A stretch of DNA of 64,000 bases from Spirochaetia bacterium (GCA_017446885.1 JAFSOR010000027.1:38954-102953), one strand, 5' to 3'; shown: positions 1 to 64,000, numbered from the stretch's first letter. The notes: generated by a model from the letters alone, not told the origin. Translations and numbers: made by a program.

Positions 1-266
1 CGCTTGCTGCATTTTCCAGATATAATGTCGATAGCAACATGAGCACCGTTTTTAAGCGCATAAGAAGCACACATAGTAAAGTGGAATGCATAGATCATTG
101 TGGAAACTTCGAAAACCCAGTCGTTTGCGATATGCAGGACATACCGGGTGAAACATTCGTAGACCATAATCATCATTCCGATAAAAGCAGACCACATACA
201 GATCTTACCGGTCCAATCGCTCAGGCAATCGATAGCGGCAGATATAGTATTTGCCAGTTTTCTCAT
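1..266 (-). CDS. TRAP transporter small permease (DctQ family), partial; C-terminus runs off the left edge
   Basis: My minus-strand translation from the ATG at 266 gives MRKLANTISAAIDCLSDWTGKICMWSAFIGMMIMVYECFTRYVLHIANDWVFEVSTMIYAFHFTMCASYALKNGAHVAIDII..., which is hydrophobic with the DctQ-like HV-x-x-D motif. It lies directly downstream of the DctP gene. It is not in the ORF track because it is truncated. Confidence 0.8.
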   Translation of the reverse strand, partial: MRKLANTISAAIDCLSDWTGKICMWSAFIGMMIMVYECFTRYVLHIANDWVFEVSTMIYAFHFTMCASYALKNGAHVAIDIISGKCSK

Positions 267-378
267 TTTTGATTTCTCCTAAATAATTATGCTCATTAAT
301 TAAAAAAGAAAACGGAAAAAAAGGCGCAGGCTATCAGGGGATAACCCGCGCCCCCAGTTTTAAATAATCAGCACATCC

Positions 379-1587
379 TTATTTGATATAGCTCTTCAGC
401 TTAGCAAGGTCAGGAAGTGGAAGATTTGCCCATCCATGACCATAGATGTCATTGAGCTGTCTCCAATACTGATACTCATACATATAGGAAGCCATTGAGT
501 ATGCACACTCTGCGAACAGTGGGTTCTTGGAAGCGAAGTCATACATAATGCTGATTGACTTGTCAGCAAGTACCTTAAGGTCAGCTTCGGAAAGCTGGAA
601 GGACTTAACACCAATCTCATCTCTGAACTTGTTGGTGTAGATACCGGAAGTTCTATCCTCCATTGCCAGTGTCTGCATTGCAGTTGCCTGTGCAGAAATG
701 TCAATAGCAGCCTTCAGGTGTGTTGGAAGTCCGTCATACAGTGCCTTGTTGAACAGCAGACAGCACATTGAACCTGGCTGGTGCCAACCTGGGTGTGAAG
801 AATACTTGGAAATTTCGTTGTATCCCAGACCCCAGTCGAGGTATGGAGTACAGGACTCTGCAACGTCGATAACGCCAGTCTGCATTGCCTGGTATACCTC
901 AGAAGACTGGATACCAACCTGTGCAGCGTCGAGGCTCTTCAGGATCTGGCCCTGTGCAGAGCCGGACATTCTGATCTTAACTCCCTTATAGTCAGCCAGT
1001 GACTTGATTGGCTTGGTTCCTCTAGGACCAGACTCGATTGTGATCGGTCCGAATGGGATTCCCTGAACACCAAACTTAGCATATGCTTTCTGGTAGATCT
1101 TCATACCTTCTCCGAGGCTGCCTGGCTTGCCGACTTCATCGTTCATTCTTCCAGCGAAGCTTGGATCGTAGTAGATCCAGTTGATGTAGTCATATGCATC
1201 CATCCACATTGGCCATGAAGAGAGCAGGTTGAATACTGTGTCTTTTCCAGCCCAGTATCCTGGGTAGTCAGAACCGATCTGTGCAACGTTGTCTTTTACT
1301 GCATCGAGAACCTCTTTTGGTCCTACAAGTGCGTTCTCAACAAAGTAGTCGATCTTAACCTGATCGCCAGCCAGCTGTGTCAGTCTAACAATGAACTCGT
1401 GGTCCTGGTCACCAAGGTGATACTGTGGTGCCCAGCAGGATACCATCTTCCAGTTATAGGTCTGAACTGGAGCTGCTGCAGCTGCAGAATCAGCAGATGC
1501 TGCAGGAGCTGCTGCTTTTCCGCCGCAGGATGCAAGCAGAAGGACGATCATAAGCATTACAACGATAATACTTCTTTTTTTCATCAT
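379..1587 (-). CDS. TRAP transporter substrate-binding protein (DctP family), lipoprotein
   Basis: 402 aa. Signal peptide with lipobox LLLASCGG, the length and sequence character of a DctP-type solute receptor, and a DctQ gene downstream. Confidence 0.85.
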   Translation of the reverse strand: MMKKRSIIVVMLMIVLLLASCGGKAAAPAASADSAAAAAPVQTYNWKMVSCWAPQYHLGDQDHEFIVRLTQLAGDQVKIDYFVENALVGPKEVLDAVKDNVAQIGSDYPGYWAGKDTVFNLLSSWPMWMDAYDYINWIYYDPSFAGRMNDEVGKPGSLGEGMKIYQKAYAKFGVQGIPFGPITIESGPRGTKPIKSLADYKGVKIRMSGSAQGQILKSLDAAQVGIQSSEVYQAMQTGVIDVAESCTPYLDWGLGYNEISKYSSHPGWHQPGSMCCLLFNKALYDGLPTHLKAAIDISAQATAMQTLAMEDRTSGIYTNKFRDEIGVKSFQLSEADLKVLADKSISIMYDFASKNPLFAECAYSMASYMYEYQYWRQLNDIYGHGWANLPLPDLAKLKSYIK

Positions 1588-1878
1588 AATTCTCCTTTTT
1601 ATTATTTTGGTTATTTAATTATATACCAAAAAAGGCAATCGTCAAACATTTTTTTTAGTCAAAAACTCCAAAGCAAGACAAAAAACGCTTCTATTTAAAG
1701 AAACAGATAGGGAGTTTTCCCTCTTTGGTTTTTCTTTTGGGCAAAATGAGAAAGATAATTGGATTTTTCGTGAACTAAAATAACTTTATTTACGATATTC
1801 GATAACAAAATATCATATACAACCTATGGAATTGTGCAAAAAGCTTATACATGGTAGGATAACCTTGCGAGGTGACTG

Positions 1879-2727
1879 ATGAAAAAGTTTATATTCTGGT
1901 TGATTTTCCTTATTATTATAGCAGGAGTTGCAGGTTATTTCGGATGGATCCGGGTGCCGGAGAACAATGTGGCGCTGGGGTTCTCAACCATTACCGGCTA
2001 TGACACCGAATTCATGGAAAGCGGAAAGATAAACTGGCGATGGCAGAAACTTATTCCTAAGTGCTATGTTCTTAAGTATTATCAGCTTGAGACCGAGAAC
2101 GCCGAAGTGTCTGTCGAACAGTCCCTTCCTTCCGGCGACCTATATTCAGGCGCGATGGCAGGCAAACCAGATTTCTCGTTTGCAGTAAAGTATGCTGTCA
2201 CATATAAAATAAAGGAAGATTCCCTTTATGCCATGGCAACATCTGGAACTCTTGGCGATGGCGGGCTCAGTCAGTTCTACGCAGCTGTCAAGGAAAAGAT
2301 ACAGAATACAGCCGCATCACTTCTGGGCGAGGAGATGTCAAAGGCTCTGAATGGCAGCACATTCTCGCAGAAAACCCTGGAAGATGCAGTTAAAGCACGT
2401 ATCGGCGACCAGATAGCCGATGTGGAGATAATAAGTTTTGAGACTGCCCAGGCCAGATTCCCAGATGTAGAACTGTACAAGGCAGCCAAGGCAAAATACA
2501 TGGAGAACCTTGAGAAGAAGCAGGAGCTTGAGGAAAAGCAGCAGGAAATATCTGCCCAGCAGGAGAAAGAGAAAGAGGACATGAACTCTAAAATCGAGCA
2601 GAGAATAGAACTCCTTAAAAAATATGGCGAGCTTCTGACTCAGTACCCTATCCTGATAGAGTATTTCAAATCCAAGAATGAGAGCCTGCTTCCCGAAGAT
2701 ATCAAGATAGAAGACATCATCAAATGA
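1879..2727 (+). CDS. hypothetical membrane-anchored protein with a C-terminal coiled coil
   Basis: 282 aa. N-terminal TM helix (FIFWLIFLIIIAGVAGYFGW) and a K/E-rich C-terminal region. GAGGTG SD upstream of the ATG. Confidence 0.55.
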   Translation: MKKFIFWLIFLIIIAGVAGYFGWIRVPENNVALGFSTITGYDTEFMESGKINWRWQKLIPKCYVLKYYQLETENAEVSVEQSLPSGDLYSGAMAGKPDFSFAVKYAVTYKIKEDSLYAMATSGTLGDGGLSQFYAAVKEKIQNTAASLLGEEMSKALNGSTFSQKTLEDAVKARIGDQIADVEIISFETAQARFPDVELYKAAKAKYMENLEKKQELEEKQQEISAQQEKEKEDMNSKIEQRIELLKKYGELLTQYPILIEYFKSKNESLLPEDIKIEDIIK

Positions 2728-2734
2728 GGCAACT

Positions 2735-3334
2735 ATGGATATTTTAGTAGCAACAGGAAACAGGAACAAGATAAAAGAACTTTCGCAGATTATGCCGGAA
2801 CACAGGTTTTTAACCCCGGCCGACCTAAACCTTGAATACGATTATGACGAGACTGGCACCACCTACTGCGAGAACGCCCTGGGCAAGGCACTGTGCCTGC
2901 ACAAAATGGTAGGCAAACCGGTGCTGGCCGAAGATTCAGGCCTTTCGGTTCCTGCCCTTAACGGCGAACCAGGCATCTATTCTGCCCGCTATGGCCAGAA
3001 AGAGGGGCTTAAGCTGAACGATGCCGAGAAAAATGCATATCTTCTTAAAAATCTGGATGGAATAAAGGACAGAAAAGCCTTTTTCGTATGCTCTATGGTC
3101 CTGGTTATGAACGAATACCGCTACTTTGTGGTGCAGGAGACCATGGAAGGCGAGATTGCCCTTGCCCCAGCAGGGACAAACGGCTTTGGCTACGACCCGG
3201 TGTTCTATATCCCAGCCAGCGGAAAAACTGTGGCAGAGATGGACGATGCTGAGAAGAATGCTCTGTCCCACCGTGGAAAAGCAGGCCGCAAGATGAAACT
3301 TATAATAGAATCATTGGCTAAGGAACTTGAGTAA
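2735..3334 (+). CDS. rdgB: RdgB/HAM1 non-canonical purine NTP pyrophosphatase
   Basis: 199 aa. N-terminal ILVATGNRNKIKE, plus FGYDPVF and SHRGKA motifs typical of the family. Confidence 0.9.
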   Translation: MDILVATGNRNKIKELSQIMPEHRFLTPADLNLEYDYDETGTTYCENALGKALCLHKMVGKPVLAEDSGLSVPALNGEPGIYSARYGQKEGLKLNDAEKNAYLLKNLDGIKDRKAFFVCSMVLVMNEYRYFVVQETMEGEIALAPAGTNGFGYDPVFYIPASGKTVAEMDDAEKNALSHRGKAGRKMKLIIESLAKELE

Positions 3335-5139
3335 TGGACAGCGCTGAAATCAAAACACGCGACCAGATAGCGCCAGAGGACAAATGGGATCTTTCTTCCC
3401 TGTTTGCATCCGAGGCCGACTGGGAAAAGGCACTGGCCGATATGAACAGCATCATACCTACCCTTTCCCGATTTAAAGGTACACTTGGACAGAGTGCAGA
3501 AAAGCTTGCCGGATGCCTAAAGGCAATGACAGAATTCCAGATACTGGCAGAAAAGACAGGAAGCTATGCAATGCTTCAGTTCAACACCGATGGCAGCGAC
3601 CCGCAGAACCAGAAACGGTATGGACTCTATATCTCCGCCGCCACCAAGGCCGAGGCCGAGACCAGCTATCTGGTGCCCGAGATACAGGCTATAGCCGATG
3701 ACAAGATGGCAGCTTTCATGCAATCTCCACTTCTGGCCGACTATACAATCTATCTTTCCAAGCTGCTGCGCCAGAAACCCCATATCCTTTCGGAAAAAGA
3801 GGAAAAACTTCTGGCACTTCACAGCGAATCAGACATGACCGCACACAAGGCATTCTCTGCCTTGACCGATGTTGACATGGAATTCGGGACTATAAATGAT
3901 AGCGGCGTGGAAAAACCGCTTACACAGTCCACATTCACATCTTTCCTGCAGAGCCAGGACCGCACAGTGCGAAAGAAGGCATACCAGCAGTTCTATAATG
4001 GCTTTGACAAGCACAAGAACACAATTGCAGCACTGTATGCCGGCAATGTGCAGCTGGATATATTCGGAGCAAAGGCACGCAACTACTCAAGTGCCTTGGA
4101 ATCAGCCCTGGCTCCAGACAACGTACCGCAGAGCGTATACGACAACCTTATTGCCACCATGCACAGCCGTTTCCCGGTGCTGCACCGCTACTATGAGCTT
4201 AAGCGGCAGGCATTGGGTCTTGATAAGCTGGCTCACTACGACGTATATATGCCTTTTACATCGGCTGTGGAGGTAAAGCACACCTATAACGAAGCTGTGG
4301 ACGAGGTTATCGAAGCTCTTAAGCCACTGGGAAGCGAATACTGCAGCATACTTAAAAACGGGCTTACCGGCGGCTGGGTAGATAAATACGAGAACAAAGG
4401 CAAGCGATCGGGGGCATTCTCGGCAGGGGTCTACACAGGCTGGCCATATATCCTGCTGAACTATAAAGAAGACAGGCTGAGGGACCTTTTTACACTGGTG
4501 CACGAAGGAGGCCACTCCATGCACTCCTGGTACAGCGTCAAATCAAATGTGTTCCCCAACTACGACTACACCATATTCGAAGCCGAGACTGCATCCACAT
4601 TCAACGAACAGCTTCTGGCTCGTCACCTTATGAAAAAATATGAAGGCAATGCTGATATGCTGCTCTACCTTGCAGGCAAACAGGCCGACGACTTTGTGGC
4701 TACCGCCTTCCGGCAGACCATGTTTGCGGAGTTCGAGAAAAATGTGCATGCTCATGGCGAGGCAGGATCTCCCCTTACCCTGGAACTTTTCCGAAGCGAA
4801 TACCGCAAACTGCTTGAAGCCTACTTCGGGCCTGATGTTGAACTGCCGGAAGAGGCCGCCCTTGAGGGGCTGCGTATCCCGCACTTCTACAGGGCTTTCT
4901 ATGTATACAAGTATGCCACAGGAATATCGGCCGCAGTTGCATTGGCAGACATGGTGCTTAACGGCGGCGAGACAGAGCGGAGGCGGTATCTGGACTTTTT
5001 GTGTTCGGGCGGCCGCAACTACCCGCTCGATTCGCTTAAAAAGGCTGGAGTGGACATGAGCAGCCCAGAACCGGTGGAAAAAGCCATCGATTATTTTGCC
5101 ACTCTTTTGGACCAGATTGAAAAATTAATGAAAAAGTGA
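3334..5139 (+). CDS. pepF: oligoendopeptidase F (M3B family)
   Basis: 601 aa. HEGGH zinc motif (HEGGHSMH). TAATG overlap with the rdgB stop. Confidence 0.9.
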   Translation: MDSAEIKTRDQIAPEDKWDLSSLFASEADWEKALADMNSIIPTLSRFKGTLGQSAEKLAGCLKAMTEFQILAEKTGSYAMLQFNTDGSDPQNQKRYGLYISAATKAEAETSYLVPEIQAIADDKMAAFMQSPLLADYTIYLSKLLRQKPHILSEKEEKLLALHSESDMTAHKAFSALTDVDMEFGTINDSGVEKPLTQSTFTSFLQSQDRTVRKKAYQQFYNGFDKHKNTIAALYAGNVQLDIFGAKARNYSSALESALAPDNVPQSVYDNLIATMHSRFPVLHRYYELKRQALGLDKLAHYDVYMPFTSAVEVKHTYNEAVDEVIEALKPLGSEYCSILKNGLTGGWVDKYENKGKRSGAFSAGVYTGWPYILLNYKEDRLRDLFTLVHEGGHSMHSWYSVKSNVFPNYDYTIFEAETASTFNEQLLARHLMKKYEGNADMLLYLAGKQADDFVATAFRQTMFAEFEKNVHAHGEAGSPLTLELFRSEYRKLLEAYFGPDVELPEEAALEGLRIPHFYRAFYVYKYATGISAAVALADMVLNGGETERRRYLDFLCSGGRNYPLDSLKKAGVDMSSPEPVEKAIDYFATLLDQIEKLMKK

Positions 5140-5191
5140 CCTTATAGTTATTGACAACGCAAGGTTGATTTCTATATAGTGTATTTTACCT

Positions 5192-5275
5192 GCGGCGATG
5201 GTGAAATTGGTAGACACGTTAGCTTGAGGGGCTAATGGAAGTAATTCCATGAAGGTTCAAGTCCTTTTCGCCGCA
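5192..5275 (+). tRNA. tRNA-Leu (anticodon GAG), type II with a long variable arm; CCA not encoded
   Basis: Hand-folded cloverleaf. Acceptor GCGGCGA/TCGCCGC, anticodon arm TTAGC-TTGAGGG-GCTAA, variable arm GGAA-GTAA-TTCC, T arm GAAGG-TTCAAGT-CCTTT. Confidence 0.9.
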
Positions 5276-5284
5276 AAATAAAAG

Positions 5285-5311
5285 AAACCAGCCTTGTGCT
5301 GGTTTTTTTTA
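5285..5311 (+). terminator. Rho-independent terminator after tRNA-Leu
   Basis: Stem ACCAGC/GCTGGT followed by T8. Confidence 0.6.
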
Positions 5312-5398
5312 TTTTAAGGTATACCAAGGAAGGACTTGAAGCCCGAAGCACGCCGAGCAGGTGCGAGGATCAAGTGCTGAGGGAGCGGGCCGTTAGGC

Positions 5399-5418
5399 CA
5401 AGTCCTTTTCGCCGCAAA
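5399..5418 (+). repeat. exact 20-nt direct repeat of the tRNA-Leu 3' end (copy of 5258..5277)
   Basis: caagtccttttcgccgcaaa occurs at 5258-5277 and again at 5399-5418. Each copy is followed by its own hairpin plus T-run. Confidence 0.85.
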
Positions 5419-5423
5419 CAAGG

Positions 5424-5451
5424 AAAGTCAGCTTCATGCTGACTTTTTTTG
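5424..5451 (+). terminator. second hairpin plus T-run, after the duplicated tRNA 3' end
   Basis: Stem AGTCAGC/GCTGACT followed by T7. Confidence 0.5.
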
Positions 5452-5468
5452 TTTTATGGTATACAAAT

Positions 5469-5771
5469 TCAACTTATCGTTTCCAATAAAAAGCTGACCG
5501 GACGGAAGCCGTCGTTGCACGAGATCATGGCAGAACGCGGGTTCTGCATCCAGCCGTCATAGAAGTTACCGCCGCCGGAAGCCAGTTCCTTTACAAAAGG
5601 TTTGACCGAATCCCACGCACTATCGCAGAACCCATCCGGCATTTCGCCGCCCTTGGCTATGAACACCATCCCCTCCTGCATGTCGCAGGTGTGTTCTATA
5701 GGGTTCTCAAACCGGGCCATCAGGTCTTTATATTGAGTGATACGCATCACTGTTATGCGGACATCCAGCAT
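5469..5771 (-). CDS. TIGR04076-family small protein (function unknown)
   Basis: I recognise the sequence pattern MLDVRITV...CDMQEGMVF...PDGFCDSAW...ISCNDGFRPVSF as TIGR04076-like. The start is placed at the second Met of the 106-aa ORF. Confidence 0.65.
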   Translation of the reverse strand: MLDVRITVMRITQYKDLMARFENPIEHTCDMQEGMVFIAKGGEMPDGFCDSAWDSVKPFVKELASGGGNFYDGWMQNPRSAMISCNDGFRPVSFLLETIS

Positions 5772-6030
5772 GTATAAAATATACGTCATTTAAAAAATTT
5801 TTTAAAGCCTTTAGAATTTGAAGAATGGTTAGATGAAAAGCATTGAAAAAAGAGCAGATTGCAAAGGCAATGACCTGTGAGACAGCCGAGGCGATGGTCC
5901 ATTCTGTTATATCTTGGCAGATGCCATGAAATGAGAATAAGGACCTGCACTTGACAATAACTGACCTCTCCCCCTCTCATCTCTCTGCAACAGTACAAAA
6001 CAAAGTGCAAAAACCCATACATCGCTAACC

Positions 6031-6119
6031 CATTTGCTGGCAGTGTAATGATTTATATAGTTTTTTTACTTTGTGCAGCAAAACTTGAAGCAAAATCCAC
6101 TTTTTTTGTGTATATACAG
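6031..6119 (+). repeat. intergenic repeat, copy A (partner at 39804..39904)
   Basis: Shared blocks: catttgctggcagtgtaa, tttgtg-gcaaaacttgaagcaaaat, tttttttgtgt. It lies directly upstream of a plus-strand gene. Confidence 0.7.
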
Positions 6120-6143
6120 TAGCCCAACTTAAAGGAGGATCCT

Positions 6144-6893
6144 ATGAAAAGTATTGCTGCCACCCTGCTCTGCCTACTAATAGCATCATGCAGCTTTTTA
6201 GACAGCAAGAGCACCGATGTGACATTCCATATCCCCGAGCTGCCAAAGGAGATGCAGCAGCTTGAGGTGTCTGGATACCGTGTTGTGATGACTACGGTGG
6301 ATAAACGCAGGGAGTTTACAGCCAACAGGAACAGCTTCACAGCTTCTGTACCAGTATCTGACATAACAGCGGTTTTGGCATACCCTGTCGGTCCCTGGGG
6401 AGAGCTTAAACCGGCAGGCTTTATAGTCCACGGCAACCTAAAAGCACACAATTACCTTGCCTGGGATAACGGCTTTGCAGCAGAGTGCACCTCGCTGTCA
6501 CTGGCCTCGGGATACGGTTCCGAGAACTTCAATTTCTCCATGTTCCAACAGAAACTGATTGAGAAATCAGAGGGCAATCCGTGGATACTGGAAAGAGATA
6601 AAGTTGTCTATGCCCTATCATACGGAATCTTCAACATGAACTACATCAAGAAAGCTGAAAGCCACACCCTGACACTCCCGCGTCCTGGAACAGACTGCAC
6701 ATGGTATTCAGGCACACCTGGGTGCATAAAGAAATATTTTCAGCGTGATGGTTTTATACAGAATCTTGACATTACAGAGGGAGAGAATGTGTTTATTAAT
6801 CCCGAGACCGGCGAGGGAATCACCATATATGCAGACCGGCTTACCTGGATATGTATATCGGGAACTACAGGCGGATTATCCGGCTATTGGTAA
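6144..6893 (+). CDS. hypothetical lipoprotein
   Basis: 249 aa. Signal peptide with lipobox LLIASCSF. AAAGGAGGA SD. Confidence 0.6.
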   Translation: MKSIAATLLCLLIASCSFLDSKSTDVTFHIPELPKEMQQLEVSGYRVVMTTVDKRREFTANRNSFTASVPVSDITAVLAYPVGPWGELKPAGFIVHGNLKAHNYLAWDNGFAAECTSLSLASGYGSENFNFSMFQQKLIEKSEGNPWILERDKVVYALSYGIFNMNYIKKAESHTLTLPRPGTDCTWYSGTPGCIKKYFQRDGFIQNLDITEGENVFINPETGEGITIYADRLTWICISGTTGGLSGYW

Positions 6894-7968
6894 GCTTTTC
6901 ATAACCGATATCGGTTATCATATAATCGTTCTCAAGCCTTATGCCGCCCAGCTTTGGGTCATAAATTCCAGGCTCTATGGTAAACACCATGCCTTTTTGC
7001 AGTCTGACTGGATCAACTTTTGCACGCAGAAAAGGCTTCTCGTGGATATAGAGCCCTATTCCATGGCCCAGGTTATGTGGCATGACAAAGCCGCCGCTCT
7101 CCAGATAGCCGTTCACTGCACCAGAAAGATCAGTAGTAAGAGTGCCTGGTTTAAGGAGCTTTTCCGCCACATCTACAGCACCCTCGATAAGAGCTACCAT
7201 ATGTTCCTGCTCTGGGGAAAGGTTCCGTGTTATGGTGGTGGTGACATCGCTTGTATAGCCGTCGTACTTGACCCCAAAGTCAATTATGGAAAGGCCGTCG
7301 GCAGGCATAATGGCACCGGTATAAGCAGGAAAAGCGTGGATATTGTAACTGCGCCCCATAGCTGCAGCCAGGGTCTCAAACCCGGTACCCTCTGCTCCGG
7401 CAAGCCTTGCTTCCCTGTCTATAAGCAGCGCAATATCGGTCTCGGTGCACTGTCCAGCCCGTAGCTCTGCCTCTATCTTGTCCAATATATCATCGGTTAT
7501 AGAAAAAGCCTTACGCAAAGTGACAAGCTCAGCATCATCCTTTATCTGCCGCATATCATCGATAGCAGAAGCAAGGCCATTTTCGCGGCACACAAACTGA
7601 TACGGCCCATTGGCAATGTTCATAAACTCAGGGTACGGCAGCGCATCGGGCACCTCGACCCTGCTCCCTGCCGGAAGCTTTTCCTCGGCAAGCACCTTGG
7701 AAAGTGCCTGTCCAAGTGTCCTGCCATAATCGTTGTATGGCTTAATCTGAGTCGCAGTTGCCTTTATTCTTGCCAGGTTTATATCCCATGGCAAAAGCAG
7801 GCTACGGCCGTCGGCAAAAATAAACAGCACGCTGTCGGATGGATGCCCTGTAAGATAGCGGATACTCGGGTTCCGCATCCCCTCCCGGTCGCACAGGACC
7901 AATAAAGAAATATCCTCCCCGGCAAGCAGAGAGGATACTTTCTTCTGTCTTTCTGAATATGTGTTCAT
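6865..7968 (-). CDS. M24-family Xaa-Pro aminopeptidase
   Basis: 367 aa. Creatinase-like N-domain plus a pita-bread C-domain with motifs HNLGHGIG and EPG. Confidence 0.85.
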
Positions 7969-10484
7969 CTTACTACAAAGTTGACCAGCTTACCCGGCAC
8001 AACAATAGTCTTGATCACTGTCTTTCCAGCCAGAAGCTCCTTGATTCTGTCGTTTGAAAGGGCCTCTTTCTCAAGCTCTTCCTTGGAAGCGCCTTTTGGC
8101 ATAGTCATCTGGCTTCTGTTCTTGCTGTTGATCTGGACAACGATTGTAACTTCATCATCGTGGGTAAGAGCCTCGTCCCAATCGGGCCACTTCTGTAGCG
8201 ATACAGACTCTTTGTTTCCAAGTTTTTCCCACAGTTCTTCGGCCAGGTGCGGCGCATAAGGGCTAAGAAGCAGCACAAATGGCTTCCAGGCTGCAACAGG
8301 AACTTCATCCAACCTGTTGATCTCGTTTATGAAAACCATCATCTGCGAGATAGCTGTGTTGAACTCCAGATTCTTGGTGTCCAAAGAAACTTTCTTTATG
8401 GTCTTGTGGAGCAGCTTGTTCAGGTCCGGTGTAAGCGGTGTATCTACAAACTTTTTCTCGTCGGCTATTCTCCAGATTCTGTCCAGGAAACGGTAGACGC
8501 CTGAAATACCAGTTGTAGACCATGCCTTGGAAACGCTAAGTGGTCCCATGAACATCTCGTACAATCTTATGGAATCGGCACCCAGCTCCTTTACAACCTC
8601 GTCCGGGTTTATTACGTTGCACAGTGATTTTGACATCTTGGCAACTACGCGCTCAAGCTCCTCGCCATCTTCTTTGGAGAAGAACTTTCCTTCCTTTTCC
8701 TCAACCTGATCGGTAGAAACCAGAGCCTTGTTCTTACGCTGATATGCGTATGACAGAATCATTCCCTGGTTCACCAGACGGTGGAACGGCTCCTTGGTGG
8801 AAACCAGACCGAAATCGTAGAGTACCTTGTGCCAGAACCGGGCATAGAGCAGGTGGAGTACCGCATGCTCTGCGCCGCCTACATACAGGTCTACCGGCAT
8901 CCAGTACTTTTCCTTTTCGGGGTCGATAAATTTCTCGGTGTTATGCGGGTCGATGAACCGCAGATAGTACCAGCAGGAGCCAGCCCACTGCGGCATGGTG
9001 TTAATCTCGCGCTTTGCAGGGGCACCGCATTTTGGACAAGTGGTGTTGACCCAGTCTTCGATAGCTGCCAATGGAGACTCGCCTGTACCTGTCGGAAGGT
9101 AGCTTGTCACCTCTGGCAATGTAAGGGGCAGGTCTTTTTCTGAAAGTGGCACATTGCCGCAGTGTGGGCAATGCACTATAGGGATAGGCTCGCCCCAGTA
9201 CCGCTGGCGAGAGAAAATCCAGTCCCTGAGCTTATAGTTTATGGCCTTGTGACCGCATTTATTCTTTTCCAAGAACTCAAGCATCTTGTTTATTGCATCC
9301 TGCTTGTTAAGGCCGTCCAGCCACTGTGAGTTCACGTGCTCGCCATCCTCGGTCCAGGCCTGGGTCTGAACATCTACAGGAGATTTGAGAACCTCGATGA
9401 TAGGAAGGTTGAACTTCTTGGCAAATTCCCAGTCGCGGTCGTCGTGGGCAGGTACTGCCATTATGGCACCAGTTCCGTAGGAGATGAGTACATAGTCGGC
9501 AATCCAGATTGGAATGCGGTCGCCATTCACAGGGTTTATAGCATAGCTGCCTGTGAACACGCCTGTCTTATCCTTTGCCAGGTCGGTGCGCTCCAGGTCT
9601 GACTTATGGGCTGCCATATCAAGGTATGCCTGCACCTCTGCCTTCTGCGAAGGCACAGTAAGCTTTTCCACCAGCGGATGCTCCGGGGCAATTACCATAT
9701 AGGTGGCACCGAACAGAGTATCGCACCGGGTGGTGTATACCTCGAGTTTCTCGTCCATGTTCTCAAGCTGGAAGAATACGGCCGCACCCTCGCTTCGGCC
9801 TATCCAGTTCCGCTGCATAGCCTTTATTGCCTCGGGCCAGTCCAGAAGGTCAAGGTCCTCCAGAAGCCTGTCGGCATATGCTGTAATTTTGAGCATCCAC
9901 TGGCGTATGTTCTTGCGCACTACAGCAGTACCGCAGCGCTCGCATTTGCCCTCTTTGACCTCTTCGTTGGCAAGACCTGTCTTGCAGGAAGGACAGAAGT
10001 TTATAGGCTGCTCAGACTCGTAAGCAAGTCCTTTTTCGTACAGTTTAAGGAAAATCCACTGAGTCCACTTATAGTAGTCTGACTCGCAGGTGGAGACTTC
10101 CCGGTCCCAGTCGTAGCTGAGTCCCAGAGATTTTATCTGGCGGCGGAATACATCGATATTCTTATGGGTGGTAACACGTGGATGTGTTCCTGTCTTAATG
10201 GCGTAGTTTTCAGCAGGCAGACCGAAGGAGTCGAATCCCATTGGGTGCAACACCGCATAGCCGTTCATACGCAGGTAGCGGCAGTAGATGTCGGTGGCGG
10301 TATAGCCTTCCGGGTGGCCTACATGCAGACCTGCTCCGGACGGATATGGGAACATATCCAGGACATATTTACGTTTTTCTGCTGGGATAGAAGGATCCTC
10401 AACTGCCTTGAAAGTCTTGTGCTCATCCCAGTACTTCTGCCATTTTTTCTCTATTTCTGTAAAAGGATATTTACTCATATTCAA
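7965..10484 (-). CDS. leuS: leucine--tRNA ligase
   Basis: 839 aa. HVGH (HIGH) and KMSKS motifs. ATGA stop/start overlap with the downstream aminopeptidase. Confidence 0.97.
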
Positions 10485-10676
10485 TATTATAATTTTTTTT
10501 AAAAAATTATTCTACCTGTATCATTCTTTGACACACCACCCGACTTAAACTGCTATCAAGAAGGAGAAAAATATGATTAAATACATTCTTATCTGGGCTG
10601 TTTTCTGCTATATCGAAAGCAGGATTGAAATATATCTGAACGAGCAGGATGCAAAAAAAGGCAAAGGGGCTGCCAA

Positions 10677-11171
10677 TCACCAGGCATAACGGGTAAGGGA
10701 GCCCTGCAGTTTAAGGTCTGGAAAGCCTTTCTGACGCAGTATGTCATAGACTACTATGGCAACAGAATTTGACAGGTTCAAGGATCTGGTCTCGCCCAGC
10801 ATAGGTATGCGTATGCAGGTGTCCCTGTGCTTATATAAAAGCTCCTCGGGCAATCCCTTGGTCTCCTTGCCGAAGAATACGAAGCATTTATCGGGATACT
10901 CTATCGCAGAATAGGTGTTAAGCCCTTTGGTGGTGACATAGTAGCACCCGGCACTGCCGTTTTTGGCATAGAAATCTTCTATATTGGAATAGACCGAGAT
11001 TTCGGCCATAGGCCAGTAGTCAAGCCCTGCCCTTTTAAGATACCTGTCCTTTAGCGAGAACCCCAGGGGCTCTATAAGATGGAGATGTGCACCGGTAGCC
11101 GCACAGGTGCGGACAATGTTTCCAGTGTTCTGGGGAATTTCTGGTTCCAGAAGGACAACGTTAAGATTCAT
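10677..11171 (-). CDS. trmL: tRNA (cytidine/uridine-2'-O)-methyltransferase TrmL (SpoU/TrmH family)
   Basis: 164 aa. N-terminal NVVLLEPEIPQNTGNIVRTC and C-terminal SLNLSNSVAIVVY. Confidence 0.85.
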   Translation of the reverse strand: MNLNVVLLEPEIPQNTGNIVRTCAATGAHLHLIEPLGFSLKDRYLKRAGLDYWPMAEISVYSNIEDFYAKNGSAGCYYVTTKGLNTYSAIEYPDKCFVFFGKETKGLPEELLYKHRDTCIRIPMLGETRSLNLSNSVAIVVYDILRQKGFPDLKLQGSLTRYAW

Positions 11172-11204
11172 ACTAAGTCATCCTGAACTTGTTTCAGGAT
11201 CTTC

Positions 11205-11232
11205 AAAAAAAAGACCGGACTTTAATCCGGCC
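11205..11232 (-). terminator. Rho-independent terminator after the 74-aa gene
   Basis: Minus strand: CCGGA-ttaaag-TCCGG followed by T8. Confidence 0.45.
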
Positions 11233-11252
11233 TTCTCTCTTTTAAAATATAA

Positions 11253-11477
11253 TTATTTCTGTTTACCAACTGGTGTGCACTCTTCGCACTTGCACGCAGG
11301 ACAATGCTTGAAGTGCTGCCATTCGTCTTTAAGGACAACTTTTCCACAGCTGTTGCATTTTACTTTTCTGTTAGCCATCTTAAGTTTCCAGCAGAAAATC
11401 GATCCAAGAATACCAACAAGAATACCAATAGCAATAATATCCTTAACTGTACTGCTCATTAAAGTCATTTTTTTCAC
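11253..11477 (-). CDS. small membrane protein with a C-terminal zinc-ribbon-like Cys cluster
   Basis: 74 aa. One TM helix (IIAIGILVGILGSIF), then CNSCGK...CPACKCEEC. Confidence 0.45.
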   Translation of the reverse strand: MKKMTLMSSTVKDIIAIGILVGILGSIFCWKLKMANRKVKCNSCGKVVLKDEWQHFKHCPACKCEECTPVGKQK

Positions 11478-11554
11478 CCCGAAAATTTTCTTTAAGATTT
11501 TAATTTATTTTACTTTTTTATATTTTGGCTGTCAATGTTTAAATTATAGAAGTT

Positions 11555-11929
11555 TTACAGTTTGTATGACAGTTTTTTGCGCCAATCCCCGATATTTTCT
11601 TTGTTCTCGAAGTCAATTTTCTTTTTTATCTCAAATCCTGCCGGATTTTGGGAATTTTTCCTAATTATGCCGAAATTACCCCCGCCAAGGTATGCAATAG
11701 TATCGCCATCTTCCAGGGTCTCCGATTCCTCAAGTTTTTTCATGACACAGTCGAAATGGGCTGGCTCGCCGCTTTCAGGCAGGGCCAGAGAGGATGCTGT
11801 CTCGCTTATGACCTCGCCGCAAAGGGCGCAGGTCAGCTCCTCTTTCTCGGGATATATTATAGAGATATCTCTGTTTATGTGTCTGCGTCTGGAATCACGC
11901 CTGAAATTTCTTTTATCCCTGTCGTTCAT
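11555..11929 (-). CDS. hypothetical basic/Cys-containing protein
   Basis: ORF of 130 aa. The start is more likely at MNDRDKRNF. Contains CALCGE...HFDC. Confidence 0.45.
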   Translation of the reverse strand: MNDRDKRNFRRDSRRRHINRDISIIYPEKEELTCALCGEVISETASSLALPESGEPAHFDCVMKKLEESETLEDGDTIAYLGGGNFGIIRKNSQNPAGFEIKKKIDFENKENIGDWRKKLSYKL

Positions 11930-12071
11930 TTTTTTCCTGCATCTCAAGAATCTCGCCAGAAAGCACCCAGGAGATCTGCTCCACAGCAGTCTCGATGTAA
12001 TCTGCCGTGTTCACCTCTTTTTTAAGCTCTTCAAGCCGCTCTATAGCTGTCTCTTTTGCTACCCTGGACAT
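11913..12071 (-). CDS. possible 52-aa helical small protein
   Basis: My translation gives MSRVAKETAIERLEELKKEVNTADYIETAVEQISWVLSGEILEMQEKNERQG. Its ATG overlaps the yraN stop and its end overlaps the next ATG. It is below the track cutoff. Confidence 0.3.
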   Translation of the reverse strand: MSRVAKETAIERLEELKKEVNTADYIETAVEQISWVLSGEILEMQEKNERQG

Positions 12072-12427
12072 CAATAATCTCCGAAAGCATCTTTGATATG
12101 GGTAATTTTTCCCTCGCCATCCACGAATAACACATCGTAGCGGATTGTCTTGCTGCGGCTCAAAGCTGGGTTCTGAAGCATAAAGACCTGAGATACTGCC
12201 TTAATACGGTGCTGCTTTCGCGCATCTATGCTTTTCTCCAGATCCGCAAACGGCAGATTTTTCCAAGCCTTTACCTCTACAAACACCAAATCGCAACCTG
12301 ATGTCATGACCAGGTCAATCTCACCAGGATGCGCTTTGAAGTTCCGGGCAACGAGGGTATATCCCCTTTCTATAAGATACTTTTCGGCAGATTCTTCGCC
12401 AATTTTACCTTTTTTAAAGGTATTCAT
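12071..12427 (-). CDS. yraN: YraN-family endonuclease (UPF0102)
   Basis: 118 aa. GEIDLV...FVEVK motif. Confidence 0.85.
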   Translation of the reverse strand: MNTFKKGKIGEESAEKYLIERGYTLVARNFKAHPGEIDLVMTSGCDLVFVEVKAWKNLPFADLEKSIDARKQHRIKAVSQVFMLQNPALSRSKTIRYDVLFVDGEGKITHIKDAFGDY

Positions 12428-12437
12428 CAGAAAAGTT

Positions 12438-12800
12438 TTATTTTGCCTCTTCCTTTTTCTTGATCAGCTCTTTGATCTTGGCAGCCTTACCAACTCTGTC
12501 TCTAAGATAGTAGAGTTTAGAGCGGCGGACTTTTCCGTATTTAACAACCTCGATTTTCTGAATTCTAGGTGAGTTGAACGGGAACACTCTCTCTACGCCG
12601 ACGCCGAATGACATCTTGCGGACTGTGAATGACTTTCTAAGTCCTGAGTTGTTCTTTGCTATGCAGACACCTTCGAATACCTGAACTCTCTCTGTGGTGC
12701 CCTCGATGATCTTGAAGAATACTTTGATTGTGTCACCGATTCCGAAAATCTCCACATTGTCCTTTATCTGTTCTGCCTCAATTGCTTTAATCAGATCCAT
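12438..12800 (-). CDS. rplS: 50S ribosomal protein L19
   Basis: 120 aa, typical L19 sequence, in the conserved trmD-rplS context. Confidence 0.95.
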
Positions 12801-13488
12801 TCTGATTTCCTCCTATATGTTCAGGTCCCAGAAGATCAGGCCTGTTCATTTTTGTTTTCTCGAGGCTTTTCATAAGCCTCCAATCCCGTATGTTCTTATG
12901 ATGCCCCGAAAGAAGCACTTCCGGCACCTTCATGCCGCGGAACACCTCGGGCCTGGTATACTGGGGATACTCCAAAAGCCCGTTGGAAAAGCTCTCCTCC
13001 TCCAGGGACTCCTTGCTTATGACACCGTCGAACAGGCGGTATACAGCATCCACAATAACCAGCGATGCTATCTCTCCGGAAGATATCACATAATCTCCGA
13101 TACAGATCTCATCATCAACATAACTGTCAATTATCCGTTGGTCAATACCCTCGTACCGGCCACAGATAAAAACCAGTTCTTCCTCCTCTGCCAGAGCAGA
13201 GGCATATTTCTGACTAAACAGCTTCCCACTGGGGGAAGGATATATAGTCCTTATGGAGGATGCATTCACGGAGTCCAAAGCCCGGGCCAACGGCTCGGTC
13301 TTCATGACCATGCCGGCTCCTCCGCCGTAGGGGTAGTCGTCGCAGCTCTTGTATTTGTCCAGGCAGAAACTGCGGATATCCACAACCTGGCAGGTTATGA
13401 TACCTTTCTCCACCGCCTTGGCCATTATGGAGCTCTTAAAATACCCCTCTATAATTTCTGGAAACAGAGTCAGAATAGTAAACTTCAT
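12787..13488 (-). CDS. trmD: tRNA (guanine37-N1)-methyltransferase
   Basis: 233 aa. Motifs [13 protein letters not shown] and GRYEGIDQR. Confidence 0.95.
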
Positions 13489-14009
13489 TCAAAAAACCAT
13501 GTTTCCTTAAGTCCGATAGTCTTGCTCTTTATGTCCACATCGCCTATGAACTGATCCAGGAAAGGAACCAGCACGGTCCGCTTTTTCCCATCCTTATCTG
13601 GTTCGCATTCAATCTCAAGAAGTGCAGAGGCTCCGTTGTCTATAACCGACTTGACCACCCCCATCCGGCTTCCTTCGAAAAGCAGAACACTACCGAACAG
13701 ATCACAATAATAAAATTCTCCCTCCTCTAAAGGAGAGGCAAACTCCCGGGGCACCACGATGTCCCAGGTCGCATACATCTTTGCAGCTTCCGGGCTGTCC
13801 AAAGTCTTAAGCTTAAGCAGGATATCGCCATTTAAAACCTGCACCTTCTCCACGCTGAACCGTTTCTGCACATTCCCTTTCTTAAGAAAGACTTCCTTAA
13901 GCTTTAGAAAATGGTCGGTCTCGCCAGAATAGCTTGAAACCTTGATATCCCCTTTCACTCCATAGGAGGTTCTCACCAGTCCTATGGCAATCAGATCCTG
14001 CCCTTCCAC
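13485..14009 (-). CDS. rimM: ribosome maturation factor RimM
   Basis: 174 aa. GxxxxxxGxKG N-terminus. Operon context. Confidence 0.9.
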   Translation of the reverse strand: MEGQDLIAIGLVRTSYGVKGDIKVSSYSGETDHFLKLKEVFLKKGNVQKRFSVEKVQVLNGDILLKLKTLDSPEAAKMYATWDIVVPREFASPLEEGEFYYCDLFGSVLLFEGSRMGVVKSVIDNGASALLEIECEPDKDGKKRTVLVPFLDQFIGDVDIKSKTIGLKETWFFE

Positions 14010-14017
14010 CTGCTGCC

Positions 14018-14257
14018 TCAGTCGAGAATTTCCAGCACCACCCTTTTTCCAGTCTTGGATGCAGCCGCACTCAGCACAGTACGTACAGCCTTGGCAATCC
14101 GACCATGTTTTCCGATTACCTTGCCGATATCATCCTGCGAAACCCTGAGCTCAAGAATGGTGGATTTTTCCCCTTCGATTATGCTTACGCTTACATTTTC
14201 GGGGTCATCCACAAGGGACTTTGCGATATATTCCACAAGATCCTTTTCCAAATTCAT
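14018..14257 (-). CDS. KH-domain RNA-binding protein (YlqC family)
   Basis: 79 aa. VIGKHGRIAKAVRTV GXXG motif. Lies between rpsP and rimM. Confidence 0.85.
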   Translation of the reverse strand: MNLEKDLVEYIAKSLVDDPENVSVSIIEGEKSTILELRVSQDDIGKVIGKHGRIAKAVRTVLSAAASKTGKRVVLEILD

Positions 14258-14269
14258 GGGACACTCCCC

Positions 14270-14518
14270 TTATTTTACAGAGATGTTCTGCTTGTTAAGG
14301 AGTTTCTTCACTGTCTGACTTGGTAAAGCACCTTTGGCAATCCATGCCTTGATCTTTTCTGCATCAAGAGTAATCTGATTCTCTGCCTCGATAGGATGAT
14401 ACTGTCCAAGCTCTTCCAGAGTCCTTCCATCCCGTGGTGCACGTGAATCAACAGCTACTACTCTGTAGTAAACTCTCTTCTTTGTTCCGAACCGTTTCAG
14501 TCTGATTTTTACGCTCAC
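14270..14518 (-). CDS. rpsP: 30S ribosomal protein S16
   Basis: 82 aa. MSVKIRLKRFGTKKRVYYRVV. Confidence 0.95.
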   Translation of the reverse strand: MSVKIRLKRFGTKKRVYYRVVAVDSRAPRDGRTLEELGQYHPIEAENQITLDAEKIKAWIAKGALPSQTVKKLLNKQNISVK

Positions 14519-14547
14519 TTCAACTTCCTCCTGTTTCTCTATTCAAC

Positions 14548-15876
14548 TCAACTGCCGAACCTTGCCATAAGATCCGACTGGTATTTCTTGTTTTTAGAGA
14601 CTTTTTTCATCATAAGTCTCGTTTTATCGAATTTTTTAAGGAAACTGTTCACCTCGCCAACAGAGGTGCCGCTTCCTTTTGCTATGCGCTTTCTTCTGGA
14701 AGGGCCTATAATGCGGTGATTCTGCCGTTCCATCTTGGTCATGGAAAGGATTATGGCCTCTTCTTTCTTCATCTCCTGGCCGTCCAGCTTGTCCTCGTCT
14801 ATGTTGCCCTTCAAGCCTGGAATCATCTCCACCATAGACTTGAGGCTGCCCATCTTGCGGATTTTGGCAAACTGCTCAAGGTAATCTTCCAATGTGAATG
14901 TGGCCTTGTTTATCTTTTCCTGAAGCTTTGCTGCCTCTTCGGCATCCACCTGCTCCTGAGCCTTCTCTACAAACGAGACAATATCGCCCATACCCAGGAT
15001 ACGGGAGGCAATACGGTCTGGATAGAAAACGTCAAGATCCTGAATCTTCTCGCCTGTACCTATGAACTTGATAGGCTGCCCTGTTATGGTCTTGAGTGAG
15101 AGGGCTGCACCGCCGCGGGTGTCGGAGTCGAACTTGCTCAGGATTATACCTGTTATGCCGATGCGCTCGTTGAACTCCTTGGCTATGTCCACCGCATGCT
15201 GACCTGTCATGGCATCTGCAACCAAGAGGGCATCCACAGGGTCCAGGACCTTCTTTATATCCTCAAGCTCCTGCATCATGCTGTCGTCCAGATGCAGACG
15301 GCCCGATGTATCGGCTATAAGTACATTGAACTGATTCTTATTCGCATAGTTAAGTGCATTCTTTACCACAGCCACCGGATTCTTGGAATCCTCGCTGTAT
15401 ACTTCCACCTCTATCTGGCTTCCCAGCACTTTAAGCTGCTCTACAGCGGCAGGCCGTACCAGGTCGGCTGCAACCAGGAGCACCTTGCGTCCCTCTTTCT
15501 TGAGCTTGTATGCCAGCTTGGCCGAGGCTGTGGTCTTACCAGAACCCTGGAGACCCAGCATAAGAATAGGGGAAAGGGTATCGGGACCTTTCAGCTGCAG
15601 ATCCTGCTTCTGGTCGCCCAGGAAGGAGACCATCTTGTCGTAGACAATCTTGGTGAACTGCTGGCCTGGATTTACAGAGCGCAGAACCTTCTCGCCTACA
15701 GCCTCTTCCAGTGTGGAATTGATGAAACGGCGTACAACACGCAGGTTCACGTCGGCGTCAAGGAGTGCGACTTTGATCTCTTCTACTGCATCCTGTACGT
15801 TCTTCTCCGATATGGATGCCTTGCCCGAGATTCTTCTGATCAGATCACTGAATTTGTTCGAAATTCCGTCTAGCAT
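14548..15876 (-). CDS. ffh: signal recognition particle protein Ffh
   Basis: 442 aa. GLQGSGKTT P-loop, DTSGR, and a Met-rich M domain. Confidence 0.97.
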   Translation of the reverse strand: MLDGISNKFSDLIRRISGKASISEKNVQDAVEEIKVALLDADVNLRVVRRFINSTLEEAVGEKVLRSVNPGQQFTKIVYDKMVSFLGDQKQDLQLKGPDTLSPILMLGLQGSGKTTASAKLAYKLKKEGRKVLLVAADLVRPAAVEQLKVLGSQIEVEVYSEDSKNPVAVVKNALNYANKNQFNVLIADTSGRLHLDDSMMQELEDIKKVLDPVDALLVADAMTGQHAVDIAKEFNERIGITGIILSKFDSDTRGGAALSLKTITGQPIKFIGTGEKIQDLDVFYPDRIASRILGMGDIVSFVEKAQEQVDAEEAAKLQEKINKATFTLEDYLEQFAKIRKMGSLKSMVEMIPGLKGNIDEDKLDGQEMKKEEAIILSMTKMERQNHRIIGPSRRKRIAKGSGTSVGEVNSFLKKFDKTRLMMKKVSKNKKYQSDLMARFGS

Positions 15877-15959
15877 AGCTAATATATTACCCTAGAGTAT
15901 TATTTTATATACAAAAAGCAAGGTTTATGTCAACCACCAGCGGGGATACCTGCTGTGCC

Positions 15960-15988
15960 TTGACTTATAAAAATACTGATACTATAAT
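15960..15988 (+). promoter_or_regulatory. sigma70-type promoter for the 16.0-21.6 kb operon
   Basis: TTGACT, 17 nt spacer, TATAAT; about 12 nt upstream of the first candidate start codon. Confidence 0.5.
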
Positions 15989-15999
15989 ATAAGTTTAGA

Positions 16000-17316
16000 G
16001 TGGAGATAGTTGTGAACCCACAGGATGACGAACTTGTATTTGCAGATGAACTCACCTTTGCCGACGAGGACAAAGCGCCGCATCAGCCACAGGACAACCA
16101 GGAGCCAGAAAAAGCGTGGAAAGTGCTTGTGGTGGACGACGAGCCCCAGGTGCACACCGTAACCAAGCTGGTTCTGCGGGATCTGACATTCAAGGGGCGC
16201 AAAATCGAGTTCTGCGACGCCTACTCTGCCGCCGAGGCCAAGAAGGTGCTGGCCGAGAATCCCGATATCTGTCTGGCCCTGGTAGATGTGGTCATGGAAG
16301 AGGACGACGCCGGACTGCACCTGGTGGAATACATCAGGGATATAATGAACAACAAGGCTATCCGCATCATACTCCGCACCGGCCAGCCTGGATATGCACC
16401 CGAGAAAGAAGTAATAATCGACTACGACATCAACGACTACAAGGAAAAAACCGAGATGTCGGCACAGAAACTCATAACCTGTGTGATAACTGCAATACGC
16501 AACTACGAATATATCGACGCCCTTAACAAGCTGACAGCCGAACTGGAGCAGAAGGTGGCAGACCGGGTTGCCGAACTGGACGAATCCAACCGCAAGCTGC
16601 TCGAGGACCAGGAGGCTGGCAAGAAGCTTCAGAACAAGATTCTGCCCAAGCCAGAGAAAGAGATAGGTCCATACCTTTTCTCGAGCCGCCTGTTCCCATC
16701 GCTGGTCTTAAGCGGCGACTTCATCGACTATTTCTCAATCTCAAGCCGCTATATAGGCTTCTACATGGCAGATGTGTCGGGCCATGGAATATCTTCGGCA
16801 ATAGTCACAGTGCTGCTCAAGAACTTCATAGACAATAAAGTCGAGAAATTTGCCCTGTGGGATGACCAGACTGTCCTGAATCCGCAGGAGATTTGCACAA
16901 GGATAAACAGTATCCTGCTCCGAGAGAACCTGGGCAAATACCTGACCATCTTCTACGGAATCATAGACATGGAGACCAACACGCTAAGCTATGCAAACTG
17001 CGGTCAGTTCCCATACCCTGCATTCGTATCGGGAGGCGAAAAGAAATTCCTGATGGAGAAAGGTACCCCTGTGGGGCTTTTCAAATCTCCTGTAATCAAG
17101 ACCAGCTCGATACAGCTTCCGGAACACTTTTGCATGCTTTTGTCATCGGACGGGCTTTTAGATATTCTGGATGGCGACCTTGATGCAAAAAGCAGCAAAA
17201 TCCTGACCGAACTGGCCGAGAAAGGGGATTCGCTTGAAAGCCTTGTAGAAAGCTTCAAAGTGCAGCAGCATGGCAACCTGCCGGATGATATAACATTCAT
17301 GCTGATAAGGAAGTAG
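16000..17316 (+). CDS. response-regulator receiver fused to a PP2C/SpoIIE-type serine phosphatase (RsbU-like)
   Basis: 438 aa. REC domain (KVLVVDDEP...DVVMEEDDAG...DYKEK), a coiled linker, and PP2C motifs SGDFIDYF, ADVSGHG, SSDGLLD. GTG start at 16000 or 16012. Confidence 0.85.
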   Translation: MEIVVNPQDDELVFADELTFADEDKAPHQPQDNQEPEKAWKVLVVDDEPQVHTVTKLVLRDLTFKGRKIEFCDAYSAAEAKKVLAENPDICLALVDVVMEEDDAGLHLVEYIRDIMNNKAIRIILRTGQPGYAPEKEVIIDYDINDYKEKTEMSAQKLITCVITAIRNYEYIDALNKLTAELEQKVADRVAELDESNRKLLEDQEAGKKLQNKILPKPEKEIGPYLFSSRLFPSLVLSGDFIDYFSISSRYIGFYMADVSGHGISSAIVTVLLKNFIDNKVEKFALWDDQTVLNPQEICTRINSILLRENLGKYLTIFYGIIDMETNTLSYANCGQFPYPAFVSGGEKKFLMEKGTPVGLFKSPVIKTSSIQLPEHFCMLLSSDGLLDILDGDLDAKSSKILTELAEKGDSLESLVESFKVQQHGNLPDDITFMLIRK

Positions 17317-17325
17317 GGAGTTCAG

Positions 17326-17820
17326 ATGGGAAACTACTATTTTGCAAAGGATGGCGACAAAGTTTATTTCAAGCTGACAGGTGTGCTCAAATACACATCA
17401 TGCGGCCATTTCGACGCATTCCTTGACGACTTCATAGCCCACGCATCGGATGTGGAGTCGGTTGCAATAGACCTGACCGAGGCGACATTCCTGGACAGCA
17501 CCAACTTAGGCTTTTTGGCCAAGATAGCCCAGTTCATGCTGGACAAGAACGGCAGCACCACCACTATCTACTCCACCGACAAAGATGTCAATCAGACACT
17601 GCGCGGAGTAGGCTTTGACCAGGTGTTCAACCTGGTTGAGGATAAATCGAACCTGGACAAAATCTTCGGCGAGATAGAAGCTGACAAATTCGAGAAAAAG
17701 GACAAGACCATAATGATGCTTTCTGCCCACCGCTGCCTGATGAATATAAACGAGAAAAACCAGCAGACATTCAAGGATGTGGTAAGCCTGATGGAGCAGA
17801 GTCTTAAGAGCAAGCTCTGA
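17326..17820 (+). CDS. STAS-domain protein (anti-sigma-factor-antagonist-like) with a C-terminal extension
   Basis: 164 aa. DLTEATFLDSTNLGFL resembles the SpoIIAA/RsbV phospho-Ser segment (DLS..SFMDSSGLG). Confidence 0.7.
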   Translation: MGNYYFAKDGDKVYFKLTGVLKYTSCGHFDAFLDDFIAHASDVESVAIDLTEATFLDSTNLGFLAKIAQFMLDKNGSTTTIYSTDKDVNQTLRGVGFDQVFNLVEDKSNLDKIFGEIEADKFEKKDKTIMMLSAHRCLMNINEKNQQTFKDVVSLMEQSLKSKL

Positions 17821-17824
17821 TACC

Positions 17825-19144
17825 ATGCCATCTATTCTTTCGGTAAAAAACCTGTCATTCAGATATCCCTCGTACCCCGGCCTTGAGAGCAAACCACTAT
17901 TCAACAACCTTTCGTTTGACCTGGAGAAAGGGAGCATGACAGTATTCCTGGCCCTGCCGGGAGCGGGGAAAACCACCCTGTCGCGCATACTCACAGGCCT
18001 GGTTCCGGCCTACACAGGAGGCGAGCTTTCGGGCTCCATAGAGAAAAACGGAACTACCGGCATTGTGTTCCAGAACCCCGATGAAGAGCTTTTCTGCAGC
18101 ACCGCCGAGAAAGAGGTGGTTTTCCCGCTTGAAAACGCAGCCCTGCCACGGGAGGAAATCGCATTCCGCGCCGATATGGCATTCCAGAAAACTGGCATAG
18201 AATACCTGCGTTTCAAAAAACCTATCCACCTGTCGGGGGGCGAGAAGCGGCGGCTTTTAATAAGCGTTCTGTTTGCCACCGACCCTGACATATGGATTCT
18301 GGATGAAACCCTGGAAGAGATTGATATCCTGGGCCGGGAAGAGATTCTCTCCTTTCTTAAAAAAAGCGGGAAAACCATACTCATACTCACAGCCAAAATG
18401 CTTGATGTATACAAAAAATATGCCGACAACTTCATCGTTTACAGCGGAGATTATTCACTTGACGAACCGCTGCCGGATGAGGAGACGATAAAAGCCCTGG
18501 AGGGTAATACTTTTCAAAATCCACTTTTAAAAGTTGAAAATATCCGTTTTACCTACCCCGATTCAGATTTTACACTCAGCATAGACCAATTTGTTCTGGC
18601 ACAGGGGAAAACTACCGCAGTAATAGGCACAAACGGCTGCGGAAAATCCACCCTGTCCCGCATCATAGCGGGGCTGCTTGTTCCGGCAGCGGGCAAGGTC
18701 CTGCTGTTTGGAGCAGAAGGAGGAGCCGAAAAGCTTAACCGGAACTGCTCGTACCTCTTCCAGAACCCCGACTACCAGCTGTTCCTCCCCACAGCACGGG
18801 CCGAGCTGGAATATGGCCTTAAACTGCAAAAACTTTGCGCCGCCGAAATCGAGGAAAAGGTACATAAGGCAATAGAAGTATTCGGCATAGAGCACCCCGA
18901 CGCACCCCCTGTCCTTATGAGCTACGGCCAGCGTAAAAAGCTTCAGGCGGCCATATACTGGCTACTGGAGAAAAAAATAGTAATCATAGACGAGGCCGAT
19001 TCAGGCATATCATCAAAGGAATATCGCCAGATTATAGATGCATTCAAAAGCTCGCAGGCAAACCCGGCCATACTGGTTATAACCCACGATATAAAGCTGG
19101 CATCCCAAGTTGCAGACAAGATATTCAGGATGGGCGCTTTATGA
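17825..19144 (+). CDS. ECF-type ABC ATPase with two fused NBDs (EcfA1-EcfA2-like)
   Basis: 439 aa. NBD1 has PGAGKTT, LSGGEKRR, ILDE. NBD2 has GTNGCGKST, MSYGQRKK, IIDEADSG, ITHD. FQNPD motifs typical of the CbiO/EcfA family. Confidence 0.85.
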   Translation: MPSILSVKNLSFRYPSYPGLESKPLFNNLSFDLEKGSMTVFLALPGAGKTTLSRILTGLVPAYTGGELSGSIEKNGTTGIVFQNPDEELFCSTAEKEVVFPLENAALPREEIAFRADMAFQKTGIEYLRFKKPIHLSGGEKRRLLISVLFATDPDIWILDETLEEIDILGREEILSFLKKSGKTILILTAKMLDVYKKYADNFIVYSGDYSLDEPLPDEETIKALEGNTFQNPLLKVENIRFTYPDSDFTLSIDQFVLAQGKTTAVIGTNGCGKSTLSRIIAGLLVPAAGKVLLFGAEGGAEKLNRNCSYLFQNPDYQLFLPTARAELEYGLKLQKLCAAEIEEKVHKAIEVFGIEHPDAPPVLMSYGQRKKLQAAIYWLLEKKIVIIDEADSGISSKEYRQIIDAFKSSQANPAILVITHDIKLASQVADKIFRMGAL

Positions 19145-19848
19145 AAAAACCGTTCCTCTATCTTGCAGACCCACGCCTTAAGCTCATACTTGTTATGCTT
19201 TATACCGCCGCATTCTTCTGCCCTGTTTCGGCCACAAGATATGCCCTTTTGCTTGTTCCTGTGCTGATATCGGGCTTTATCACCTGCGGCTTTAGGCAGT
19301 TTTTGTCGGTATTCAAGCTGATTCTGCCCCTCATTATCCTTACAGCTATCCTTACTCCGCTGTTCTCAGGCATACATGAGACAGTCCGCATAATCCTGCG
19401 GTTTATAGGCATAACAGCCCTGTTCTTCCTGTACTTCAAGACAACAGATTCTGATGAATTCATACAGACCCTGCGCTTTTTCGGCATGCCATACCGTCTT
19501 GCGCTGGTCATCTCCATATCCACCAGCTATATTCCCCTGCTGCTTGAGACCTGGCACGATGCTCAGGCTGCCCACAAGCTGCGCTACACCGAAAACTGCC
19601 CGCCAGTAAGCAGATGGAACTTCATAGCCCGCTTCTGCTCTATCCTGCCAGTTCTTTCTTCGGTGCTGATCCAGGCGGTAAAGAGTATTCCTACACTTGC
19701 CATGGCACTTGAAATAAGGGGTGTGGGCAAGGCAAAACCCACTGTTTTCCGCCCTATCCCGCTTAAAAAACCGTTATACTTACAATTATTGTTGTATTTT
19801 ATCCCGATTACTGTTATAATTTTAATATTGGTGATTTATGCAGCTTAA
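19141..19848 (+). CDS. ECF transporter transmembrane T component (EcfT/CbiQ family)
   Basis: 235 aa, polytopic. Contains the A-x-x-x-R motif region (ALEIRGVG). ATGA overlap with the ATPase gene. Confidence 0.8.
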   Translation: MKKPFLYLADPRLKLILVMLYTAAFFCPVSATRYALLLVPVLISGFITCGFRQFLSVFKLILPLIILTAILTPLFSGIHETVRIILRFIGITALFFLYFKTTDSDEFIQTLRFFGMPYRLALVISISTSYIPLLLETWHDAQAAHKLRYTENCPPVSRWNFIARFCSILPVLSSVLIQAVKSIPTLAMALEIRGVGKAKPTVFRPIPLKKPLYLQLLLYFIPITVIILILVIYAA

Positions 19849-20251
19849 TTTTTCTATACCTGGCGATGATATGGACATGGCTGGAATCGCATCCAGCACA
19901 CTTAAGAAGAAACTCCAGCAGATTGGCGTTGACAACTCTGTCATAAAGCGGACAGTGGTTGCTCTGTACGAGGCCGAGATAAACATGGTCATCCATGGCG
20001 GAGGCGGCGATATTACCATCACTGTATCTCCTACCGAGATACAGTGCGAGCTTACCGACCACGGCCCTGGAATCGCCGATGTAAACCTGGCCATGCAGGA
20101 GGGTTATTCAACAGCCACCGATGCCATCCGCGAGATGGGCTTCGGAGCAGGTATGGGACTTCCAAACATCCAGCGGAACTCGGACCACATGGAGATACAT
20201 ACAGTCCCAGGCGAGGGCACTACAGTCAAGATAATGATTAAGATAGGATGA
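19838..20251 (+). CDS. RsbW/SpoIIAB-like anti-sigma regulatory factor (HATPase_c Ser/Thr kinase)
   Basis: 137 aa. N-box EAEINMVIHG, G1 DHGPGI, G2 GFGAGMGL. Confidence 0.8.
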   Translation: MQLNFSIPGDDMDMAGIASSTLKKKLQQIGVDNSVIKRTVVALYEAEINMVIHGGGGDITITVSPTEIQCELTDHGPGIADVNLAMQEGYSTATDAIREMGFGAGMGLPNIQRNSDHMEIHTVPGEGTTVKIMIKIG

Positions 20252-20255
20252 CAGG

Positions 20256-21554
20256 ATGAGCGAAGAGTACTTACATTCCGTAACACTGGATAAAGATCTC
20301 TGCAAAGGGTGCACCAACTGCATATCACACTGCCCTACAGAGGCTATCCGTGTGCGCGATGCCAAGGCAATGATAATCTCTAACCGGTGCATCGACTGCG
20401 GCCAATGCATAAGGACCTGTCCTTCCCATGCCAAGAAGGCTGTCAGCGATCCTCTTGATATGCTCAACAAGTTCACATTCAAGGTTGCTCTGCCAGCTCC
20501 AAGCTTCTATGCCCAGTTCAAGAATGTTTCTATAGATACAGTGCTCACTGCTCTTAAGAAATTCGGCTTTGATGATGTATACGAAGTGGCAAGCGCCGCC
20601 GAGATAGCATCTATAGCAACCGCCGAGCTTATAGAGAAAGTAAAGACACCGCGTCCCCTTATATCATCTTCCTGCCCTGCTGTGGTGCGGCTTATCCAGG
20701 TGCGGTTCCCAAGCCTTATAGAGCATGTAATAAAGATACAGACCCCTATGGAGATTGCGGCGCGTATTGTAAAGAACCAGATTTACCCCGACAAGCGGGG
20801 GCTTGGTGTGTTCTTTATCTCTCCATGCCCTGCAAAAGTTACCAGCGTACGGGTTCCGTTAGGAAACGAAAAGTCCGAGGTAGATGGCGTAATAGCCCAA
20901 AAAGATATCTACCCTGCACTGCGGAAGATTATCAAGACTATCGATAAACCGGAACACCTTTCAAAGGCATCCAGCATAGGAATAAGATGGGGACACAGCG
21001 ACGGCGAGAGCGAAGCTGTGAACTCAAAAAAGAGTATATCGGTAGATGGCATTGACCACGTAATAAAAGTGCTTGAGCAGATAGAGAGCGAGGACTTCCA
21101 CCACATAGAGTTCATAGAGGCCATGGCCTGTCCGGGCGGCTGCGTGGGTGGCACCCTGACTGTGGAAAATCCGTTCATTGCCCGCTCAAGGCTTAAGCGC
21201 TACAGCCAGGCCTGTGAGAACCGGGGAATCAAGGGGTCAGACCAGCTCACAGAATTCGACATAGCATGGACCAAGGAGATTTATTCACATCCTGTGCTCA
21301 AGCTCAGCGAGAATATGTCCGAAGCCATCAAGATGATGGACGAGATTGACAAGATAGATGCCGAACTCCCCGGCCTAGACTGCGGCTCATGCGGTGCCCC
21401 GACCTGTCATTCGCTTGCCGAGGATATCGTAACAGGCAAGGCACAGAAAACCGACTGCATATTTATTTTGCGCGACGAGATAAAGAAAGTGGCTGGTCAA
21501 ATGGCAGAGCTTGAGAAGAGGATGCCCCAGGCAAGGAACTTCGAGAATAAATAA
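20256..21554 (+). CDS. [FeFe]-hydrogenase-like (Fe_hyd_lg_C) iron-sulfur protein, probably sensory
   Basis: 432 aa. Two ferredoxin-type CxxCxxCxxxCP motifs, H-cluster-like motifs SSSCPAV / SPCPAKV / EAMACPGGCVGG, and a C-terminal CGSCGAPTC cluster motif. Confidence 0.85.
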   Translation: MSEEYLHSVTLDKDLCKGCTNCISHCPTEAIRVRDAKAMIISNRCIDCGQCIRTCPSHAKKAVSDPLDMLNKFTFKVALPAPSFYAQFKNVSIDTVLTALKKFGFDDVYEVASAAEIASIATAELIEKVKTPRPLISSSCPAVVRLIQVRFPSLIEHVIKIQTPMEIAARIVKNQIYPDKRGLGVFFISPCPAKVTSVRVPLGNEKSEVDGVIAQKDIYPALRKIIKTIDKPEHLSKASSIGIRWGHSDGESEAVNSKKSISVDGIDHVIKVLEQIESEDFHHIEFIEAMACPGGCVGGTLTVENPFIARSRLKRYSQACENRGIKGSDQLTEFDIAWTKEIYSHPVLKLSENMSEAIKMMDEIDKIDAELPGLDCGSCGAPTCHSLAEDIVTGKAQKTDCIFILRDEIKKVAGQMAELEKRMPQARNFENK

Positions 21555-22310
21555 TTATTCTGCCTGTCTTTTCATATAGTTTTCATAAGCGATGTGGGCT
21601 GCATGCTGCTCGGCAGTCTTTTTGTTCTTGCCTTCGCCCGGTCCGAAAACCTCATCCTTTATAACCACCTCAACCAGGAAAGTCTTGTCGTGGTCGGGAC
21701 CAGTCTTCTTGACCAGCTTATACTTAGGACAGGTCTTATAAGTCTTCTGCACAAACTCCTGAAGCAGTGTCTTGTAATCCTGCTCATGCTTGTTCTCAAG
21801 CACATTCATAATCTCAGGCACCAGGTAGCTTAGGACAAATTCCTGCACCGGCTTGAAGCCCGAATCAAGGTAGTATGCCCCTATAAGAGCCTCCATGCAG
21901 TCGGCCAGTATAGCCTTTTTGGAGCGGCCTCCGGAATACTCCTCGCCCTTTCCTATAAGTATGAAATTGTCTATGCGGATAGCCTTTGCAATCTTGCTTA
22001 AAGAAGCTTCGCTTACAACAAATGATTTTATGCGGGCCATATCACCTTCGGCCTTGTCCTTAAGGTGCAGATACAGATATTCGCTGGTTATAAGGCCAAG
22101 CACAGAGTCGCCCAAGAACTCAAGCTTCTCGTTGTTCTCTATGTCTTCTGAGCTTTCATTGACATAGGAGCGGTGGCAGAATGCAAGGTTGAGTAAATCC
22201 AGGTTGATGAAATCAAGCCCAACCTGGTCTTGAAATAACAAAAGCTCCCGTTTTCTCTTTGAATCGATCCGGGGAGCTTTTACAGCAATTTTCTTCTGAA
22301 AATTAAACAC
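21555..22310 (-). CDS. rnc: ribonuclease III
   Basis: 251 aa. ERLEFLGD-type signature (EKLEFLGDSVL) and a C-terminal dsRBD. Confidence 0.95.
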   Translation of the reverse strand: MFNFQKKIAVKAPRIDSKRKRELLLFQDQVGLDFINLDLLNLAFCHRSYVNESSEDIENNEKLEFLGDSVLGLITSEYLYLHLKDKAEGDMARIKSFVVSEASLSKIAKAIRIDNFILIGKGEEYSGGRSKKAILADCMEALIGAYYLDSGFKPVQEFVLSYLVPEIMNVLENKHEQDYKTLLQEFVQKTYKTCPKYKLVKKTGPDHDKTFLVEVVIKDEVFGPGEGKNKKTAEQHAAHIAYENYMKRQAE

Positions 22311-22318
22311 GGAAAAAC

Positions 22319-22555
22319 TTATTTAGCTACTGTTCTGATAAACTCTACAGCGTTACCTACTGTCTCAAATTCGTTGGCTTTCTCGTCTGGAATCTGGATT
22401 CCCATCTCCTCCTCGAGGGCATAGATGAGCTCGTAGGTGTCAAGGCTGTCAGCTCCCAGGTCCTGGCGGAAGGAAGCTTCCATTGTAATCTTATCTTCTT
22501 CGATATCAAGCTTTTCAGCGATAATCTTCTTTACTTTCTCAAATACTTCGTCCAT
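22319..22555 (-). CDS. acpP: acyl carrier protein
   Basis: 78 aa from the internal Met ([12 protein letters not shown]...). LGADSLD phosphopantetheine site. The longer track ORF is an upstream extension. Confidence 0.95.
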
Positions 22556-22565
22556 GCGGTTCTCC

Positions 22566-22754
22566 TTATGCCATCTCTTCAACGTCGATGTACTGTTTGC
22601 CTTTGTAGAAACCACATTTTGGACAAACCTGATGCCGTGCCACCTTGTTTCCACAGGTTGGGCATTCTGTCAGAGCTGGGCTCTCCAGCCGCATGTTTAT
22701 TGCTTCTCTTCTTCTACTTCTTGCTTTTGAAGGCTTTCTTTTAGGTACAGCCAT
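22566..22754 (-). CDS. rpmF: 50S ribosomal protein L32
   Basis: 62 aa. [16 protein letters not shown], CxxC...CxxC. Confidence 0.9.
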
Positions 22755-22836
22755 TTCATTTACCTCTTATATAAAAAAATTGAGTCCATAATAATAATTA
22801 TGCAAAGTATACTTTAAAGTAAATAGGGATATAATG

Positions 22837-23325
22837 TCAAGAACCTCTACTAAATTTTGCCTTTAGAGCCTCTTCCACCAGCGGTGGGACCATCTTAGAT
22901 ATATTTCCGCCGAAATATGCCAGCTCTTTTATGGCCGAAGACTTAAGGAGCGAATATTTGGAGTCGGTAGGCATATAGAGGGTCTCGATCCTCGGATCCA
23001 GGCCCCGGTTCATGAGCGAAAGCTCAAACTCGTAGGTAAAGTCGGTTATGGAGCGGACACCGCGGATTATCAGGAACGTATCTATCTTCTTGGCAAAATC
23101 TACTATAAGCCTGTCCCATACAGAAATATGGACATTGTTGTAGTGCGATGTAAGCCTCTCCATCATGTCAAAGCGTTCTTCCACCGAGAACAGGGTTTTC
23201 TTCTGCGGATTGACAGAAATGACAACCTCCACCTTGTCAAAAAGCTTGGAGGCCCTATCTATGACGTTGAGATGTCCGTTGGTGACAGGATCGAAGGTTC
23301 CTGGGAAAATTACTTTCTTCTGCAT
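22837..23325 (-). CDS. coaD: pantetheine-phosphate adenylyltransferase
   Basis: Start at the internal Met (MQKKVIFPGTFDPVTNGHLNVI), giving about 162 aa. Confidence 0.9.
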   Translation of the reverse strand: MQKKVIFPGTFDPVTNGHLNVIDRASKLFDKVEVVISVNPQKKTLFSVEERFDMMERLTSHYNNVHISVWDRLIVDFAKKIDTFLIIRGVRSITDFTYEFELSLMNRGLDPRIETLYMPTDSKYSLLKSSAIKELAYFGGNISKMVPPLVEEALKAKFSRGS

Positions 23326-23380
23326 ACGTTCTCCTACAGGGACTATAATATAAAAACAGAAATGATACAACCAAGCAATT

Positions 23381-23602
23381 AGGCACCCCTGCTTACAGTA
23401 CCCACTTCCAGATAACACCTGTCGTGTCCTAGTACGCTCCTACAGACAGGCAAATGGCAGCCCGGTCAGTCAGCGACATTGTTTACACAATGTCATCCTG
23501 GATTATGTCCAGGACGCTGCCCGTTCTGCCTATGCCTGTTGCTGTAGTCCGTAATGTCCACGTCAGGTGCTTCTTGCAGCGGGCACTGACGCAGGGGTGC
23601 CT
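23381..23602. ncRNA. rod-like structured RNA candidate (6S-like fold); strand unresolved
   Basis: Perfect 12-bp closing helix (23381-92 with 23591-602). Further helices: 23396-403/23581-88, 23416-26/23559-69, 23440-45/23542-47, 23447-52/23533-38, 23456-61/23516-21. A 12 x 11 nt internal bubble and two apical hairpins. It sits in a 354-nt gap between coaD and the U32 gene. Confidence 0.45.
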
Positions 23603-23679
23603 TTTGTTTTAGGCTGTCATACTGAACCTGTTTCGGTATCTATCATAGCCCCCGGTGTCGAATGAGGTGGTGGAGGATA

Positions 23680-26034
23680 CTAGAAGCCGCGCTGCCAGTT
23701 GCCGCGGGTTATGCGTCCTGCGGCCGATTTAGCACGTTCTGCCATACCGCGGTCGCCACCAAAGTAGTCAAAGATAGCCAGTTTATCGTCAGAGCTTAAG
23801 TGCATGAAAGGAAGGGCACGGAAGTCCAGCAGGAAGCTGTCGGCCGATGTCTGGCTTACCGCCTCGGGGATATAGAGGAGAGCGTCGTTGAACACCCGGT
23901 TTATGTAGCCGGGGCTTTTTACTATATGGAACGGAATCTCCTTCTCGTCGTAGAAAGTCTCAGAACCGCTGCATGCTCTGCACTGCTCTGTAAAGCGGTT
24001 ACGGCCGCTCCGGCATCGGCCGGCGGAAGCTAAAAGGCACTGTCTGGTTGTCATCATAGTTATGGGGCCGAACACCTGCAGGAACAGCTTGAAACCTGCC
24101 GGGGCAGAAATCTGGGAAAGCTGATCACGGTTAAGCTCCGGGGAGATGAATGCTCCAGAAGCATAACTAAGTTCGTTGTATGCTTTTAAGGCATAACTGT
24201 TCGTGCTGTTCAGCATAGGGCCTGCAATCCATGAAATGCCCCGGCGGGCTGCCTCAAGGCCAAGCCCCACGTTATCGGAAACTATCATGGAAGGCTGGGT
24301 ATTCAGAAGTGCAAGATATTCGGGCACGGCAGAATCTTCGACAAAAGCCGGAATCCATGGGTATATGTTATCCCCCAGTCTGACCTTGCAACCGGGGAAC
24401 CATTCTACGAATACATTTTCGCATCTGCTGGCAAAAAGTTCTGCATCCTCCTGTGTGGAAACAAGAACCGAAAGCGTTTTATGGGTGTGAGACGGATAGA
24501 CAAGGTGCGGTACCTCAAGCTCCGGCGAAGGGGCGAACAGTGCCTCAAGCGCTGTGCGCCGCACCCGGTTAAGCTCCTTAACCGGGAGGAACAGGGGCTC
24601 CTCGAGGCCGTGGCAGGTAAGATTACCCAGGCTATAGAGCTCATCGCCTGTCTTCTGGAACTGGGTGCGGATGGCCTCCTCCGAGAGCCCCCTGTTCTGC
24701 GCCGGCTCAAGCGGGGCCTCGCTGTGAACTGTGGCCTTACGGCCGTTAAAGCTGAACACAGCCTTAAGAGGCTCGCCCCGGGATGCAAACACCTCGGCGT
24801 CAAAGAAAGCTGGAACAGGCTGCAATTCAACCAGTTTTTGAGCCAAGGTCTTAAGCCGGGCTGGCTGGGGTAGGAGCGCCACAATCTGCCCCTTAAGAAT
24901 CTTGCCGTGGAGCAGGTTCTCTATCATCACGTGATAGAGTCCTTTCCCCAGTATCTTCTGCACTATGGCACTGCATATAAAGCTGTTTTCCGGGGTGTAG
25001 ATGCTTATCCTGCTCCCCTCTTCTATATCTACACCGTTCTGCTGGACAGCAAGCTCCTGCCTGTCTGCTGTGTACGAAACCACTGTGCCAGCCTGTACCA
25101 TGGACTGATCCAACGGGGATTCAACGAACATATCAGGGCTGATGCAGCTGTCGAAGTAGCCGGTTGAAAAGCCTCTGTTGAACACCTGGCTCACATCATC
25201 GCCTGCTTCCAGACTGTCATTGTCCAAGGCATGGCGGTAGGCTGAGACTGTGGTATAGACATAGCCGTAGTTCTTTATACGTCCCTCTATCTTGAGGGCA
25301 TCGGCACCCAGCTCCTTTATGCGGTCCAGATTGGGCAGGGCGTTGTTGTCCTTGAGGCTGAAGAAATAGCTTTTCTCGCCGTGTGGAGCAAGGCTGTATC
25401 GCCGCCTGCAGGGCTGGAGGCATTTTCCACGGTTTCCAGCCTGTGATGATATGAAAGAGCTCATGTAGCAGATACCAGAGCAGGAGATGCAGTAGGCACC
25501 GTGTACAAAAATCTCGGTCTTGATTCCTTTTCTCTTTGTGTATGCGATGATAGGCTCAAGTTCCTCGGCCGAAAGCTCCCGGGCAAAGTTCACATTCTTT
25601 ATCCCAAGCTTTTCCAAAAAGTCCACCTGCAGGCAGTTGTGGGTTGTCATCTGGGTGGAGGCGTGGAGCTCAAGACCGGGAAGATATTGATGGAGCACAT
25701 AGGCAAGGCCTGCATCCTGCACTATCAGGGCATCGGCCCCTGCACCTGAGATTTCGGATGCGCACTGGACTGCCTCATAGAGTTCTGAATCGGTAAGGAG
25801 CGTGTTCATTGTCACATAGATTTTTGTACTGTGGGCATGGGCTATGGAGACTATCTCTTTAAGCTCCTCAAGCCCCAGGTTTGAGGCACGCTCCCGGGCG
25901 TTGAACTTTTTGAGTCCCATGTATACAGCATCTGCCCCAGCCAATATGGCAGCTTTGGCACAGTCGTAGTCGCCGGCCGGGGCAAGCAGTTCAGGCTTTC
26001 TCCTTTCCATACTATCAGAATAAAAGAATTTCAT
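23680..26034 (-). CDS. U32-family peptidase (long form with a C-terminal extension)
   Basis: 784 aa. N-terminal ELLAPAGDYDCAKAAILAGADAVYMG and a Cys-rich segment typical of U32. Confidence 0.85.
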   Translation of the reverse strand: MKFFYSDSMERRKPELLAPAGDYDCAKAAILAGADAVYMGLKKFNARERASNLGLEELKEIVSIAHAHSTKIYVTMNTLLTDSELYEAVQCASEISGAGADALIVQDAGLAYVLHQYLPGLELHASTQMTTHNCLQVDFLEKLGIKNVNFARELSAEELEPIIAYTKRKGIKTEIFVHGAYCISCSGICYMSSFISSQAGNRGKCLQPCRRRYSLAPHGEKSYFFSLKDNNALPNLDRIKELGADALKIEGRIKNYGYVYTTVSAYRHALDNDSLEAGDDVSQVFNRGFSTGYFDSCISPDMFVESPLDQSMVQAGTVVSYTADRQELAVQQNGVDIEEGSRISIYTPENSFICSAIVQKILGKGLYHVMIENLLHGKILKGQIVALLPQPARLKTLAQKLVELQPVPAFFDAEVFASRGEPLKAVFSFNGRKATVHSEAPLEPAQNRGLSEEAIRTQFQKTGDELYSLGNLTCHGLEEPLFLPVKELNRVRRTALEALFAPSPELEVPHLVYPSHTHKTLSVLVSTQEDAELFASRCENVFVEWFPGCKVRLGDNIYPWIPAFVEDSAVPEYLALLNTQPSMIVSDNVGLGLEAARRGISWIAGPMLNSTNSYALKAYNELSYASGAFISPELNRDQLSQISAPAGFKLFLQVFGPITMMTTRQCLLASAGRCRSGRNRFTEQCRACSGSETFYDEKEIPFHIVKSPGYINRVFNDALLYIPEAVSQTSADSFLLDFRALPFMHLSSDDKLAIFDYFGGDRGMAERAKSAAGRITRGNWQRGF

Positions 26035-26087
26035 CTGAAATACAACTGCCTATTGTTTATAGGCTTGAAAAAGGGTATCGTAAAAGT

Positions 26088-28241
26088 ATGGAATTCTATA
26101 CATTCTCTGTGACATCTGCAAACGGATACGAAAGTCTGGTTGCAAAAGAGCTTGAAGCTCTGGGAATAGCCCGCTACACAATGGGCAAAGGGAGCGTCAC
26201 TTTCTCAGGCGCCCAGACAGACGGCCTTAAGGTGTGCCTATGGTCCCGGGTGGCTTCCAAGGTGCTTTTAAAGCTTTTCGATTTCGATATCCAGCAGGAG
26301 AAGGATGTTTACAGGAATGCACGCAATTTTGATTGGTCAGCTCTTTTCGATGTAAAGCGCACATTTGCTGTGGATACTGTCCTTTCCACAGGCAGCTTTA
26401 AGAATGGCTCTTATTTATCGCTGGTGCTTAAGGATGCCATAGTGGACAGTTTCAGGGAAAAGACAGGCAGCCGCCCCGACATAGAGACCAGCCAGCCCGA
26501 CATAAGAATAAACCTTTACATAGAGCGTAACCACGCAACTGTAAGCCTGGATATGTCAGGAGATTCCCTGCACAGGAGGGGCTACCGCATAGCCCATGTG
26601 GAGGCACCGCTTAAAGAGAATGCGGCAGCAGCCCTGCTATACCGGGGCGGTTGGGAAGCTGTGGCCAAATCTGGCGGCAGCTTTGTAGACCCTATGTGCG
26701 GTTCAGGCACTTTGGTTATAGAAGCAGCCATGATGGCAGCCAAGATTCCCCCTGCCTTTGACAGGAACTATTTCTGCTTTAAATACTGGAAAAAGTTCAG
26801 GGGCGACCTGTGGGAAGAACTGCGACTCGATGCACTTGAAACTATAAAAGCAAACATAGCCTCAGTGCCCCACCTTTTCGGCTACGACTACAGCACCGAT
26901 TCAGTCACCGCCGCCCGTAAGAATGTGTCCAAGGCATTCTCCATGTATCCGGAGCTTCTTGAGAAAGTTCACATTGCAAAGAAAGAGATTCATAAGCTTT
27001 CCATCCCTGTCGAAGCTGGCGACAAACCAGGCTTTATAGGAGTGAATCCACCATATGGCGAGCGGCTGGGCGAGATAGAGGCGCTCCGGGTGCTTTATGC
27101 CGACATGGGTAGCATATTCAAGGAGCGGTTTGACGGCTGGAAAGGTATCTTTATCACCGGAGACGAAGAGCTGGCGCGAAAGACCGGCCTTAAAGCCTCC
27201 AAGGTGAATAAGATTTATAACGGCCCTATCGAGTGCATCTCGGCCGTCTTCTCCATAAACTCAGCATACCGCGAGGAACATACAAAAGAGCTTTCAGAGA
27301 GCGCCCAGATGTTTGCAAACAGGCTGGCAAAGAATATAAAGCAGTTCGGCAAGCTGGCCCGCCGCCAGGATGTGACCAGCTATCGCATCTACGATGCAGA
27401 CCTGCCCGACTACTCTGCCGCCATAGACTTTTACGAAGGCAAGTGGATGTACCTGCAGGAGTATGCTGCTCCGGCATTCATAGACCCGGCCAAGACAAAA
27501 CGGCGGGTCAGGGAGATGTCCCAGGTGCTTGAAGAATACACTGAGCGGAATAACATATTCATACGCCGCAGGGAAAAGCAGCACGGCGCAAACCAGTACA
27601 CCAAAAGCGGCGAGTCGGAACATCTTGAGATTATGCAGGAAGGCGGCCTTAAGTTTTACGTCAACTTCCACGATTACCTTGACACAGGAATATTCCTGGA
27701 CCACAGACCGGTACGCAGGCTTATCGGCGAGATGAGTGCTGGCAAAAAAGTGCTGAATCTTTTCGCCTACACCTGCACTGCCAGTGTATATGCTGCGGCA
27801 AACGGAGCAGAAAGCACCACCAGCGTGGACACCTCTTCCACATACCTTGACTGGGGGAAGAAGAACTTCAAGCTGAACAGCCTTAATCCAGACAAACACA
27901 GCTTTGTCAAAGAGGACTGCATAAGTTTCCTTCAGCATGCGAAACAGAGATATGACATCATCTTCATAGATCCACCCACATTCTCGAATTCCAAGAGCCG
28001 GGAAGATATCTTTGATGTACAGCGTGACCACCGTATCCTGCTTATCCTGGCAAAGGGATGCCTTGCAGAAGGCGGCACCATAATATTCTCCACCAACTTC
28101 AGGAAGTTCCAGCTGGATGAGAGCCTGAAAGAGAATTTCGATATCAAGGATATGACCAAAGAATCAATCCCATTTGACTTTGAGCGGAACAGTAAGATTC
28201 ACCGCTGTTTCTTCTTGTCAGCCCGCTTGTTGAATATGTAG
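26088..28241 (+). CDS. rlmL: bifunctional 23S rRNA methyltransferase RlmKL (THUMP plus two SAM-MTase domains)
   Basis: 717 aa. THUMP N-terminus, DPMCGSGT and NPPYG motifs, a second MTase with DPPTF. Confidence 0.85.
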   Translation: MEFYTFSVTSANGYESLVAKELEALGIARYTMGKGSVTFSGAQTDGLKVCLWSRVASKVLLKLFDFDIQQEKDVYRNARNFDWSALFDVKRTFAVDTVLSTGSFKNGSYLSLVLKDAIVDSFREKTGSRPDIETSQPDIRINLYIERNHATVSLDMSGDSLHRRGYRIAHVEAPLKENAAAALLYRGGWEAVAKSGGSFVDPMCGSGTLVIEAAMMAAKIPPAFDRNYFCFKYWKKFRGDLWEELRLDALETIKANIASVPHLFGYDYSTDSVTAARKNVSKAFSMYPELLEKVHIAKKEIHKLSIPVEAGDKPGFIGVNPPYGERLGEIEALRVLYADMGSIFKERFDGWKGIFITGDEELARKTGLKASKVNKIYNGPIECISAVFSINSAYREEHTKELSESAQMFANRLAKNIKQFGKLARRQDVTSYRIYDADLPDYSAAIDFYEGKWMYLQEYAAPAFIDPAKTKRRVREMSQVLEEYTERNNIFIRRREKQHGANQYTKSGESEHLEIMQEGGLKFYVNFHDYLDTGIFLDHRPVRRLIGEMSAGKKVLNLFAYTCTASVYAAANGAESTTSVDTSSTYLDWGKKNFKLNSLNPDKHSFVKEDCISFLQHAKQRYDIIFIDPPTFSNSKSREDIFDVQRDHRILLILAKGCLAEGGTIIFSTNFRKFQLDESLKENFDIKDMTKESIPFDFERNSKIHRCFFLSARLLNM

Positions 28242-31200
28242 TACATAATAGGGATAAAGAAGAGTGTTATAAGAGTTGCGCTCAAAAGACCGCCCAGCAC
28301 TGTAAGTGCTATAGGCTGTGTCATGTTCGGCCCCTCCTTGGTGGAGAAAGCCATAGGCATCATGGCAAATATAGTGGTGGTGCTGGTCATAAGGATAGGC
28401 CTGATTCTGGCTGCAGCAGCCTCTACGCAGGCATCGTATACGCTCATTCCTTTGGCACGCAGCTGGTTGGTGTAGTCCACCAGTACAATACCGTTGTTTA
28501 CTACAATACCGGTAAGCATTACCACTCCTATGGCACTGAAAAGGCTCAAGGACTGCCCTGTTATGTAGTAGATACCTGCAACACCTATTACAAGGAGCGG
28601 AATTGTGAACATATTTATGAACGGGTTCTTGAACGATTCGTACTGCCCTGCCATTACCGAGAAGATAAGGATTATGGCCATGCTCAGGATTATGATTACA
28701 TACTTTCCTTTCTCCTGCGCATTTACCCAGTCGCCGTCGAATGTGTAGGTTACATCGTCGGGGAACACCATGTTCTCATCCATAAGCACCTTGATATTGT
28801 TCTGCACCTCGTTCATCTTGGCTGTGGCCGAACACTCCACGCTTATGGTGGCCAGACGCCGCTTGTTGTCGCGGCTTATGGTCATAGGACCTACACCTTT
28901 CTTTAGGGATGCCACGTTGGAAAGATATATTTTCTTGCCGGAACTTGAGATAAGGAATATCTTGTTCAGGTCTGGTATCTGCTTGCGGTCTGATTCCTGG
29001 AAGCGGAGTATGACATCATATTCGTTTCCCGATTCCCGGTAGGTGGTTGCATTGGTTCCTTCGATCGCGTTTCTGACTTCCTGCGCAATCTCGGTTACAG
29101 AAAGGCCAAAGTCATATGCCCTCTGTCTGTCTATTACAACCTCGACCTGCGGCAGTCCGTCGGTAAGGTCAAGCACTGTGTTTGTCACAGAATCGGCCAT
29201 GTTCAGCCTGATAAGATCCATTATCTCGTCGGCTGCTGCACGGACATTGTTTATATTCTCGTAGGCCAGCTGAACCTTGATAGTAGGTGTGGATGAGAAT
29301 CCGCCCCGGCGTGTGCTGAAGTTAAGCTTTGCCTGAGGATAAAGGTTAAAGAATTTGCGTAGCTTGTTCTGGACCTGCTCCAGTGTCTCGGAGCGCTCGC
29401 TGGCACTCAGAAGCTCTATGGAGATTTCGCCGGAATAGGATGCTGTGCCGGAACCAGATGTTGTGATTATATACTTGTACTCCTTGACTTCCTGTTTCAC
29501 TTCCTCCTCAAGGGCCAGCATGAACTTTTCGGTCTCCTCAAGCTTGGTTCCAGGAGCCAGTGTGGCAGATATAGTTACGTTGTTGCTTGTCATTCCAGGC
29601 ATGTAGATTATACGGGTCTGGGAAAGCATATACAGACCGCCGCAGAAAGCTGCGATTATAAGCAGAATCACCAGGTAGCGGAACTTGATTGCAAAACGGA
29701 CTGAATGCCTGTAGCCATTTCTGAAACGCTCCACAAAAGGAACTTTGGCTTTCTTGCCTTCCACCTCTTTTACTGCTTTGCGCTTAGTACGCACAGGGAA
29801 GTATTTGGTGGCCAGCACAGGGACCAGGAATATAGCGACAAACAGGCTTATGCTGACAGCTATTATTATGGTGAAGATTACGTCGGTAAGAATCTGCCCC
29901 ACCATCTCAAGCTGGTTCTTGTAGAAGATGAACGGCAGGAATACAACTACTGTGGTCATAGTGGATGCCGTGATCGATGCAATCATCTCGTGGGCACCCT
30001 CTATCACAGCCTCTTTACCTGTCTCGCCCTTGTCAAGATGCTGATACACATTCTCAAGCACTACTATGGAAGCATCCAGAATCATACCAAGCCCCAGGAT
30101 AAGGCCTGTCATGGACATCATATTAAGGGTAAAGCCGCACAGGTACATGGCAAATACTGTTATAAGAACTGCCACCGGCAGCGATATGCTGATTATTATT
30201 GTACTCCGGATACTGCGCAGGAACACAAAAAGGACACAGATTACAAGCCCAAGCCCCTGGAGCATGGTAGTCCTGAGCTCGGAAAGGGTATCGCGGATCT
30301 CGGTGCTGTCGTCCCTTATTATGATAAGGCTTATATCCTCGGGCAGGTAATCCTTAAGCTCCTCGATTTTCTTATAAAGACCGTCAGCCACCTGCACAAC
30401 ATTGGCACCAGTTGCCCTCTGGATAGAGACATAGACACCAGGCACACCGTTTACCGATGCAATCGAGGTCTTATCCTTGTGCCCCATGAAAACCTGCCCC
30501 AGGTCGTAAAGATGGACCGGATTCCCGCCCTTGACCGCAACTACAGTCTCGGCTATCTCCTCTACATTCTTGAACTCGCCTGTGGTGCGGACCAGATACT
30601 CCCTGGTGCTGCCCTCTATGTCACCGCCGCCCAGCTCCATATTCTGCTTGCTTAAGGCGCTTTTGATACTTGCTATTGTTATACCGTAGGCATCAAGCCT
30701 GTTCTGCTCAAGCTCTACCTGCACCGCCTGGACCTGGCCACCGTATGTGTTTACATCGCCTACTCCCTCAACCTGCGAAAGCCGGTCCTCTATACGGTTT
30801 TCTGCAATATAGCGGAGCTCGCCAAGGTCTCGGTCGCCCCGCACCGCAAGGCGCATTATAGGCATGGAGGCCGAATTGAATATACGTATAAGCGGGGTGT
30901 CGGCATCGTCGGGCAGGCTGCGTTTTACACGGTCCAGCTTGTCCCGGATATCGTTGGTGGCTGTATCAAGGTTGGTTCCGAAATCGAATTCCAGCATAAC
31001 ACGGCTTCTTCCCTCGGAAGACTGCGATGTAAGCTCCTTTACACCGGTCACGCTGGTAAGGGCCTCTTCTATAGGCTTGGTTATACTTTTCTCCACCGAC
31101 TCGGGCGCTGCACCTGAATAGGTTGTTATGACCGTGATCATAGGGTATTCAATCTCGGGCATCATCTCCACAGGCAGGTCCGAGTAGAAGAACAGCCCCA

Positions 31201-31270
31201 GGCCGGTGAGCACTACAAAGATTATGGTAAAAAGTACAGGTCGGTTTACAACCAGGCGGGAGACACTCAT
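28199..31270 (-). CDS. RND efflux permease (AcrB/HAE1-like)
   Basis: 1023 aa, 12-TM RND architecture. Operon with MFP and TolC genes. Confidence 0.95.
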   Translation of the reverse strand: MSVSRLVVNRPVLFTIIFVVLTGLGLFFYSDLPVEMMPEIEYPMITVITTYSGAAPESVEKSITKPIEEALTSVTGVKELTSQSSEGRSRVMLEFDFGTNLDTATNDIRDKLDRVKRSLPDDADTPLIRIFNSASMPIMRLAVRGDRDLGELRYIAENRIEDRLSQVEGVGDVNTYGGQVQAVQVELEQNRLDAYGITIASIKSALSKQNMELGGGDIEGSTREYLVRTTGEFKNVEEIAETVVAVKGGNPVHLYDLGQVFMGHKDKTSIASVNGVPGVYVSIQRATGANVVQVADGLYKKIEELKDYLPEDISLIIIRDDSTEIRDTLSELRTTMLQGLGLVICVLFVFLRSIRSTIIISISLPVAVLITVFAMYLCGFTLNMMSMTGLILGLGMILDASIVVLENVYQHLDKGETGKEAVIEGAHEMIASITASTMTTVVVFLPFIFYKNQLEMVGQILTDVIFTIIIAVSISLFVAIFLVPVLATKYFPVRTKRKAVKEVEGKKAKVPFVERFRNGYRHSVRFAIKFRYLVILLIIAAFCGGLYMLSQTRIIYMPGMTSNNVTISATLAPGTKLEETEKFMLALEEEVKQEVKEYKYIITTSGSGTASYSGEISIELLSASERSETLEQVQNKLRKFFNLYPQAKLNFSTRRGGFSSTPTIKVQLAYENINNVRAAADEIMDLIRLNMADSVTNTVLDLTDGLPQVEVVIDRQRAYDFGLSVTEIAQEVRNAIEGTNATTYRESGNEYDVILRFQESDRKQIPDLNKIFLISSSGKKIYLSNVASLKKGVGPMTISRDNKRRLATISVECSATAKMNEVQNNIKVLMDENMVFPDDVTYTFDGDWVNAQEKGKYVIIILSMAIILIFSVMAGQYESFKNPFINMFTIPLLVIGVAGIYYITGQSLSLFSAIGVVMLTGIVVNNGIVLVDYTNQLRAKGMSVYDACVEAAAARIRPILMTSTTTIFAMMPMAFSTKEGPNMTQPIALTVLGGLLSATLITLFFIPIMYYIFNKRADKKKQR

Positions 31271-31277
31271 ATTATTT

Positions 31278-32192
31278 TTATTTCTCCACCCTGTTCACCC
31301 TGGAACCGTCCACCAGGACATCCATTCCTTCAACCACAATTGTATCTCCTACAGAAAGCCCTTCGGAAATAATAGTAAAATTGTCTATAGTCAAAAGTTT
31401 CTTAACTGGCAGGCGGCGTGCAATATCCTTGCCCTCGGGATTCTGCATAATCACAAACACATAATCCTCTCCTGCCCTGGTAACAACAGCATCGTCGGGC
31501 ACCACAATGTTGCCTTCATAGAGTGTGGTGTACAGTTTTACCTTGGGGAACATACCTATGTTGATACGGGAATCCTTCTGGTCCAGTGTAAGCTCTATCT
31601 GCTTGCTGCGGGAGGCAGGGTCAACCACAGGGGAAATCCATGTTATATGGGCCTTGAACGGAGTATCGGGATATGCAGGGAAAAATATGTCTGCAGCAAG
31701 GTTTTTCTTAAGCTCGCCCACGTTCCGCTCCGGGATATTGGCGTGGATAATCAGGTTGTCGATGTCGCCAACTGTAACTATGCCAGTACCTGTTGTCACT
31801 GTTGTCCCTGTGCGCGATATAACTTCGGTGACTATGCCTGATATTGTCGATTTGACCGGGTTTGTCACATAGTTGTAGCCAGGCTTGGATGGATCCACTG
31901 TTGCAATCACCTGCCCCTTCTGAACCCTGTCGCCGACCTCCACCTTAAGGGAGATAAGCTTGCCGCCTATCTCGGGGTAGATTGCTATATTTGTCTTTAC
32001 ATCAACTTCGCCATTTATCTCTATGCTGTCCTGAAGCGAGGCCACCGATGCAGGCTGTGTCACCACCGCATACACCCGCTCCCTGGAAACTGGCGCGGCA
32101 GCTTCTTCCTTCTTTTTACACGAGGCAGTTGTCAGTATAATCCCGACAGAAAGAATTGTAAGAATAAAGATAAATCTCTTTGACATAGTCAC
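31278..32192 (-). CDS. RND efflux periplasmic adaptor (MFP), lipoprotein
   Basis: 304 aa. Lipobox LTTASCKK, with lipoyl/beta-barrel adaptor character. Confidence 0.9.
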   Translation of the reverse strand: MTMSKRFIFILTILSVGIILTTASCKKKEEAAAPVSRERVYAVVTQPASVASLQDSIEINGEVDVKTNIAIYPEIGGKLISLKVEVGDRVQKGQVIATVDPSKPGYNYVTNPVKSTISGIVTEVISRTGTTVTTGTGIVTVGDIDNLIIHANIPERNVGELKKNLAADIFFPAYPDTPFKAHITWISPVVDPASRSKQIELTLDQKDSRINIGMFPKVKLYTTLYEGNIVVPDDAVVTRAGEDYVFVIMQNPEGKDIARRLPVKKLLTIDNFTIISEGLSVGDTIVVEGMDVLVDGSRVNRVEK

Positions 32193-33472
32193 CTGCCTAA
32201 TGTTCCGAAAGTCAGATTAAGTGTATATTCAAGCTGAAGGATTGAGCAGTATATATCGTACTTGCGCTGAAGTATATCCATCTCGGCTGTGCGGACAGTG
32301 TACTGCGCATCGCTAACATCCAGCATATCCTTGGTTCCAAAATTATATGCATCTTCTGTCAGGGCCAGAGTCTTATCTGCAACCTCTTTTGTCATCTCCA
32401 GGGTCTTTACGCTCTCCTGCTGCTGCTGTATCTGGCGGATAATGTTCCATACGCGGCTTGTGCTGTCCTCTTCCTCTTCTGCAATCTGCAGGCGGAGTTT
32501 TTCGGCATTGTCTTCAAGCTGCTTTATCTTAAGGTTTCCAGATGAGTTGGGGATAAGGTTGTCAAGATGCCAGCGCAGTGTGGCGCTTAAAGTTCCCCGG
32601 TCCACATAATCGTCGCCGTAGGAAAGGTCGCTCCAGGTGGGGTTTATGTTCCAGCCCAGGGTAAGTTCTGGCATAAGGGAAGACCCCCTCAGCTCCTTAC
32701 GGCTGCTCTCTGCCACATTAAGGCTTGCCTTCAGCTTCCTTAGTTCCGGGGTCTCGTATTCGTCGGGTATTGAAGAAATATCAAATTTGTCGGGTACTGC
32801 ACTTGCGATATCGCCCTGAAGCACCACCTCTTCATCGGCAGGAATGCCTAAAGTTATCTTAAGCTGATCCATCTTATGCTGATACTGTGTGGAAAGTGAG
32901 TCGTAGGTAGGCACCAGCTTGCTCCAGGCAAGGAACGAATTGAGTACATCAAGCTCCGGGGCCAGGCCGCCCTTGTACCGCTCCTGGGTCTGCTCGTACC
33001 GCTTCTTGTTGGTCTCCAGGTTGTCCTGCACCAGCTCCATGTTCTTCTGGTATATGATAAGCTCGTAGAAGGCCTGGCGTACAGTCACCTCCAGGTTCCG
33101 CTGCGCAACCTCGTAGTCTATGTTTCCGGCAGCATATTCTTCCTTAATACGGTTCATCTTATGGGGAATGTCGGTTCCAAGTGTCAGCGATATGGCGCCG
33201 TTCAAGTTGCCGCCCCAGGTTGCATCAGGCGAATGGGGCAGAATCTCGTTGCCACGGCTTACTCCGGCCGAAGCAGTTATTTCCGGCAGGAACACATTCC
33301 AGCGGTTTTTTGCACTCCGCTCTTTATCCATAAAAGTTATCTGCTGCTGCTTAAGGCCGCGGTTGTTCTCCAAAGCCATTTGAGCTGCGCTGTCGGCAGT
33401 AAGCACTGTCTGTCCGAAACAGGAAAAGAGGACCAATGTCAAGAGCAAAAGGAGACAAACCGATTTTTTCAC
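32189..33472 (-). CDS. TolC-family outer membrane efflux protein
   Basis: 427 aa. Signal peptide and two repeated OEP helical halves. ATGA-type overlap with the MFP gene. Confidence 0.85.
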   Translation of the reverse strand: MKKSVCLLLLLTLVLFSCFGQTVLTADSAAQMALENNRGLKQQQITFMDKERSAKNRWNVFLPEITASAGVSRGNEILPHSPDATWGGNLNGAISLTLGTDIPHKMNRIKEEYAAGNIDYEVAQRNLEVTVRQAFYELIIYQKNMELVQDNLETNKKRYEQTQERYKGGLAPELDVLNSFLAWSKLVPTYDSLSTQYQHKMDQLKITLGIPADEEVVLQGDIASAVPDKFDISSIPDEYETPELRKLKASLNVAESSRKELRGSSLMPELTLGWNINPTWSDLSYGDDYVDRGTLSATLRWHLDNLIPNSSGNLKIKQLEDNAEKLRLQIAEEEEDSTSRVWNIIRQIQQQQESVKTLEMTKEVADKTLALTEDAYNFGTKDMLDVSDAQYTVRTAEMDILQRKYDIYCSILQLEYTLNLTFGTLGR

Positions 33473-33604
33473 AAGTCTACTATACTACAAAACTGGGCAC
33501 CGTGCTATAAATTTATTATTAAAAAGCGATAATTTTTTGTTATAAACTTGGAATAGTGTTGGTTTTTGAAAAAAGTTAGGATAGAATTGAATCGGGAGGA
33601 GCAG

Positions 33605-34306
33605 ATGAAAGCTTCGGTTGTTATCATAGAAGATATAAAAGAGATGTCCGACCTTATCCAGCTTTATCTTAAGCGCGAGGGTATGGACACTGCCGCCTTT
33701 GACAATGCAGAGGATGCGCTGGAATATCTTAAGACCACAACTCCTGACCTTATACTGCTGGACATAAACCTCCCAGGCATGGACGGCTTTGAGTTCCTTA
33801 ACATCTACCACAAGCAGTCCGACTGCCCTGTGCTTATAGTCTCGGCCCGGGATTCGGACGAAGATATAATTATGGCACTTGGATATGGCGCAGATGAATT
33901 TGTGACCAAACCCTTCTCTCCAAAGGTGCTTATGGCACGGATCCGGGCTCTGCTGCGGAGGAATCAGAGCGGCTATGCAGGCGCCTCAAAAAGCTTGATA
34001 CAGTTCGGCCCATACACATTGAACACAGAATCCTGCCTGCTCAAGAAAGGCGACGAGCGAATCCATCTTTCTGCAAAGGAATATGATATTCTGCAGTATC
34101 TTATAAGCACAAAGGGGAAAACCAGCACCCCCGAGGAAATCTACCGCAAGGTATGGGGAAGCGAGTTCGGCGACCTTACAGCGGTGGCAGTCTATGTGCA
34201 GCGCCTTAGGAAAAAGCTTGAGTCAGATCCTGCATCACCACACTTTATCGAGACTGTGCATGGCATGGGGTATCGGTTTATGTATGATGAGGATTCTAAG
34301 AAATGA
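33605..34306 (+). CDS. OmpR-family response regulator
   Basis: Start at the internal Met after a GGGAGGAG SD. REC domain (DLILLDINLPGMDG) plus a winged-helix output domain (VHGMGYRF). Confidence 0.9.
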   Translation: MKASVVIIEDIKEMSDLIQLYLKREGMDTAAFDNAEDALEYLKTTTPDLILLDINLPGMDGFEFLNIYHKQSDCPVLIVSARDSDEDIIMALGYGADEFVTKPFSPKVLMARIRALLRRNQSGYAGASKSLIQFGPYTLNTESCLLKKGDERIHLSAKEYDILQYLISTKGKTSTPEEIYRKVWGSEFGDLTAVAVYVQRLRKKLESDPASPHFIETVHGMGYRFMYDEDSKK

Positions 34307-35661
34307 AGATAAAGACCCAGATTCTGCTGCTCCTTGCAGGGCTTATAATTATTCCGATAGTACTCCTTACATCCTACTGGCTAATGTTCCACCAAAGGCA
34401 GGTCTTAAGCGACAATGTCCCCACCTATGAAGAGATATTCAGCGAACGTCCCCAGGTAACTACAGAGGAAGACTGGGAGCGGATACGAAGCTTTATCGCC
34501 CGCCGCAGTCCAGCCATGGATGTCACAGTATTTGACAGAGCCTCCATGGAAGTGCTGTACTCCACCATGGATCAGTTTAAAAGAGGCCAGGTTATGGACG
34601 AGGATGACCTTATGGAATATGCCCTTGAAAATTCCGACCGGTACTTTTTTCAGATGACTGCACCACCCCACCTTAAGAACAGTTCGCTGATTACTTTCAT
34701 AAGGTCGCAGAAAACCATGCATCCCCCCCATTCAAGGCTTGAGCATTACGTCAACACCGTGACTATCATTTCTACCATCATACTTTTATTCTGTATTGTC
34801 ATCATAACTACAATAACCAGGTCTATCGCCAAGTCGGTAACTGTCCTTAAGAATGCGGCAGAGCGTGTCACCATGGGCGAGTTTGACACGCCGATTGAAG
34901 TACATGGCAGCAACGAGATTATCTCCCTGACCAAGTCGCTTAACGAGCTTAGGCTGGCAGTAAAGGAGAACCGTGACAGACAGGCGCGGTTTATCATGGG
35001 AGTCTCCCACGACCTTAAGACACCGTTAGCACTTATCAGGGGCTATGTGGAGGCCCTGTATGATGAGATTCCATCAAATCCCGAGGAAAGACAGAAATAT
35101 GCCCAGATTATCCTGAAAAAAGCTGATGACCTTGAGGTACTGATAAACGACCTTATCGATGTTATCAAGGTGGAGACAGGAGAATGGCGCTCAACCTGGA
35201 AAGATGTGAACCTGCTTTCATTTATAAATGAGGTGGCAAAGCGGGGCGATGAGGCTGCCCTTATCCTGAAGCGTAAGTTTATTGCAGATATCTCCTTGCC
35301 CGAAGATGCTGTGGTGCAGATGGACGAGCGGCTTATGAGCCGGTGCTTCGAAAACCTTTTCAGCAACGCTATCAGGTATTCCCATGACGACGGAACTATA
35401 AAGCTCAGGGCATTCCAGTCTTATTCGGGGGTCAAGAGCTGCTTTATTGTGCAGATAGCAGACAATGGCATTGGCATTGCCCAGGAAGAGCTTAAGAATA
35501 TATTTGACCTGTTCTACCGGGGCACCTCGTCGCGGCGCGAGAAAGGAAGCGGCCTGGGCCTTGCCATAGTAAACAGCATAGTACGGTCTCATAACTGGGA
35601 GATAGGGGTAGAATCAGAGGCAGGGAAAGGGACAGTATTCACCATCACAATCCCTGCTTGA
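34303..35661 (+). CDS. sensor histidine kinase (2 TM, HAMP, HisKA, HATPase_c)
   Basis: 452 aa. H-box GVSHDLKTPL, N-box, G-boxes DNGIGI and GSGLGLAIV. ATGA overlap with the response regulator gene. Confidence 0.9.
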   Translation: MKIKTQILLLLAGLIIIPIVLLTSYWLMFHQRQVLSDNVPTYEEIFSERPQVTTEEDWERIRSFIARRSPAMDVTVFDRASMEVLYSTMDQFKRGQVMDEDDLMEYALENSDRYFFQMTAPPHLKNSSLITFIRSQKTMHPPHSRLEHYVNTVTIISTIILLFCIVIITTITRSIAKSVTVLKNAAERVTMGEFDTPIEVHGSNEIISLTKSLNELRLAVKENRDRQARFIMGVSHDLKTPLALIRGYVEALYDEIPSNPEERQKYAQIILKKADDLEVLINDLIDVIKVETGEWRSTWKDVNLLSFINEVAKRGDEAALILKRKFIADISLPEDAVVQMDERLMSRCFENLFSNAIRYSHDDGTIKLRAFQSYSGVKSCFIVQIADNGIGIAQEELKNIFDLFYRGTSSRREKGSGLGLAIVNSIVRSHNWEIGVESEAGKGTVFTITIPA

Positions 35662-35664
35662 TAT

Positions 35665-37266
35665 TTATTTATACCATTTAAGAAGAGGAAGCACTTTCTC
35701 CTTGCCGCAGGTCTTGATGAAGCCTGCAAGACGGGGCCCTTTCTCCTTGCCTATAAGCACGTTGTAGAACACTTTGAACATATCTTTGGAATCCATACCA
35801 GCTTTCTCGGCTACTGTATACAGAGCCTCGGCCAGAGACTTCTCATCATACTGTTCCAGGTTCTCAACAACAGAAACTGACTGCTGAAGGACTGCAATCT
35901 CCCTGTCATCCTGAGGAAAATACATATCCTCACCTGGCTTCTTAAGGGCAAACCGGAAGTCCTCCGGAGCAAATGTGGTTATCCATCTCCATGCGCACTC
36001 TGCTCTGTTCCGGAGTCTTGGCACCTGGCTCTCGTCCTTGATGTCGCAAAGCTTGAGCACCTCCTCTATATTGCCGTCGTGGATCTGCAGCAGGTTGCAC
36101 AGATGGCGGAGAGGAATCTGATATGGCATAACAGCTGGTACATCGCCCACCTGTGAAAGCTCATAGATGCGCTTCTCTTTCTCGGCCTTCTTGTCGTTAA
36201 CCTTCTCCACACCGAAGTAGATGCGCTCGCACTTGTCATAATCCTCATAGATCTTGAGGACATCCAGATCAAAGGAGATTGCGAACTCGGTGTTGGGCCG
36301 TGTGCTTGCAAACATGTAGCGGACAATCTCGGGCTGATATATTTCGAGCACATCGCGCAGGCTTATGACCTCGCCGCTTGAGGATGAGATCTTGCCGCCC
36401 CGTCCCTTGATGCTTAAAAAGTCGTACTGGAATGTGACAGGAGGCTCGTGGTTGTACACCTTGCGGGCTATTCCCTTGGCTGTGCTGAATGAGCCACCCT
36501 CTGAGTGATGGTCTTTTCCTGCAGGCTCAAAGTCTACCCCCTCGACACCCCACCGCATTGGCCAGTCGATACGCCATGGCAGCTTTGCAATGGATGTGGT
36601 GCGCAGGTCCACAGTCTCCTCGCAGCCGCAGGAATCGCATTTATATGTAACGCCCCACTCACCGTCCCAGCTTAAGACTGTAGTGGTGTCCTTGTGGCAT
36701 TTGCCGCAGAACATGGAGATAGGCATCCAGTCGTCAGGCAGCGGTGCGGTGCGGAACTCGTCCAGGATAGCCTTGATCACAGCCTTGTTTTCAAGGGCTT
36801 TGCGCATACCCTCGGCATAGCGGGAAGCCTGATAGTTGGAAGCCTGGTACAGATACTCAGGGTAAACACCTACCTGGGGCAGCAGGCTCTCAAGCTCCAC
36901 CTCGTGGGCCCTGGCATAGCTGGATTCTTTTCCCCATGGGTCTGGAACCATAGTGATAGGGAAACGGAGATATTTTGCCAGCTCCTCCTGGTTCGGCATA
37001 TTCTTAGGAACCTTGCGGAACACATCGTAGTCGTCCCAAGAGTAGATAAAGCGCACATCGGCACCCTTCTGCTGCAGTGCCCGGACCACAAGCTCAACCG
37101 AGATTATCTCCCGGAAGTTTCCTATGTGGACAGTGCCCGACGGAGTTATGCCCGATGCACATACATATTTAGTCTTCTTGTCATTAAGGAATTGCTTTCT
37201 TTCTCTTATAATCTTGTCTGCAGTTATATCTGCCCAGTGGACAGACTGAATGTTCTCTTTTTCCAT
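35665..37266 (-). CDS. lysK: class I lysine--tRNA ligase
   Basis: 533 aa. HIGN (HIGH-like) motif in TPSGTVHIGNFRE, and a Zn-type CGKC...CDSCG insert. This is the class I LysRS architecture found in archaea and spirochaetes. Confidence 0.9.
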   Translation of the reverse strand: MEKENIQSVHWADITADKIIRERKQFLNDKKTKYVCASGITPSGTVHIGNFREIISVELVVRALQQKGADVRFIYSWDDYDVFRKVPKNMPNQEELAKYLRFPITMVPDPWGKESSYARAHEVELESLLPQVGVYPEYLYQASNYQASRYAEGMRKALENKAVIKAILDEFRTAPLPDDWMPISMFCGKCHKDTTTVLSWDGEWGVTYKCDSCGCEETVDLRTTSIAKLPWRIDWPMRWGVEGVDFEPAGKDHHSEGGSFSTAKGIARKVYNHEPPVTFQYDFLSIKGRGGKISSSSGEVISLRDVLEIYQPEIVRYMFASTRPNTEFAISFDLDVLKIYEDYDKCERIYFGVEKVNDKKAEKEKRIYELSQVGDVPAVMPYQIPLRHLCNLLQIHDGNIEEVLKLCDIKDESQVPRLRNRAECAWRWITTFAPEDFRFALKKPGEDMYFPQDDREIAVLQQSVSVVENLEQYDEKSLAEALYTVAEKAGMDSKDMFKVFYNVLIGKEKGPRLAGFIKTCGKEKVLPLLKWYK

Positions 37267-37355
37267 AACAGACAGTATATATAAAAAAGTGTTATTTATT
37301 CAATAATCATTGCAGGACAGATAACAATTAGATATTATCAGATTGCGAGGTAGAT

Positions 37356-37754
37356 ATGAAAATTGACAACGTTTCCCAGAAAGTAGTTGACCTGATGACT
37401 GCCGATAAATTTGTGGATTACTGCGGCATAAAGCTGGACGAGATAGGACCGGGCTATGCAAAGACATCGGTGGAGATCCAGCCACACCACCTGAACGGCG
37501 CGGGAATAATACAGGGGGGCGTGCTCTTCACACTGGCCGACTATGCCCTGGCATCGGCCGCCAACTCCCGGGAAAAGCTTTCTGTGTCTATCGAGACCTC
37601 CATGTCCTTCATAAAAGGGGTATCCACCGGCAAGGTGTCTGCCACCGCCCGGGAGGTGACCTGCGGCCGGACATTGACCCGCTACGATGTCCCTGTGACC
37701 ACCGAGGACGGCACCCTGATTGCACTTCTGCACGGCACTGTGTACAGGAAATAA
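37356..37754 (+). CDS. PaaI-family hotdog-fold thioesterase
   Basis: 132 aa. NGAGIIQGGVLFTLADYALA motif. Confidence 0.8.
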   Translation: MKIDNVSQKVVDLMTADKFVDYCGIKLDEIGPGYAKTSVEIQPHHLNGAGIIQGGVLFTLADYALASAANSREKLSVSIETSMSFIKGVSTGKVSATAREVTCGRTLTRYDVPVTTEDGTLIALLHGTVYRK

Positions 37755-37761
37755 GATACTG

Positions 37762-39054
37762 TTAACAGTCTAAACTGTTCTCATCCAGCAAAAAATCTAT
37801 AAGTCCGATACGTGAAATACCATTATCATCTATCCAGCTCTTGCCATAGGATTTTGATATTACAATTTTTTTAAAAGAATCTTTTATTTTTGTTAACGGT
37901 CTCAATTCGGTTTCGGACTTCTTGGCATCATCCATTGACAGTGATGATTGTATATAGTATTTTCTGATACCTTTTCTGGCAATGAAATCAATTTCGCAGT
38001 TATTCTGTGTCCTCTTTCCGTTATCATCTATTTCCCGCAGCGGAACAACCCCAACATCCACCAAGTATCCTCTGGTTATCAATTCATTGTAAATCATGTT
38101 TTCCATTATATGTGACTCTTCCTGCTGCCGTAACCCTAGACGTACATTCCGAAGGCCGATATCTGTGCAATAATATTTTGATGGATATTCAAAATACTTT
38201 TTGCCTTTAATATCATATCTGACAGCTTCGCTGAACAAAAAACTTTCTGTCAAATAGTTTAAATACTTACTGACAGTCTCAGAATCGATATTCACATTCT
38301 TAGTGCTTTTTATAGTTCTAGCAATTTTGCTGGCATTTGTAAGTGAACCTACCGCAGAACAAAGTACGCTTACCAAATCATGAAGAACACCTGGTAACGA
38401 TATATTATACCGTTCCTCTATATCCTTGAAATAAATCTCATCAAAAAGGTTTGCAAGATAATCATATTTAGCGGTATCCGAGTTAATACTCAATAAATGA
38501 GGCATTCCTCCGAACATAGAATATTCATTATAGGCATCAAGCTTATCTTTTTTACTGGCATTATAATATTCGCTGAAAGATAAAGGATAAACCTGAATCA
38601 CATCACCTCTGCCACGGAACTCTGTAGAGATATCTTTAGAGAGCATCTTGGAGTTGCTTCCTGTCACATACACATCCACATTCTTCAAATGAAGCAATCC
38701 ATTCAAAACGCTGTATAACCTTACAGGTTCATCTTTATTCATAAGTTCTTTCTTAGATATAGCATATTGTATCTCATCAAGAAGAATATAGTATTTAGCC
38801 CTAGGATCAGTTATCTTTTCTCTTAAATATTCTGAAAGCTTATTGGGGTCTCTATACAGAGCATTAAGATCAGAATCCAAGGCGACCGATATGATTTGAT
38901 ATGGCGCAACCCCTGATTCAATAAGATAATTCTGAAAAAGATCAAGCAAAAGAGTACTTTTTCCGCACCGTCGAATACCAGTAATAACTTTAATCTGACC
39001 GTTCCAGCCCCTATCTATCAGTGCTTTCAGGTATTTATCACGAGATACTATCAT
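37762..39054 (-). CDS. AAA+ ATPase of the COG1373 type (AAA_14 plus DUF4143)
   Basis: Start is likely at MIVSRDKYLKALI. Walker A GIRRCGKST, Walker B ILLDEIQ, and a C-terminal EIDFIA nuclease-like motif. Confidence 0.8.
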   Translation of the reverse strand: MIVSRDKYLKALIDRGWNGQIKVITGIRRCGKSTLLLDLFQNYLIESGVAPYQIISVALDSDLNALYRDPNKLSEYLREKITDPRAKYYILLDEIQYAISKKELMNKDEPVRLYSVLNGLLHLKNVDVYVTGSNSKMLSKDISTEFRGRGDVIQVYPLSFSEYYNASKKDKLDAYNEYSMFGGMPHLLSINSDTAKYDYLANLFDEIYFKDIEERYNISLPGVLHDLVSVLCSAVGSLTNASKIARTIKSTKNVNIDSETVSKYLNYLTESFLFSEAVRYDIKGKKYFEYPSKYYCTDIGLRNVRLGLRQQEESHIMENMIYNELITRGYLVDVGVVPLREIDDNGKRTQNNCEIDFIARKGIRKYYIQSSLSMDDAKKSETELRPLTKIKDSFKKIVISKSYGKSWIDDNGISRIGLIDFLLDENSLDC

Positions 39055-39151
39055 TTTGCCTCTCTTATCGGAAGTTACTGCCAAATACCATTAACTTCCG
39101 AGATAAATATATCAAATCGGCCGATAAAAATCAATACTCTATCACATATAA

Positions 39152-39183
39152 TAAAAAACCCCGGCTACAGGCACAACCGGGGG
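39152..39183 (-). terminator. Rho-independent terminator after the 96-aa gene
   Basis: Minus strand: CCCCGG-ttgtgcctgtag-CCGGGG followed by T6. Confidence 0.6.
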
Positions 39184-39208
39184 ATTCCTTTCTTCTAAAA
39201 TACGTTCT

Positions 39209-39499
39209 TCATCTTTCCTTGCAGCCGAAAATACCAGTCAAGAGGCCACCCACAAAGCTTAGTGCAGTAAGCCCTCCTACAACTGCAAGACCTTTTTTCC
39301 AGGCATCTGGGTCCTCATGGATTTCAATCTCATCGGATTCTTCATCTTCATTTTCTTCTGCGCAAACCTCATCCTCCTCTGAGATTTGCTCTTCCATTTC
39401 TGCAATCATTTTTTCGTACCTTTCATTAAGTTCGGCAGTTTTTGCAAGCTTTTCCTCAAACTCTTTCATCAATTCTTCTGGATTCTTTTTTTCGTCCAT
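39209..39499 (-). CDS. acidic, C-terminally membrane-anchored small protein
   Basis: 96 aa. E/D-rich helical N-terminus and a C-terminal TM helix (GLAVVGGLTALSFVGGLLTGIFG). AAAGGAG SD. It has its own terminator. Confidence 0.55.
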   Translation of the reverse strand: MDEKKNPEELMKEFEEKLAKTAELNERYEKMIAEMEEQISEEDEVCAEENEDEESDEIEIHEDPDAWKKGLAVVGGLTALSFVGGLLTGIFGCKER

Positions 39500-39542
39500 T
39501 TTTTACTCCTTTAATTCTTGATGATTCAAATCTACCCTGCCT

Positions 39543-39565
39543 ACTCCGCCACCTGATGTCAGAGT
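39543..39565. promoter_or_regulatory. 23-bp imperfect palindrome, copy 3 (operator candidate)
   Basis: actccgccacctgatgtcagagt, 44 nt upstream of the 96-aa gene start. Confidence 0.55.
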
Positions 39566-39599
39566 GCAAAAAAAGTTAAAAAACTTGTTTAGCAATCTA

Positions 39600-39815
39600 T
39601 GCCAGCAATAGTACGCTCCAGCAGACCGCCAAAACCTCAGGCAGATAACAAACAAGCAATCTGCTGGCAGCAATAAGGCACACCCGCTCGGTAGGTGCGT
39701 TCCCTTCGGGCCGCAATACCGACGGGCATGCCTTTTGCTGCCATTCAGTTACCGCTTTCACCTGTCTGAGGTTTTGCGGCCAGCTTCCGCCTAATCGAGG
39801 GAGCATTTGCTGGCA
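39600..39815 (+). ncRNA. roughly 216-nt rod-like structured RNA candidate
   Basis: Nested helices: 39600-08/39807-15 (9 bp), 39615-19/39800-04, 39626-44/39762-79 (18 bp, one bulge, one G-U), 39661-63/39746-48, 39665-73/39735-43 (9 bp), 39675-80/39729-34, 39683-93/39717-26, and a UUCG-type tip. There is a 16 x 13 nt central bubble. The only track ORF here (69 aa, minus strand) has no SD or family signal. Confidence 0.45.
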
Positions 39816-39904
39816 GTGTAAGCATTTACAAAGTTTTTCATATTATTTGCATTTTGTGGGGCAAACTTTGAAGCAAAATTGATTTTTTTTGTGTTAGTAA
39901 CAGT
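39804..39904 (+). repeat. intergenic repeat, copy B (partner at 6031..6119)
   Basis: It has the same three conserved blocks as copy A. Its 5' end overlaps the 3' arm of the RNA candidate. Confidence 0.7.
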
Positions 39905-39962
39905 GCAAGGGGACAATCACCTTGACATTATAGGTTTTATCCTATATTTTAAAGGAGGAAAT

Positions 39963-40319
39963 ATTCCGAACTTCAAGGTAGATTTCTATGAGACAGCAAA
40001 TGGGAAAAGGCCAGCAGAAGAATTTCTGATAAGCCTTGACAGAAAAATGCGAACAAAGATGCTCAGAATGATTGTAATTCTGAGCGAAAACGGAAATGAG
40101 CTTCGGGAACCTTATTCTAAGTTTATTTCGGACGGTATTCATGAGCTAAGAGCAAAAGTTGGATCCGATATATCGCGTATCTTATATTTCTTTATGATTG
40201 GACAACGCATAATTCTGACTAATGGATTTATCAAGAAAACTCAGAAAACACCAAGAGGTGAGTTAAAGAAAGCAATAAAATACCGAGCCGATTATTTAAG
40301 GAGATGGAGGATAATATGA
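39963..40319 (+). CDS. higB: HigB/RelE-superfamily toxin (Gp49-like, DUF891 type)
   Basis: KVDFYETANGKRPAEEFLISL...IHELRAKVGSDISRILYFF...ILTNGFIKKTQKTP is the typical family pattern. The start is uncertain: ATT at 39963 lies 4 nt after GGAGG, and the track TTG at 39879 would add 28 non-family residues. Confidence 0.75.
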   Translation: MPNFKVDFYETANGKRPAEEFLISLDRKMRTKMLRMIVILSENGNELREPYSKFISDGIHELRAKVGSDISRILYFFMIGQRIILTNGFIKKTQKTPRGELKKAIKYRADYLRRWRII

Positions 40320-40603
40320 GTACTAGTTTTGATGATTTCTTAAAGGAACAGTTGAAGGATCCTGAAATAAAAAAAGAATGGGATGCTCTCCAGCCAGAAA
40401 TGGCTATTATCCAAGCCATCATAGATGCAAGACATGATTCTGGCCTGACTCAGAAAGAACTCTCTGAACGTACTGGAATAGCCCAAGGAGATATAAGCAA
40501 GCTGGAGAAAGGCAATGCAAATCCATCAATCCGAACACTTCAAAGATTAGCTGCAGGAATGGGAAAAATTCTAAGAATAGAATTTGTAACTGCAAGTTTA
40601 TAA
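40316..40603 (+). CDS. higA: HigA-type antitoxin (XRE-family HTH)
   Basis: ATGA overlap with the toxin stop. HTH segment SGLTQKELSERTGIAQGDISKLEKGNANPSIRTLQRLA. Confidence 0.85.
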   Translation: MSTSFDDFLKEQLKDPEIKKEWDALQPEMAIIQAIIDARHDSGLTQKELSERTGIAQGDISKLEKGNANPSIRTLQRLAAGMGKILRIEFVTASL

Positions 40604-40629
40604 TCAGTAACCCCGTGAAGTCTTTCGTC

Positions 40630-40785
40630 ATGAGGAACGACGAGGAGGAGCTTGCCGACAACCTGCAGTTCATATTCATGCAGCTTCCGCTTCTGGCCGT
40701 GGATGAGGATGAGGCTAAGAACTTGCCTGTAGATATGATAGTTGAAATCACAGGACTCACTCCCGAGCAGGTGGCGGCTTTGTAG
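40630..40785 (+). pseudogene. remnant of an Rpn/YhgA-like PD-(D/E)XK nuclease (putative-transposase family)
   Basis: My translation gives the 51-aa ORF MRNDEEELADNLQFIFMQLPLLAVDEDEAKNLPVDMIVEITGLTPEQVAAL. This joins an hIFLELPKF-like block directly to the family-typical C-terminal I-x-x-ITGL-x-x-E-x-h-x-x-L tail, so the nuclease core is missing. Confidence 0.35.
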
Positions 40786-40948
40786 CCTCTTAGAAATCCA
40801 ACACCCTGGCAGGTTATAACCAGTAGCCTGCCGGGGTATTATGACTTATTTTTGCTCTTTTTCTTTTGACTTCTCTATATCGGCGGGGATTTCCAGATGT
40901 ATAGGGGGAAGCCCTCGCTTCTTAAGCTCGATCTGTGTCTTAGTTTCT

Positions 40949-42382
40949 TTATTGAACATATTGTCCTTTCCTTTTAGATGCCCGGGCAATACCCTTATCT
41001 ACAATGCGCTTGAGGGCAGAGATATCGGGACCATAGCCTGTGCTCAGTTCATCCAGCTTGCCGGAACTTAAAAGCTCATCCAGAACCGGCTGAAGCCGGG
41101 CCAGAATCTCTTTTTCCACATTCTCCTTTGACTTCTGCTCCTTATATGCTATCAGCGGCACATTATCCTTAAGCAGCATGACAAAAGTATTGTACTCGGC
41201 AAAGACATCCAGACGGTCCAGACATTCAAAGAATCTTTTAAGCGGAACATCTTCCTGCATCGATGCCAGCACCTTGGTCTCTTTGCCGTTCTTCTCCTGG
41301 GTACACACATAGAGCAGGGTCCGCCCCACATTGTGGAAACGGTTGAATATTAGGATGCTCTTCTCCGATTCTTCCTCATCAAAGATCAGGCAGCAGTAAC
41401 TTATATTCCGGTTTTCCTCAATACCAGATGTAGGAATCAACATCTCCCTGGATAGATATTTCTGTTCCTCATGGTCCCCCTCTCGGAACTGGAGACTGAA
41501 ACCGTCGCCGCGGAGCTGCAGCTCGCCAAGTTCGCTTACAAACTTCGCATGCCTCAGCGCACTCCTATTCCACAGAACATAGTACCACCGGTCCAGAAGA
41601 TGATTGATTAGAGTCTGGTCTCCAATGATGTAATCTATACCTTTTCCAGCCATGCCTTCTACTGGTTTAACATCATTGCTCTGCCACCTGGTGTCATTCA
41701 TATCAAAATAGTTGTGCCAGTCAAAGCCTGCCGGAACTGTAAAACTGCGCCGAAGCACCTTGGAATCACTCATCTTGGACAGGGCAAAAAGCCTGATTTT
41801 TTTGGACTGGGTCTGCACCACCGCATACCAGTTGCCCTTGTCGCTCACTACATGGAGTGGGAAAATTATATGCTTATCGCCCTTATACTGGCAGGAAAGC
41901 ACCTGATGACTCCTCAGGCTCTGGAAGACATCGGAGAACACCTTGGGATCCACAGGCTCTGAAGGATGGGGAATGCAGCCGACCCCCTCCTGCATCTGGG
42001 AAAAATCCTCCATGGCCTGAGGACCAAAGCTTGATATAATCTTATGGAAAGCTGATTTAAGCTGAGCCTCCAGCGGAGTGTTGCGGTATTCTTCCAGCAT
42101 CCTGCTCAATAGGGCCATACCGAAAAGCTCCCCCTGGTTGATGCTCAAGTCCTCGATAAAGAAAGAGTTCTCGGTATAGTAGTAGCCATGATGTTTCCTG
42201 TCGTATTCGATGGGAGCGTTGTAGAAATTACGCATCTCGTCGATATCCCGGCTTATGGTGCGCTCCCCCACCTCCAGCATCTCTGCAAGCTGCTTTGTGT
42301 TGGGATATGATCCTTTGCGTATCTCTGCGTCTATTAAGTGTATGCGCCGTAATACTACTTTCTCAAGCTGTGCTCTGGACAT
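40949..42382 (-). CDS. wHTH plus WYL-domain transcriptional regulator with a long C-terminal extension
   Basis: 477 aa. HTH segment YPNTKQLAEMLEVGERTISRDIDEMRN, then APIEYDRKHHGYYY, then a WYL-like core (VLSCQYKGDKHIIFPLHVVSDKGNWYAVV...IRLFALSKM). About 200 further residues have no motif that I recognise. Confidence 0.8.
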   Translation of the reverse strand: MSRAQLEKVVLRRIHLIDAEIRKGSYPNTKQLAEMLEVGERTISRDIDEMRNFYNAPIEYDRKHHGYYYTENSFFIEDLSINQGELFGMALLSRMLEEYRNTPLEAQLKSAFHKIISSFGPQAMEDFSQMQEGVGCIPHPSEPVDPKVFSDVFQSLRSHQVLSCQYKGDKHIIFPLHVVSDKGNWYAVVQTQSKKIRLFALSKMSDSKVLRRSFTVPAGFDWHNYFDMNDTRWQSNDVKPVEGMAGKGIDYIIGDQTLINHLLDRWYYVLWNRSALRHAKFVSELGELQLRGDGFSLQFREGDHEEQKYLSREMLIPTSGIEENRNISYCCLIFDEEESEKSILIFNRFHNVGRTLLYVCTQEKNGKETKVLASMQEDVPLKRFFECLDRLDVFAEYNTFVMLLKDNVPLIAYKEQKSKENVEKEILARLQPVLDELLSSGKLDELSTGYGPDISALKRIVDKGIARASKRKGQYVQ

Positions 42383-42391
42383 AACTATATC

Positions 42392-42802
42392 CTATTTATT
42401 TAAGTCAACATCTTTTGGTTCAGTCGCCTCTGCCACATGATACTTGGAAGTAAACATCATTACAAACCGAGTAACCATACCTGCAATAATCTTTAAACAT
42501 TCACCGACGCATAATGAATATGCTATCGAAATAAAAGGATTGAACATATTCATGAATAATGCTGCAGGTACAATCAAGCACAGGACTCCTGTCAATGCAT
42601 ATCTGTATTTCACCATTTTATTAAACGAGATGCATTTTTTTATTTCCTTTTCACTGACAGGCTTATTCTTGGGATCAAATAAAAATCTGCCTTTCTTCAA
42701 TGATTTATATATATTGAATGCATATCCAAAAAACTTTGAAGCCACATACCCGAACATAACACATACAGTTCCATACAGCAAATACAAACCTAAATCACTC
42801 AA
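42392..42802 (-). CDS. small polytopic membrane protein (3-4 TM), TTG start
   Basis: 136 aa. AAAGGAG SD 9 nt before the TTG. It lies 9 nt upstream of the WYL regulator gene on the same strand. Confidence 0.55.
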   Translation of the reverse strand: MSDLGLYLLYGTVCVMFGYVASKFFGYAFNIYKSLKKGRFLFDPKNKPVSEKEIKKCISFNKMVKYRYALTGVLCLIVPAALFMNMFNPFISIAYSLCVGECLKIIAGMVTRFVMMFTSKYHVAEATEPKDVDLNK

Positions 42803-42841
42803 AACTTTGCTCTCCTTTAATTATTGTACTTTGACACCCGC

Positions 42842-42864
42842 ACTCTGTCATCTAGTGGCAGAGT
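42842..42864. promoter_or_regulatory. 23-bp palindrome, copy 2 (operator candidate)
   Basis: actctgtcatctagtggcagagt, 40 nt upstream of the 136-aa gene start. Confidence 0.55.
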
Positions 42865-42919
42865 AAAAAATTTTCAAAACTTTTCATGCAGGTGGCGACA
42901 CTGTAGACAGGGTTATAAC

Positions 42920-44047
42920 TCAAGGATTTAATCGACTAAGCAAAAAAGAGCGACAAATATCAACCATCTGCCGCCTGCTGCCATTAGCCCTGCAGTAATC
43001 TTCTGAATCCAACAGACGAACAATTTGTTTATCAAAAACATCATCTAAAAAATCATTCTGCTGAAAGCACCAACCATTATACTCAACAATATTATGCCAA
43101 AAAACTTTTCCGCCAAGTGTAGGAGGGTCAATATTAAATTCTGCCTGTATTTTTTCTAAATAATCAGGATTATTGGACACTATCTCTATAGTTCTCTGCA
43201 ATACGGCCTTGTCATCCATGGCGTTTATTTCCCTTGCTAAGGTTTCCTCTTGAGAATATTTCAATCCACTACATAAAGTCTTCAGAAGCGGTGCATAGCG
43301 GTTTTTGCAATCATAATATCCTAATTGCATACGTCTTTTTGCACCTTCAGGAGAAAAATCTAAAAGGCCTACAGGGTTACCCCCAAGATCCTCTGATGGA
43401 AGTATCATTATTATATTCATACCTGAATTTGAAAAATCTTTATGATTTTTTCTATCAAGATTAATAACTAAAGCATCAGTACATCCCTCATCGCAGAGAG
43501 GTTTTATCGGCATATTATCACCCTTGCCAAACCAGGCACCGTCATAATAATTATGTCCAAAAATATTTTCTACTTGGAATATTCCTGGAAGGGCACTTGT
43601 AGCACATAATAACTGTTTAATAATATCAATTTTTTGCTTATTCAGACAGAAGTATTCAACCTCTTCATAATCTTTGTTATAGCAGGCTACATAAATCTTT
43701 CTCATGTGTGAAGAAAACTTATGAAAATCTACATATTCTTCCATGATTTCAATCAGCCCGGTTCTGCTGAACAAAGCCCAATTACGGTTTTCGAAAGATA
43801 TAAAATCGAGAATATTATCTTCCACACGGGTAGTCCATACCTTTTTAGCAACTTCAAAACCACAAAGGCTCAAAAGCACTGCATTCAAACCACCTACGGA
43901 TGTCCCTGATAAAACAGAAATTTTTTTCGTCAGACCTATCTCTTCCAGATACTTCCAAACGCCTAGTCCATAGCTGCCTCTTCCACCACCGCCGGAAAAG
44001 ACCAGCCCTATTTTATGCTTAGAAAACAATTTATCAAATATACCCAA
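42920..44047 (-). CDS. patatin-like phospholipase with an unrecognised C-terminal domain of about 90 aa
   Basis: 375 aa. TTG start 5 nt after GGAGGG. Oxyanion motif SGGGGRG, nucleophile elbow GTSVG, catalytic Asp in YYDGAWF. Confidence 0.85.
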   Translation of the reverse strand: MGIFDKLFSKHKIGLVFSGGGGRGSYGLGVWKYLEEIGLTKKISVLSGTSVGGLNAVLLSLCGFEVAKKVWTTRVEDNILDFISFENRNWALFSRTGLIEIMEEYVDFHKFSSHMRKIYVACYNKDYEEVEYFCLNKQKIDIIKQLLCATSALPGIFQVENIFGHNYYDGAWFGKGDNMPIKPLCDEGCTDALVINLDRKNHKDFSNSGMNIIMILPSEDLGGNPVGLLDFSPEGAKRRMQLGYYDCKNRYAPLLKTLCSGLKYSQEETLAREINAMDDKAVLQRTIEIVSNNPDYLEKIQAEFNIDPPTLGGKVFWHNIVEYNGWCFQQNDFLDDVFDKQIVRLLDSEDYCRANGSRRQMVDICRSFLLSRLNP

Positions 44048-44171
44048 GCATTCCCTCCTCTCGAGTTTTGCAGGTTACATATAGTAATACACTTTTAAAC
44101 AAGTGTCTTAAATGTCGTGATATTGAGGCCCTAAAATGTATTAATCAAATAAGAATACTTTATTACTGTGA

Positions 44172-44456
44172 TTAATCTTTCACAATTTTCTTGAAGAAAT
44201 CCATTATTGCAGTTTCACCACCCCAGGCATGTCTTACATCTTCTGGATCAAGAATACGGCAATGGCCTGTGACCGAATTCCGCTGGACCCGCCACCCATT
44301 ATACTCGGCTAAATCATTCCACCAGACTTCTCCTCCCATAGTTGGAAACTTAATATTGGGCATTAAGCCCAACTCCATGGCTCCCATATTCTGAAGCAAC
44401 TCTGGATGCTTTGATAAAAGCTCCAATCCTTTTTCAAGTAAAACATCTACTTCCAT
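44172..44456 (-). CDS. 94-aa protein homologous to the C-terminal domain of the downstream patatin protein
   Basis: AAAGGAG SD. FPTMGGEVWWNDLAEYNGWRVQRN...CRILDPEDVRHAWG aligns with PPTLGGKVFWHNIVEYNGWCFQQN...VRLLDSEDYCRANG in the patatin protein. Confidence 0.6.
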   Translation of the reverse strand: MEVDVLLEKGLELLSKHPELLQNMGAMELGLMPNIKFPTMGGEVWWNDLAEYNGWRVQRNSVTGHCRILDPEDVRHAWGGETAIMDFFKKIVKD

Positions 44457-44492
44457 TTTTCACTCCTTTCGTTATCGTATTTTGCCACCAGT

Positions 44493-44515
44493 ACTCTGCC
44501 ATCTGATGTCATAGT
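44493..44515. promoter_or_regulatory. 23-bp palindrome, copy 1 (operator candidate)
   Basis: actctgccatctgatgtcatagt, 37 nt upstream of the 94-aa gene start. Confidence 0.55.
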
Positions 44516-44607
44516 AAAAGTTATTTTATGAACTTTTTTATTGAGTTTTATTATATTACTCCATTGTACGGAGTATAACTCAATATAACTCCATATAGCA
44601 AGAAAAA

Positions 44608-44733
44608 ATGTTAACGATACTCCGTCAGGGCTGGACTCAGTCGCAGCTGGCAATACAGGCAAACAGTTCAAACGGCATGATAGGCAACATTGAAGCTGGA
44701 AAAGCAAAACCAACCCATGCAAAGCAAAGTTGA
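44608..44733 (+). pseudogene. truncated XRE-family HTH ORF (41 aa)
   Basis: My translation gives MLTILRQGWTQSQLAIQANSSNGMIGNIEAGKAKPTHAKQS. This matches the XRE HTH core (GxTQxxLA...iSxiExGkxxP) but stops right after helix 3-4. Confidence 0.35.
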
Positions 44734-44767
44734 CAACTCTACATTTTAGCGGTATCCTTATTGCAAC

Positions 44768-45871
44768 ATGAAGATTGCGCACATTCACAGCGGCGTCCGG
44801 GGCATTGCCTCCTACGCCCTGAACATATACAGATACTTTGAGCAGATTAACCAGGAGACCCTGGTGGTAAGCGAGGCAAAGTGGACCAAGCAGGCTATTC
44901 CTGTGTACGAGCCCGACTCCTGGCTTATAGGGGGCATACTCCCTTGGGCAAAGCACCCTGATGAAGTTATGGAAAGGCTTAGGGAATTCCAGCCGGACAT
45001 CATCCACCACCATCACCCCTCAGGCCGCCTGGACTTCTCCATCGAGCGCTTCCGCAGGGAGCTGGACGTGCCTCTCATCTGTACCTTCCACATGTCTGTA
45101 GGCTCAAAAAAATACATGATTGACAAGGCTATGAACGGATTCTTCAACCTGACCAAGAGTAAGTTCAAGAACGCAACATGCTGGGTTGCCATAAGCAAGT
45201 TTGTAAAAAGACAGCTTGAGGAGATAGGGAGCGTGCCAAAAGACCGCATAGTCCTGCTCTACGCCGGGGTGAACCCGGAGATTTTCAAGCCGGTTGAGTA
45301 CACTCCACACGACACGCTGGAGATTACCTTTGTGGGGCAGATAACCCTGGAAAAGGGAATAGATATGCTTATAAACGTGGTGCAGGAGCTTTCGGCAGTG
45401 CGCAAGGTGCGGCTCAACATAATAGGAAACGGCACCCTTAAGCCAATTCTGATGAAGAAGACCGAAGGGGACCCATGCATCAACTGGGTGGGTTTTTTAA
45501 AGAGCCCACAGGAGGTAAGCCAGTTCTATGCCAACTCCGATGTAACTGTGCTCCCTGTCCGGTGGGACGAGGCTTTCTCATACATTCCGCTAGAGACCAT
45601 GGCAAGCGGCACCCCTCTTATTGCATCGCGCTGCGGAGGGAACCCCGAGACTGTGACCGACGGCGAGACAGGTTTCCTATTTACCCCGGGCAAGGCCGAT
45701 GAGCTTTATGACATCCTTAGGAAAGTAGAGATTCCACAGCTGTGGGATATGGGACAGAAGGGGCGCGAGCTTATCTTAAAGCGCCACACCCTTAAGCTGT
45801 TTGGAGACAAGTATAAAGCTTTGTACGAGAACGTGCTCGCAGACCCGGAGCATCTGCAGCAGATAGACTGA
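44768..45871 (+). CDS. GT4-family glycosyltransferase
   Basis: 367 aa. E-x7-E region in PLETMASGTPLIASRCGGNPETVTDGETG. Confidence 0.85.
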   Translation: MKIAHIHSGVRGIASYALNIYRYFEQINQETLVVSEAKWTKQAIPVYEPDSWLIGGILPWAKHPDEVMERLREFQPDIIHHHHPSGRLDFSIERFRRELDVPLICTFHMSVGSKKYMIDKAMNGFFNLTKSKFKNATCWVAISKFVKRQLEEIGSVPKDRIVLLYAGVNPEIFKPVEYTPHDTLEITFVGQITLEKGIDMLINVVQELSAVRKVRLNIIGNGTLKPILMKKTEGDPCINWVGFLKSPQEVSQFYANSDVTVLPVRWDEAFSYIPLETMASGTPLIASRCGGNPETVTDGETGFLFTPGKADELYDILRKVEIPQLWDMGQKGRELILKRHTLKLFGDKYKALYENVLADPEHLQQID

Positions 45872-45885
45872 TATTTTCTGCTTTA

Positions 45886-46770
45886 TCACAGAACATTTTC
45901 TCTTGTGCCAATGACACGTGCGGCAACTTCTGTACCCGACTTACATGCATCGGCAAAGGGCAACCTGCGGAGAAGCCCAACAGAAGCTCCTGCAAAGAAG
46001 GCATCTCCTGCACCGGTGGTATCCACAACAGTAACTGGATATGAAGGACAATGCCCAGCCTCTCCTTCTGAATCTGCATAGACAGCTCCATCTTTATCCA
46101 TGGTAACCACCATGGCTTTCATTCCCAGCCTTTCAAGCTCGATCTTAAGGAGTTCCTGCATCTCCAGTGCCGACAGCCCTTCTGTCTTTTTATCAAAAAA
46201 TATCCCAGCTTCCAGCCGGTTGCAGAAAAAGCAGGCTGTCTTTCTGATGTACGTAAGGCGCTCTTTTGCAATAGTCATATTGGAGATGACTGCATAGACA
46301 GGGATGCCATATTTTTCTGCAAGATTCATGGTTAAATCCACAATCTCCTCATCTATGTCTATCTCCAGCAGGATTCCATATGCATCTTTAAAAATCTGTT
46401 CCTCATTTGCCTTGATAATATCGCAAATAGGCAATAGATCTGGGCGTGCAGATATGTTTGCACACAACTCTCCAGCTGTATCAAACACAGCCATCCAGGT
46501 GCCCATACCTTTTTCTGTTGCTTTAACGTAATCGGTTTTGACATTGACCTCTTTAAGATGTTTGATAACATCGGAGGCAGCACCACTTTTATCCACCAGG
46601 CTCACAAGTACAGAATCCTCACCCAGCTTAGCAACATCTTCGGCAATATTCCTTGCCACGCCTCCATGGAAATAATTTATCTTTCCTGCATTCCGCCCTG
46701 TAGGGAAAAAAGCTCCATCCGGATACCCCTTGATATCTACATAGACAGTTCCGACAGTTACAATTTTCAT
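45886..46770 (-). CDS. PfkB-family carbohydrate/nucleoside kinase
   Basis: 294 aa. GGVARN and DTTGAGDAFFAG motifs. Confidence 0.8.
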   Translation of the reverse strand: MKIVTVGTVYVDIKGYPDGAFFPTGRNAGKINYFHGGVARNIAEDVAKLGEDSVLVSLVDKSGAASDVIKHLKEVNVKTDYVKATEKGMGTWMAVFDTAGELCANISARPDLLPICDIIKANEEQIFKDAYGILLEIDIDEEIVDLTMNLAEKYGIPVYAVISNMTIAKERLTYIRKTACFFCNRLEAGIFFDKKTEGLSALEMQELLKIELERLGMKAMVVTMDKDGAVYADSEGEAGHCPSYPVTVVDTTGAGDAFFAGASVGLLRRLPFADACKSGTEVAARVIGTRENVL

Positions 46771-46772
46771 AA

Positions 46773-48122
46773 TTATTTACACTGGAGCCTGGACTCGTAG
46801 AAGTTTTTTCCCAAGTTCAGTAGCGCCTCTTTGGTGTTCATGGCAGGGTCGTCCATAACTGCTTCTAAAAGATAGTTGAGCACAGTTCCCATGGCAGGTC
46901 CTTTGGGGATTCCTGCCTCTTTCAGCATTGCTCCATTCACTGCCAGGTCGGAAAGCTTAAGCGGGGGAACCTCTTTTACAATTGCATCCACACGGCGGGA
47001 CAGTGCTATGTCCTCAGGGGTGCAGGCAAATGTCTTGTCGCCCATTGCTCCTGCCCGGTCTGCAAACCGCAGCTTGAAAAGGTCTGACATGTTCTCAAGC
47101 CCCACCCGGGCAATGAACCGCCGCACAGCACCGTCGGACCAGTCTTCGGTGTAGTGGAACATGTGGTTTTTTATCAGGTGGCATATGCGGGTCTCGTCGG
47201 CCTTGGAGAACTTGAGGCGGCGGAGGATTTCGTGAGCCATCTCGGTCCCGACATTCTCGTGGCCATAGAAAGTGTTTACACCATCTCTTACCTTGAAGCA
47301 CCGGGGTTTTCCTATGTCGTGGAGCAGCGCCGCCATGCGCAGGACCGGGTCTTTCTCCATAAAGTCGCAGGAGTATATCATGTGGTGGAACACATCAAAC
47401 TGGTGTCTGTCCCGCTGCTCCATGCCCACTCCCTCTAAAAGCTCGGGCAGCACATACTCAAGAATCTGTGTCTTCTGCATATAGAGGAATGCTATGGAAG
47501 GATGCTCTGCGCTCATGGTCTTTAAAAGCTCATCCCTTATGCGCTCTTTTGATATATTCTTAAGGTGGTCGCGGTTATGAATCATGCCGTCCAGTGTCAC
47601 AGGCTCAATCTGGAACTCAAGCTGGGCTGCGAAGCGGCAGGCCCTTAAGATACGCAGGCCATCTTCGGCAAAACGCTCGTCGGGGTTCCCTATGGCGCGT
47701 ATAATCCCATGCTTAAGGTCTTCCATACCGCCGTGGGCATCTATTACCCTGCCGTTACGGACATCGATTGCCATTGCGTTTATAGTAAAGTCGCGCCGCT
47801 TAAGATCCTCGTAGATATCGGTGCAGTAGGTTATGCTGTCGGGGTGGCGGAAGTTTGAGTATTTGCCGTCCATCCGGTAGGTGGTTACCTCGAAGGAGTT
47901 TCCCTTGAAAAGGACTGTTACAGTTCCATGTTCTATGCCGGTGGGGATAACTTTTTTAAAAATTGCAGTTACCTGCTCTGGCGTTGCGTTTGTGGTAAAG
48001 TCGTAATCGTCAGGCGGCAGTCCCCGCTCTAGATTGCGTACTGCTCCCCCCACCAGATAAATCTCATATCCGGCACGGAATACTATTTCGGCAAATTCTT
48101 TGACTTCGCGCGGAAATGTCAT
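46773..48122 (-). CDS. cca: CCA-adding enzyme / poly(A) polymerase family with an HD domain
   Basis: 449 aa. GGAVRN...DYDF head domain, RRDFTINA, and HD motif LLHDIGKP. Confidence 0.85.
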   Translation of the reverse strand: MTFPREVKEFAEIVFRAGYEIYLVGGAVRNLERGLPPDDYDFTTNATPEQVTAIFKKVIPTGIEHGTVTVLFKGNSFEVTTYRMDGKYSNFRHPDSITYCTDIYEDLKRRDFTINAMAIDVRNGRVIDAHGGMEDLKHGIIRAIGNPDERFAEDGLRILRACRFAAQLEFQIEPVTLDGMIHNRDHLKNISKERIRDELLKTMSAEHPSIAFLYMQKTQILEYVLPELLEGVGMEQRDRHQFDVFHHMIYSCDFMEKDPVLRMAALLHDIGKPRCFKVRDGVNTFYGHENVGTEMAHEILRRLKFSKADETRICHLIKNHMFHYTEDWSDGAVRRFIARVGLENMSDLFKLRFADRAGAMGDKTFACTPEDIALSRRVDAIVKEVPPLKLSDLAVNGAMLKEAGIPKGPAMGTVLNYLLEAVMDDPAMNTKEALLNLGKNFYESRLQCK

Positions 48123-50083
48123 TTTCTCTTTATAATCTTTGCCAGGTTGTCGGCAGTAAAGCCGAACTTGGCTGCAACATCTGCATACTTTCCGGACTCG
48201 CCGAAAGTCTTAACTGCCAGGATATCTTCATCCTTTGCATAGCCCTTCCAGCCAGTAGGAACGCCGCACTCTGCGACAACCACGCGCACTCCCTTAGGAA
48301 GAATCTTGTTCCTGTATGCGGCGCTCTGCGACTCGAACAGCTCGCGGCAAGGCATGGAGACAACACGCACCTTCTTCCTGGTCTTTGCGGCAGCCTCGAC
48401 AGCAAGCGATACTTCGGAGCCGGTTGCAACTACAACTACATCTGGTGTTCCCTTGCAATCCTTTACAATATATGCACCCTTGAGCATATTCTTTTTCCAC
48501 TGCTTGTCATCTTTCGGGTAAACTGTGATATTCTGCCGGGTGAATGCCATGCAGGTAGGCTTGTCCTGTGAGCCTAACGCCATAAGCCATGCGATTTCGG
48601 TCTCCTGTGCATCGCCCGGGCGGATAACCTGTGTATTCGGAATGACACGCAGCGACTCAAGCTGCTCCACAGGCTGGTGTGTAGGGCCATCCTCGCCTAC
48701 ATAGATGGAGTCGTGCGTAAGGATAAAGATTGTAGGAATTTTCATGATAGCTGCAAGGCGCACTGTTGGCCGCAGATAGTCGGCAAATGACATGAATGTG
48801 GCACAGTAGGACCTGAAGCCGCCGTGCAGGATAAGGCCGTTTGCGATTCCGCCCATTGCATGCTCGCGGATACCGAAGTGGAGTGTGCGTCCTTTCCGGT
48901 TTTCCTTGGAGAAGTCGCCGTTGTCTGGCACCACTGTGTTGTTCGACGGAGCTAAGTCTGCAGAACCGCCAACCAGGTTAGGGAATGCGGCGCACAGGCT
49001 TACCAGGGTCTTTCCGCTGGCACTGCGGGTTGCAATCTTGTCGCCCACGTTGAACTTGGGCAGCTTGATATCTTCGAATGTGCCGTTGACCATGAATGCG
49101 CACCACTCTTTTACAAGCTCAGGGTTTGCTTTCTTCCATGCCTCAAAGGTTTTGGTCCAGCTGTCGTAATCCTTCTTCCAGCCTTTGGCTTTTTCCTTGA
49201 AGTATTCTTTTGCCTCTGGGAAGATGTAGAAATCTTTCTCTGGAATTCCCAGCGCCTTCTTGGCTGCCTTGACCTCGTCCTCGCCCAGCGGAGCACCATG
49301 GACTTTGTGGGTTCCTGCCAGGTTTGGAGAACCTTTTCCGATTACAGATTTAAGGGATATGAGGGTAGGATGCTTTGTATCTTTCTTAGCCTGGGCAACC
49401 AGCTTTAAAATGCCTTCGACATCGTAGGCATCGCCAGAGAGCACCTGCCAGTTATATGAAGCAAACCGGGCTTTGACATCTTCGGTGAACGCCAGCTTTG
49501 TGGAGCCTTCGATTGTGATTCCGTTGTCGTCGTAGAAAACTATAAGCTTGCCCAGCCCCAGGTTGCCGGCCAGGGATGCAGCCTCGGAGGTAAGGCCTTC
49601 CATCATGCAGCCATCGCCCGAAAGGACATATGTGTAATGGTCGATTATCTTATGCTGTTTTGTGTTGAACTTTTCTGCAAGCATAGCCTCGGCAATTGCC
49701 ATGCCCACTGCGTTTGTGAATCCTGCTCCCAGAGGACCTGTGGTGGTCTCTACACCGTCGGTCATGCCATACTCTGGGTGTCCTGGAGTGTTTGAACCCA
49801 GCTGTCTGAAGTTCTTGATGTCATCCAGCGACACACCGTAGCCGCACAGGTGCAGCAGGCTGTAAAGGAGCGCAGAACCATGCCCTGCAGAAAGGACAAA
49901 CCTGTCCCGGTCTATCCACTTGGAATCCTTTGGATTGTGCTTAAGGACCTCGCCGAATATAACAGCACCCAGCTCGGCACATCCCATAGGAAGTCCAGGG
50001 TGTCCTGACTTTGCCTTCTGAATCATATCCATCGAAAGGGCACGGACAGAGTTTGCAACAGAAGCGATTGCTTTTTTATTCAT
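48119..50083 (-). CDS. tkt: transketolase
   Basis: 654 aa. SGHPG, GDGCMMEG (ThDP motif), THDSI..GEDGPTHQP. Confidence 0.95.
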   Translation of the reverse strand: MNKKAIASVANSVRALSMDMIQKAKSGHPGLPMGCAELGAVIFGEVLKHNPKDSKWIDRDRFVLSAGHGSALLYSLLHLCGYGVSLDDIKNFRQLGSNTPGHPEYGMTDGVETTTGPLGAGFTNAVGMAIAEAMLAEKFNTKQHKIIDHYTYVLSGDGCMMEGLTSEAASLAGNLGLGKLIVFYDDNGITIEGSTKLAFTEDVKARFASYNWQVLSGDAYDVEGILKLVAQAKKDTKHPTLISLKSVIGKGSPNLAGTHKVHGAPLGEDEVKAAKKALGIPEKDFYIFPEAKEYFKEKAKGWKKDYDSWTKTFEAWKKANPELVKEWCAFMVNGTFEDIKLPKFNVGDKIATRSASGKTLVSLCAAFPNLVGGSADLAPSNNTVVPDNGDFSKENRKGRTLHFGIREHAMGGIANGLILHGGFRSYCATFMSFADYLRPTVRLAAIMKIPTIFILTHDSIYVGEDGPTHQPVEQLESLRVIPNTQVIRPGDAQETEIAWLMALGSQDKPTCMAFTRQNITVYPKDDKQWKKNMLKGAYIVKDCKGTPDVVVVATGSEVSLAVEAAAKTRKKVRVVSMPCRELFESQSAAYRNKILPKGVRVVVAECGVPTGWKGYAKDEDILAVKTFGESGKYADVAAKFGFTADNLAKIIKRK

Positions 50084-50204
50084 CTTTTCCTCCAGAGAAA
50101 TTACAACAGTATGCTTTCTTTTATCATACCGCCTTTTATATAAAAATAAAAGGGGAAATTTATTCCCACTTGAAAAAAGGATAAAAAATTATAAGAATGG
50201 CAGT

Positions 50205-51068
50205 ATGAGACAGGCACGTTACACAGCATCGGTCATTGCGGCAGGAATCCTTTGGGGCATAATAAGCATATTCATAAAAGGGATGAACTCAAGCAATATA
50301 ACACCCCTGCAGATTCTCCAGGTACGTACTTTGATAGCATCGGCAATCATGGCGCTGTACCTGTTTTTCACAGACAGGAACCTGCTGTGCTTTAAGCTTA
50401 AAGATATCTGGATGTTCATAGGCACCGGTGTCATAAGCCTGACATTCTTCTCGCTCTGCTACTTCCAGACCATAATAGAATCGGGGGCATCGGTGGCTGT
50501 AATCCTGCTCTACACTTCCCCAATCTTTGTTATACTGATGTCGCTTGTTCTGTTCAAGGAAAAGATAACTCCTGTCAAGCTGACTGCCCTTTTGATGACA
50601 TTTGCAGGATGCATTCTGGTATCGGGCCTGGGAAGGGGCAATGCCATAACTGTAAAAGGCTTTATAATAGGGCTGGGGTCGGGCCTTGGCTATGCCCTGT
50701 ACTCCATATTCAGCCGCTATGCGCTTAAAAAGTACCATGTCCTCACTATCATATTCTACACATTCCTGTTCTCGGGAATAAGCATAATACCTTTCTCGGG
50801 CATAGCTCATACTGGTCCTATGTTCTCTGGTCCAGTGCTGCTCTACGGGGCTGGAATAGCAGTTTTCTGCACAGTGCTCCCCTACCTTTTCTACACCTAC
50901 GGTATGACAAATCTAGAGACTGGCAAGGCTGCAATTTTTGTAACCATAGAACCCCTGGTTGGCACTCTGGTGGGTTGCGGACTCTATGGCGAGCCTATGA
51001 CCCTGGTCAAAGCCATAGGTATAATGCTGACATTCGGGGCAGTGATTCTATTGGGGCTTAAAAAGTAA
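50205..51068 (+). CDS. EamA/DMT-family transporter
   Basis: 287 aa, 10 predicted TM helices in two EamA repeats. Confidence 0.85.
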   Translation: MRQARYTASVIAAGILWGIISIFIKGMNSSNITPLQILQVRTLIASAIMALYLFFTDRNLLCFKLKDIWMFIGTGVISLTFFSLCYFQTIIESGASVAVILLYTSPIFVILMSLVLFKEKITPVKLTALLMTFAGCILVSGLGRGNAITVKGFIIGLGSGLGYALYSIFSRYALKKYHVLTIIFYTFLFSGISIIPFSGIAHTGPMFSGPVLLYGAGIAVFCTVLPYLFYTYGMTNLETGKAAIFVTIEPLVGTLVGCGLYGEPMTLVKAIGIMLTFGAVILLGLKK

Positions 51069-51999
51069 GGTCGCTGTCGAAAAGCGGAGTTGAGAAATAT
51101 CGCTCTGCAGTATCGGGGAGCACAGTAACCACAGTCTTTCCCTTTCCCAGCTTCTTTGCAAGCTCAAGAGCCGCCGCCACATTGGTGCCGCTTGAGATTC
51201 CGCACATTATTCCCTCTTTCTTTGCCAGGTTGCGTGATGTACGTATCGCCATCTCGTCGGTGACTATGAAGATGTCGTCGTATATGGAGCGGTTTAAGTT
51301 TTCGGGTATAATGCCATCGCCTATTCCCATCTGCAGGTGTGTCCCTATGTTGCCGCCTGCCAGGATTGCCGCATTCTGGGGTTCCACAGCCCATATTGTC
51401 ATGTCGGGGTTGGCCTCTTTAAGCCGTGCTCCTATTCCAGATATGGTGCCGCCTGTGCCTATACCGGAGCAGAAGCCGTGGATAGGACCGTCCACCTGGT
51501 CTAGAATCTCCTGTGCTGTCTGGGAATACTGTATTGCAGGGTTTGCAGGGTTTGTGAACTGCTGGGGAATGAACACATTGGGGTTCTTCTGGCTCATGCG
51601 TACAGCTGTGTTAAGGCATTCCTCCATGCAGGCACCTATATCGCCGGCATCGTGTATAAGTTTTACCTCGGCTCCATAGTGGCGTATGATCTTACGCCGT
51701 TCCTCGCTAACCGAGTCGGGCATGATTATGACAGTCTTATAGCCCCGGACCGCCCCCACAAGGGCAAGCCCTATTCCCTGGTTGCCACTGGTCGGCTCCA
51801 CAATTACAGTATCTTTGGTTATAATACCCCGTTTCTCGGCATCCAGAATCATGTTCCAGGCGGTGCGGGTCTTGATGGAGCCGCCTATGTTGAGCCCCTC
51901 GAACTTGACCAGCACCCTGGCCGAGTTTGCCCCCACCATGCGGTTCAGCTGGATAAGTGGTGTGTTTCCCATTGCATCAAGGATTGTTCTGCAAATCAT
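51058..51999 (-). CDS. cysK: cysteine synthase family (PLP-dependent, CysK-like)
   Basis: 313 aa. GGSIKTR PLP-lysine motif, TSGNQG, GIGTGGT. Confidence 0.9.
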   Translation of the reverse strand: MICRTILDAMGNTPLIQLNRMVGANSARVLVKFEGLNIGGSIKTRTAWNMILDAEKRGIITKDTVIVEPTSGNQGIGLALVGAVRGYKTVIIMPDSVSEERRKIIRHYGAEVKLIHDAGDIGACMEECLNTAVRMSQKNPNVFIPQQFTNPANPAIQYSQTAQEILDQVDGPIHGFCSGIGTGGTISGIGARLKEANPDMTIWAVEPQNAAILAGGNIGTHLQMGIGDGIIPENLNRSIYDDIFIVTDEMAIRTSRNLAKKEGIMCGISSGTNVAAALELAKKLGKGKTVVTVLPDTAERYFSTPLFDSDLTF

Positions 52000-52015
52000 G
52001 TTGCCTCAAAGTTGT

Positions 52016-54148
52016 TCAAATATTGAACAATAGATCCTCATATGTCGCAAACGGCCAGTATGTCTTTCCAACTACCCGTTCAAGGGCATCACCATAGGAG
52101 CGGAGCACTTTCATTGTCGCAAACACCTTGTCGCGGTATGCACATGCCTTGGCAAACGGATCTGAAATTTCATGGGCATTCTTAAGCTCTTTTTCCAGAG
52201 CCAGGGCAGTCTGCATGAACTTGTCCACGCTGTCCATGATAGAAGATACCATCTCCTCCTCTCTTGAGAGCGGACACTTTACCCCGGTCTCCTTGACCTG
52301 GTTTATGGTTGAAGCCACATCGTGGACATACTTGAGTGCCGCGGGGACAATATCTTTACGTGCCATCTGCAGCATCACAGTAGCCTCCATCTTGATCTGG
52401 CGGCTGTAGACCTGCAGATAGATAAGGTAGCGGGCCTCAAGCTCCTGCTTTGTAAGAACCTTCATCCGCTCGAACACCTCGACAGATTCAGGCTTAAGAA
52501 TCTGGGCAATAGCATCCACATTGTTGGTGATGTTCAGAAGACCCCGGCGCTCTGCCTCTTCCTTCCATTCGTCGGAATAGCCGTTTCCGTTGAAGATTAT
52601 ACGCTTATGTGCCTTGTACGTGTCGATGATAAGCTTGAGTATTGTATCCTGTTTTTTCTTGGACTTCTCAATCTCACAAGCAAAATCATCCAGCACCGAT
52701 GCCATGATTGTGTTGATTACTGTATTCGGCTTTGCGATAGATGCAGAGGAACCCACCATGCGGAACTCGAACTTGTTTCCGGTGAATGCCATAGGGCTTG
52801 TCCTGTTGCGGTCGGTGGAGTCCTTGAGCACTGTGGGCAGCGAGTTTACGCCAAACTGTATCTTGCCCACCTTGGCAGATGTTATGTCCTCGTGCTTGGA
52901 AAGCTTTTCCAGAATCTCCTCGAGCTCAGAGCCCAGGTAAATAGAGATTACTGCCGGAGGTGCCTCGCTGCCCCCTAGGCGGTAGTCGTTTCCAGCATTG
53001 CTTGCCGAAAAGCGCAGGAGGCCGGCATATTTGTCGCAGGCCTTGATGAATGCAGTCAGGAACAGCAGGAACTGGGTGTTCGACTTGGGGTCGTCGCCCG
53101 GATCCATAAGGTTTGTGCCGTCGTCGGTTGTAAGGGACCAGTTGTTGTGCTTGCCGCTTCCGTTTACCCCCTCGAAAGGCTTTTCGTTAAGGAGCACAGC
53201 AAGGCCGTGGCGTTTTGCCACCTTGCGCAAAATAAGCATGGTAAGCTGGTTCTGGTCGGTAGCCACATTCACTGTGGAATATATAGGTGCTATCTCGAAC
53301 TGGTTCGGAGCCACCTCGTTATGCTGTGTCTTGGCCGGAATGCCCATCTTCCACAGCTCGCAGTTTAGCTCTCGCATAAAGTCGGCAACTTTAAGCTGGA
53401 TGTTGCCGTAGTAGTGGCTGTTAAGTTCCTGTCCTTTTCCAGGCATGGAGCCGTAGAGGGTGCGCTTGCACAGAACCAGGTCGCTGCGTGTGTCATAGTA
53501 TTTGCGGTCCACCAGGAAGTACTCCTGCTCTGGCCCTACAGATGCAGATACCTTTTTTACAGTCTTGTTGCCGATAGAGCGTAAAAGCCGTACTGCAGAT
53601 TTATCCAGGGCAGCCATGGACTTGAGGAGCGGCCCTTTCTTGTCCAGCGATTCGCCGGTATAAGAGAAGAATGCTGTAGGAATGTTAAGGGTCACACCTG
53701 TGTTGTCTGCCATAAGGAATGCAGGCGATGTTGTGTCCCAGGCTGTGTAGCCCCTTGCCTCGAATGTGGCCCTGAGCCCGCCCGAAGGGAACGATGATGC
53801 GTCGGATTCCCCTTTTATAAGCTCTTTTCCAGAGAATTCAAGGATAACCTTGCCGTCTTCTGTAGGGGTGATGAAAGAGTCGTGCTTTTCTGCGGTAAGA
53901 TCGTTGAGTGGCTGGAACCAGTGGGTAAAGTGGGTTGCACCCTTGGATACTGCCCAGGTCTTCATGGCGCTTGCAACTGCGTTTGCTGTCTCCAGGGTCA
54001 GTTCCTTGTTTCCAAGCTGGACCTCCTTGAGATCCTTGTACACTGCCTTTGGAAGCAGTTCACGCATGATAGCGTCGTTAAAACAATTTTCGCCATAGAT
54101 GTCGTGCAGCGATGTCTTGCTGAAATCAACGATTCTGTTATTTTCCAT
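52016..54148 (-). CDS. glnN: type III glutamine synthetase
   Basis: About 710 aa from the internal Met after a GGGAG SD. The length and motifs (HNEVAPNQFE, NGSGKHNNWS) fit GSIII. Confidence 0.9.
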   Translation of the reverse strand: MENNRIVDFSKTSLHDIYGENCFNDAIMRELLPKAVYKDLKEVQLGNKELTLETANAVASAMKTWAVSKGATHFTHWFQPLNDLTAEKHDSFITPTEDGKVILEFSGKELIKGESDASSFPSGGLRATFEARGYTAWDTTSPAFLMADNTGVTLNIPTAFFSYTGESLDKKGPLLKSMAALDKSAVRLLRSIGNKTVKKVSASVGPEQEYFLVDRKYYDTRSDLVLCKRTLYGSMPGKGQELNSHYYGNIQLKVADFMRELNCELWKMGIPAKTQHNEVAPNQFEIAPIYSTVNVATDQNQLTMLILRKVAKRHGLAVLLNEKPFEGVNGSGKHNNWSLTTDDGTNLMDPGDDPKSNTQFLLFLTAFIKACDKYAGLLRFSASNAGNDYRLGGSEAPPAVISIYLGSELEEILEKLSKHEDITSAKVGKIQFGVNSLPTVLKDSTDRNRTSPMAFTGNKFEFRMVGSSASIAKPNTVINTIMASVLDDFACEIEKSKKKQDTILKLIIDTYKAHKRIIFNGNGYSDEWKEEAERRGLLNITNNVDAIAQILKPESVEVFERMKVLTKQELEARYLIYLQVYSRQIKMEATVMLQMARKDIVPAALKYVHDVASTINQVKETGVKCPLSREEEMVSSIMDSVDKFMQTALALEKELKNAHEISDPFAKACAYRDKVFATMKVLRSYGDALERVVGKTYWPFATYEDLLFNI

Positions 54149-54224
54149 TTTTTCTCCCGATTGTTTTAAAAACAATGTAATGTTATATTTTCAATAAAGA
54201 AATTTCAATCGTATAGGCTATATT

Positions 54225-54878
54225 ATGACAAAAAACAATGTAATTTTTATTTTCGATTACGACGGAGTCATTGCCGACTCACTTGACATGTGCATAGAGG
54301 CTTTCAATATCATAAAGGACAAATACGGCTTTACCGGAAGCCTGACCAAGGAGGCTATAATGCATCTTCCGCACGTTACTGCCGAGGATGCATTCAACCT
54401 TCTGGGGGTTTCAAAGGAAGACCAGCATCTTTATACAGGCGAGCTTATGAGAATGCTGCAGGCCAATGCCATTAAGGCTAAAATGTTCGACGGAATCGGC
54501 GATGTATTCAAGCTGGTAAAGGAGTCGGGTGCATACCTTGCCATAAACACTGCAAATGGTTCAGGCACTGTCAAAAAAAGGCTTGAGATGGCAGGGCTTG
54601 CAGAGCTACCCGACTACATTGTGGGAGCCGACACTCCTGGGACAAAATCGGAGAAGATAGCCCATATCATGGAGAAATTCTCTGCAAGCCCGGACTGCAC
54701 ATACATGATTGGCGATTCCATGGGAGATATAACAGAGGGCAGAAAAGCAGGGGCACACACAATAGCGGTTACATACGGCTGGCAACCCAGAGCTGTGCTT
54801 GAAAGTGTCAATCCCGAGTATATATGCGGCACTATGGAGGAGCTTAAGGCACTGGTGCAAAAAAAAAGCCGGGTTTAA
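54225..54878 (+). CDS. HAD-family hydrolase (phosphoglycolate-phosphatase-like)
   Basis: 217 aa. Motif I FDYDGVI and motif IV GDSMGD. Confidence 0.8.
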   Translation: MTKNNVIFIFDYDGVIADSLDMCIEAFNIIKDKYGFTGSLTKEAIMHLPHVTAEDAFNLLGVSKEDQHLYTGELMRMLQANAIKAKMFDGIGDVFKLVKESGAYLAINTANGSGTVKKRLEMAGLAELPDYIVGADTPGTKSEKIAHIMEKFSASPDCTYMIGDSMGDITEGRKAGAHTIAVTYGWQPRAVLESVNPEYICGTMEELKALVQKKSRV

Positions 54879-54914
54879 CCCCGTGCTCATAAGTAAGGAT
54901 ACCCCATAAGGGTA

Positions 54915-54986
54915 AGCGCCCGATCGGAATCGAACCGACATCATCAGCTTGGAGGGCTGAGGTAATAGCCATTATACCACAGGCGC
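54915..54986 (-). tRNA. tRNA-Gly (anticodon UCC); CCA not encoded
   Basis: Hand-folded. Acceptor GCGCCTG/CGGGCGC, anticodon arm TCAGC-CCTCCAA-GCTGA, T arm GTCGG-TTCGATT-CCGAT. The D arm through the variable region is nearly identical to E. coli tRNA-Gly(UCC) as I remember it. Confidence 0.85.
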
Positions 54987-55081
54987 GAACAAATATTTTA
55001 TACAAAATCAAAAATAAATTGTCAATATGGTGATTGAACAAACATATCCAATACAGTAAAGTTCGGGTAAGGAGAGAGATT

Positions 55082-55333
55082 ATGGCTATCAGAGGAGAAA
55101 TTTTTTCATCGCAGGTTCAGACCGAGAAGAGGACATATTTTTTCAACGTCAAGGAGAACAGGATGGGCAGCCATTTCCTGAACCTGGTCGAGAGCACCAA
55201 GAAACCCGATGGTTCCTTTGACCGCCACTCCATTATGATTTACGAAGAAGATATAGATAACTTTATGAGGGAACTTAACCGGGCTTTCAAGGTATTCAAG
55301 AAAGAGAAGAGTGGAAACTCCTTCGGTGAATAG
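55082..55333 (+). CDS. PUR-alpha-like nucleic-acid-binding protein (DUF3276)
   Basis: 83 aa from the internal Met after an AAGGAGAG SD. IFSSQVQTEKRTYFFNVKENRMGSHFLNLVES resembles a PUR repeat. Confidence 0.7.
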   Translation: MAIRGEIFSSQVQTEKRTYFFNVKENRMGSHFLNLVESTKKPDGSFDRHSIMIYEEDIDNFMRELNRAFKVFKKEKSGNSFGE

Positions 55334-55856
55334 GGCTTAAGCCATACTTTGCCACAGCCTCGCGGTGAGCTTTGGTGGGGTATCCCTTGTGTTTCTCAAA
55401 CCCGTAACGGCCATCTATCTTAGCATAATCCACCATCCACTTATCCCGCTGAACCTTGGCCAGTATAGAGGCTGCCATAATCTCATGAATCTTGTCATCC
55501 CCTTTCACTATCGCTTCCATAGGGATATCGGTATCTATAGGTGGAGTAAAAAGGCCATCAACAAGTATCAAATCGGGGTGAACAGGCACCGACATAGAAA
55601 GCCATGCCCGTTTCATTGCCAGAAGCGATGCCTTAAGAATATTAATCTGGTCAATCTCCTCTGGCCACACCCAGCCGGTGCCGTATGAAACTGCTTTTTC
55701 TATTATGATTTCGTAGGCGTCAAGACGCTTTTTCTCGGACAGCTTCTTGGAATCGGCCAGAATCTCTACAGGAAAACCGGGGCCAAGCACCACAGCCGAC
55801 GCCACCACCGGACCAGCCAATGGGCCACGTCCTACCTCGTCCATTCCGCATATCAT
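55296..55856 (-). CDS. rnhB: ribonuclease HII
   Basis: 186 aa. GMDEVGRGPLAGPVV and DSKKLS motifs. Confidence 0.9.
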   Translation of the reverse strand: MICGMDEVGRGPLAGPVVASAVVLGPGFPVEILADSKKLSEKKRLDAYEIIIEKAVSYGTGWVWPEEIDQINILKASLLAMKRAWLSMSVPVHPDLILVDGLFTPPIDTDIPMEAIVKGDDKIHEIMAASILAKVQRDKWMVDYAKIDGRYGFEKHKGYPTKAHREAVAKYGLSPIHRRSFHSSLS

Positions 55857-55858
55857 AT

Positions 55859-57214
55859 TTATTTGCCCAGCCGCTTATCAAGCCAGTCTGATACGCCAGA
55901 CACTTTCCTGAGTTCTGGAACCAGAAGTTCTGCGTTTGCCTTGAATGGGTTGTCCTCCATCTCTAAAAGTTTGGCGACAGGCTCAAGAATCTCGGATTTC
56001 TCGCCGTTCCTTACCCGCATAAGGTACACGGTAAGCTCGTCTGGCAGCAGTATGTTCTCGCCATTCTTAAGGTCGTACAGCTGTCCCAGGGCCTTTTTAG
56101 TCTCTATGCCGAACCTGGATGCAGGATTGGACAGTATGCACTGCTCCATAAGAGGCTGGTCCTCAAGGGTAAGAAGATTGTTCTTCCGTATAGAGGTCCA
56201 CAGATAGTAGTAGTACCCCTGGAACAGAGGGAATTTGCCCTCCAGGGCGCCGAATGCATTGACTATCTCGGGTGCAGTCTTGCTGCCGTTTGCCCTGCAT
56301 GCCATCTGCAGGTACGAATAGTAATTTAGGGGAACCTCTGGAATTATTGAATCAAAGATTGCAGAGGCTGCATCAAAATCCTCGTCCATATAGGCCTTGA
56401 AACCATCAAGAAATTTTACATGTGGAGAATCTGGAGTAAAGTTTGCCTTGGCCTGGTCTATAGCGGTATAGACGTTTTCATCCTGAATCTTGCCCAGGAA
56501 CCTCATGCGGTCCATCTCGGAGAATGTCGCCACCAGGGCGCTTATCATGTATCCTGCCTGCTCCAGGTTCTGGGCCTGCTGTATGCCTATACCTGTTATA
56601 GTGGGCTTGCGGATAAGGAATTCATCTGCAACCGAGACTACAATGCTAAGGTTGTCTATGCTGTCGGGTTCGTTGCCTAAAAGAGAAAGAAGGTAGAACA
56701 TATCCTCGTCTGTGAACTTTTCGGGGTTGGCAGTCCACTGCTCTTTCATAAGCTTGAGTGCGCTTATGGGGTCTTCCTTGTTGGCATATGCCTTGGCCAT
56801 AGTTATGGTGACACCCAGCGGATCTTCCTTGTTGAACTCCAGGGCCTGCTTTGCATAATCTATGGATTTATTAGGGTCCTGGTTCTTGAATGAATACTGC
56901 GCCATGTTGGTATAAAACACATATTTCTCGCCATCGTTGGTCGATTTTTTTACCAGGGGCAGACCTGCTTTAAGGTAGTCGCCTGCAGGTTTGATTTCGT
57001 TTTTCACCAAAAGCATTCCCGAGATATTTATCTTGAGCATAAGGACATTCGGATATTTCTTATCAAGCGCAATAAGCCCCTCAAGAAGCTCATCGCCTGT
57101 CTTCTCCTGAAGCAGTGTCTCCATCTCCTTAAGATAGCTGTCGTCTGCCTGCTTAGAACAGGAAGTTAATGCCAAAAGGGCAACTAAAAGAATAAGCACC
57201 AGTTTCTTAAACAT
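55859..57214 (-). CDS. hypothetical helical-repeat (TPR-like) lipoprotein
   Basis: 451 aa. Lipobox LLALTSCSK. Confidence 0.6.
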   Translation of the reverse strand: MFKKLVLILLVALLALTSCSKQADDSYLKEMETLLQEKTGDELLEGLIALDKKYPNVLMLKINISGMLLVKNEIKPAGDYLKAGLPLVKKSTNDGEKYVFYTNMAQYSFKNQDPNKSIDYAKQALEFNKEDPLGVTITMAKAYANKEDPISALKLMKEQWTANPEKFTDEDMFYLLSLLGNEPDSIDNLSIVVSVADEFLIRKPTITGIGIQQAQNLEQAGYMISALVATFSEMDRMRFLGKIQDENVYTAIDQAKANFTPDSPHVKFLDGFKAYMDEDFDAASAIFDSIIPEVPLNYYSYLQMACRANGSKTAPEIVNAFGALEGKFPLFQGYYYYLWTSIRKNNLLTLEDQPLMEQCILSNPASRFGIETKKALGQLYDLKNGENILLPDELTVYLMRVRNGEKSEILEPVAKLLEMEDNPFKANAELLVPELRKVSGVSDWLDKRLGK

Positions 57215-58160
57215 GTGATCCTCCGAATATATCTATCAGCTCATCAGGGCTATGTATCAAAATATCTGCACCGCATTCTGTAAGCTTATGCGATGCAAGG
57301 TCTTTATCTGGGGCAGAATAGGCAATTCCCACAGCAATATAATGGTAGCGTGAGTTTTTTGCCGCCTTCATGTCATCGCCCACATCTCCGAAATAATACA
57401 ATTTTTCTGCCTCTGGATACAAGGAGGCAATGTAGTCCAGCATAAATGGATCTGGCTTTCCCAGCGCCACACGGCAGCCGGTCTTTTCCAGTATCCGCTT
57501 CTCCTCGGCCTCGCATTCATCAAGCGATACAACTGTAGAGAACATATCAAGACCATGTTTTTCAAGCGGATAAAGAGCCTCGCTCCGTGGGCGTCCTGTG
57601 GCTATGGCAAGGGTGCCACTTTCTGCCAGCTTTTTAAGAAGCTCTTTCGGGGTAAAAAGCTTTTCCTTCAGGATAAGCCCTTCCTGCTTGCAATACTGCG
57701 GCGCAAAACCATAGGTCCTGGTAAAAAGCTCCTGCCCCAGATAAATCTCCTGGAATATCTGCTTTATAACATTGCCACTTCCAACATCGCCGGCATAGTA
57801 CGCATCGGCGGCCTTGGAGAGATGCCCGCTCTCCATTATGGCGGACAGCGGGCGTTCTGTGCTGTCCAGATACCTGGCCAAAGGCTCAACATCCCACTGG
57901 GCATGCTCTGTAAATCCGCCCGCATTCTCCGCCATAACCAACAGCAGGGATATGACCCTGTGTGTCATATCCCAATCGTTGTTAAGGCCGCCGCTCTGCT
58001 TTACAGCAGCCAGCTCCGAGAGCGAGAACAGCGGCGCTTTCAGTAGGTCGCCCCCCTTGCAGCCTTTTAAAAAAATATATGCAGCCTGCCGGGTCGCCTC
58101 GCGGTAAGAGGCAGAGACATCCACAAGTACCCCGTCCATATCAAAAACAAGCAGATTCAT
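57207..58160 (-). CDS. HAD-family hydrolase with a large cap insertion
   Basis: 317 aa. Motif I LVFDMDGVLVD and motif IV GDVGDD. Confidence 0.7.
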   Translation of the reverse strand: MNLLVFDMDGVLVDVSASYREATRQAAYIFLKGCKGGDLLKAPLFSLSELAAVKQSGGLNNDWDMTHRVISLLLVMAENAGGFTEHAQWDVEPLARYLDSTERPLSAIMESGHLSKAADAYYAGDVGSGNVIKQIFQEIYLGQELFTRTYGFAPQYCKQEGLILKEKLFTPKELLKKLAESGTLAIATGRPRSEALYPLEKHGLDMFSTVVSLDECEAEEKRILEKTGCRVALGKPDPFMLDYIASLYPEAEKLYYFGDVGDDMKAAKNSRYHYIAVGIAYSAPDKDLASHKLTECGADILIHSPDELIDIFGGSHV

Positions 58161-58170
58161 GCGGCTTTCC

Positions 58171-58854
58171 TCACACCAGGCTCTTGATTATTTCTGGAAC
58201 CATCTTTATCGATTCCATAAAGATAAAATGTTTGTCCTCGTACTTTTTCCACCCGTCCCGGGAGGCATCCACCAGAATCGGATACCTTGACCATTCCAGG
58301 AGCGGAATATCGTCCTGACTTGCCCCTATGACAATAGTGTTTTCGGGCGAAAGGCGCATGGTCTCCTCAAGGAATGCAATCTTATCCTCGCCGCGCCTGA
58401 AGTTGCATGTATAGTCCATAATCTGCCCGCTGTAGGATGATACATGGTTTCCTACAATGCCACGGAACAGGGTGTCGGCCCCTTTGAAATAGAGCGAGTT
58501 CTTTATAAGCGAATCGGTGCTGCAGCTGGCAATATAAAGCTCAAAGCCCTCGGCCTGCAGAATTCGCATGACATCCAAAGCCGGCTCCGATATTTTTGTG
58601 CTTAGTATTTTGGATACATTCTCAAGTATTATTGATGGCTGCCCTTTTATAAGAGAGCCTAAATGACCCCGAGTCCAGCTTTGCACAGCAGGACTTTTCT
58701 CATGCTTTAGCATGAAAGAGGCCATCAGCTTTTTCTTGAATAGAAGATAGTTGTTTGTACGGAGATAATCTATAAGGATATGGTCGCTGCTGTAGAAAGC
58801 AGAATACGGCATAAATGGAATAATTGTTCCATTATATCCCCATACAATGTTCAT
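58171..58854 (-). CDS. HAD-IB-like protein with a degenerate motif I
   Basis: 227 aa. WGYNGT sits where DxDxT is expected, but a later GASQDD motif IV-like element is retained. Confidence 0.45.
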   Translation of the reverse strand: MNIVWGYNGTIIPFMPYSAFYSSDHILIDYLRTNNYLLFKKKLMASFMLKHEKSPAVQSWTRGHLGSLIKGQPSIILENVSKILSTKISEPALDVMRILQAEGFELYIASCSTDSLIKNSLYFKGADTLFRGIVGNHVSSYSGQIMDYTCNFRRGEDKIAFLEETMRLSPENTIVIGASQDDIPLLEWSRYPILVDASRDGWKKYEDKHFIFMESIKMVPEIIKSLV

Positions 58855-58868
58855 TTAACGTAGTCTGA

Positions 58869-59072
58869 TCAGCCTTTGATTCCGTACTTCTTGTTGAACC
58901 GCTCTACTCTTCCTGCTGTGTCAACCAGCTTCTCTTTTCCTGTGAAGAAAGGATGGCAAGCGGAGCAGATTTCAACCTGGATATCGCCTACAGAAGAACC
59001 AGTCTCAATAACGTTTCCACATGCACATGTGATTTTTGCTGGCTTGTAATCTGGATGTATACCCTTTTTCAT
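58869..59072 (-). CDS. rpmE: 50S ribosomal protein L31
   Basis: 67 aa. MKKGIHPDY, CxC...CxxCHPF. Confidence 0.95.
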
Positions 59073-59098
59073 ATATATTCCTCCAATAAATATCTATA

Positions 59099-60598
59099 TT
59101 ATACCTCTGCCGGTCCAGTTGTGTTCATAGACCGTAAGAATGCTTCATTATTCTTTGTTTTTTGCATTCTGTCAATCAGCATTTCAATAATTTCTACATC
59201 ATCCATAGGATTTATTACTTTTCTGAGCACCCAAATCTTCTTGAGTTCTTCCTCTGACAGGAGCAGGTCCTCCCTTCTGGTTCCCGATTTCTTTATGTTG
59301 ATGGCTGGGTAGAGTCTGCGGTCTGCAATCTTCCGGTCCAGAACCATCTCCATGTTACCGGTACCCTTGAATTCCTCGAATATAACCTCGTCCATGCGGC
59401 TTCCAGTCTCGATAAGAGCTGTAGCTATTATGGTAAGGCTTCCTCCGTTCTCTATATTACGGGCTGCACCGAAGAATCTTTTTGGCTTGTGCAGGGCATT
59501 TGAGTCCACACCGCCGGAAAGAATCTTGCCCGATGTAGGCACTGTCTGGTTATAGGCCCTTGCCAGCCTGGTTATGGAGTCCAACAGTATGACAACATCC
59601 TTCTTGTGCTCCACCATACGCTTTGCCCGTTCAATCACCATCTCGGCCACCTGGACATGGCGCGAAGCCTGCTCGTCGAATGTGGATGCAATTACCTCGC
59701 CCTTAACATTGCGCCGCATATCGGTAACTTCTTCGGGCCGCTCATCTATAAGGAGCAGGATAAGGTTTATCTCGGGATGATTCTCGGTTATAGCATTTGC
59801 AATCTTTTGCAGAATTACAGTTTTTCCAGACCGTGGTGGCGATACTATAAGACCGCGCTGCCCTTTTCCGATAGGACAGAACAGGTTTATCATGCGGGTG
59901 CATGGGTCGCCCGACTCTGTCTCCATGTTGATCCGCTCATCGGGGAACAGCGGGATAAGGTTGTCGAACGGAACTCTGGTCTGTGCCACAACAGGGTCAT
60001 CGCCGTTAATCTGTTCCACCCGGAGCATTGCAAAGTATTTCTCGCCCTCTTTCGGAGGCCTTATCTGACCCGATACAATATCGCCAGTCTTAAGGTTGAA
60101 AAGCCGTATCTGGGACGGAGATATATAGATATCGTCGGAACCTGGCAGATAGCTGTTCTGCGGGGAACGGAGGAACCCGAAGCCCTCGGGCAGGTTCTCT
60201 AGGGAACCATAGGCATAGATTATGCCGCCTGCGGCAGTATGTGCTTTCAATATCTGGAAAATAAGGTCCTGTTTCTTGAAACTTCCCAGGTTCTCGTGCG
60301 GAACACCCATCTCCAGGGCTTTCTGCCTAAGTTCCAGAAGCCCCAGCTGGGTAAGGTCGTTTATGCTGAGCTTGCTGCGGCCTTCCTGGTTCTCGGCAGC
60401 CTGGGCCTGAGCAGGAGCAGCTGCAGGGGAAATGCCCTGGGTCTCTGTAACAGGGGACTCTGCTGTCCTATGCCTGCGTGATATTACCCGCCGCTTGCGT
60501 ACAACAGGTTCTGATTCTGGTTTGATTTCTGTGTTTTCCACCTGATTTTCAATGCGGTTCTCTTCTTCAAACATAAAAAAGAAAAACTCCTTCTTCAA
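59099..60598 (-). CDS. rho: transcription termination factor Rho (with an N-terminal insertion)
   Basis: 499 aa. P-loop PPRSGKT, RNA-binding domain GFGFLR. The start is TTG at 60598 or ATG at 60574. Confidence 0.95.
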
Positions 60599-60679
60599 AA
60601 TTCACTTTTAAAACAATTATTTTCAACAATGAGATTCAGCTGAACTGATTTGATTTTTGTATCTTTATTTAATTTTATT

Positions 60680-60708
60680 AAAAAGAGGGGAAATATGTCA
60701 ACCCCCCT
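60680..60708 (-). terminator. possible terminator after the bactofilin gene
   Basis: Minus strand: GGGGGG-ttgacatattt-CCCCTC followed by T5. Confidence 0.4.
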
Positions 60709-60713
60709 GTTTA

Positions 60714-61130
60714 TCAGCCCTGAAGGGATTTCTTAAGCTCCTCGCGGTTGGAGGCGAACAGGTCTATATCCTGATTCTGCTTTATCATGCTGCACCGGCC
60801 TTCAAAGAAGACACCGTCGGCAACTTTAAGCTTTGCAGCCTTGACATCGCCGCATACACAGCTGCCGCTGGTCATCTCAAGCCTGTCTTCCACCTCTATG
60901 TTTCCAACAACCTTTCCAGATATAACTGCAGCATAGGCTTTGATATCTGCATTTACCTCGGCACCGGCAGCCACATTCAGAAATCCTGTGGATTCGATTA
61001 TTCCGTGGAAGCGCCCGCAGATCCTGAGCGATTTGGAAAAACGCAATGTCCCGTCCAGCGAGGCATCCTTGCCCAGAAGCGCTGCTGTCTTTTCTATATC
61101 TTTTGGAACTCTGTTATTACTGGAAAACAT
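60714..61130 (-). CDS. bactofilin (DUF583 polymer-forming cytoskeletal protein)
   Basis: 138 aa with repetitive beta-helix segments (GxxxGxI/V pattern). Confidence 0.85.
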   Translation of the reverse strand: MFSSNNRVPKDIEKTAALLGKDASLDGTLRFSKSLRICGRFHGIIESTGFLNVAAGAEVNADIKAYAAVISGKVVGNIEVEDRLEMTSGSCVCGDVKAAKLKVADGVFFEGRCSMIKQNQDIDLFASNREELKKSLQG

Positions 61131-61145
61131 TTACTTACCTTCTTA

Positions 61146-62720
61146 TTATATTTTCTTACACTTAAGCACTGTTGTCAATAGCACGCCCAGCACAAGCAGC
61201 ACAGCTGCAATTGCAGCACACGCTATACCAAACCAGTCGCCCCACCTGGTGTACAGCGTAGTGGTGGCGTCGTACACAGGGATATCGGCAATCAGGTAGC
61301 CCTCTATAAAAGGCTCCATCTCGGCGACCCGGCGGCCCGATGGATCAATGACACAGGTTATGCCGCTGTTGGTGCTGCGCACCACGGTCCGCCGGTTCTC
61401 GTAGGCTCTGAATGCTGCCATAGCCATATGCTGCATCTCGGCAGGCACCGAGTAGGCCCAGCCGTCGTTGGACAGGTTTACTATGACCTGGGCTCCGCTA
61501 TGCACAAAGGAACGCGACAGGTCGCCAAAGCTGTCCTCGAAGCAGATAGGGGTTGAGAACTTAAAGCCTGCAGCATCAAACACAGTGTACTCGGTGCCGG
61601 GAATCCAGAAGTGGGTATCCCAGTCCACCAGGAAGTTGTATATGAACGGAAGCTGCTTTTTATATGGGAAATGCTCAGTGAACGGCACCAGATGTATCTT
61701 CCGGTACACCTTGGTTATCTGGCCGCCTTCGAAAAGGAGGGCCGAGTTGTGGTCCTGCCTGACCTGCTGCTTAGTCTCTTCGTCAAAGCCCAGCACACCC
61801 TCGTTGTTGCCCAAGACAAAAGGCACTGTCTGCCTGTCCATGTAATCCCTGAGCTCCTTTACCATTTTATAGTATCCGGGGTCGGTGCGGTAACGGGTGT
61901 GCCAGTCTATGGATGGGACAAAGGAAGTTTCGGACCACACCACAATGTCGGGCTTGCCGGCCGGGTCTTCCATAGCCTGGGTGCTCATCTTTGTCAGGCG
62001 TCTAAGGGCCTCGCGGTATGTGGCGTCGCCGCCCTGCCACGGGTCTATGTTCTGCTGTATAAGGGCGGCTTTCTTTGTCGGGCAGGAAGAATAGTCATAG
62101 CCTGTGACAAAGCCGTATACCAGCACCAGGGCAAACACACAGGTGTATGCGGAAGCGGCAACCTTTGTATGCATCTTTACGCCGTTTTGCATACAGTGTG
62201 CAATAAGGGCCGATGGAAAGACCAAAAGTGCCGATACCCCCCATACGCCTGTAAGGGCGGCAACCCGGGCTACAACCGGGACAGAGTACTGGGTGTAGCC
62301 AAGTATGCCGTATGGATAGCCCAGAAAGCCCTTGGTGCGCAGATATTCGTAGCCTATCCAGATAATGCTCTGAACCAGAAAGCCCCATCGGGGAAACGCT
62401 GTGTCGGCCAGCTTAAGGGCTGGGAAAAGGAAAAAATAGTAAACTGCATAAAGTGCAGGAATTATCACAATTGCAGGGGGATAGAATATGCCCAGCCAGT
62501 AGTTGAAAAGGGCATAGGATACAAGGCCGAACGCAAAGCCCCACAGGGGTGCAGTCTTAAGCCTTATATGGCGTATAGCCATGAACATGGGGACAAGGCA
62601 GAAATATCCTAAAACAGGAAAACCTTTGTCGCTTATGAATGAGGGAAATGATAATGCAAATAGGATTGCGGAACAGGATAGAAGAAACAGCGGTTTACTC
62701 TTTTCTAAGCGACCAGACAC
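61146..62720 (-). CDS. lnt: apolipoprotein N-acyltransferase
   Basis: 524 aa. N-terminal polytopic region plus a CN-hydrolase domain (WSE, CFE motifs). Confidence 0.9.
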   Translation of the reverse strand: MSGRLEKSKPLFLLSCSAILFALSFPSFISDKGFPVLGYFCLVPMFMAIRHIRLKTAPLWGFAFGLVSYALFNYWLGIFYPPAIVIIPALYAVYYFFLFPALKLADTAFPRWGFLVQSIIWIGYEYLRTKGFLGYPYGILGYTQYSVPVVARVAALTGVWGVSALLVFPSALIAHCMQNGVKMHTKVAASAYTCVFALVLVYGFVTGYDYSSCPTKKAALIQQNIDPWQGGDATYREALRRLTKMSTQAMEDPAGKPDIVVWSETSFVPSIDWHTRYRTDPGYYKMVKELRDYMDRQTVPFVLGNNEGVLGFDEETKQQVRQDHNSALLFEGGQITKVYRKIHLVPFTEHFPYKKQLPFIYNFLVDWDTHFWIPGTEYTVFDAAGFKFSTPICFEDSFGDLSRSFVHSGAQVIVNLSNDGWAYSVPAEMQHMAMAAFRAYENRRTVVRSTNSGITCVIDPSGRRVAEMEPFIEGYLIADIPVYDATTTLYTRWGDWFGIACAAIAAVLLVLGVLLTTVLKCKKI

Positions 62721-63045
62721 TGTTCTTAAGTTCCTTTCCAGGTCTAAATACGGCGGCTCCGTGAACCTCTACAGAGACACGCTCTCCAGTCTTTGGATTG
62801 TGAGCTTTTTCTCTTCCCCGTCTGGTTCTTACCTCGAAGGTGCCGAAGCCGCGTAATTCTACAGTTTGATCATTAAGTAGAGCTTTTTTAATCTCTTCAA
62901 AAACTTTGTCAACGATTATGTGGATATCTTTTTTGGTTATATCAAAGCCTGTGTCGTTATAGATGTTTTCTACTACGTCGTTTTTTGTAACTTTCTTTTC
63001 CACATTCACTCCAAAATTACAATAGGGATTGATATAACCGTCCAT
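62695..63045 (-). CDS. HU/IHF-family DNA-binding protein
   Basis: 116 aa. ELRGFGTFEVRTR...NPKTGE arm motif. TGATG overlap with the rpsT stop. The N-terminus may be shorter. Confidence 0.85.
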   Translation of the reverse strand: MDGYINPYCNFGVNVEKKVTKNDVVENIYNDTGFDITKKDIHIIVDKVFEEIKKALLNDQTVELRGFGTFEVRTRRGREKAHNPKTGERVSVEVHGAAVFRPGKELKNSVWSLRKE

Positions 63046-63299
63046 CAGCCGGCGATAAGCTTGTTAAGCTTCTTTGCCAATCTTGATTTCTTTCTTGCAA
63101 CAGTATTTTTGTGGTAAATGCCTTTGCCGGCAGCTGTGTCCATCTTCTTAGAAATAAGAACAAATGTCTTTTCAGCTGTCTCCTTGTCATTTCCCTCAAC
63201 TGCAGCAGTAAAATCTTTGATATAAGTTTTGACTTCGCTCTTTGTCATCTTGTTTCTAAGATGTCTTTTCAAACTCTGTCTGTACCTTTTCTCTGACAA
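63045..63299 (-). CDS. rpsT: 30S ribosomal protein S20
   Basis: 84 aa, basic helical protein (KRHLRNK...KNTVARKKSRL). Confidence 0.9.
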   Translation of the reverse strand: MSEKRYRQSLKRHLRNKMTKSEVKTYIKDFTAAVEGNDKETAEKTFVLISKKMDTAAGKGIYHKNTVARKKSRLAKKLNKLIAG

Positions 63300-63370
63300 C
63301 GATTTACTCCTTACATTAAGTTATTCGAAATTAACAGATAAAAATCAGATAGTCAATAAGACTCCGACTC

Positions 63371-63541
63371 TTATTTGAAATCGCTAGGTTTACGTTCCTG
63401 TCTCTTGCACTTCTCGCATTCAGCATAGTTCTTCTTCTTGCCGTTTGCAAAGATAGTCTTCATTTTAATCTCGCCACCACACGGACACAAAAACTTATGG
63501 GTTGATGAACCAACACGTGAGTTCTTACTTACCTGTGCCAT
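63371..63541 (-). CDS. small zinc-ribbon protein (55 aa)
   Basis: Start at the internal Met after GGAGGG. CPCGG...CEKC. Confidence 0.5.
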   Translation of the reverse strand: MAQVSKNSRVGSSTHKFLCPCGGEIKMKTIFANGKKKNYAECEKCKRQERKPSDFK

Positions 63542-63608
63542 GAATACCCTCCAAAAAAAATATACAGTCAATAAATATATTGACAATAAACATTTATGTC
63601 AAGAACTG

Positions 63609-64000
63609 TTATTTAGGCTCCTCTGTAACCAGCCATATCTTGCGCTCCGGGTCGAACATGAATCCCGATATAGGCATTACAAAGCCGGCACCGTCGGCAG
63701 CTGTTATTTTTACAGTCTTGGTAAGAATGTTGATCTCTGCAACCCGGTAGGTCTTGTCCTCGAACACTACACGGCTCCCCTCGTTGGGGTATTTCTTGCG
63801 CTCCTCGGCATAGAAGTCGTACTCGTAGGCCAGACAGCACAAAAGTCTTCCGCAGGCTCCCGATATCTTCATGGAGTTGAGGGAAAGATTCTGGTCCTTT
63901 GCCATCTTTATGGATACAGTGCGCAGTTTGTCGGTTATGCCGTGGCAGCAGTAGTCGCGCCCGCACATTCCAAGGCCGCCGCAGACCATGGCCTCGTCCC
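63609..64000 (-). CDS. PSP1-domain protein (RicT/YaaT-like), partial; N-terminus is off the right edge
   Basis: LSLNSMKISGACGRLLCCLAYE is the PSP1 C-terminal signature. The reading frame stays open to the window edge. Confidence 0.8.
   Translation of the reverse strand, partial: DEAMVCGGLGMCGRDYCCHGITDKLRTVSIKMAKDQNLSLNSMKISGACGRLLCCLAYEYDFYAEERKKYPNEGSRVVFEDKTYRVAEINILTKTVKITAADGAGFVMPISGFMFDPERKIWLVTEEPK

Follow-up and report, generated by a model that had tools for sequence, protein, structure and literature searches.

Introduction

Partner switches with outputs other than sigma factors are known from Bordetella BtrUVW, Vibrio SypE/SypA and Pseudomonas HsbR/HsbA, where the outputs are secretion, biofilm or c-di-GMP enzymes, and the MlaB-MlaF precedent indicates that STAS proteins can bind and regulate ABC ATPases. 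To our knowledge, neither ECF transporters nor hydrogenases take part in any of these systems.

Two kinds of putative hydrogenase-type sensors have been described next to signalling genes. TamHydS of Thermoanaerobacter mathranii is a group D (M2e) putative sensory [FeFe]-hydrogenase with a neighbouring histidine-kinase-like ATPase (PMC8163306, PMC13104023), and the M2e type is defined by the absence of Cys299 and the replacement of Met353 by Ser or Thr (PMC8163306). In hfsABCD of Thermoanaerobacterium and HydS of Ruminococcus albus, a Ser/Thr kinase and a PP2C phosphatase accompany a group C sensor (PMC5707799). Here, we analysed a 64-kb stretch of DNA from a rumen Spirochaetia species (the window), in which a hydrogenase-like gene shares an operon with partner-switching and ECF transporter genes. 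This combination of ECF motor, hydrogenase and kinase, phosphatase and STAS protein is conserved and has not been described before; our literature search found no paper tying an ECF module to such a switch, in agreement with the first-pass annotation of this DNA.

Structure of the six-gene operon

That the six genes form one operon joining three units is well supported. The units are (a) a sensor-transducer pair, consisting of a group D [FeFe]-hydrogenase (HydS type) and a GHKL kinase whose gene always precedes it, (b) a predicted STAS phosphoprotein with a REC-PP2C phosphatase and (c) the energising module of a dedicated ECF importer, consisting of an asymmetric fused A1A2 ATPase and EcfT. 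All genes are co-directional and tightly packed, in the order REC-PP2C, STAS, fused ECF ATPase, EcfT, RsbW-like GHKL kinase and hydrogenase-like protein:

15960..15988, plus strand: sigma-70-type promoter, -35 TTGACT, 17-nt spacer, -10 TATAAT, 11/12 match
16002..16014, plus strand: Shine-Dalgarno GGAG (16002-16005) and likely true gene 1 start GTG (16012-16014), from alignment and gene calls
16012..17316, plus strand: receiver (REC) and PP2C/SpoIIE-type Ser/Thr phosphatase, 434 aa, PF07228 99 bits
17326..17820, plus strand: STAS protein, 164 aa, RssC-like, with C-terminal helical extension, PF01740
17825..19144, plus strand: fused ECF ATPase A1A2, 439 aa, two ABC_tran domains, ECF_ATPase_1 229 bits and ECF_ATPase_2 212 bits, both under the equivalog cut-offs
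19141..19848, plus strand: ECF T component, EcfT/CbiQ family, 235 aa, PF02361 44 bits
19838..20251, plus strand: GHKL (RsbW/SpoIIAB-like) Ser-kinase-type ATPase, 137 aa, PF13581 (HATPase_c_2) 45 bits
20256..21554, plus strand: group D (M2e) putative sensory [FeFe]-hydrogenase, 432 aa, PF02906 134 bits, PF04060 53 bits

In the ORF listing, gene 1 begins at 16000 or 16012 and the intergenic gaps are 9, 4 and 4 nt. The A1A2 stop and the EcfT start overlap as ATGA at 19141-19144, and the EcfT and kinase genes share 11 nt (19838-19848). The promoter was the top-scoring match in a 7-kb scan. The six domain assignments of the first-pass annotation (as judged by Pfam and NCBIfam profiles), its consensus promoter and its tight spacing were borne out, as were the gene order and strand of an operon placed from 16000 onwards; the start of gene 1 had to be moved. 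The start at 16000 was rejected in favour of GTG 16012, which is the aligned start (ATG in L008), has GGAG upstream and agrees with most gene calls; on all but one of 10 near-identical contigs these yield the 434-aa product.

The -35 and the extended -10 (TACTATAAT) are identical in the window and five other genomes (L004, L005, L007, L008 and L102, i.e. four further species and one conspecific MAG), whereas the DNA 5' of the -35 is unalignable among them. Internal promoter- or terminator-like matches within the operon showed no excess over shuffled sequence. One 172-nt metatranscriptome contig covers the EcfT/kinase junction, and its source library may contain DNA. The operon is flanked by housekeeping genes, with ffh, rpsP, rimM and trmD on one side and rnc, acpP, rpmF and coaD on the other. 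As had been claimed, there is no adjacent sigma factor: none was found in the operon, in these flanks or among ten further ORFs of the window. A riboswitch search found none.

All six genes are under purifying selection, with dN/dS of 0.03-0.11 at dS 0.7-1.0 (REC-PP2C 0.087, STAS 0.060, A1A2 0.107, EcfT 0.090, kinase 0.026, hydrogenase 0.028), and profile searches together with motif inspection showed that catalytic motifs are kept in all six proteins.

The phosphatase and STAS genes

The receiver of gene 1 scores 28 bits in Pfam, slightly below the cut-off, and is included in a full-length alignment with NCBIfam RssB_Pseudo (E 4e-61, below the family cut-off). It has the acidic pocket DD (aa 42-43), Asp92, Thr123 and Lys144, and the aspartates of the PP2C metal-binding motifs are present (GDFIDYF, ADVSGHG, SSDGLLD, LPDDITF). 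The STAS protein aligns over its full length with NCBIfam RssC (E 5.5e-30, below cut-off). The SpoIIAA-like DST segment noted previously was found again as FLDSTNLG, with Ser58 (nt 17497-17499) as the candidate phospho-site, and five genomes, one of them L009 at 65% identity, share the surrounding sequence FLDSTNLGFLAKIA without change. When the STAS protein was compared with the PDB, TM1442 was the sole match (E 0.007), and no sequence-level relationship to MlaB was seen.

The kinase and the putative sensory hydrogenase

The kinase scores 51 bits against the SpoIIAB model TIGR01925 (cut-off 135) and has recognizable N (EAEINMVIHG), G1 (DHGPGI) and G2 (GFGAGMGL) boxes. The hydrogenase comprises two Fer4 domains, Fe_hyd_lg_C and FeS (PF04060). 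Its N-terminus carries two CxxCxxCxxxCP [4Fe-4S] motifs, CKGCTNCISHCP and CIDCGQCIRTCP; the H-cluster motifs are SSSCP, SPC (ISPC) and MACPGGC, with all four H-cluster cysteines there. The proton-relay Cys299 is replaced by Ser (SSSCP) and Met353 by Ser (SPC). A C-terminal Cx2Cx4Cx16C follows at aa 376-401 (CGSCGAPTC-16-C), and the protein stops 31 aa later. No PAS family was among its Pfam matches. From these features the protein is assigned to group D/M2e, of the TamHydS type, as a putative sensor, and the features also match those in PMC13104023. An hfs-type (group C, M2f) identity, to which the locus had been likened, is ruled out by the missing PAS and the C-terminal Cx2Cx4Cx16C.

The kinase belongs to a family of GHKL proteins found with group D hydrogenases across phyla. 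In C. thermocellum, a 51% identical kinase gene precedes a group D hydrogenase (53% identical to the window copy), and the pair sits upstream of a bifurcating hydrogenase with DRTGG and PHP genes, neither STAS nor PP2C, as kinase neighbours. In other Spirochaetales the pair lies beside REC and SpoU genes. Whether the context is clostridial, REC-linked or ECF-linked, the two genes adjoin or overlap, and comparison of these loci indicates that they are an ancient, autonomous two-gene unit. Elsewhere the same pair has hydrogenase, DRTGG/PHP, REC or rib genes as neighbours, which is an observation against a role in gating of transport.

The locus had also been described as a complete partner-switching set. 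STAS, GHKL and PP2C proteins are indeed all present, but the kinase comes from a hydrogenase-associated family; because it travels with group D hydrogenases and has DRTGG and PHP neighbours in C. thermocellum, the description is plausible and not secure.

The ECF motor and its S component

The two ATP sites of the A1A2 ATPase differ, one being degenerate and the other of the consensus type. Walker A, LSGGE and Walker B are present in NBD1, whose H-loop His is absent (ILILTAKM); NBD2 has Walker A, Walker B and the H-loop THD, and its signature is degenerate (MSYGQ). This asymmetry is kept across the whole spirochaete subfamily. Both coupling-helix Arg motifs of EcfT are retained (AHKLR, ALEIRG), and among 23 homologues A144, H145, R148, A189, L190 and G194 are invariant and E191 nearly so.

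The S component adjoins T or is fused to T in relatives, and its gene is absent from both the operon and the whole 64-kb window. A purB-linked orphan S gene is found in the conspecific MAG GCA_017405275.1, which carries both loci, and a well-conserved orphan S of the same family occurs in many rumen Spirochaetia. The window's species probably encodes its S component at a separate purB-linked locus. The missing S gene would also suit a repurposed motor, in which A1A2-T stopped transporting once S had left the operon and now provides the switch with a membrane scaffold or a signalling device driven by ATP. So would the shortened ATPase: in this clade a 13-aa segment is deleted and the C-terminal tail is missing, and the window's species lacks a further 21 aa, removed in frame from the linker between the two domains. 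The orphan S genes, the intact consensus ATP site and coupling motifs, and the purifying selection on A1A2 and T all argue against such a loss of transport, which we consider very improbable.

Conservation and assembly of the operon

Related Spirochaetia have a complete ECF operon in the order A1A2-T-S. Sequence comparison indicates that this full operon is the ancestral unit, that the kinase and hydrogenase joined its 3' end in one clade, and that REC-PP2C and STAS were later added at the 5' end in a subclade, after which the S gene left the operon. Thus the ECF module was not, as first read, inserted between antagonist and kinase; the order is the reverse, and signalling genes joined the two ends of an ECF operon.

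In a tree of A1A2 and T, every kinase-hydrogenase locus falls within one clade, and the adjacency of ECF genes with this pair is kept in 13/13 species-level genomes of the clade that could be scored. The adjacency occurs in two chromosomal settings (ffh|...|rnc and fabDGF|...|CNNM) and persisted through T::S fusion, S relocation and the gain of PP2C and STAS; after S had left, the pair stayed with A1A2-T, with the 11-nt overlap with EcfT. A, T, kinase and hydrogenase diverge in parallel. L011 is without PP2C and STAS, yet nested between lineages that have them, which speaks against the gating model proposed below. ECF-linked loci without STAS/PP2C have no other candidate partner within 7-10 kb. 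Since the linkage goes back to a single acquisition, within one clade of one phylum, it amounts to one evolutionary event followed by retention.

Operon synteny extends down to ∼45% EcfT identity. A fortuitous juxtaposition of unrelated genes, which the first-pass annotation would have accepted had gene order not been conserved in any relative, is already contradicted by this synteny across two chromosomal contexts; with overlapping reading frames and the whole set behind one conserved promoter, it is scarcely tenable.

Among solved structures, the L. brevis HmpT S component (4HZU_S) comes closest to the S family (E 6e-26). The importer might supply a cofactor or precursor (B6- or HMP-like, judged from S) to the hydrogenase system or to a sensor-controlled pathway, with co-expression serving supply and not control. 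In line with such a metabolic link, the H-cluster maturase gene HydG (TIGR03955, 900 bits) is directly upstream of the orphan S gene in one related contig (L090), a ferredoxin gene precedes the operon in L001, and a rib operon lies inside a clostridial-type module with kinase and hydrogenase in L106. But the HydG-S adjacency was observed in a single lineage, the L106 rib operon is under its own FMN riboswitch, and the sensor genes did not follow S, the substrate-specific part, upon its relocation. We consider this explanation unlikely.

A possible route from H2 or redox sensing to import

The gene linkage suggests transporter activity as the output or input of the switch, as proposed earlier. 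In the model that we tentatively favour, and to which we give somewhat less than an even chance, H2 or redox sensing gates the ECF motor after translation. HydS would inform its bound GHKL partner about H2 or redox state. This partner would in turn act on the ECF motor, in the simplest case by binding to the A1A2 ATPase or by phosphorylating it; if so, A1A2 takes the place of the sigma factor in a classical partner switch. In the subclade with PP2C and STAS, the STAS protein would compete for the kinase, be phosphorylated on Ser58 and be reset by PP2C, whose receiver would add a second input from some histidine kinase. Phosphorylation of STAS by this kinase is assumed here, since the clostridial neighbours of the kinase are neither STAS nor PP2C. 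The net effect would be that vitamin or micronutrient import is gated post-translationally by H2/redox status.

The kinase and hydrogenase could instead be a generic sensor with a distant target. On that account, HydS, GHKL, STAS and PP2C form an H2/redox switch acting on, e.g., a sigma factor, a fermentation enzyme or a hydrogenase elsewhere, and the ECF operon is a landing site that shares at most its promoter. The many unrelated neighbourhoods of the pair (C. thermocellum, other Spirochaetales, the rib operon) and the single origin of the ECF link would be expected under co-transcription alone, and hfs-type/group C sensors influence adhE and fermentation genes at a distance (PMC5707799). 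Against it, adjacency was kept in all 13 scorable genomes despite several rearrangements, once S had left, the pair regained a translational overlap with what was then the last ECF gene, PP2C and STAS were recruited into the ECF operon and not beside any other target, and sigma or transcription factors are absent from the operon and flanks. We regard co-transcription alone as a real possibility, albeit a doubtful one. Under the gating model, the conserved operon offers a testable output for a putative hydrogen-sensing hydrogenase.

Comparison with known systems

Like SpoIIAA/SpoIIAB/SpoIIE and RsbV/RsbW/RsbU, the locus encodes a STAS protein whose Ser lies in a DS(T) motif, a HATPase_c_2 GHKL kinase and a PP2C phosphatase that carries an input domain at its N-terminus. 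Unlike these classical modules, it is without a sigma partner, its kinase is of a hydrogenase-associated subfamily, and two transporter genes separate STAS/PP2C from the kinase gene. Genes 1 and 2 align over their full length with Pseudomonas RssB/RssC (NF045505, NF045506), with equal architecture and order, but their scores of 207 and 104 bits fall well short of the equivalog cut-offs of 700 and 250 bits, respectively. We know of no kinase, hydrogenase or transporter gene adjacent to the Pseudomonas pair.

With ECF transporters such as L. brevis EcfAA'T-HmpT (4HZU) and the YkoEDC type, the locus shares two ABC domains and a CbiQ-family T, and its relatives show the A-T-S gene order of dedicated ECF systems, with an S closest to 4HZU chain S. 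It differs in its ATPase, a fused and shortened protein in which one ATP site is degenerate, in that S is unlinked in the window's species, and in the four signalling genes of the operon.

The hfs and HydS loci likewise combine a hydrogenase-like sensor with Ser/Thr kinase and PP2C genes, and the role proposed there is regulatory, not catalytic (PMC5707799); the group C sensors carry a PAS, which the window protein lacks, and ECF genes are not described in hfs loci. The closest likeness in sensor features is to TamHydS: two N-terminal [4Fe-4S] motifs, a four-cysteine H-domain, a C-terminal Cx2Cx4Cx16C without PAS, an absent proton-relay Cys299, Met353 replaced by Ser and a GHKL ATPase gene directly upstream. 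Whereas TamHydS is encoded upstream of a bifurcating hydrogenase, with an AraC regulator as neighbour, the window pair, with no transcription factor or catalytic hydrogenase nearby, is part of an ECF operon together with STAS and PP2C.

Operon architecture

The ORF listing of the window contains six plus-strand genes in 16000-21554, with intergenic gaps of 9, 4 and 4 nt; at the two remaining junctions the reading frames overlap, by ATGA at 19141-19144 and by 11 nt at 19838-19848. Pfam and NCBIfam matches assign the genes as follows, and the catalytic and ligand motifs of all six products are intact.

Features of the operon
15960-15988, plus: promoter TTGACT-17-TATAAT, top match of a 7-kb scan
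16012-17316, plus: gene 1, receiver and SpoIIE/PP2C phosphatase, aligning full-length to the Pseudomonas RssB model
17326-17820, plus: gene 2, STAS protein, RssC-like
17825-19144, plus: gene 3, fused double ABC ATPase (A1A2), matching ECF_ATPase_1 and ECF_ATPase_2
19141-19848, plus: gene 4, CbiQ/EcfT protein (T)
19838-20251, plus: gene 5, HATPase_c_2 protein, RsbW/SpoIIAB-like (the GHKL kinase)
20256-21554, plus: gene 6, two ferredoxin motifs, Fe_hyd_lg_C and a PF04060 Fe-S motif (the hydrogenase)

The -35 and extended -10 elements of the promoter show no change across four other species and a conspecific MAG, and DNA further upstream is unalignable. By the alignment of the promoter region, by a GGAG at 16002-16005 and by the majority of gene calls, gene 1 begins at GTG 16012 and not at 16000, where the first-pass annotation had put it. 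Its proposal of a co-directional six-gene operon was confirmed by the ORF listing, the domain matches and the conserved promoter; moreover, promoter- and terminator-like matches within the operon show no excess over shuffled expectation. For a single transcript, which it proposed to confirm by RNA-seq, the support from RNA is thin. In sheep-gut RNA-labelled runs, four of the six genes are hit by short contigs, one of which crosses the T/kinase junction, but traces of the locus occur in only three such runs, at a low level and with no operon-length coverage.

The operon lies between two sets of housekeeping genes, ffh, rpsP, rimM and trmD at one end and rnc, acpP, rpmF and coaD at the other. 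Neither in these flanks nor among ten other ORFs of the window was a sigma factor found, in agreement with the first reading on the adjacent genes. The hydrogenase stop codon abuts that of the convergent rnc with zero spacer (21552-21557), so any operon terminator must sit inside rnc; there are weak hairpins at 21595-21617. Elsewhere in the window, GC content falls to 0.38-0.39 (against ∼0.48) over 37700-44500; this stretch carries genes for an AAA_14/DUF4143 ATPase, a patatin-like phospholipase and a WYL-HTH regulator along with small unknown ORFs, and resembles an acquired or defence-type island.

Stepwise assembly around an ECF operon

The nearest matches to the operon's proteins are in Spirochaetia MAGs from rumen and gut. 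The EcfT alignment was scanned against one genome per species, and the resulting 80 loci were annotated with the window's proteins; S denotes the substrate-binding component.

Related loci, with EcfT identity to the window and gene order
Tier i, 80-85%: L004, L005, L007 and L008 complete, L006 partial (contig cut within A1A2); same six genes, no S
Tier ii, 52%: L009; seven genes, PP2C-STAS-A1A2-T-S-kinase-hydrogenase
Tier ii, 53%: L010; order of L009 from T onward, contig cut
Tier iii, 54%: L001 (= L011), horse-gut MAG; ferredoxin-A1A2-T::S fusion-kinase-hydrogenase, no PP2C or STAS
Tier iv, 40-43% (L013-L017): L013-L017 and L086; A1A2-T-S-kinase-hydrogenase
Tier v, lower: about 30 further Spirochaetota loci; A1A2-T-S only
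Tier vi, lowest: non-spirochaete relatives; A1A2-T

Gene order is thus conserved in relatives, and this synteny rules out a chance juxtaposition of the operon genes. In a neighbour-joining tree of A1A2+T, all kinase/hydrogenase-linked loci form one clade, and the pair is kept at every scorable locus of it (L012 lies inside the clade but is unscorable, as its contig ends at T). The block has two chromosomal settings, between ffh and rnc-acpP-coaD and between fabDGF and CNNM-NicX, and the four proteins that it shares (A1A2, T, kinase and hydrogenase) diverge in parallel. The tiers, the tree, the settings and the parallel divergence together reverse the order of events in the first-pass annotation, which had an ECF module inserted between antagonist and kinase: the relatives show signalling genes added around an ECF operon. 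A complete dedicated ECF operon is ancestral; the kinase-hydrogenase pair was added at its 3′ end, a single time; REC-PP2C and STAS came in at the 5′ end within a subclade, with a probable later loss in L011; the S gene then left the operon in the window's clade. From ECF operon through sensor-kinase and STAS-PP2C to relocation of S, this is a clean case of operon evolution.

Several arrangements among the relatives deserve mention. In the horse-gut Spirochaetia locus (L001, 6284-9185) T and S are fused in one 394-aa protein, and a gene for a 57-aa 2x[4Fe-4S] ferredoxin heads the operon in place of PP2C and STAS. Loci of the fabDGF-linked tier have a CNNM/CorC-type gene (Mg/Co efflux-like) 3′ of the hydrogenase (L014 13120-14361; L013, L015-L017; L086 8359-9609), adjoining it in most of them and ∼4 kb downstream in L013. 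In two Planctomycetota MAGs a distant fused A1A2-T pair is preceded by a GAF-PP2C phosphatase gene, directly in L078 (6163-10651) and at ∼4 kb in L051 (1474-10477), and the ATPase ORFs have N-terminal extensions of 200-270 aa; given the abundance of PP2C genes there, this proximity could be fortuitous.

Probable relocation of the S component

The S family is strongly conserved (mean column identity 63%), and orphan S genes, 62-63% identical to the S of L010, turned up in Spirochaetia MAGs in a profile search. These orphans (L094, contig JAFRAR010000010.1 of GCA_017405275.1, 3644-4189; also L087-L093) are divergent from guaA-purA-purB on the minus strand, with an ArsB/CitMHS/MamN-like transporter 3′ of S wherever the contig is long enough (L087, L089, L091-L093). 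GCA_017405275.1 holds both loci: the orphan S and, on another contig, the S-less six-gene operon (L102), which has the 439-aa ATPase of the window and an EcfT within the window's 90% cluster. Both loci also occur together in two metagenome samples. Hence in this species the S component was probably relocated and not lost.

Among solved structures, the S family comes closest in sequence to chain S of 4HZU, an L. brevis ECF complex (E 6e-26, against 1e-6 for RibU). We take this chain to be HmpT, which was later reported to carry pyridoxamine. A flavin substrate, suggested by the 'riboflavin' name of PF07155 and by a rib operon in L106, is weakened both by this difference and by the FMN riboswitch that the L106 rib operon has of its own. 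As for riboswitches, the window and seven related loci gave only tRNAs in Rfam scans at the gathering cut-offs.

In one related lineage (L090), purB and the orphan S are separated by a gene for a full-length H-cluster maturase, HydG (3086-4504, minus strand; TIGR03955, 900 bits), a second, independent proximity of this S family to [FeFe]-hydrogenase biology. This gene and the ferredoxin gene of L001 would fit a supply-type metabolic link between the ECF system and hydrogenase biology, which we consider improbable, in that the sensor genes stayed behind when S moved.

The ECF motor

NBD1 of A1A2 lacks the H-loop histidine and NBD2 has a degenerate signature (MSYGQ), leaving one degenerate and one consensus ATP site. 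The asymmetry is common to the whole spirochaete subfamily, sensor-less loci included, and thus predates the ECF/sensor association. The window species has in addition a 21-aa in-frame deletion in the inter-NBD linker, near nt 18450 (17825-19144), giving 439 aa against 460 aa in L004-L008; conspecific contigs have the same 439-aa form. Among five S-less genomes, at dS 0.7-1.0, dN/dS was 0.087 for PP2C, 0.060 for STAS, 0.107 for A1A2, 0.090 for T, 0.026 for the kinase and 0.028 for the hydrogenase, values that show purifying selection on all six. The low values of A1A2 and T indicate that the motor is maintained, and with the intact motifs they rule out decay of the ECF genes after S loss.

The hydrogenase and its kinase

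Gene 6 fits the published group D/M2e definition, with two N-terminal clusters and all four H-cluster cysteines; it has Cys299 → Ser, Met353 → Ser, a C-terminal Cx2Cx4Cx16C and no PAS domain. The family is very large (at least 8000 matches), and in every neighbourhood examined a small HATPase_c_2 gene lies directly 5′ of the hydrogenase gene, often overlapping it.

Neighbourhoods of the kinase-hydrogenase pair
C. thermocellum (L084): DRTGG-kinase-Hyd-DRTGG-PHP, upstream of a bifurcating hydrogenase
L085 and L105 (a Spirochaetales MAG): REC-kinase-Hyd-SpoU
L106, 6530-13255: clostridial-type module (kinase, group D hydrogenase, DRTGG, PHP) with an inserted rib operon
ECF-linked loci: A1A2-T-S-kinase-Hyd

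Given these varied neighbourhoods, and identities between window and C. thermocellum of 51% (kinase) and 53% (hydrogenase), the pair is an ancient two-gene unit with changeable partners. The clostridial DRTGG and PHP proteins may fill the role of STAS and PP2C here. The stand-alone REC beside the pair in other Spirochaetales has no specific relation to the REC of gene 1. In L106, ribD-ribE-ribBA-ribH with its riboswitch (8362-8479) sits between the hydrogenase and DRTGG genes, and the module is closely preceded by a T-box tyrS and an unrelated ECF S gene. PDB sequence searches gave weak matches only, TM1442 for STAS (E 0.007) and CheA for the kinase (E 0.0025).

Proposed mechanism

The kinase-hydrogenase pair was retained beside A1A2-T long-term, even after S left, and STAS and PP2C were recruited into an existing ECF/sensor operon. 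We tentatively favour, as quite possible, a model in which an H2- or redox-sensing kinase pair controls the ECF motor, with STAS/PP2C as a further layer, because the ECF proteins are the kinase's only conserved neighbours in tiers without STAS/PP2C and because the linkage tracks the motor and not the substrate-binding subunit. HydS would sense H2 or redox state and control the bound kinase, which would act on the motor; Ser58 of STAS would be the kinase's alternative partner or substrate, reset by PP2C, and the receiver of gene 1 may supply a second input. An OmpR-type response regulator and HAMP-HisKA histidine kinase pair lies 12 kb downstream (33566-35661), and nothing seen ties it to this receiver as an input.

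The main rival is a distant target elsewhere, the ECF and signalling genes being merely co-transcribed; that the sensor pair occurs in many unrelated contexts and that the ECF link arose once speak for it, and we regard it as doubtful but serious. Direct gating of the importer by the GHKL kinase and group D hydrogenase, with the ATPase in the sigma factor's place and STAS and REC-PP2C as antagonist layer, is in our view rather unlikely. If true, it would be without precedent on three counts: as a nutrient uptake system regulated by H2, as a partner switch that controls an ABC-type transporter and as a defined output for a group D sensory hydrogenase. Hydrogen partial pressure is a key variable of rumen fermentation; a regulatory link would tie it to micronutrient uptake and extend partner switching to ABC-type transporters.

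Comparison with known systems

In open-access full text we found no account of an ECF transporter with partner switching, of an energy-coupling factor with hydrogenase, anti-sigma and STAS, or of a sensory hydrogenase with an energy-coupling factor, and nothing related for HydS with anti-sigma, PP2C and hydrogenase; absence is not proof, and to this extent the earlier remark that an ECF module beside such a switch had not been described stands. The signalling route of group D sensory [FeFe]-hydrogenases is stated as unknown, and the C-terminal cluster of the group D enzyme shows no redox-state change with H2 (PMC8163306; PMC13104023). The operon unites a sensor and its conserved GHKL partner with a phosphatase, with STAS as candidate substrate (at Ser58) and with the ECF motor as candidate output, in a small protein set, expressible and testable pairwise, and thus offers concrete output and substrate candidates for these hydrogenases. 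Judged by its sequence, gene 6 has the defining features of the class of TamHydS (group D/M2e); with these features and no PAS domain it is not of the hfs/group C type, and the hfs-type association first suggested for it is replaced. The parts of the operon are all of known kinds, and their combination appears new against the open-access literature.

Follow-up and report, generated by a model that had tools for sequence, protein, structure and literature searches.

A directional 23-bp near-palindrome as a probable WYL-family binding site in three promoters of a spirochaete defence island

A 23-bp near-palindrome with the layout ACTCTG-CA-N5-TG-CAGAGT stands in front of three minus-strand transcription units in a 64-kb window of rumen spirochaete DNA (the window being the whole stretch that was analysed). 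With a probability that we put at roughly 55%, this element is bound by the island's own winged-helix (wHTH) WYL regulator and marks a WYL-dependent, probably activated defence regulon.

Element copies and genes of the island

The three copies are located at 39543..39565, 42842..42864 and 44493..44515, all with their genes on the minus strand, and both the coordinates and the sequences given for them in an initial annotation proved exact on re-check. A scan of the 64-kb window with the pattern ACTCTGNCANCTNNTGNCAGAGT, in which up to 3 mismatches were allowed, returned 3 matches against 0.05 expected from shuffles, a count that was reached by 0 of 100 shuffles; no further intergenic copies were found in the window by pattern or PWM scans. 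The copies are non-random and, within the window, restricted to the island. Read on the gene strand the consensus is ACTCTGACAyyAGGTGGCrGAsT, with ACTCTGACATCAGGTGGCGGAGT as copy 1 in the promoter of a 96-aa gene (PWM 36.1), ACTCTGCCACTAGATGACAGAGT as copy 2 in the promoter of the TM136-WYL operon and ACTATGACATCAGATGGCAGAGT as copy 3 in the promoter of the 94-aa/patatin unit. The start codons follow after 43, 39 and 36 nt, respectively; the 44, 40 and 37 nt reported initially are the same gaps counted differently. A shared stretch of about 20 nt after the element had been assigned to the first two copies. It is in fact common to the copies at 42842 and 44493 (GGTGKCAAARTAC) and not to that at 39543. 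Copy 3 is unchanged in the strain-level loci L013-L022, copy 1 has orthologues together with its gene in L001 (8383), L007 (7903), L034 (4727) and L039 (11272), and in L001 the orthologous TM gene (6933) likewise bears an element (6867).

The PWM scan also returned a fourth, weaker element-like sequence, TGAATGACACCAGGTGGCAGAGC (41678..41700, minus strand), within the WYL gene, where the WYL domain passes into the C-terminal half. It codes for DTRWQS and is found in all long-form WYL lineages, a conservation that is accounted for by coding.

The genes downstream of the copies are those named initially: a 96-aa gene, a 136-aa TM gene followed by the 477-aa WYL gene, and a 94-aa gene followed by the patatin gene. 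The acidic 96-aa protein (39209..39499, minus strand) has a C-terminal TM helix (tail-anchored), no Pfam match and homologues in L001, L034 and L039, and is the most widely conserved regulon member; its monocistronic unit ends in an intrinsic-terminator-like hairpin with a T-run (39159..39182, minus strand; 10 pairs, 6 GC, TTTTTT). The 136-aa TM protein (42392..42802, minus strand, TTG start) is encoded by the first gene of the regulator operon, ahead of the long-form WYL regulator (40949..42382, minus strand). The 94-aa protein (44172..44456, minus strand) is a homologue of the patatin's C-terminal region (33% identity to aa 277-363, E=9e-15). The 375-aa patatin-like phospholipase itself (42920..44047, minus strand; Pfam Patatin 2e-21, weak PADLOC phospholipase-effector match) is a putative effector of the island. 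Defence genes in the window comprise the patatin and a PDC-S01-like ATPase, and in relatives PDC-M09A/B, PDC-M40B (1e-69), BnzB and IetA are found downstream of the element. The WYL protein had been named as the only regulator encoded within the regulon, but the island has further HTH proteins: a HigA-like HTH_3 antitoxin (40304-40603) is also encoded, as is a truncated XRE-family ORF at the island edge (44608..44733, plus strand). The latter is 87% identical over 30 aa to the intact XRE protein encoded divergently from the short WYL gene in L039 and, by this similarity, reads as a remnant of an ancestral XRE/WYL module.

Promoter architecture

Exactly 8 nt after the element we found TAnnnT in 10 of 12 non-orthologous promoters and xAnnnT in all 12 (P~1e-14), while a -35 hexamer was found at spacers of 16-19 in none of them (best match ≤3/6). 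Housekeeping promoters of the lineage (tRNA, rpsF) are canonical, with TTGACA-18-TATAGT, TTGACA-17-TATAAA and TTGACT-18-TATAAA. The palindrome is directional: position 7/17 is non-complementary (A opposite G) in 11 of the 12 non-orthologous instances, and the orientation relative to the downstream gene is identical across all 12. Given the inferred -10, the proximal half-site TGGCrGAsT would lie at about -29 to -21, so that the element covers the would-be -35 position and, in this comparative frame, stands upstream of the -10.

For copy 1 the frame gives TAGATT (39529..39534, minus strand), 8 nt downstream of the element, as the likely -10. Two alternatives exist at each of the other sites, CAAAGT (42828-42833) or TACAAT (42823-42828) after copy 2 (minus strand, 42823..42833) and CAAAAT (44479-44484) or TACGAT (44474-44479) after copy 3 (minus strand, 44474..44484). 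The first of each pair lies in the +9 frame with TGn before it and is weak, and the conventional alternative lies 5 nt further downstream; at site 2 the conventional promoter ATGACA-17-TACAAT, a 10/12 consensus match, is also chosen by a sigma70 scan. The initial reading of a -35 within the half-site and a -10 spaced 17 nt from it fits sites 2 and 3 but not site 1, and stands against the comparative frame, in which 10 of 12 non-orthologous promoters have the -10 at 8 nt without a -35. We narrowly favour the view that the element is an integral, directional part of the three promoters, which look activator-dependent, without a -35 box, and unlike a repressor operator.

Occurrence of the element and the WYL family across genomes

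The element was present in every locus fetched via WYL homologues (long forms with 66-68% identity, short canonical forms with 45-54%), including all 4 long-form WYL lineages, always on the strand of the WYL gene and 0.3-9.5 kb from it. In short-WYL loci it lies 5-27 nt past the stop codon of the WYL gene and forms the promoter of the operon that follows. When species genomes amounting to 596 Gb were scanned with the 18-mer core, a single genuine extra site came up; the element is therefore no generic or dispersed repeat, a possibility raised at the outset. In a DNA-only scan of metagenomes 4 of 5 matches were genuine and 3 of those 4 were accompanied by a WYL gene, so that scans unbiased by protein recovered WYL loci again. 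At L025, which carries a genuine element, no WYL gene was found within the 8 kb examined. Regulators sharing the element retain the HTH and wing LAEMLEVGERTISRDIDEMRNFYNAPIEYD with 79-95% identity, even where the remainder of the protein is merely 45-49% identical (P0005 and P0007), and changed wHTH residues go together with drifted elements in P0008 and P0012. As judged from these sequences, the element co-varies with the wHTH, being constant where the wHTH is constant and drifting where it changes. The grouping of the three units into one WYL-linked regulon is supported by the element's presence in all WYL-homologue loci, its shared strand and this co-variation, and the element is very probably a WYL-family binding site within the promoter.

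We consider it improbable that the element is read by another factor (an XRE-family protein, the HigA antitoxin, a chromosomal regulator or an alternative sigma factor) with the WYL protein as a passenger. L025 would suit such a reader, as would the XRE remnant adjoining site 3 and the intact XRE genes that L039 and L041 carry in divergent orientation to WYL, but elements remain intact although XRE is absent from L001, L007, L009 and L037 and truncated in the window, and HigBA is missing from every relative that is not of the window species. The TAnnnT hexamer is of housekeeping type. The sole constant neighbour of the element is the WYL gene, with its co-varying wHTH, and the half-site geometry agrees with published WYL sites.

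The position of an inverted repeat at the junctions of swappable cargo modules might also suggest a 5' UTR RNA hairpin, a REP/MITE-like repeat or a recombination site at hotspot cassette borders, a set of explanations that we regard as very improbable. Predicted RNA folding of the elements is no better than that of shuffles (z = 0.0, +0.8, -0.7), the outer arm positions lack pairing-preserving co-variation, position 7/17 is a conserved mismatch and, given the inferred -10, the element would not be transcribed. The one genuine extra match in 596 Gb speaks against a dispersed repeat, and the constant spacing from the -10 and the SD speaks for promoter function.

The WYL regulator

The 477-aa protein matches Pfam WYL (PF13280, 31 bits against a cut-off of 21.8), PADLOC WYL (3.5e-25) and, slightly under the curated cut-off, Pfam HTH_11 (E=5.5e-5). 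Its AF2 model has an N-terminal winged HTH with helices and wing at aa 3-69 (pLDDT 80-91) and the beta-strands of the WYL domain at aa 160-213 (pLDDT 80-92); pLDDT is 80-92 at aa 10-220 and 25-55 at aa 228-477. The wHTH, the three-helix bundle and the WYL domain occupy aa 1-~228, and an orphan C-terminal half replaces WCX: residues 228-477 have no relatives outside the clade, and WCX (PF25583) was not found in the long forms P0001-P0004 but is present in all short relatives. T42 and R45 of the wHTH do not vary among 35 homologues, and neither do the wing residues. Arginines of the beta4/beta5 loop are missing in 3 of 4 long-form lineages, and given this loss and that of WCX, dimerisation and ligand sensing as in DriD or PafBC cannot be assumed for the long forms. 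When the WYL family profile was compared with the PDB, PafBC (6sj9) scored best with 4e-20, followed by DriD (~1e-16) and PafB/C (4e-13 and 5e-12), against 1e-10, 4e-6 and 0.02 for CapW and 2e-9 and 4e-4 for BrxR. By this measure the family appears closer to the activators PafBC and DriD than to the repressors CapW and BrxR. The RWHVR signature was not found, with KGNWYAVVQ in the window protein and RGSWYVIA or KGNWYVIG in short relatives, none of which has flanking arginines.

BrxR and CapW are, like the regulator here, WYL proteins within variable defence islands, and their dimers recognise inverted repeats whose halves stand 5 bp apart (BrxR R-BOX: 11+5+11). They carry RWHVR in place of WYL, their operators cover the -10 or follow it, and their repression is lifted by ssDNA (PMC9122601; PMC11662680). 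An operator of this type is a possible though less likely reading of the element: the WYL dimer would sit on it in unstressed cells and occlude RNA polymerase, the proximal half-site doubling as -35 at sites 2 and 3, until a signal such as ssDNA freed the dimer and derepressed the three units, with negative autoregulation at site 2. The characterised defence-island WYL regulators, BrxR and CapW, are repressors on 5-bp-spacer inverted repeats (PMC9122601, PMC11662680), the good sigma70 promoter ATGACA-17-TACAAT at site 2 overlaps the proximal half-site, and in the window the regulator's own operon has the element in front. Where the WYL gene is of the short form, the element comes straight after its stop codon without a terminator between, which fits a roadblock repressor, and UP-like A/T tracts could sustain basal transcription. 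Against this stand the missing RWHVR signature, a profile similarity in which PafBC and DriD are ahead by at least 7 orders of magnitude of E-value, and the place of the element upstream of the inferred -10, whereas the BrxR operator is downstream of the -10 and the CapW operator over it. In relatives, moreover, the WYL gene is usually without an element in front. Finally, the fixed 8-nt spacing, the fixed orientation and the lack of a -35 in 12 non-orthologous promoters are predicted by an activator that contacts the polymerase and unneeded by a steric repressor. From the analogy to BrxR and CapW that had been drawn initially we keep the tie of the regulon to the WYL protein; its repressor part is weakened by signature, profile and site position. 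Activation is moderately favoured as the mode of action.

Comparison with known WYL activators and proposed mechanism

In PafBC promoters a canonical -10 without -35 is combined with a '-26 element' at -23 to -28 and at a fixed distance from the -10 (PMC8635444), an arrangement shared by RecA-NDp promoters and resembled by the promoters described here. In this sigma-adaptation type of promoter the factor activates through contact with sigma region 4 or RNAP. PafBC, as a heterodimer or fusion, recognises a non-palindromic motif (PMC6789036), whereas the near-palindromic element here implies a homodimer, and it controls about 150 DNA-damage genes, as opposed to a small island-local regulon. SiwR, a homodimeric WYL activator, has its imperfectly palindromic site between -35 and -10, with an essential GGA at -26 (PMC10693628). 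As with SiwR and the dinS operon of Mycobacterium smegmatis, a wHTH-WYL regulator here adjoins the operon that it would control, the space between the -35 and -10 positions holds an imperfect palindrome (19 bp for SiwR, 23 bp in our case), and a purine-GA triplet is placed at about -26, as conserved rGA at -25 to -23 in our promoters. The actinobacterial SiwR differs in having one known target operon (DinB-like genes), a canonical WCX and arginines that bind ssDNA; the present system belongs to a spirochaete, each island has several such promoters with defence-type cargo, and the window regulator lacks WCX. SiwR activates its operon, and the regulator here would probably do so.

Half-site geometry is also shared with the sites of DriD (Caulobacter; ACGACA-GTTAC-TGTCGT, with the native didA site ending in TGGCG) and DdaA (Moraxellaceae; CGWCA-N5-TGWCG), compared with CTGACA-N5-TGGCrG here. 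Both have the same domain order of wHTH, three-helix bundle and WYL, and differ from the window regulator by having WCX. DdaA controls defence genes as well, but its site lies some 50 bp ahead of the TSS, and it is described as not following the PafBC arrangement.

In the layout that we infer, an A/T-rich UP-like tract (about -60 to -44) would be followed by the element (-43 to -21), 8 nt, the -10 TAnnnT (-12 to -7), a leader of 16-23 nt with AAGGAG and the start codon. The promoter-proximal half-site TGGCrGAsT would fill the '-26' position in place of a -35 hexamer. An UP-like tract together with a -10 could permit transcription independent of an activator, which counts against activation. 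Under the favoured activator reading a WYL dimer would bind the two half-sites (core GACA-N5-TGGC) and, switched by a signal, would recruit or adapt the housekeeping sigma-70 holoenzyme to promoters without a -35, like PafBC and SiwR. The patatin unit, the acidic membrane protein and the regulator's own TM136-WYL operon would thereby be switched on jointly.

Copies of the element in the window

The three 23-mers described in the initial annotation are present at 39543-65 (actccgccacctgatgtcagagt), 42842-64 (actctgtcatctagtggcagagt) and 44493-515 (actctgccatctgatgtcatagt), in the following called sites 1, 2 and 3, and all of them lie upstream of minus-strand start codons at a distance of 36-43 nt. 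A pattern search allowing ≤3 mismatches yielded 3 sites in 64 kb compared to 0.05 expected from dinucleotide shuffles, and a scan with a scoring matrix of the element (PWM) added one further related sequence only, within the WYL gene. Site 1 precedes the gene of a 96-aa acidic protein with a C-terminal TM helix, site 2 a 136-aa TM protein followed after a 9 nt gap by the 477-aa HTH-WYL protein (40949..42382), and site 3 a 94-aa protein followed by a patatin. As had been claimed, two of the copies share roughly the next 20 nt, but these are the copies at 42842 and 44493 and not the pair named originally. Within the common block GGTGKCAAARTAC (42826-42841 and 44477-44492, minus strand), GGTGKCA resembles a third half-site at a distance of 14 nt from the proximal one, and CAAAGT/CAAAAT is preceded by a TGn extended -10 motif. 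No other instance of the element has this block, which probably stems from a local promoter duplication. At 24918-24940, inside a 784-aa minus-strand ORF, there is also a near-perfect palindrome (TCTCTATCATCACGTGATAGAGT); its likeness to the element is superficial (PWM 14, within a CDS) and it is probably unrelated.

The window stems from an uncultured rumen/gut Spirochaetia MAG, and the island at ~37.7-44.7 kb stands out by its low G+C content (0.38-0.45 vs about 0.49), flanked by lysS and a thioesterase gene on one side and a glycosyltransferase gene on the other. Its lysS-proximal edge is formed by an AAA_14/DUF4143 ATPase gene (37762-39084, minus strand; PADLOC candidate system PDC-S01, E=7e-112), upstream of which no element was found. 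The WYL protein had been taken for the only regulator in the island, which does not hold, as a HigA-like HTH protein and a truncated XRE ORF are also encoded. The former belongs to a HigB(Gp49)/HigA-type toxin-antitoxin pair (39879-40603, plus strand) that is inserted on the opposite strand, where it separates the 96-aa unit from the WYL gene, and is confined to the window species' version of the island. The latter (41 aa, 44608-44733, plus strand) shows 87% identity over 30 aa to the intact XRE protein of the related locus L039, where the XRE gene is divergent from a short WYL gene. The 41-aa ORF is a remnant of an ancestral module of XRE, WYL, element and cargo, and the interval between it and site 3 has apparently lost a short WYL gene. 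The 94-aa protein (44172-44456, minus strand) is a stand-alone paralogue of the C-terminal region (aa 277-363) of the patatin (42920-44047, minus strand), with 33% identity (E=9e-15) and the common motif PTxGGxVxWxxxxEYNGW. No Pfam or PADLOC model was matched by either the 94-aa protein or this patatin region; the small protein may act as partner or decoy of the regulatory domain of the patatin effector.

Association of the element with WYL proteins

Full-length homologues of the 477-aa protein (long form) form only three other clusters with 66-68% identity, while the next relatives, canonical wHTH-WYL-WCX spirochaete proteins of ~335 aa (short form), match its N-terminal half only. Searching species genomes with a single WYL protein as query returned no related loci; the family is rare and known from metagenome assemblies only. 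The element was found in every fetched long-form locus (L001-L012), oriented as the downstream gene, with homologues of the acidic and the TM protein, ankyrin-repeat proteins and a tubulin-like protein as cargo. At short-form loci it is located 5-27 nt past the WYL stop codon, a position that would make it the promoter of the next operon, and additional copies are found ahead of small genes up to 9.5 kb away.

Searches by DNA pattern led to the same type of locus. The conserved core of the element, an 18-mer, had 7 matches in species-representative genomes totalling 596 Gb; six of them lie in unrelated high-GC phyla and lack the flanking architecture, and one, in another Spirochaetia MAG (L025), is genuine. 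A degenerate pattern run against metagenome contigs gave 5 loci, 4 of them genuine, three of these with a WYL gene. Scans of viral contigs gave 0 and 2 matches, neither of the two reaching PWM 20 for the full element. A generic repeat, which would occur at many unrelated intergenic sites, can therefore be dismissed: the window holds island copies only, the 18-mer has 1 genuine match in 596 Gb, and the metagenome scan points to WYL loci. In L025 (1608-1986) the element ACCCTGACATCAGGTGGCGGAGT is followed by 8 nt and TATATT; it is located directly after an intrinsic terminator and ahead of the ORF of an acidic 104-aa protein, closely followed by the rpsF-ssb-rpsR-rplI-dnaB cluster, and no WYL gene is present in the 8 kb covered.

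Regulators that share the element hardly differ in their HTH and wing (LAEMLEVGERTISRDIDEMRNFYNAPIEYD; wHTH identity 79-95%), including two homologues (P0005, P0007) with only 45-49% identity in the remaining protein. In two more distant regulators GE is changed to SV/GV before RTISRD, adjoining the recognition helix, and the wing from IEYD to IAFD; the elements that go with these regulators have diverged to ACTTTGACATTCTTTGGCAGACT and AyTCTGCCGTTAGGTGGCAGATA. Binding by XRE or HigA was ruled out, since loci that keep the element lack these proteins or have truncated versions. The predicted target of the WYL protein is thus very probably this element, and the proposal of a regulon of three units linked to the WYL protein is strongly supported by co-occurrence, DNA-only scans and wHTH co-variation.

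Promoter anatomy

Instances of the element were aligned in gene orientation, and for counting each non-orthologous downstream gene was represented once (12 groups). From 5' to 3' the layout comprises an A/T-rich tract (often AAAAAGTTGAAAnnTTTTTT), the element with the gene-strand consensus ACTCTGACAyyAGGTGGCrGAsT, a gap of exactly 8 nt without sequence conservation, a TAnnnT hexamer, and 9-29 nt with a Shine-Dalgarno sequence before the start codon. At the exact offset TAnnnT occurs in 10 of 12 groups and xAnnnT in all 12 (P~1e-14; ~9e-14 after correction for 8 offsets). The palindrome is directional, with an A/G mismatch at position 7/17 conserved in 11/12, outer positions that are only loosely complementary, and an orientation relative to the gene that is never flipped. 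No sequence 16-19 nt before the hexamer agrees with TTGACA at more than 3 of 6 positions, whereas ordinary promoters of the lineage are of textbook type (tRNA-Leu TTGACA-18-TATAGT, tRNA-Gly TTGACA-17-TATAAA, rpsF in L025 TTGACT-18-TATAAA). With the hexamer placed at -12 to -7, the element covers -43 to -21 and its proximal half-site TGGCrGAsT -29 to -21.

The initial annotation had placed a -35 inside the proximal half-site. Such promoters are possible at sites 2 and 3 (ATGACA-17-TACAAT and ATGGCA-17-TACGAT, 5 nt beyond the hexamer at +9), where only weak hexamers stand at +9 (CAAAGT and CAAAAT, both after a TGn), and a sigma70 scan also chose ATGACA-17-TACAAT at site 2. At site 1 the proposal does not fit; the comparative alignment gives TAGATT (39529-39534) as -10 instead of TTGAAT.

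Several other roles were considered. A function as RNA hairpin was rejected because folding of the three regions was energetically no better than that of shuffles; compensatory pairing was not seen either. Sigma-54 or another alternative sigma factor was discarded by eye, given that the TGGC-N-GC spacing is unlike TGGCAC-N5-TTGCW and the hexamer is of housekeeping type. Two further promoter layouts were rejected: a MerR-like spacer operator with CTGACA as -35 would leave a 22-nt spacer, and a -35 at the TTGAAA farther upstream would put the -10 on CAGGTG.

Activation or repression

A WYL regulator with a cognate inverted repeat is a pairing of known kind. In PafBC-dependent promoters, which have no -35, a canonical -10 is joined by an element specific for PafBC at -23 to -28, PafBC being inserted between sigma region 4 and the DNA (PMC8635444); the PafBC motif is non-palindromic (PMC6789036). 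SiwR, a homodimeric WYL activator, binds between the -35 and -10 regions to an imperfect palindrome of 19 bp and depends on a GGA triplet at -26 (PMC10693628). The DriD site reads ACGACA-GTTAC-TGTCGT, with the native didA site ending in TGGCG (PMC10853764), and the DdaA site, CGWCA-N5-TGWCG, lies some 50 bp ahead of the TSS (PMC12392091). The element has the GACA-N5-TGkC half-site geometry in common with WYL family sites, and its position and -35-less context with PafBC and SiwR promoters. The best-supported reading, to which we assign a probability of roughly 0.6, is a WYL-dependent activating promoter in which the element replaces the -35. The element-bound dimer would stand in for the -35, and the WYL regulator would activate the three units, its own operon among them.

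Originally a repressor of the BrxR/CapW kind had been proposed. BrxR represses from a site downstream of the -10 that consists of inverted 11-bp repeats separated by 5 bp (PMC9122601), and CapW/BrxR repressors, which ssDNA frees from DNA, carry an RWHVR signature (PMC11662680), where the family described here reads NWYA or SWYV instead. A profile of 35 sequences of this family matched PafBC (4e-20), DriD (~1e-16) and PafB/PafC (4e-13 and 5e-12), and more weakly CapW (1e-10 to 0.02) and BrxR (2e-9, 4e-4). Repression has a precedent among defence-island WYL regulators, and it would agree with the alternative sigma70 promoter at site 2, with the lack of a terminator between short WYL genes and the element, and with UP-like tracts that could allow transcription without an activator. 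Altogether we regard it as less likely than activation, and its combination with a -35 in the half-site as doubtful; an activator-type '-26 element' promoter fits better.

The long-form regulator and its intragenic sequence

The regulator of the window is a long form without WCX. Its AF2 model shows a wHTH, a three-helix bundle and a WYL domain in DriD-like order (pLDDT 80-92), followed by an orphan C-terminal half of ~250 aa with pLDDT 25-55. A homology search with this half gave no relatives beyond the clade and one extra protein only, P0193 (L044 455-1190), a stand-alone 195-aa ORF corresponding to the orphan module (62% identity). This ORF is located downstream of a copy of the element (ACTATGACACTACACGGCAGACT, 8 nt, TATATT) and a short ORF, and the same 3-kb contig carries a second element at 2310, ahead of a tubulin-like gene. 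The arginine positions of the DriD beta4/beta5 loop (PRSWRLDRM) are replaced in 3/4 long-form lineages (IRLFALSKM, VQLFALSQI), compared to PRVFAFSRM in short forms, and the long form may for this reason sense something other than ssDNA.

An element-like sequence (TGAATGACACCAGGTGGCAGAGC, 41678-41700, minus strand) is present within the WYL coding region and recurs in every long-form lineage (L001 5110, L007 3849, L009 1505, L030 6406; PWM 17-24), precisely where similarity to the short WYL proteins stops (aa 229-236, DTRWQS). On its 3' side come 8 nt, TA(A/T)ACC, 10 nt and a conserved in-frame ATG. Extra selection on it was not supported (identical codons 3/3 vs 40% background, not significant), conservation lying within coding constraint; possible explanations are an internal promoter, a site for autoregulation or a side effect of coding. 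In L007 (2600-2640) the WYL gene forms an operon with the gene of a 140-aa protein, not homologous to the 136-aa TM protein of the window, behind a different palindrome (GTACACTTG-a-CACAAGTGTA) adjoining TTGACA; the 23-bp element is not found there. This palindrome suggests a second input on regulator expression.

Cargo and possible function of the regulon

The putative regulon of the window comprises a patatin phospholipase with the small paralogue of its C-terminal region, two small membrane proteins and the regulator. Among relatives, genes predicted to be driven by the element include the PADLOC candidate defence genes PDC-M09A/B, PDC-M40B (1e-69), BnzB and IetA, together with many proteins without a match. 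WYL/element islands of L001-L008, L034 and L037-L039 are all found at a single chromosomal hotspot, flanked by OTCase/ClpX and HAD/PheS/PheT, with variable cargo (ankyrin, tubulin-like, RHS-repeat, PDDEXK_2, PDC-M09, PDC-M40B, BnzB). The repeated promoter element itself might supply the homology for cassette exchange. Given defence genes behind the element in a recombination hotspot, the regulon most likely serves inducible anti-phage or stress defence, as judged from gene neighbourhood.

How defence islands are silenced and then induced is an active question, for which WYL regulators are the most widespread candidates. To our knowledge, defence-linked WYL proteins have so far been described as repressors, and sigma adaptation that replaces the -35 for actinobacterial DNA-damage regulators only. 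We tentatively propose that the spirochaete WYL clade is a homodimeric, palindrome-reading variant of such sigma adaptation, in which a -26-type element replaces the -35 and swappable anti-phage cargo is induced behind a portable 23-bp cassette; long forms would carry the orphan ~250-aa module in place of WCX and, with the ssDNA-binding arginines mostly lost, respond to a different signal. The three sites and one regulator in the window make up a compact system open to direct test, and confirmation of activation by -35 replacement outside Actinobacteria would add to its interest. In rumen and gut spirochaetes, the arrangement of element, 8 nt and TAnnnT would provide a ready sequence tag with which to find new cargo; many cargo genes have no Pfam or PADLOC match, such as those of the acidic tail-anchored protein, the 94-aa/patatin pair (C-terminal regions), the tubulin-like proteins and the ankyrin proteins. 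With swappable defence cargo behind a portable '-26-type' element, a PafBC/DriD-like WYL protein would carry sigma adaptation to another phylum and to immunity.
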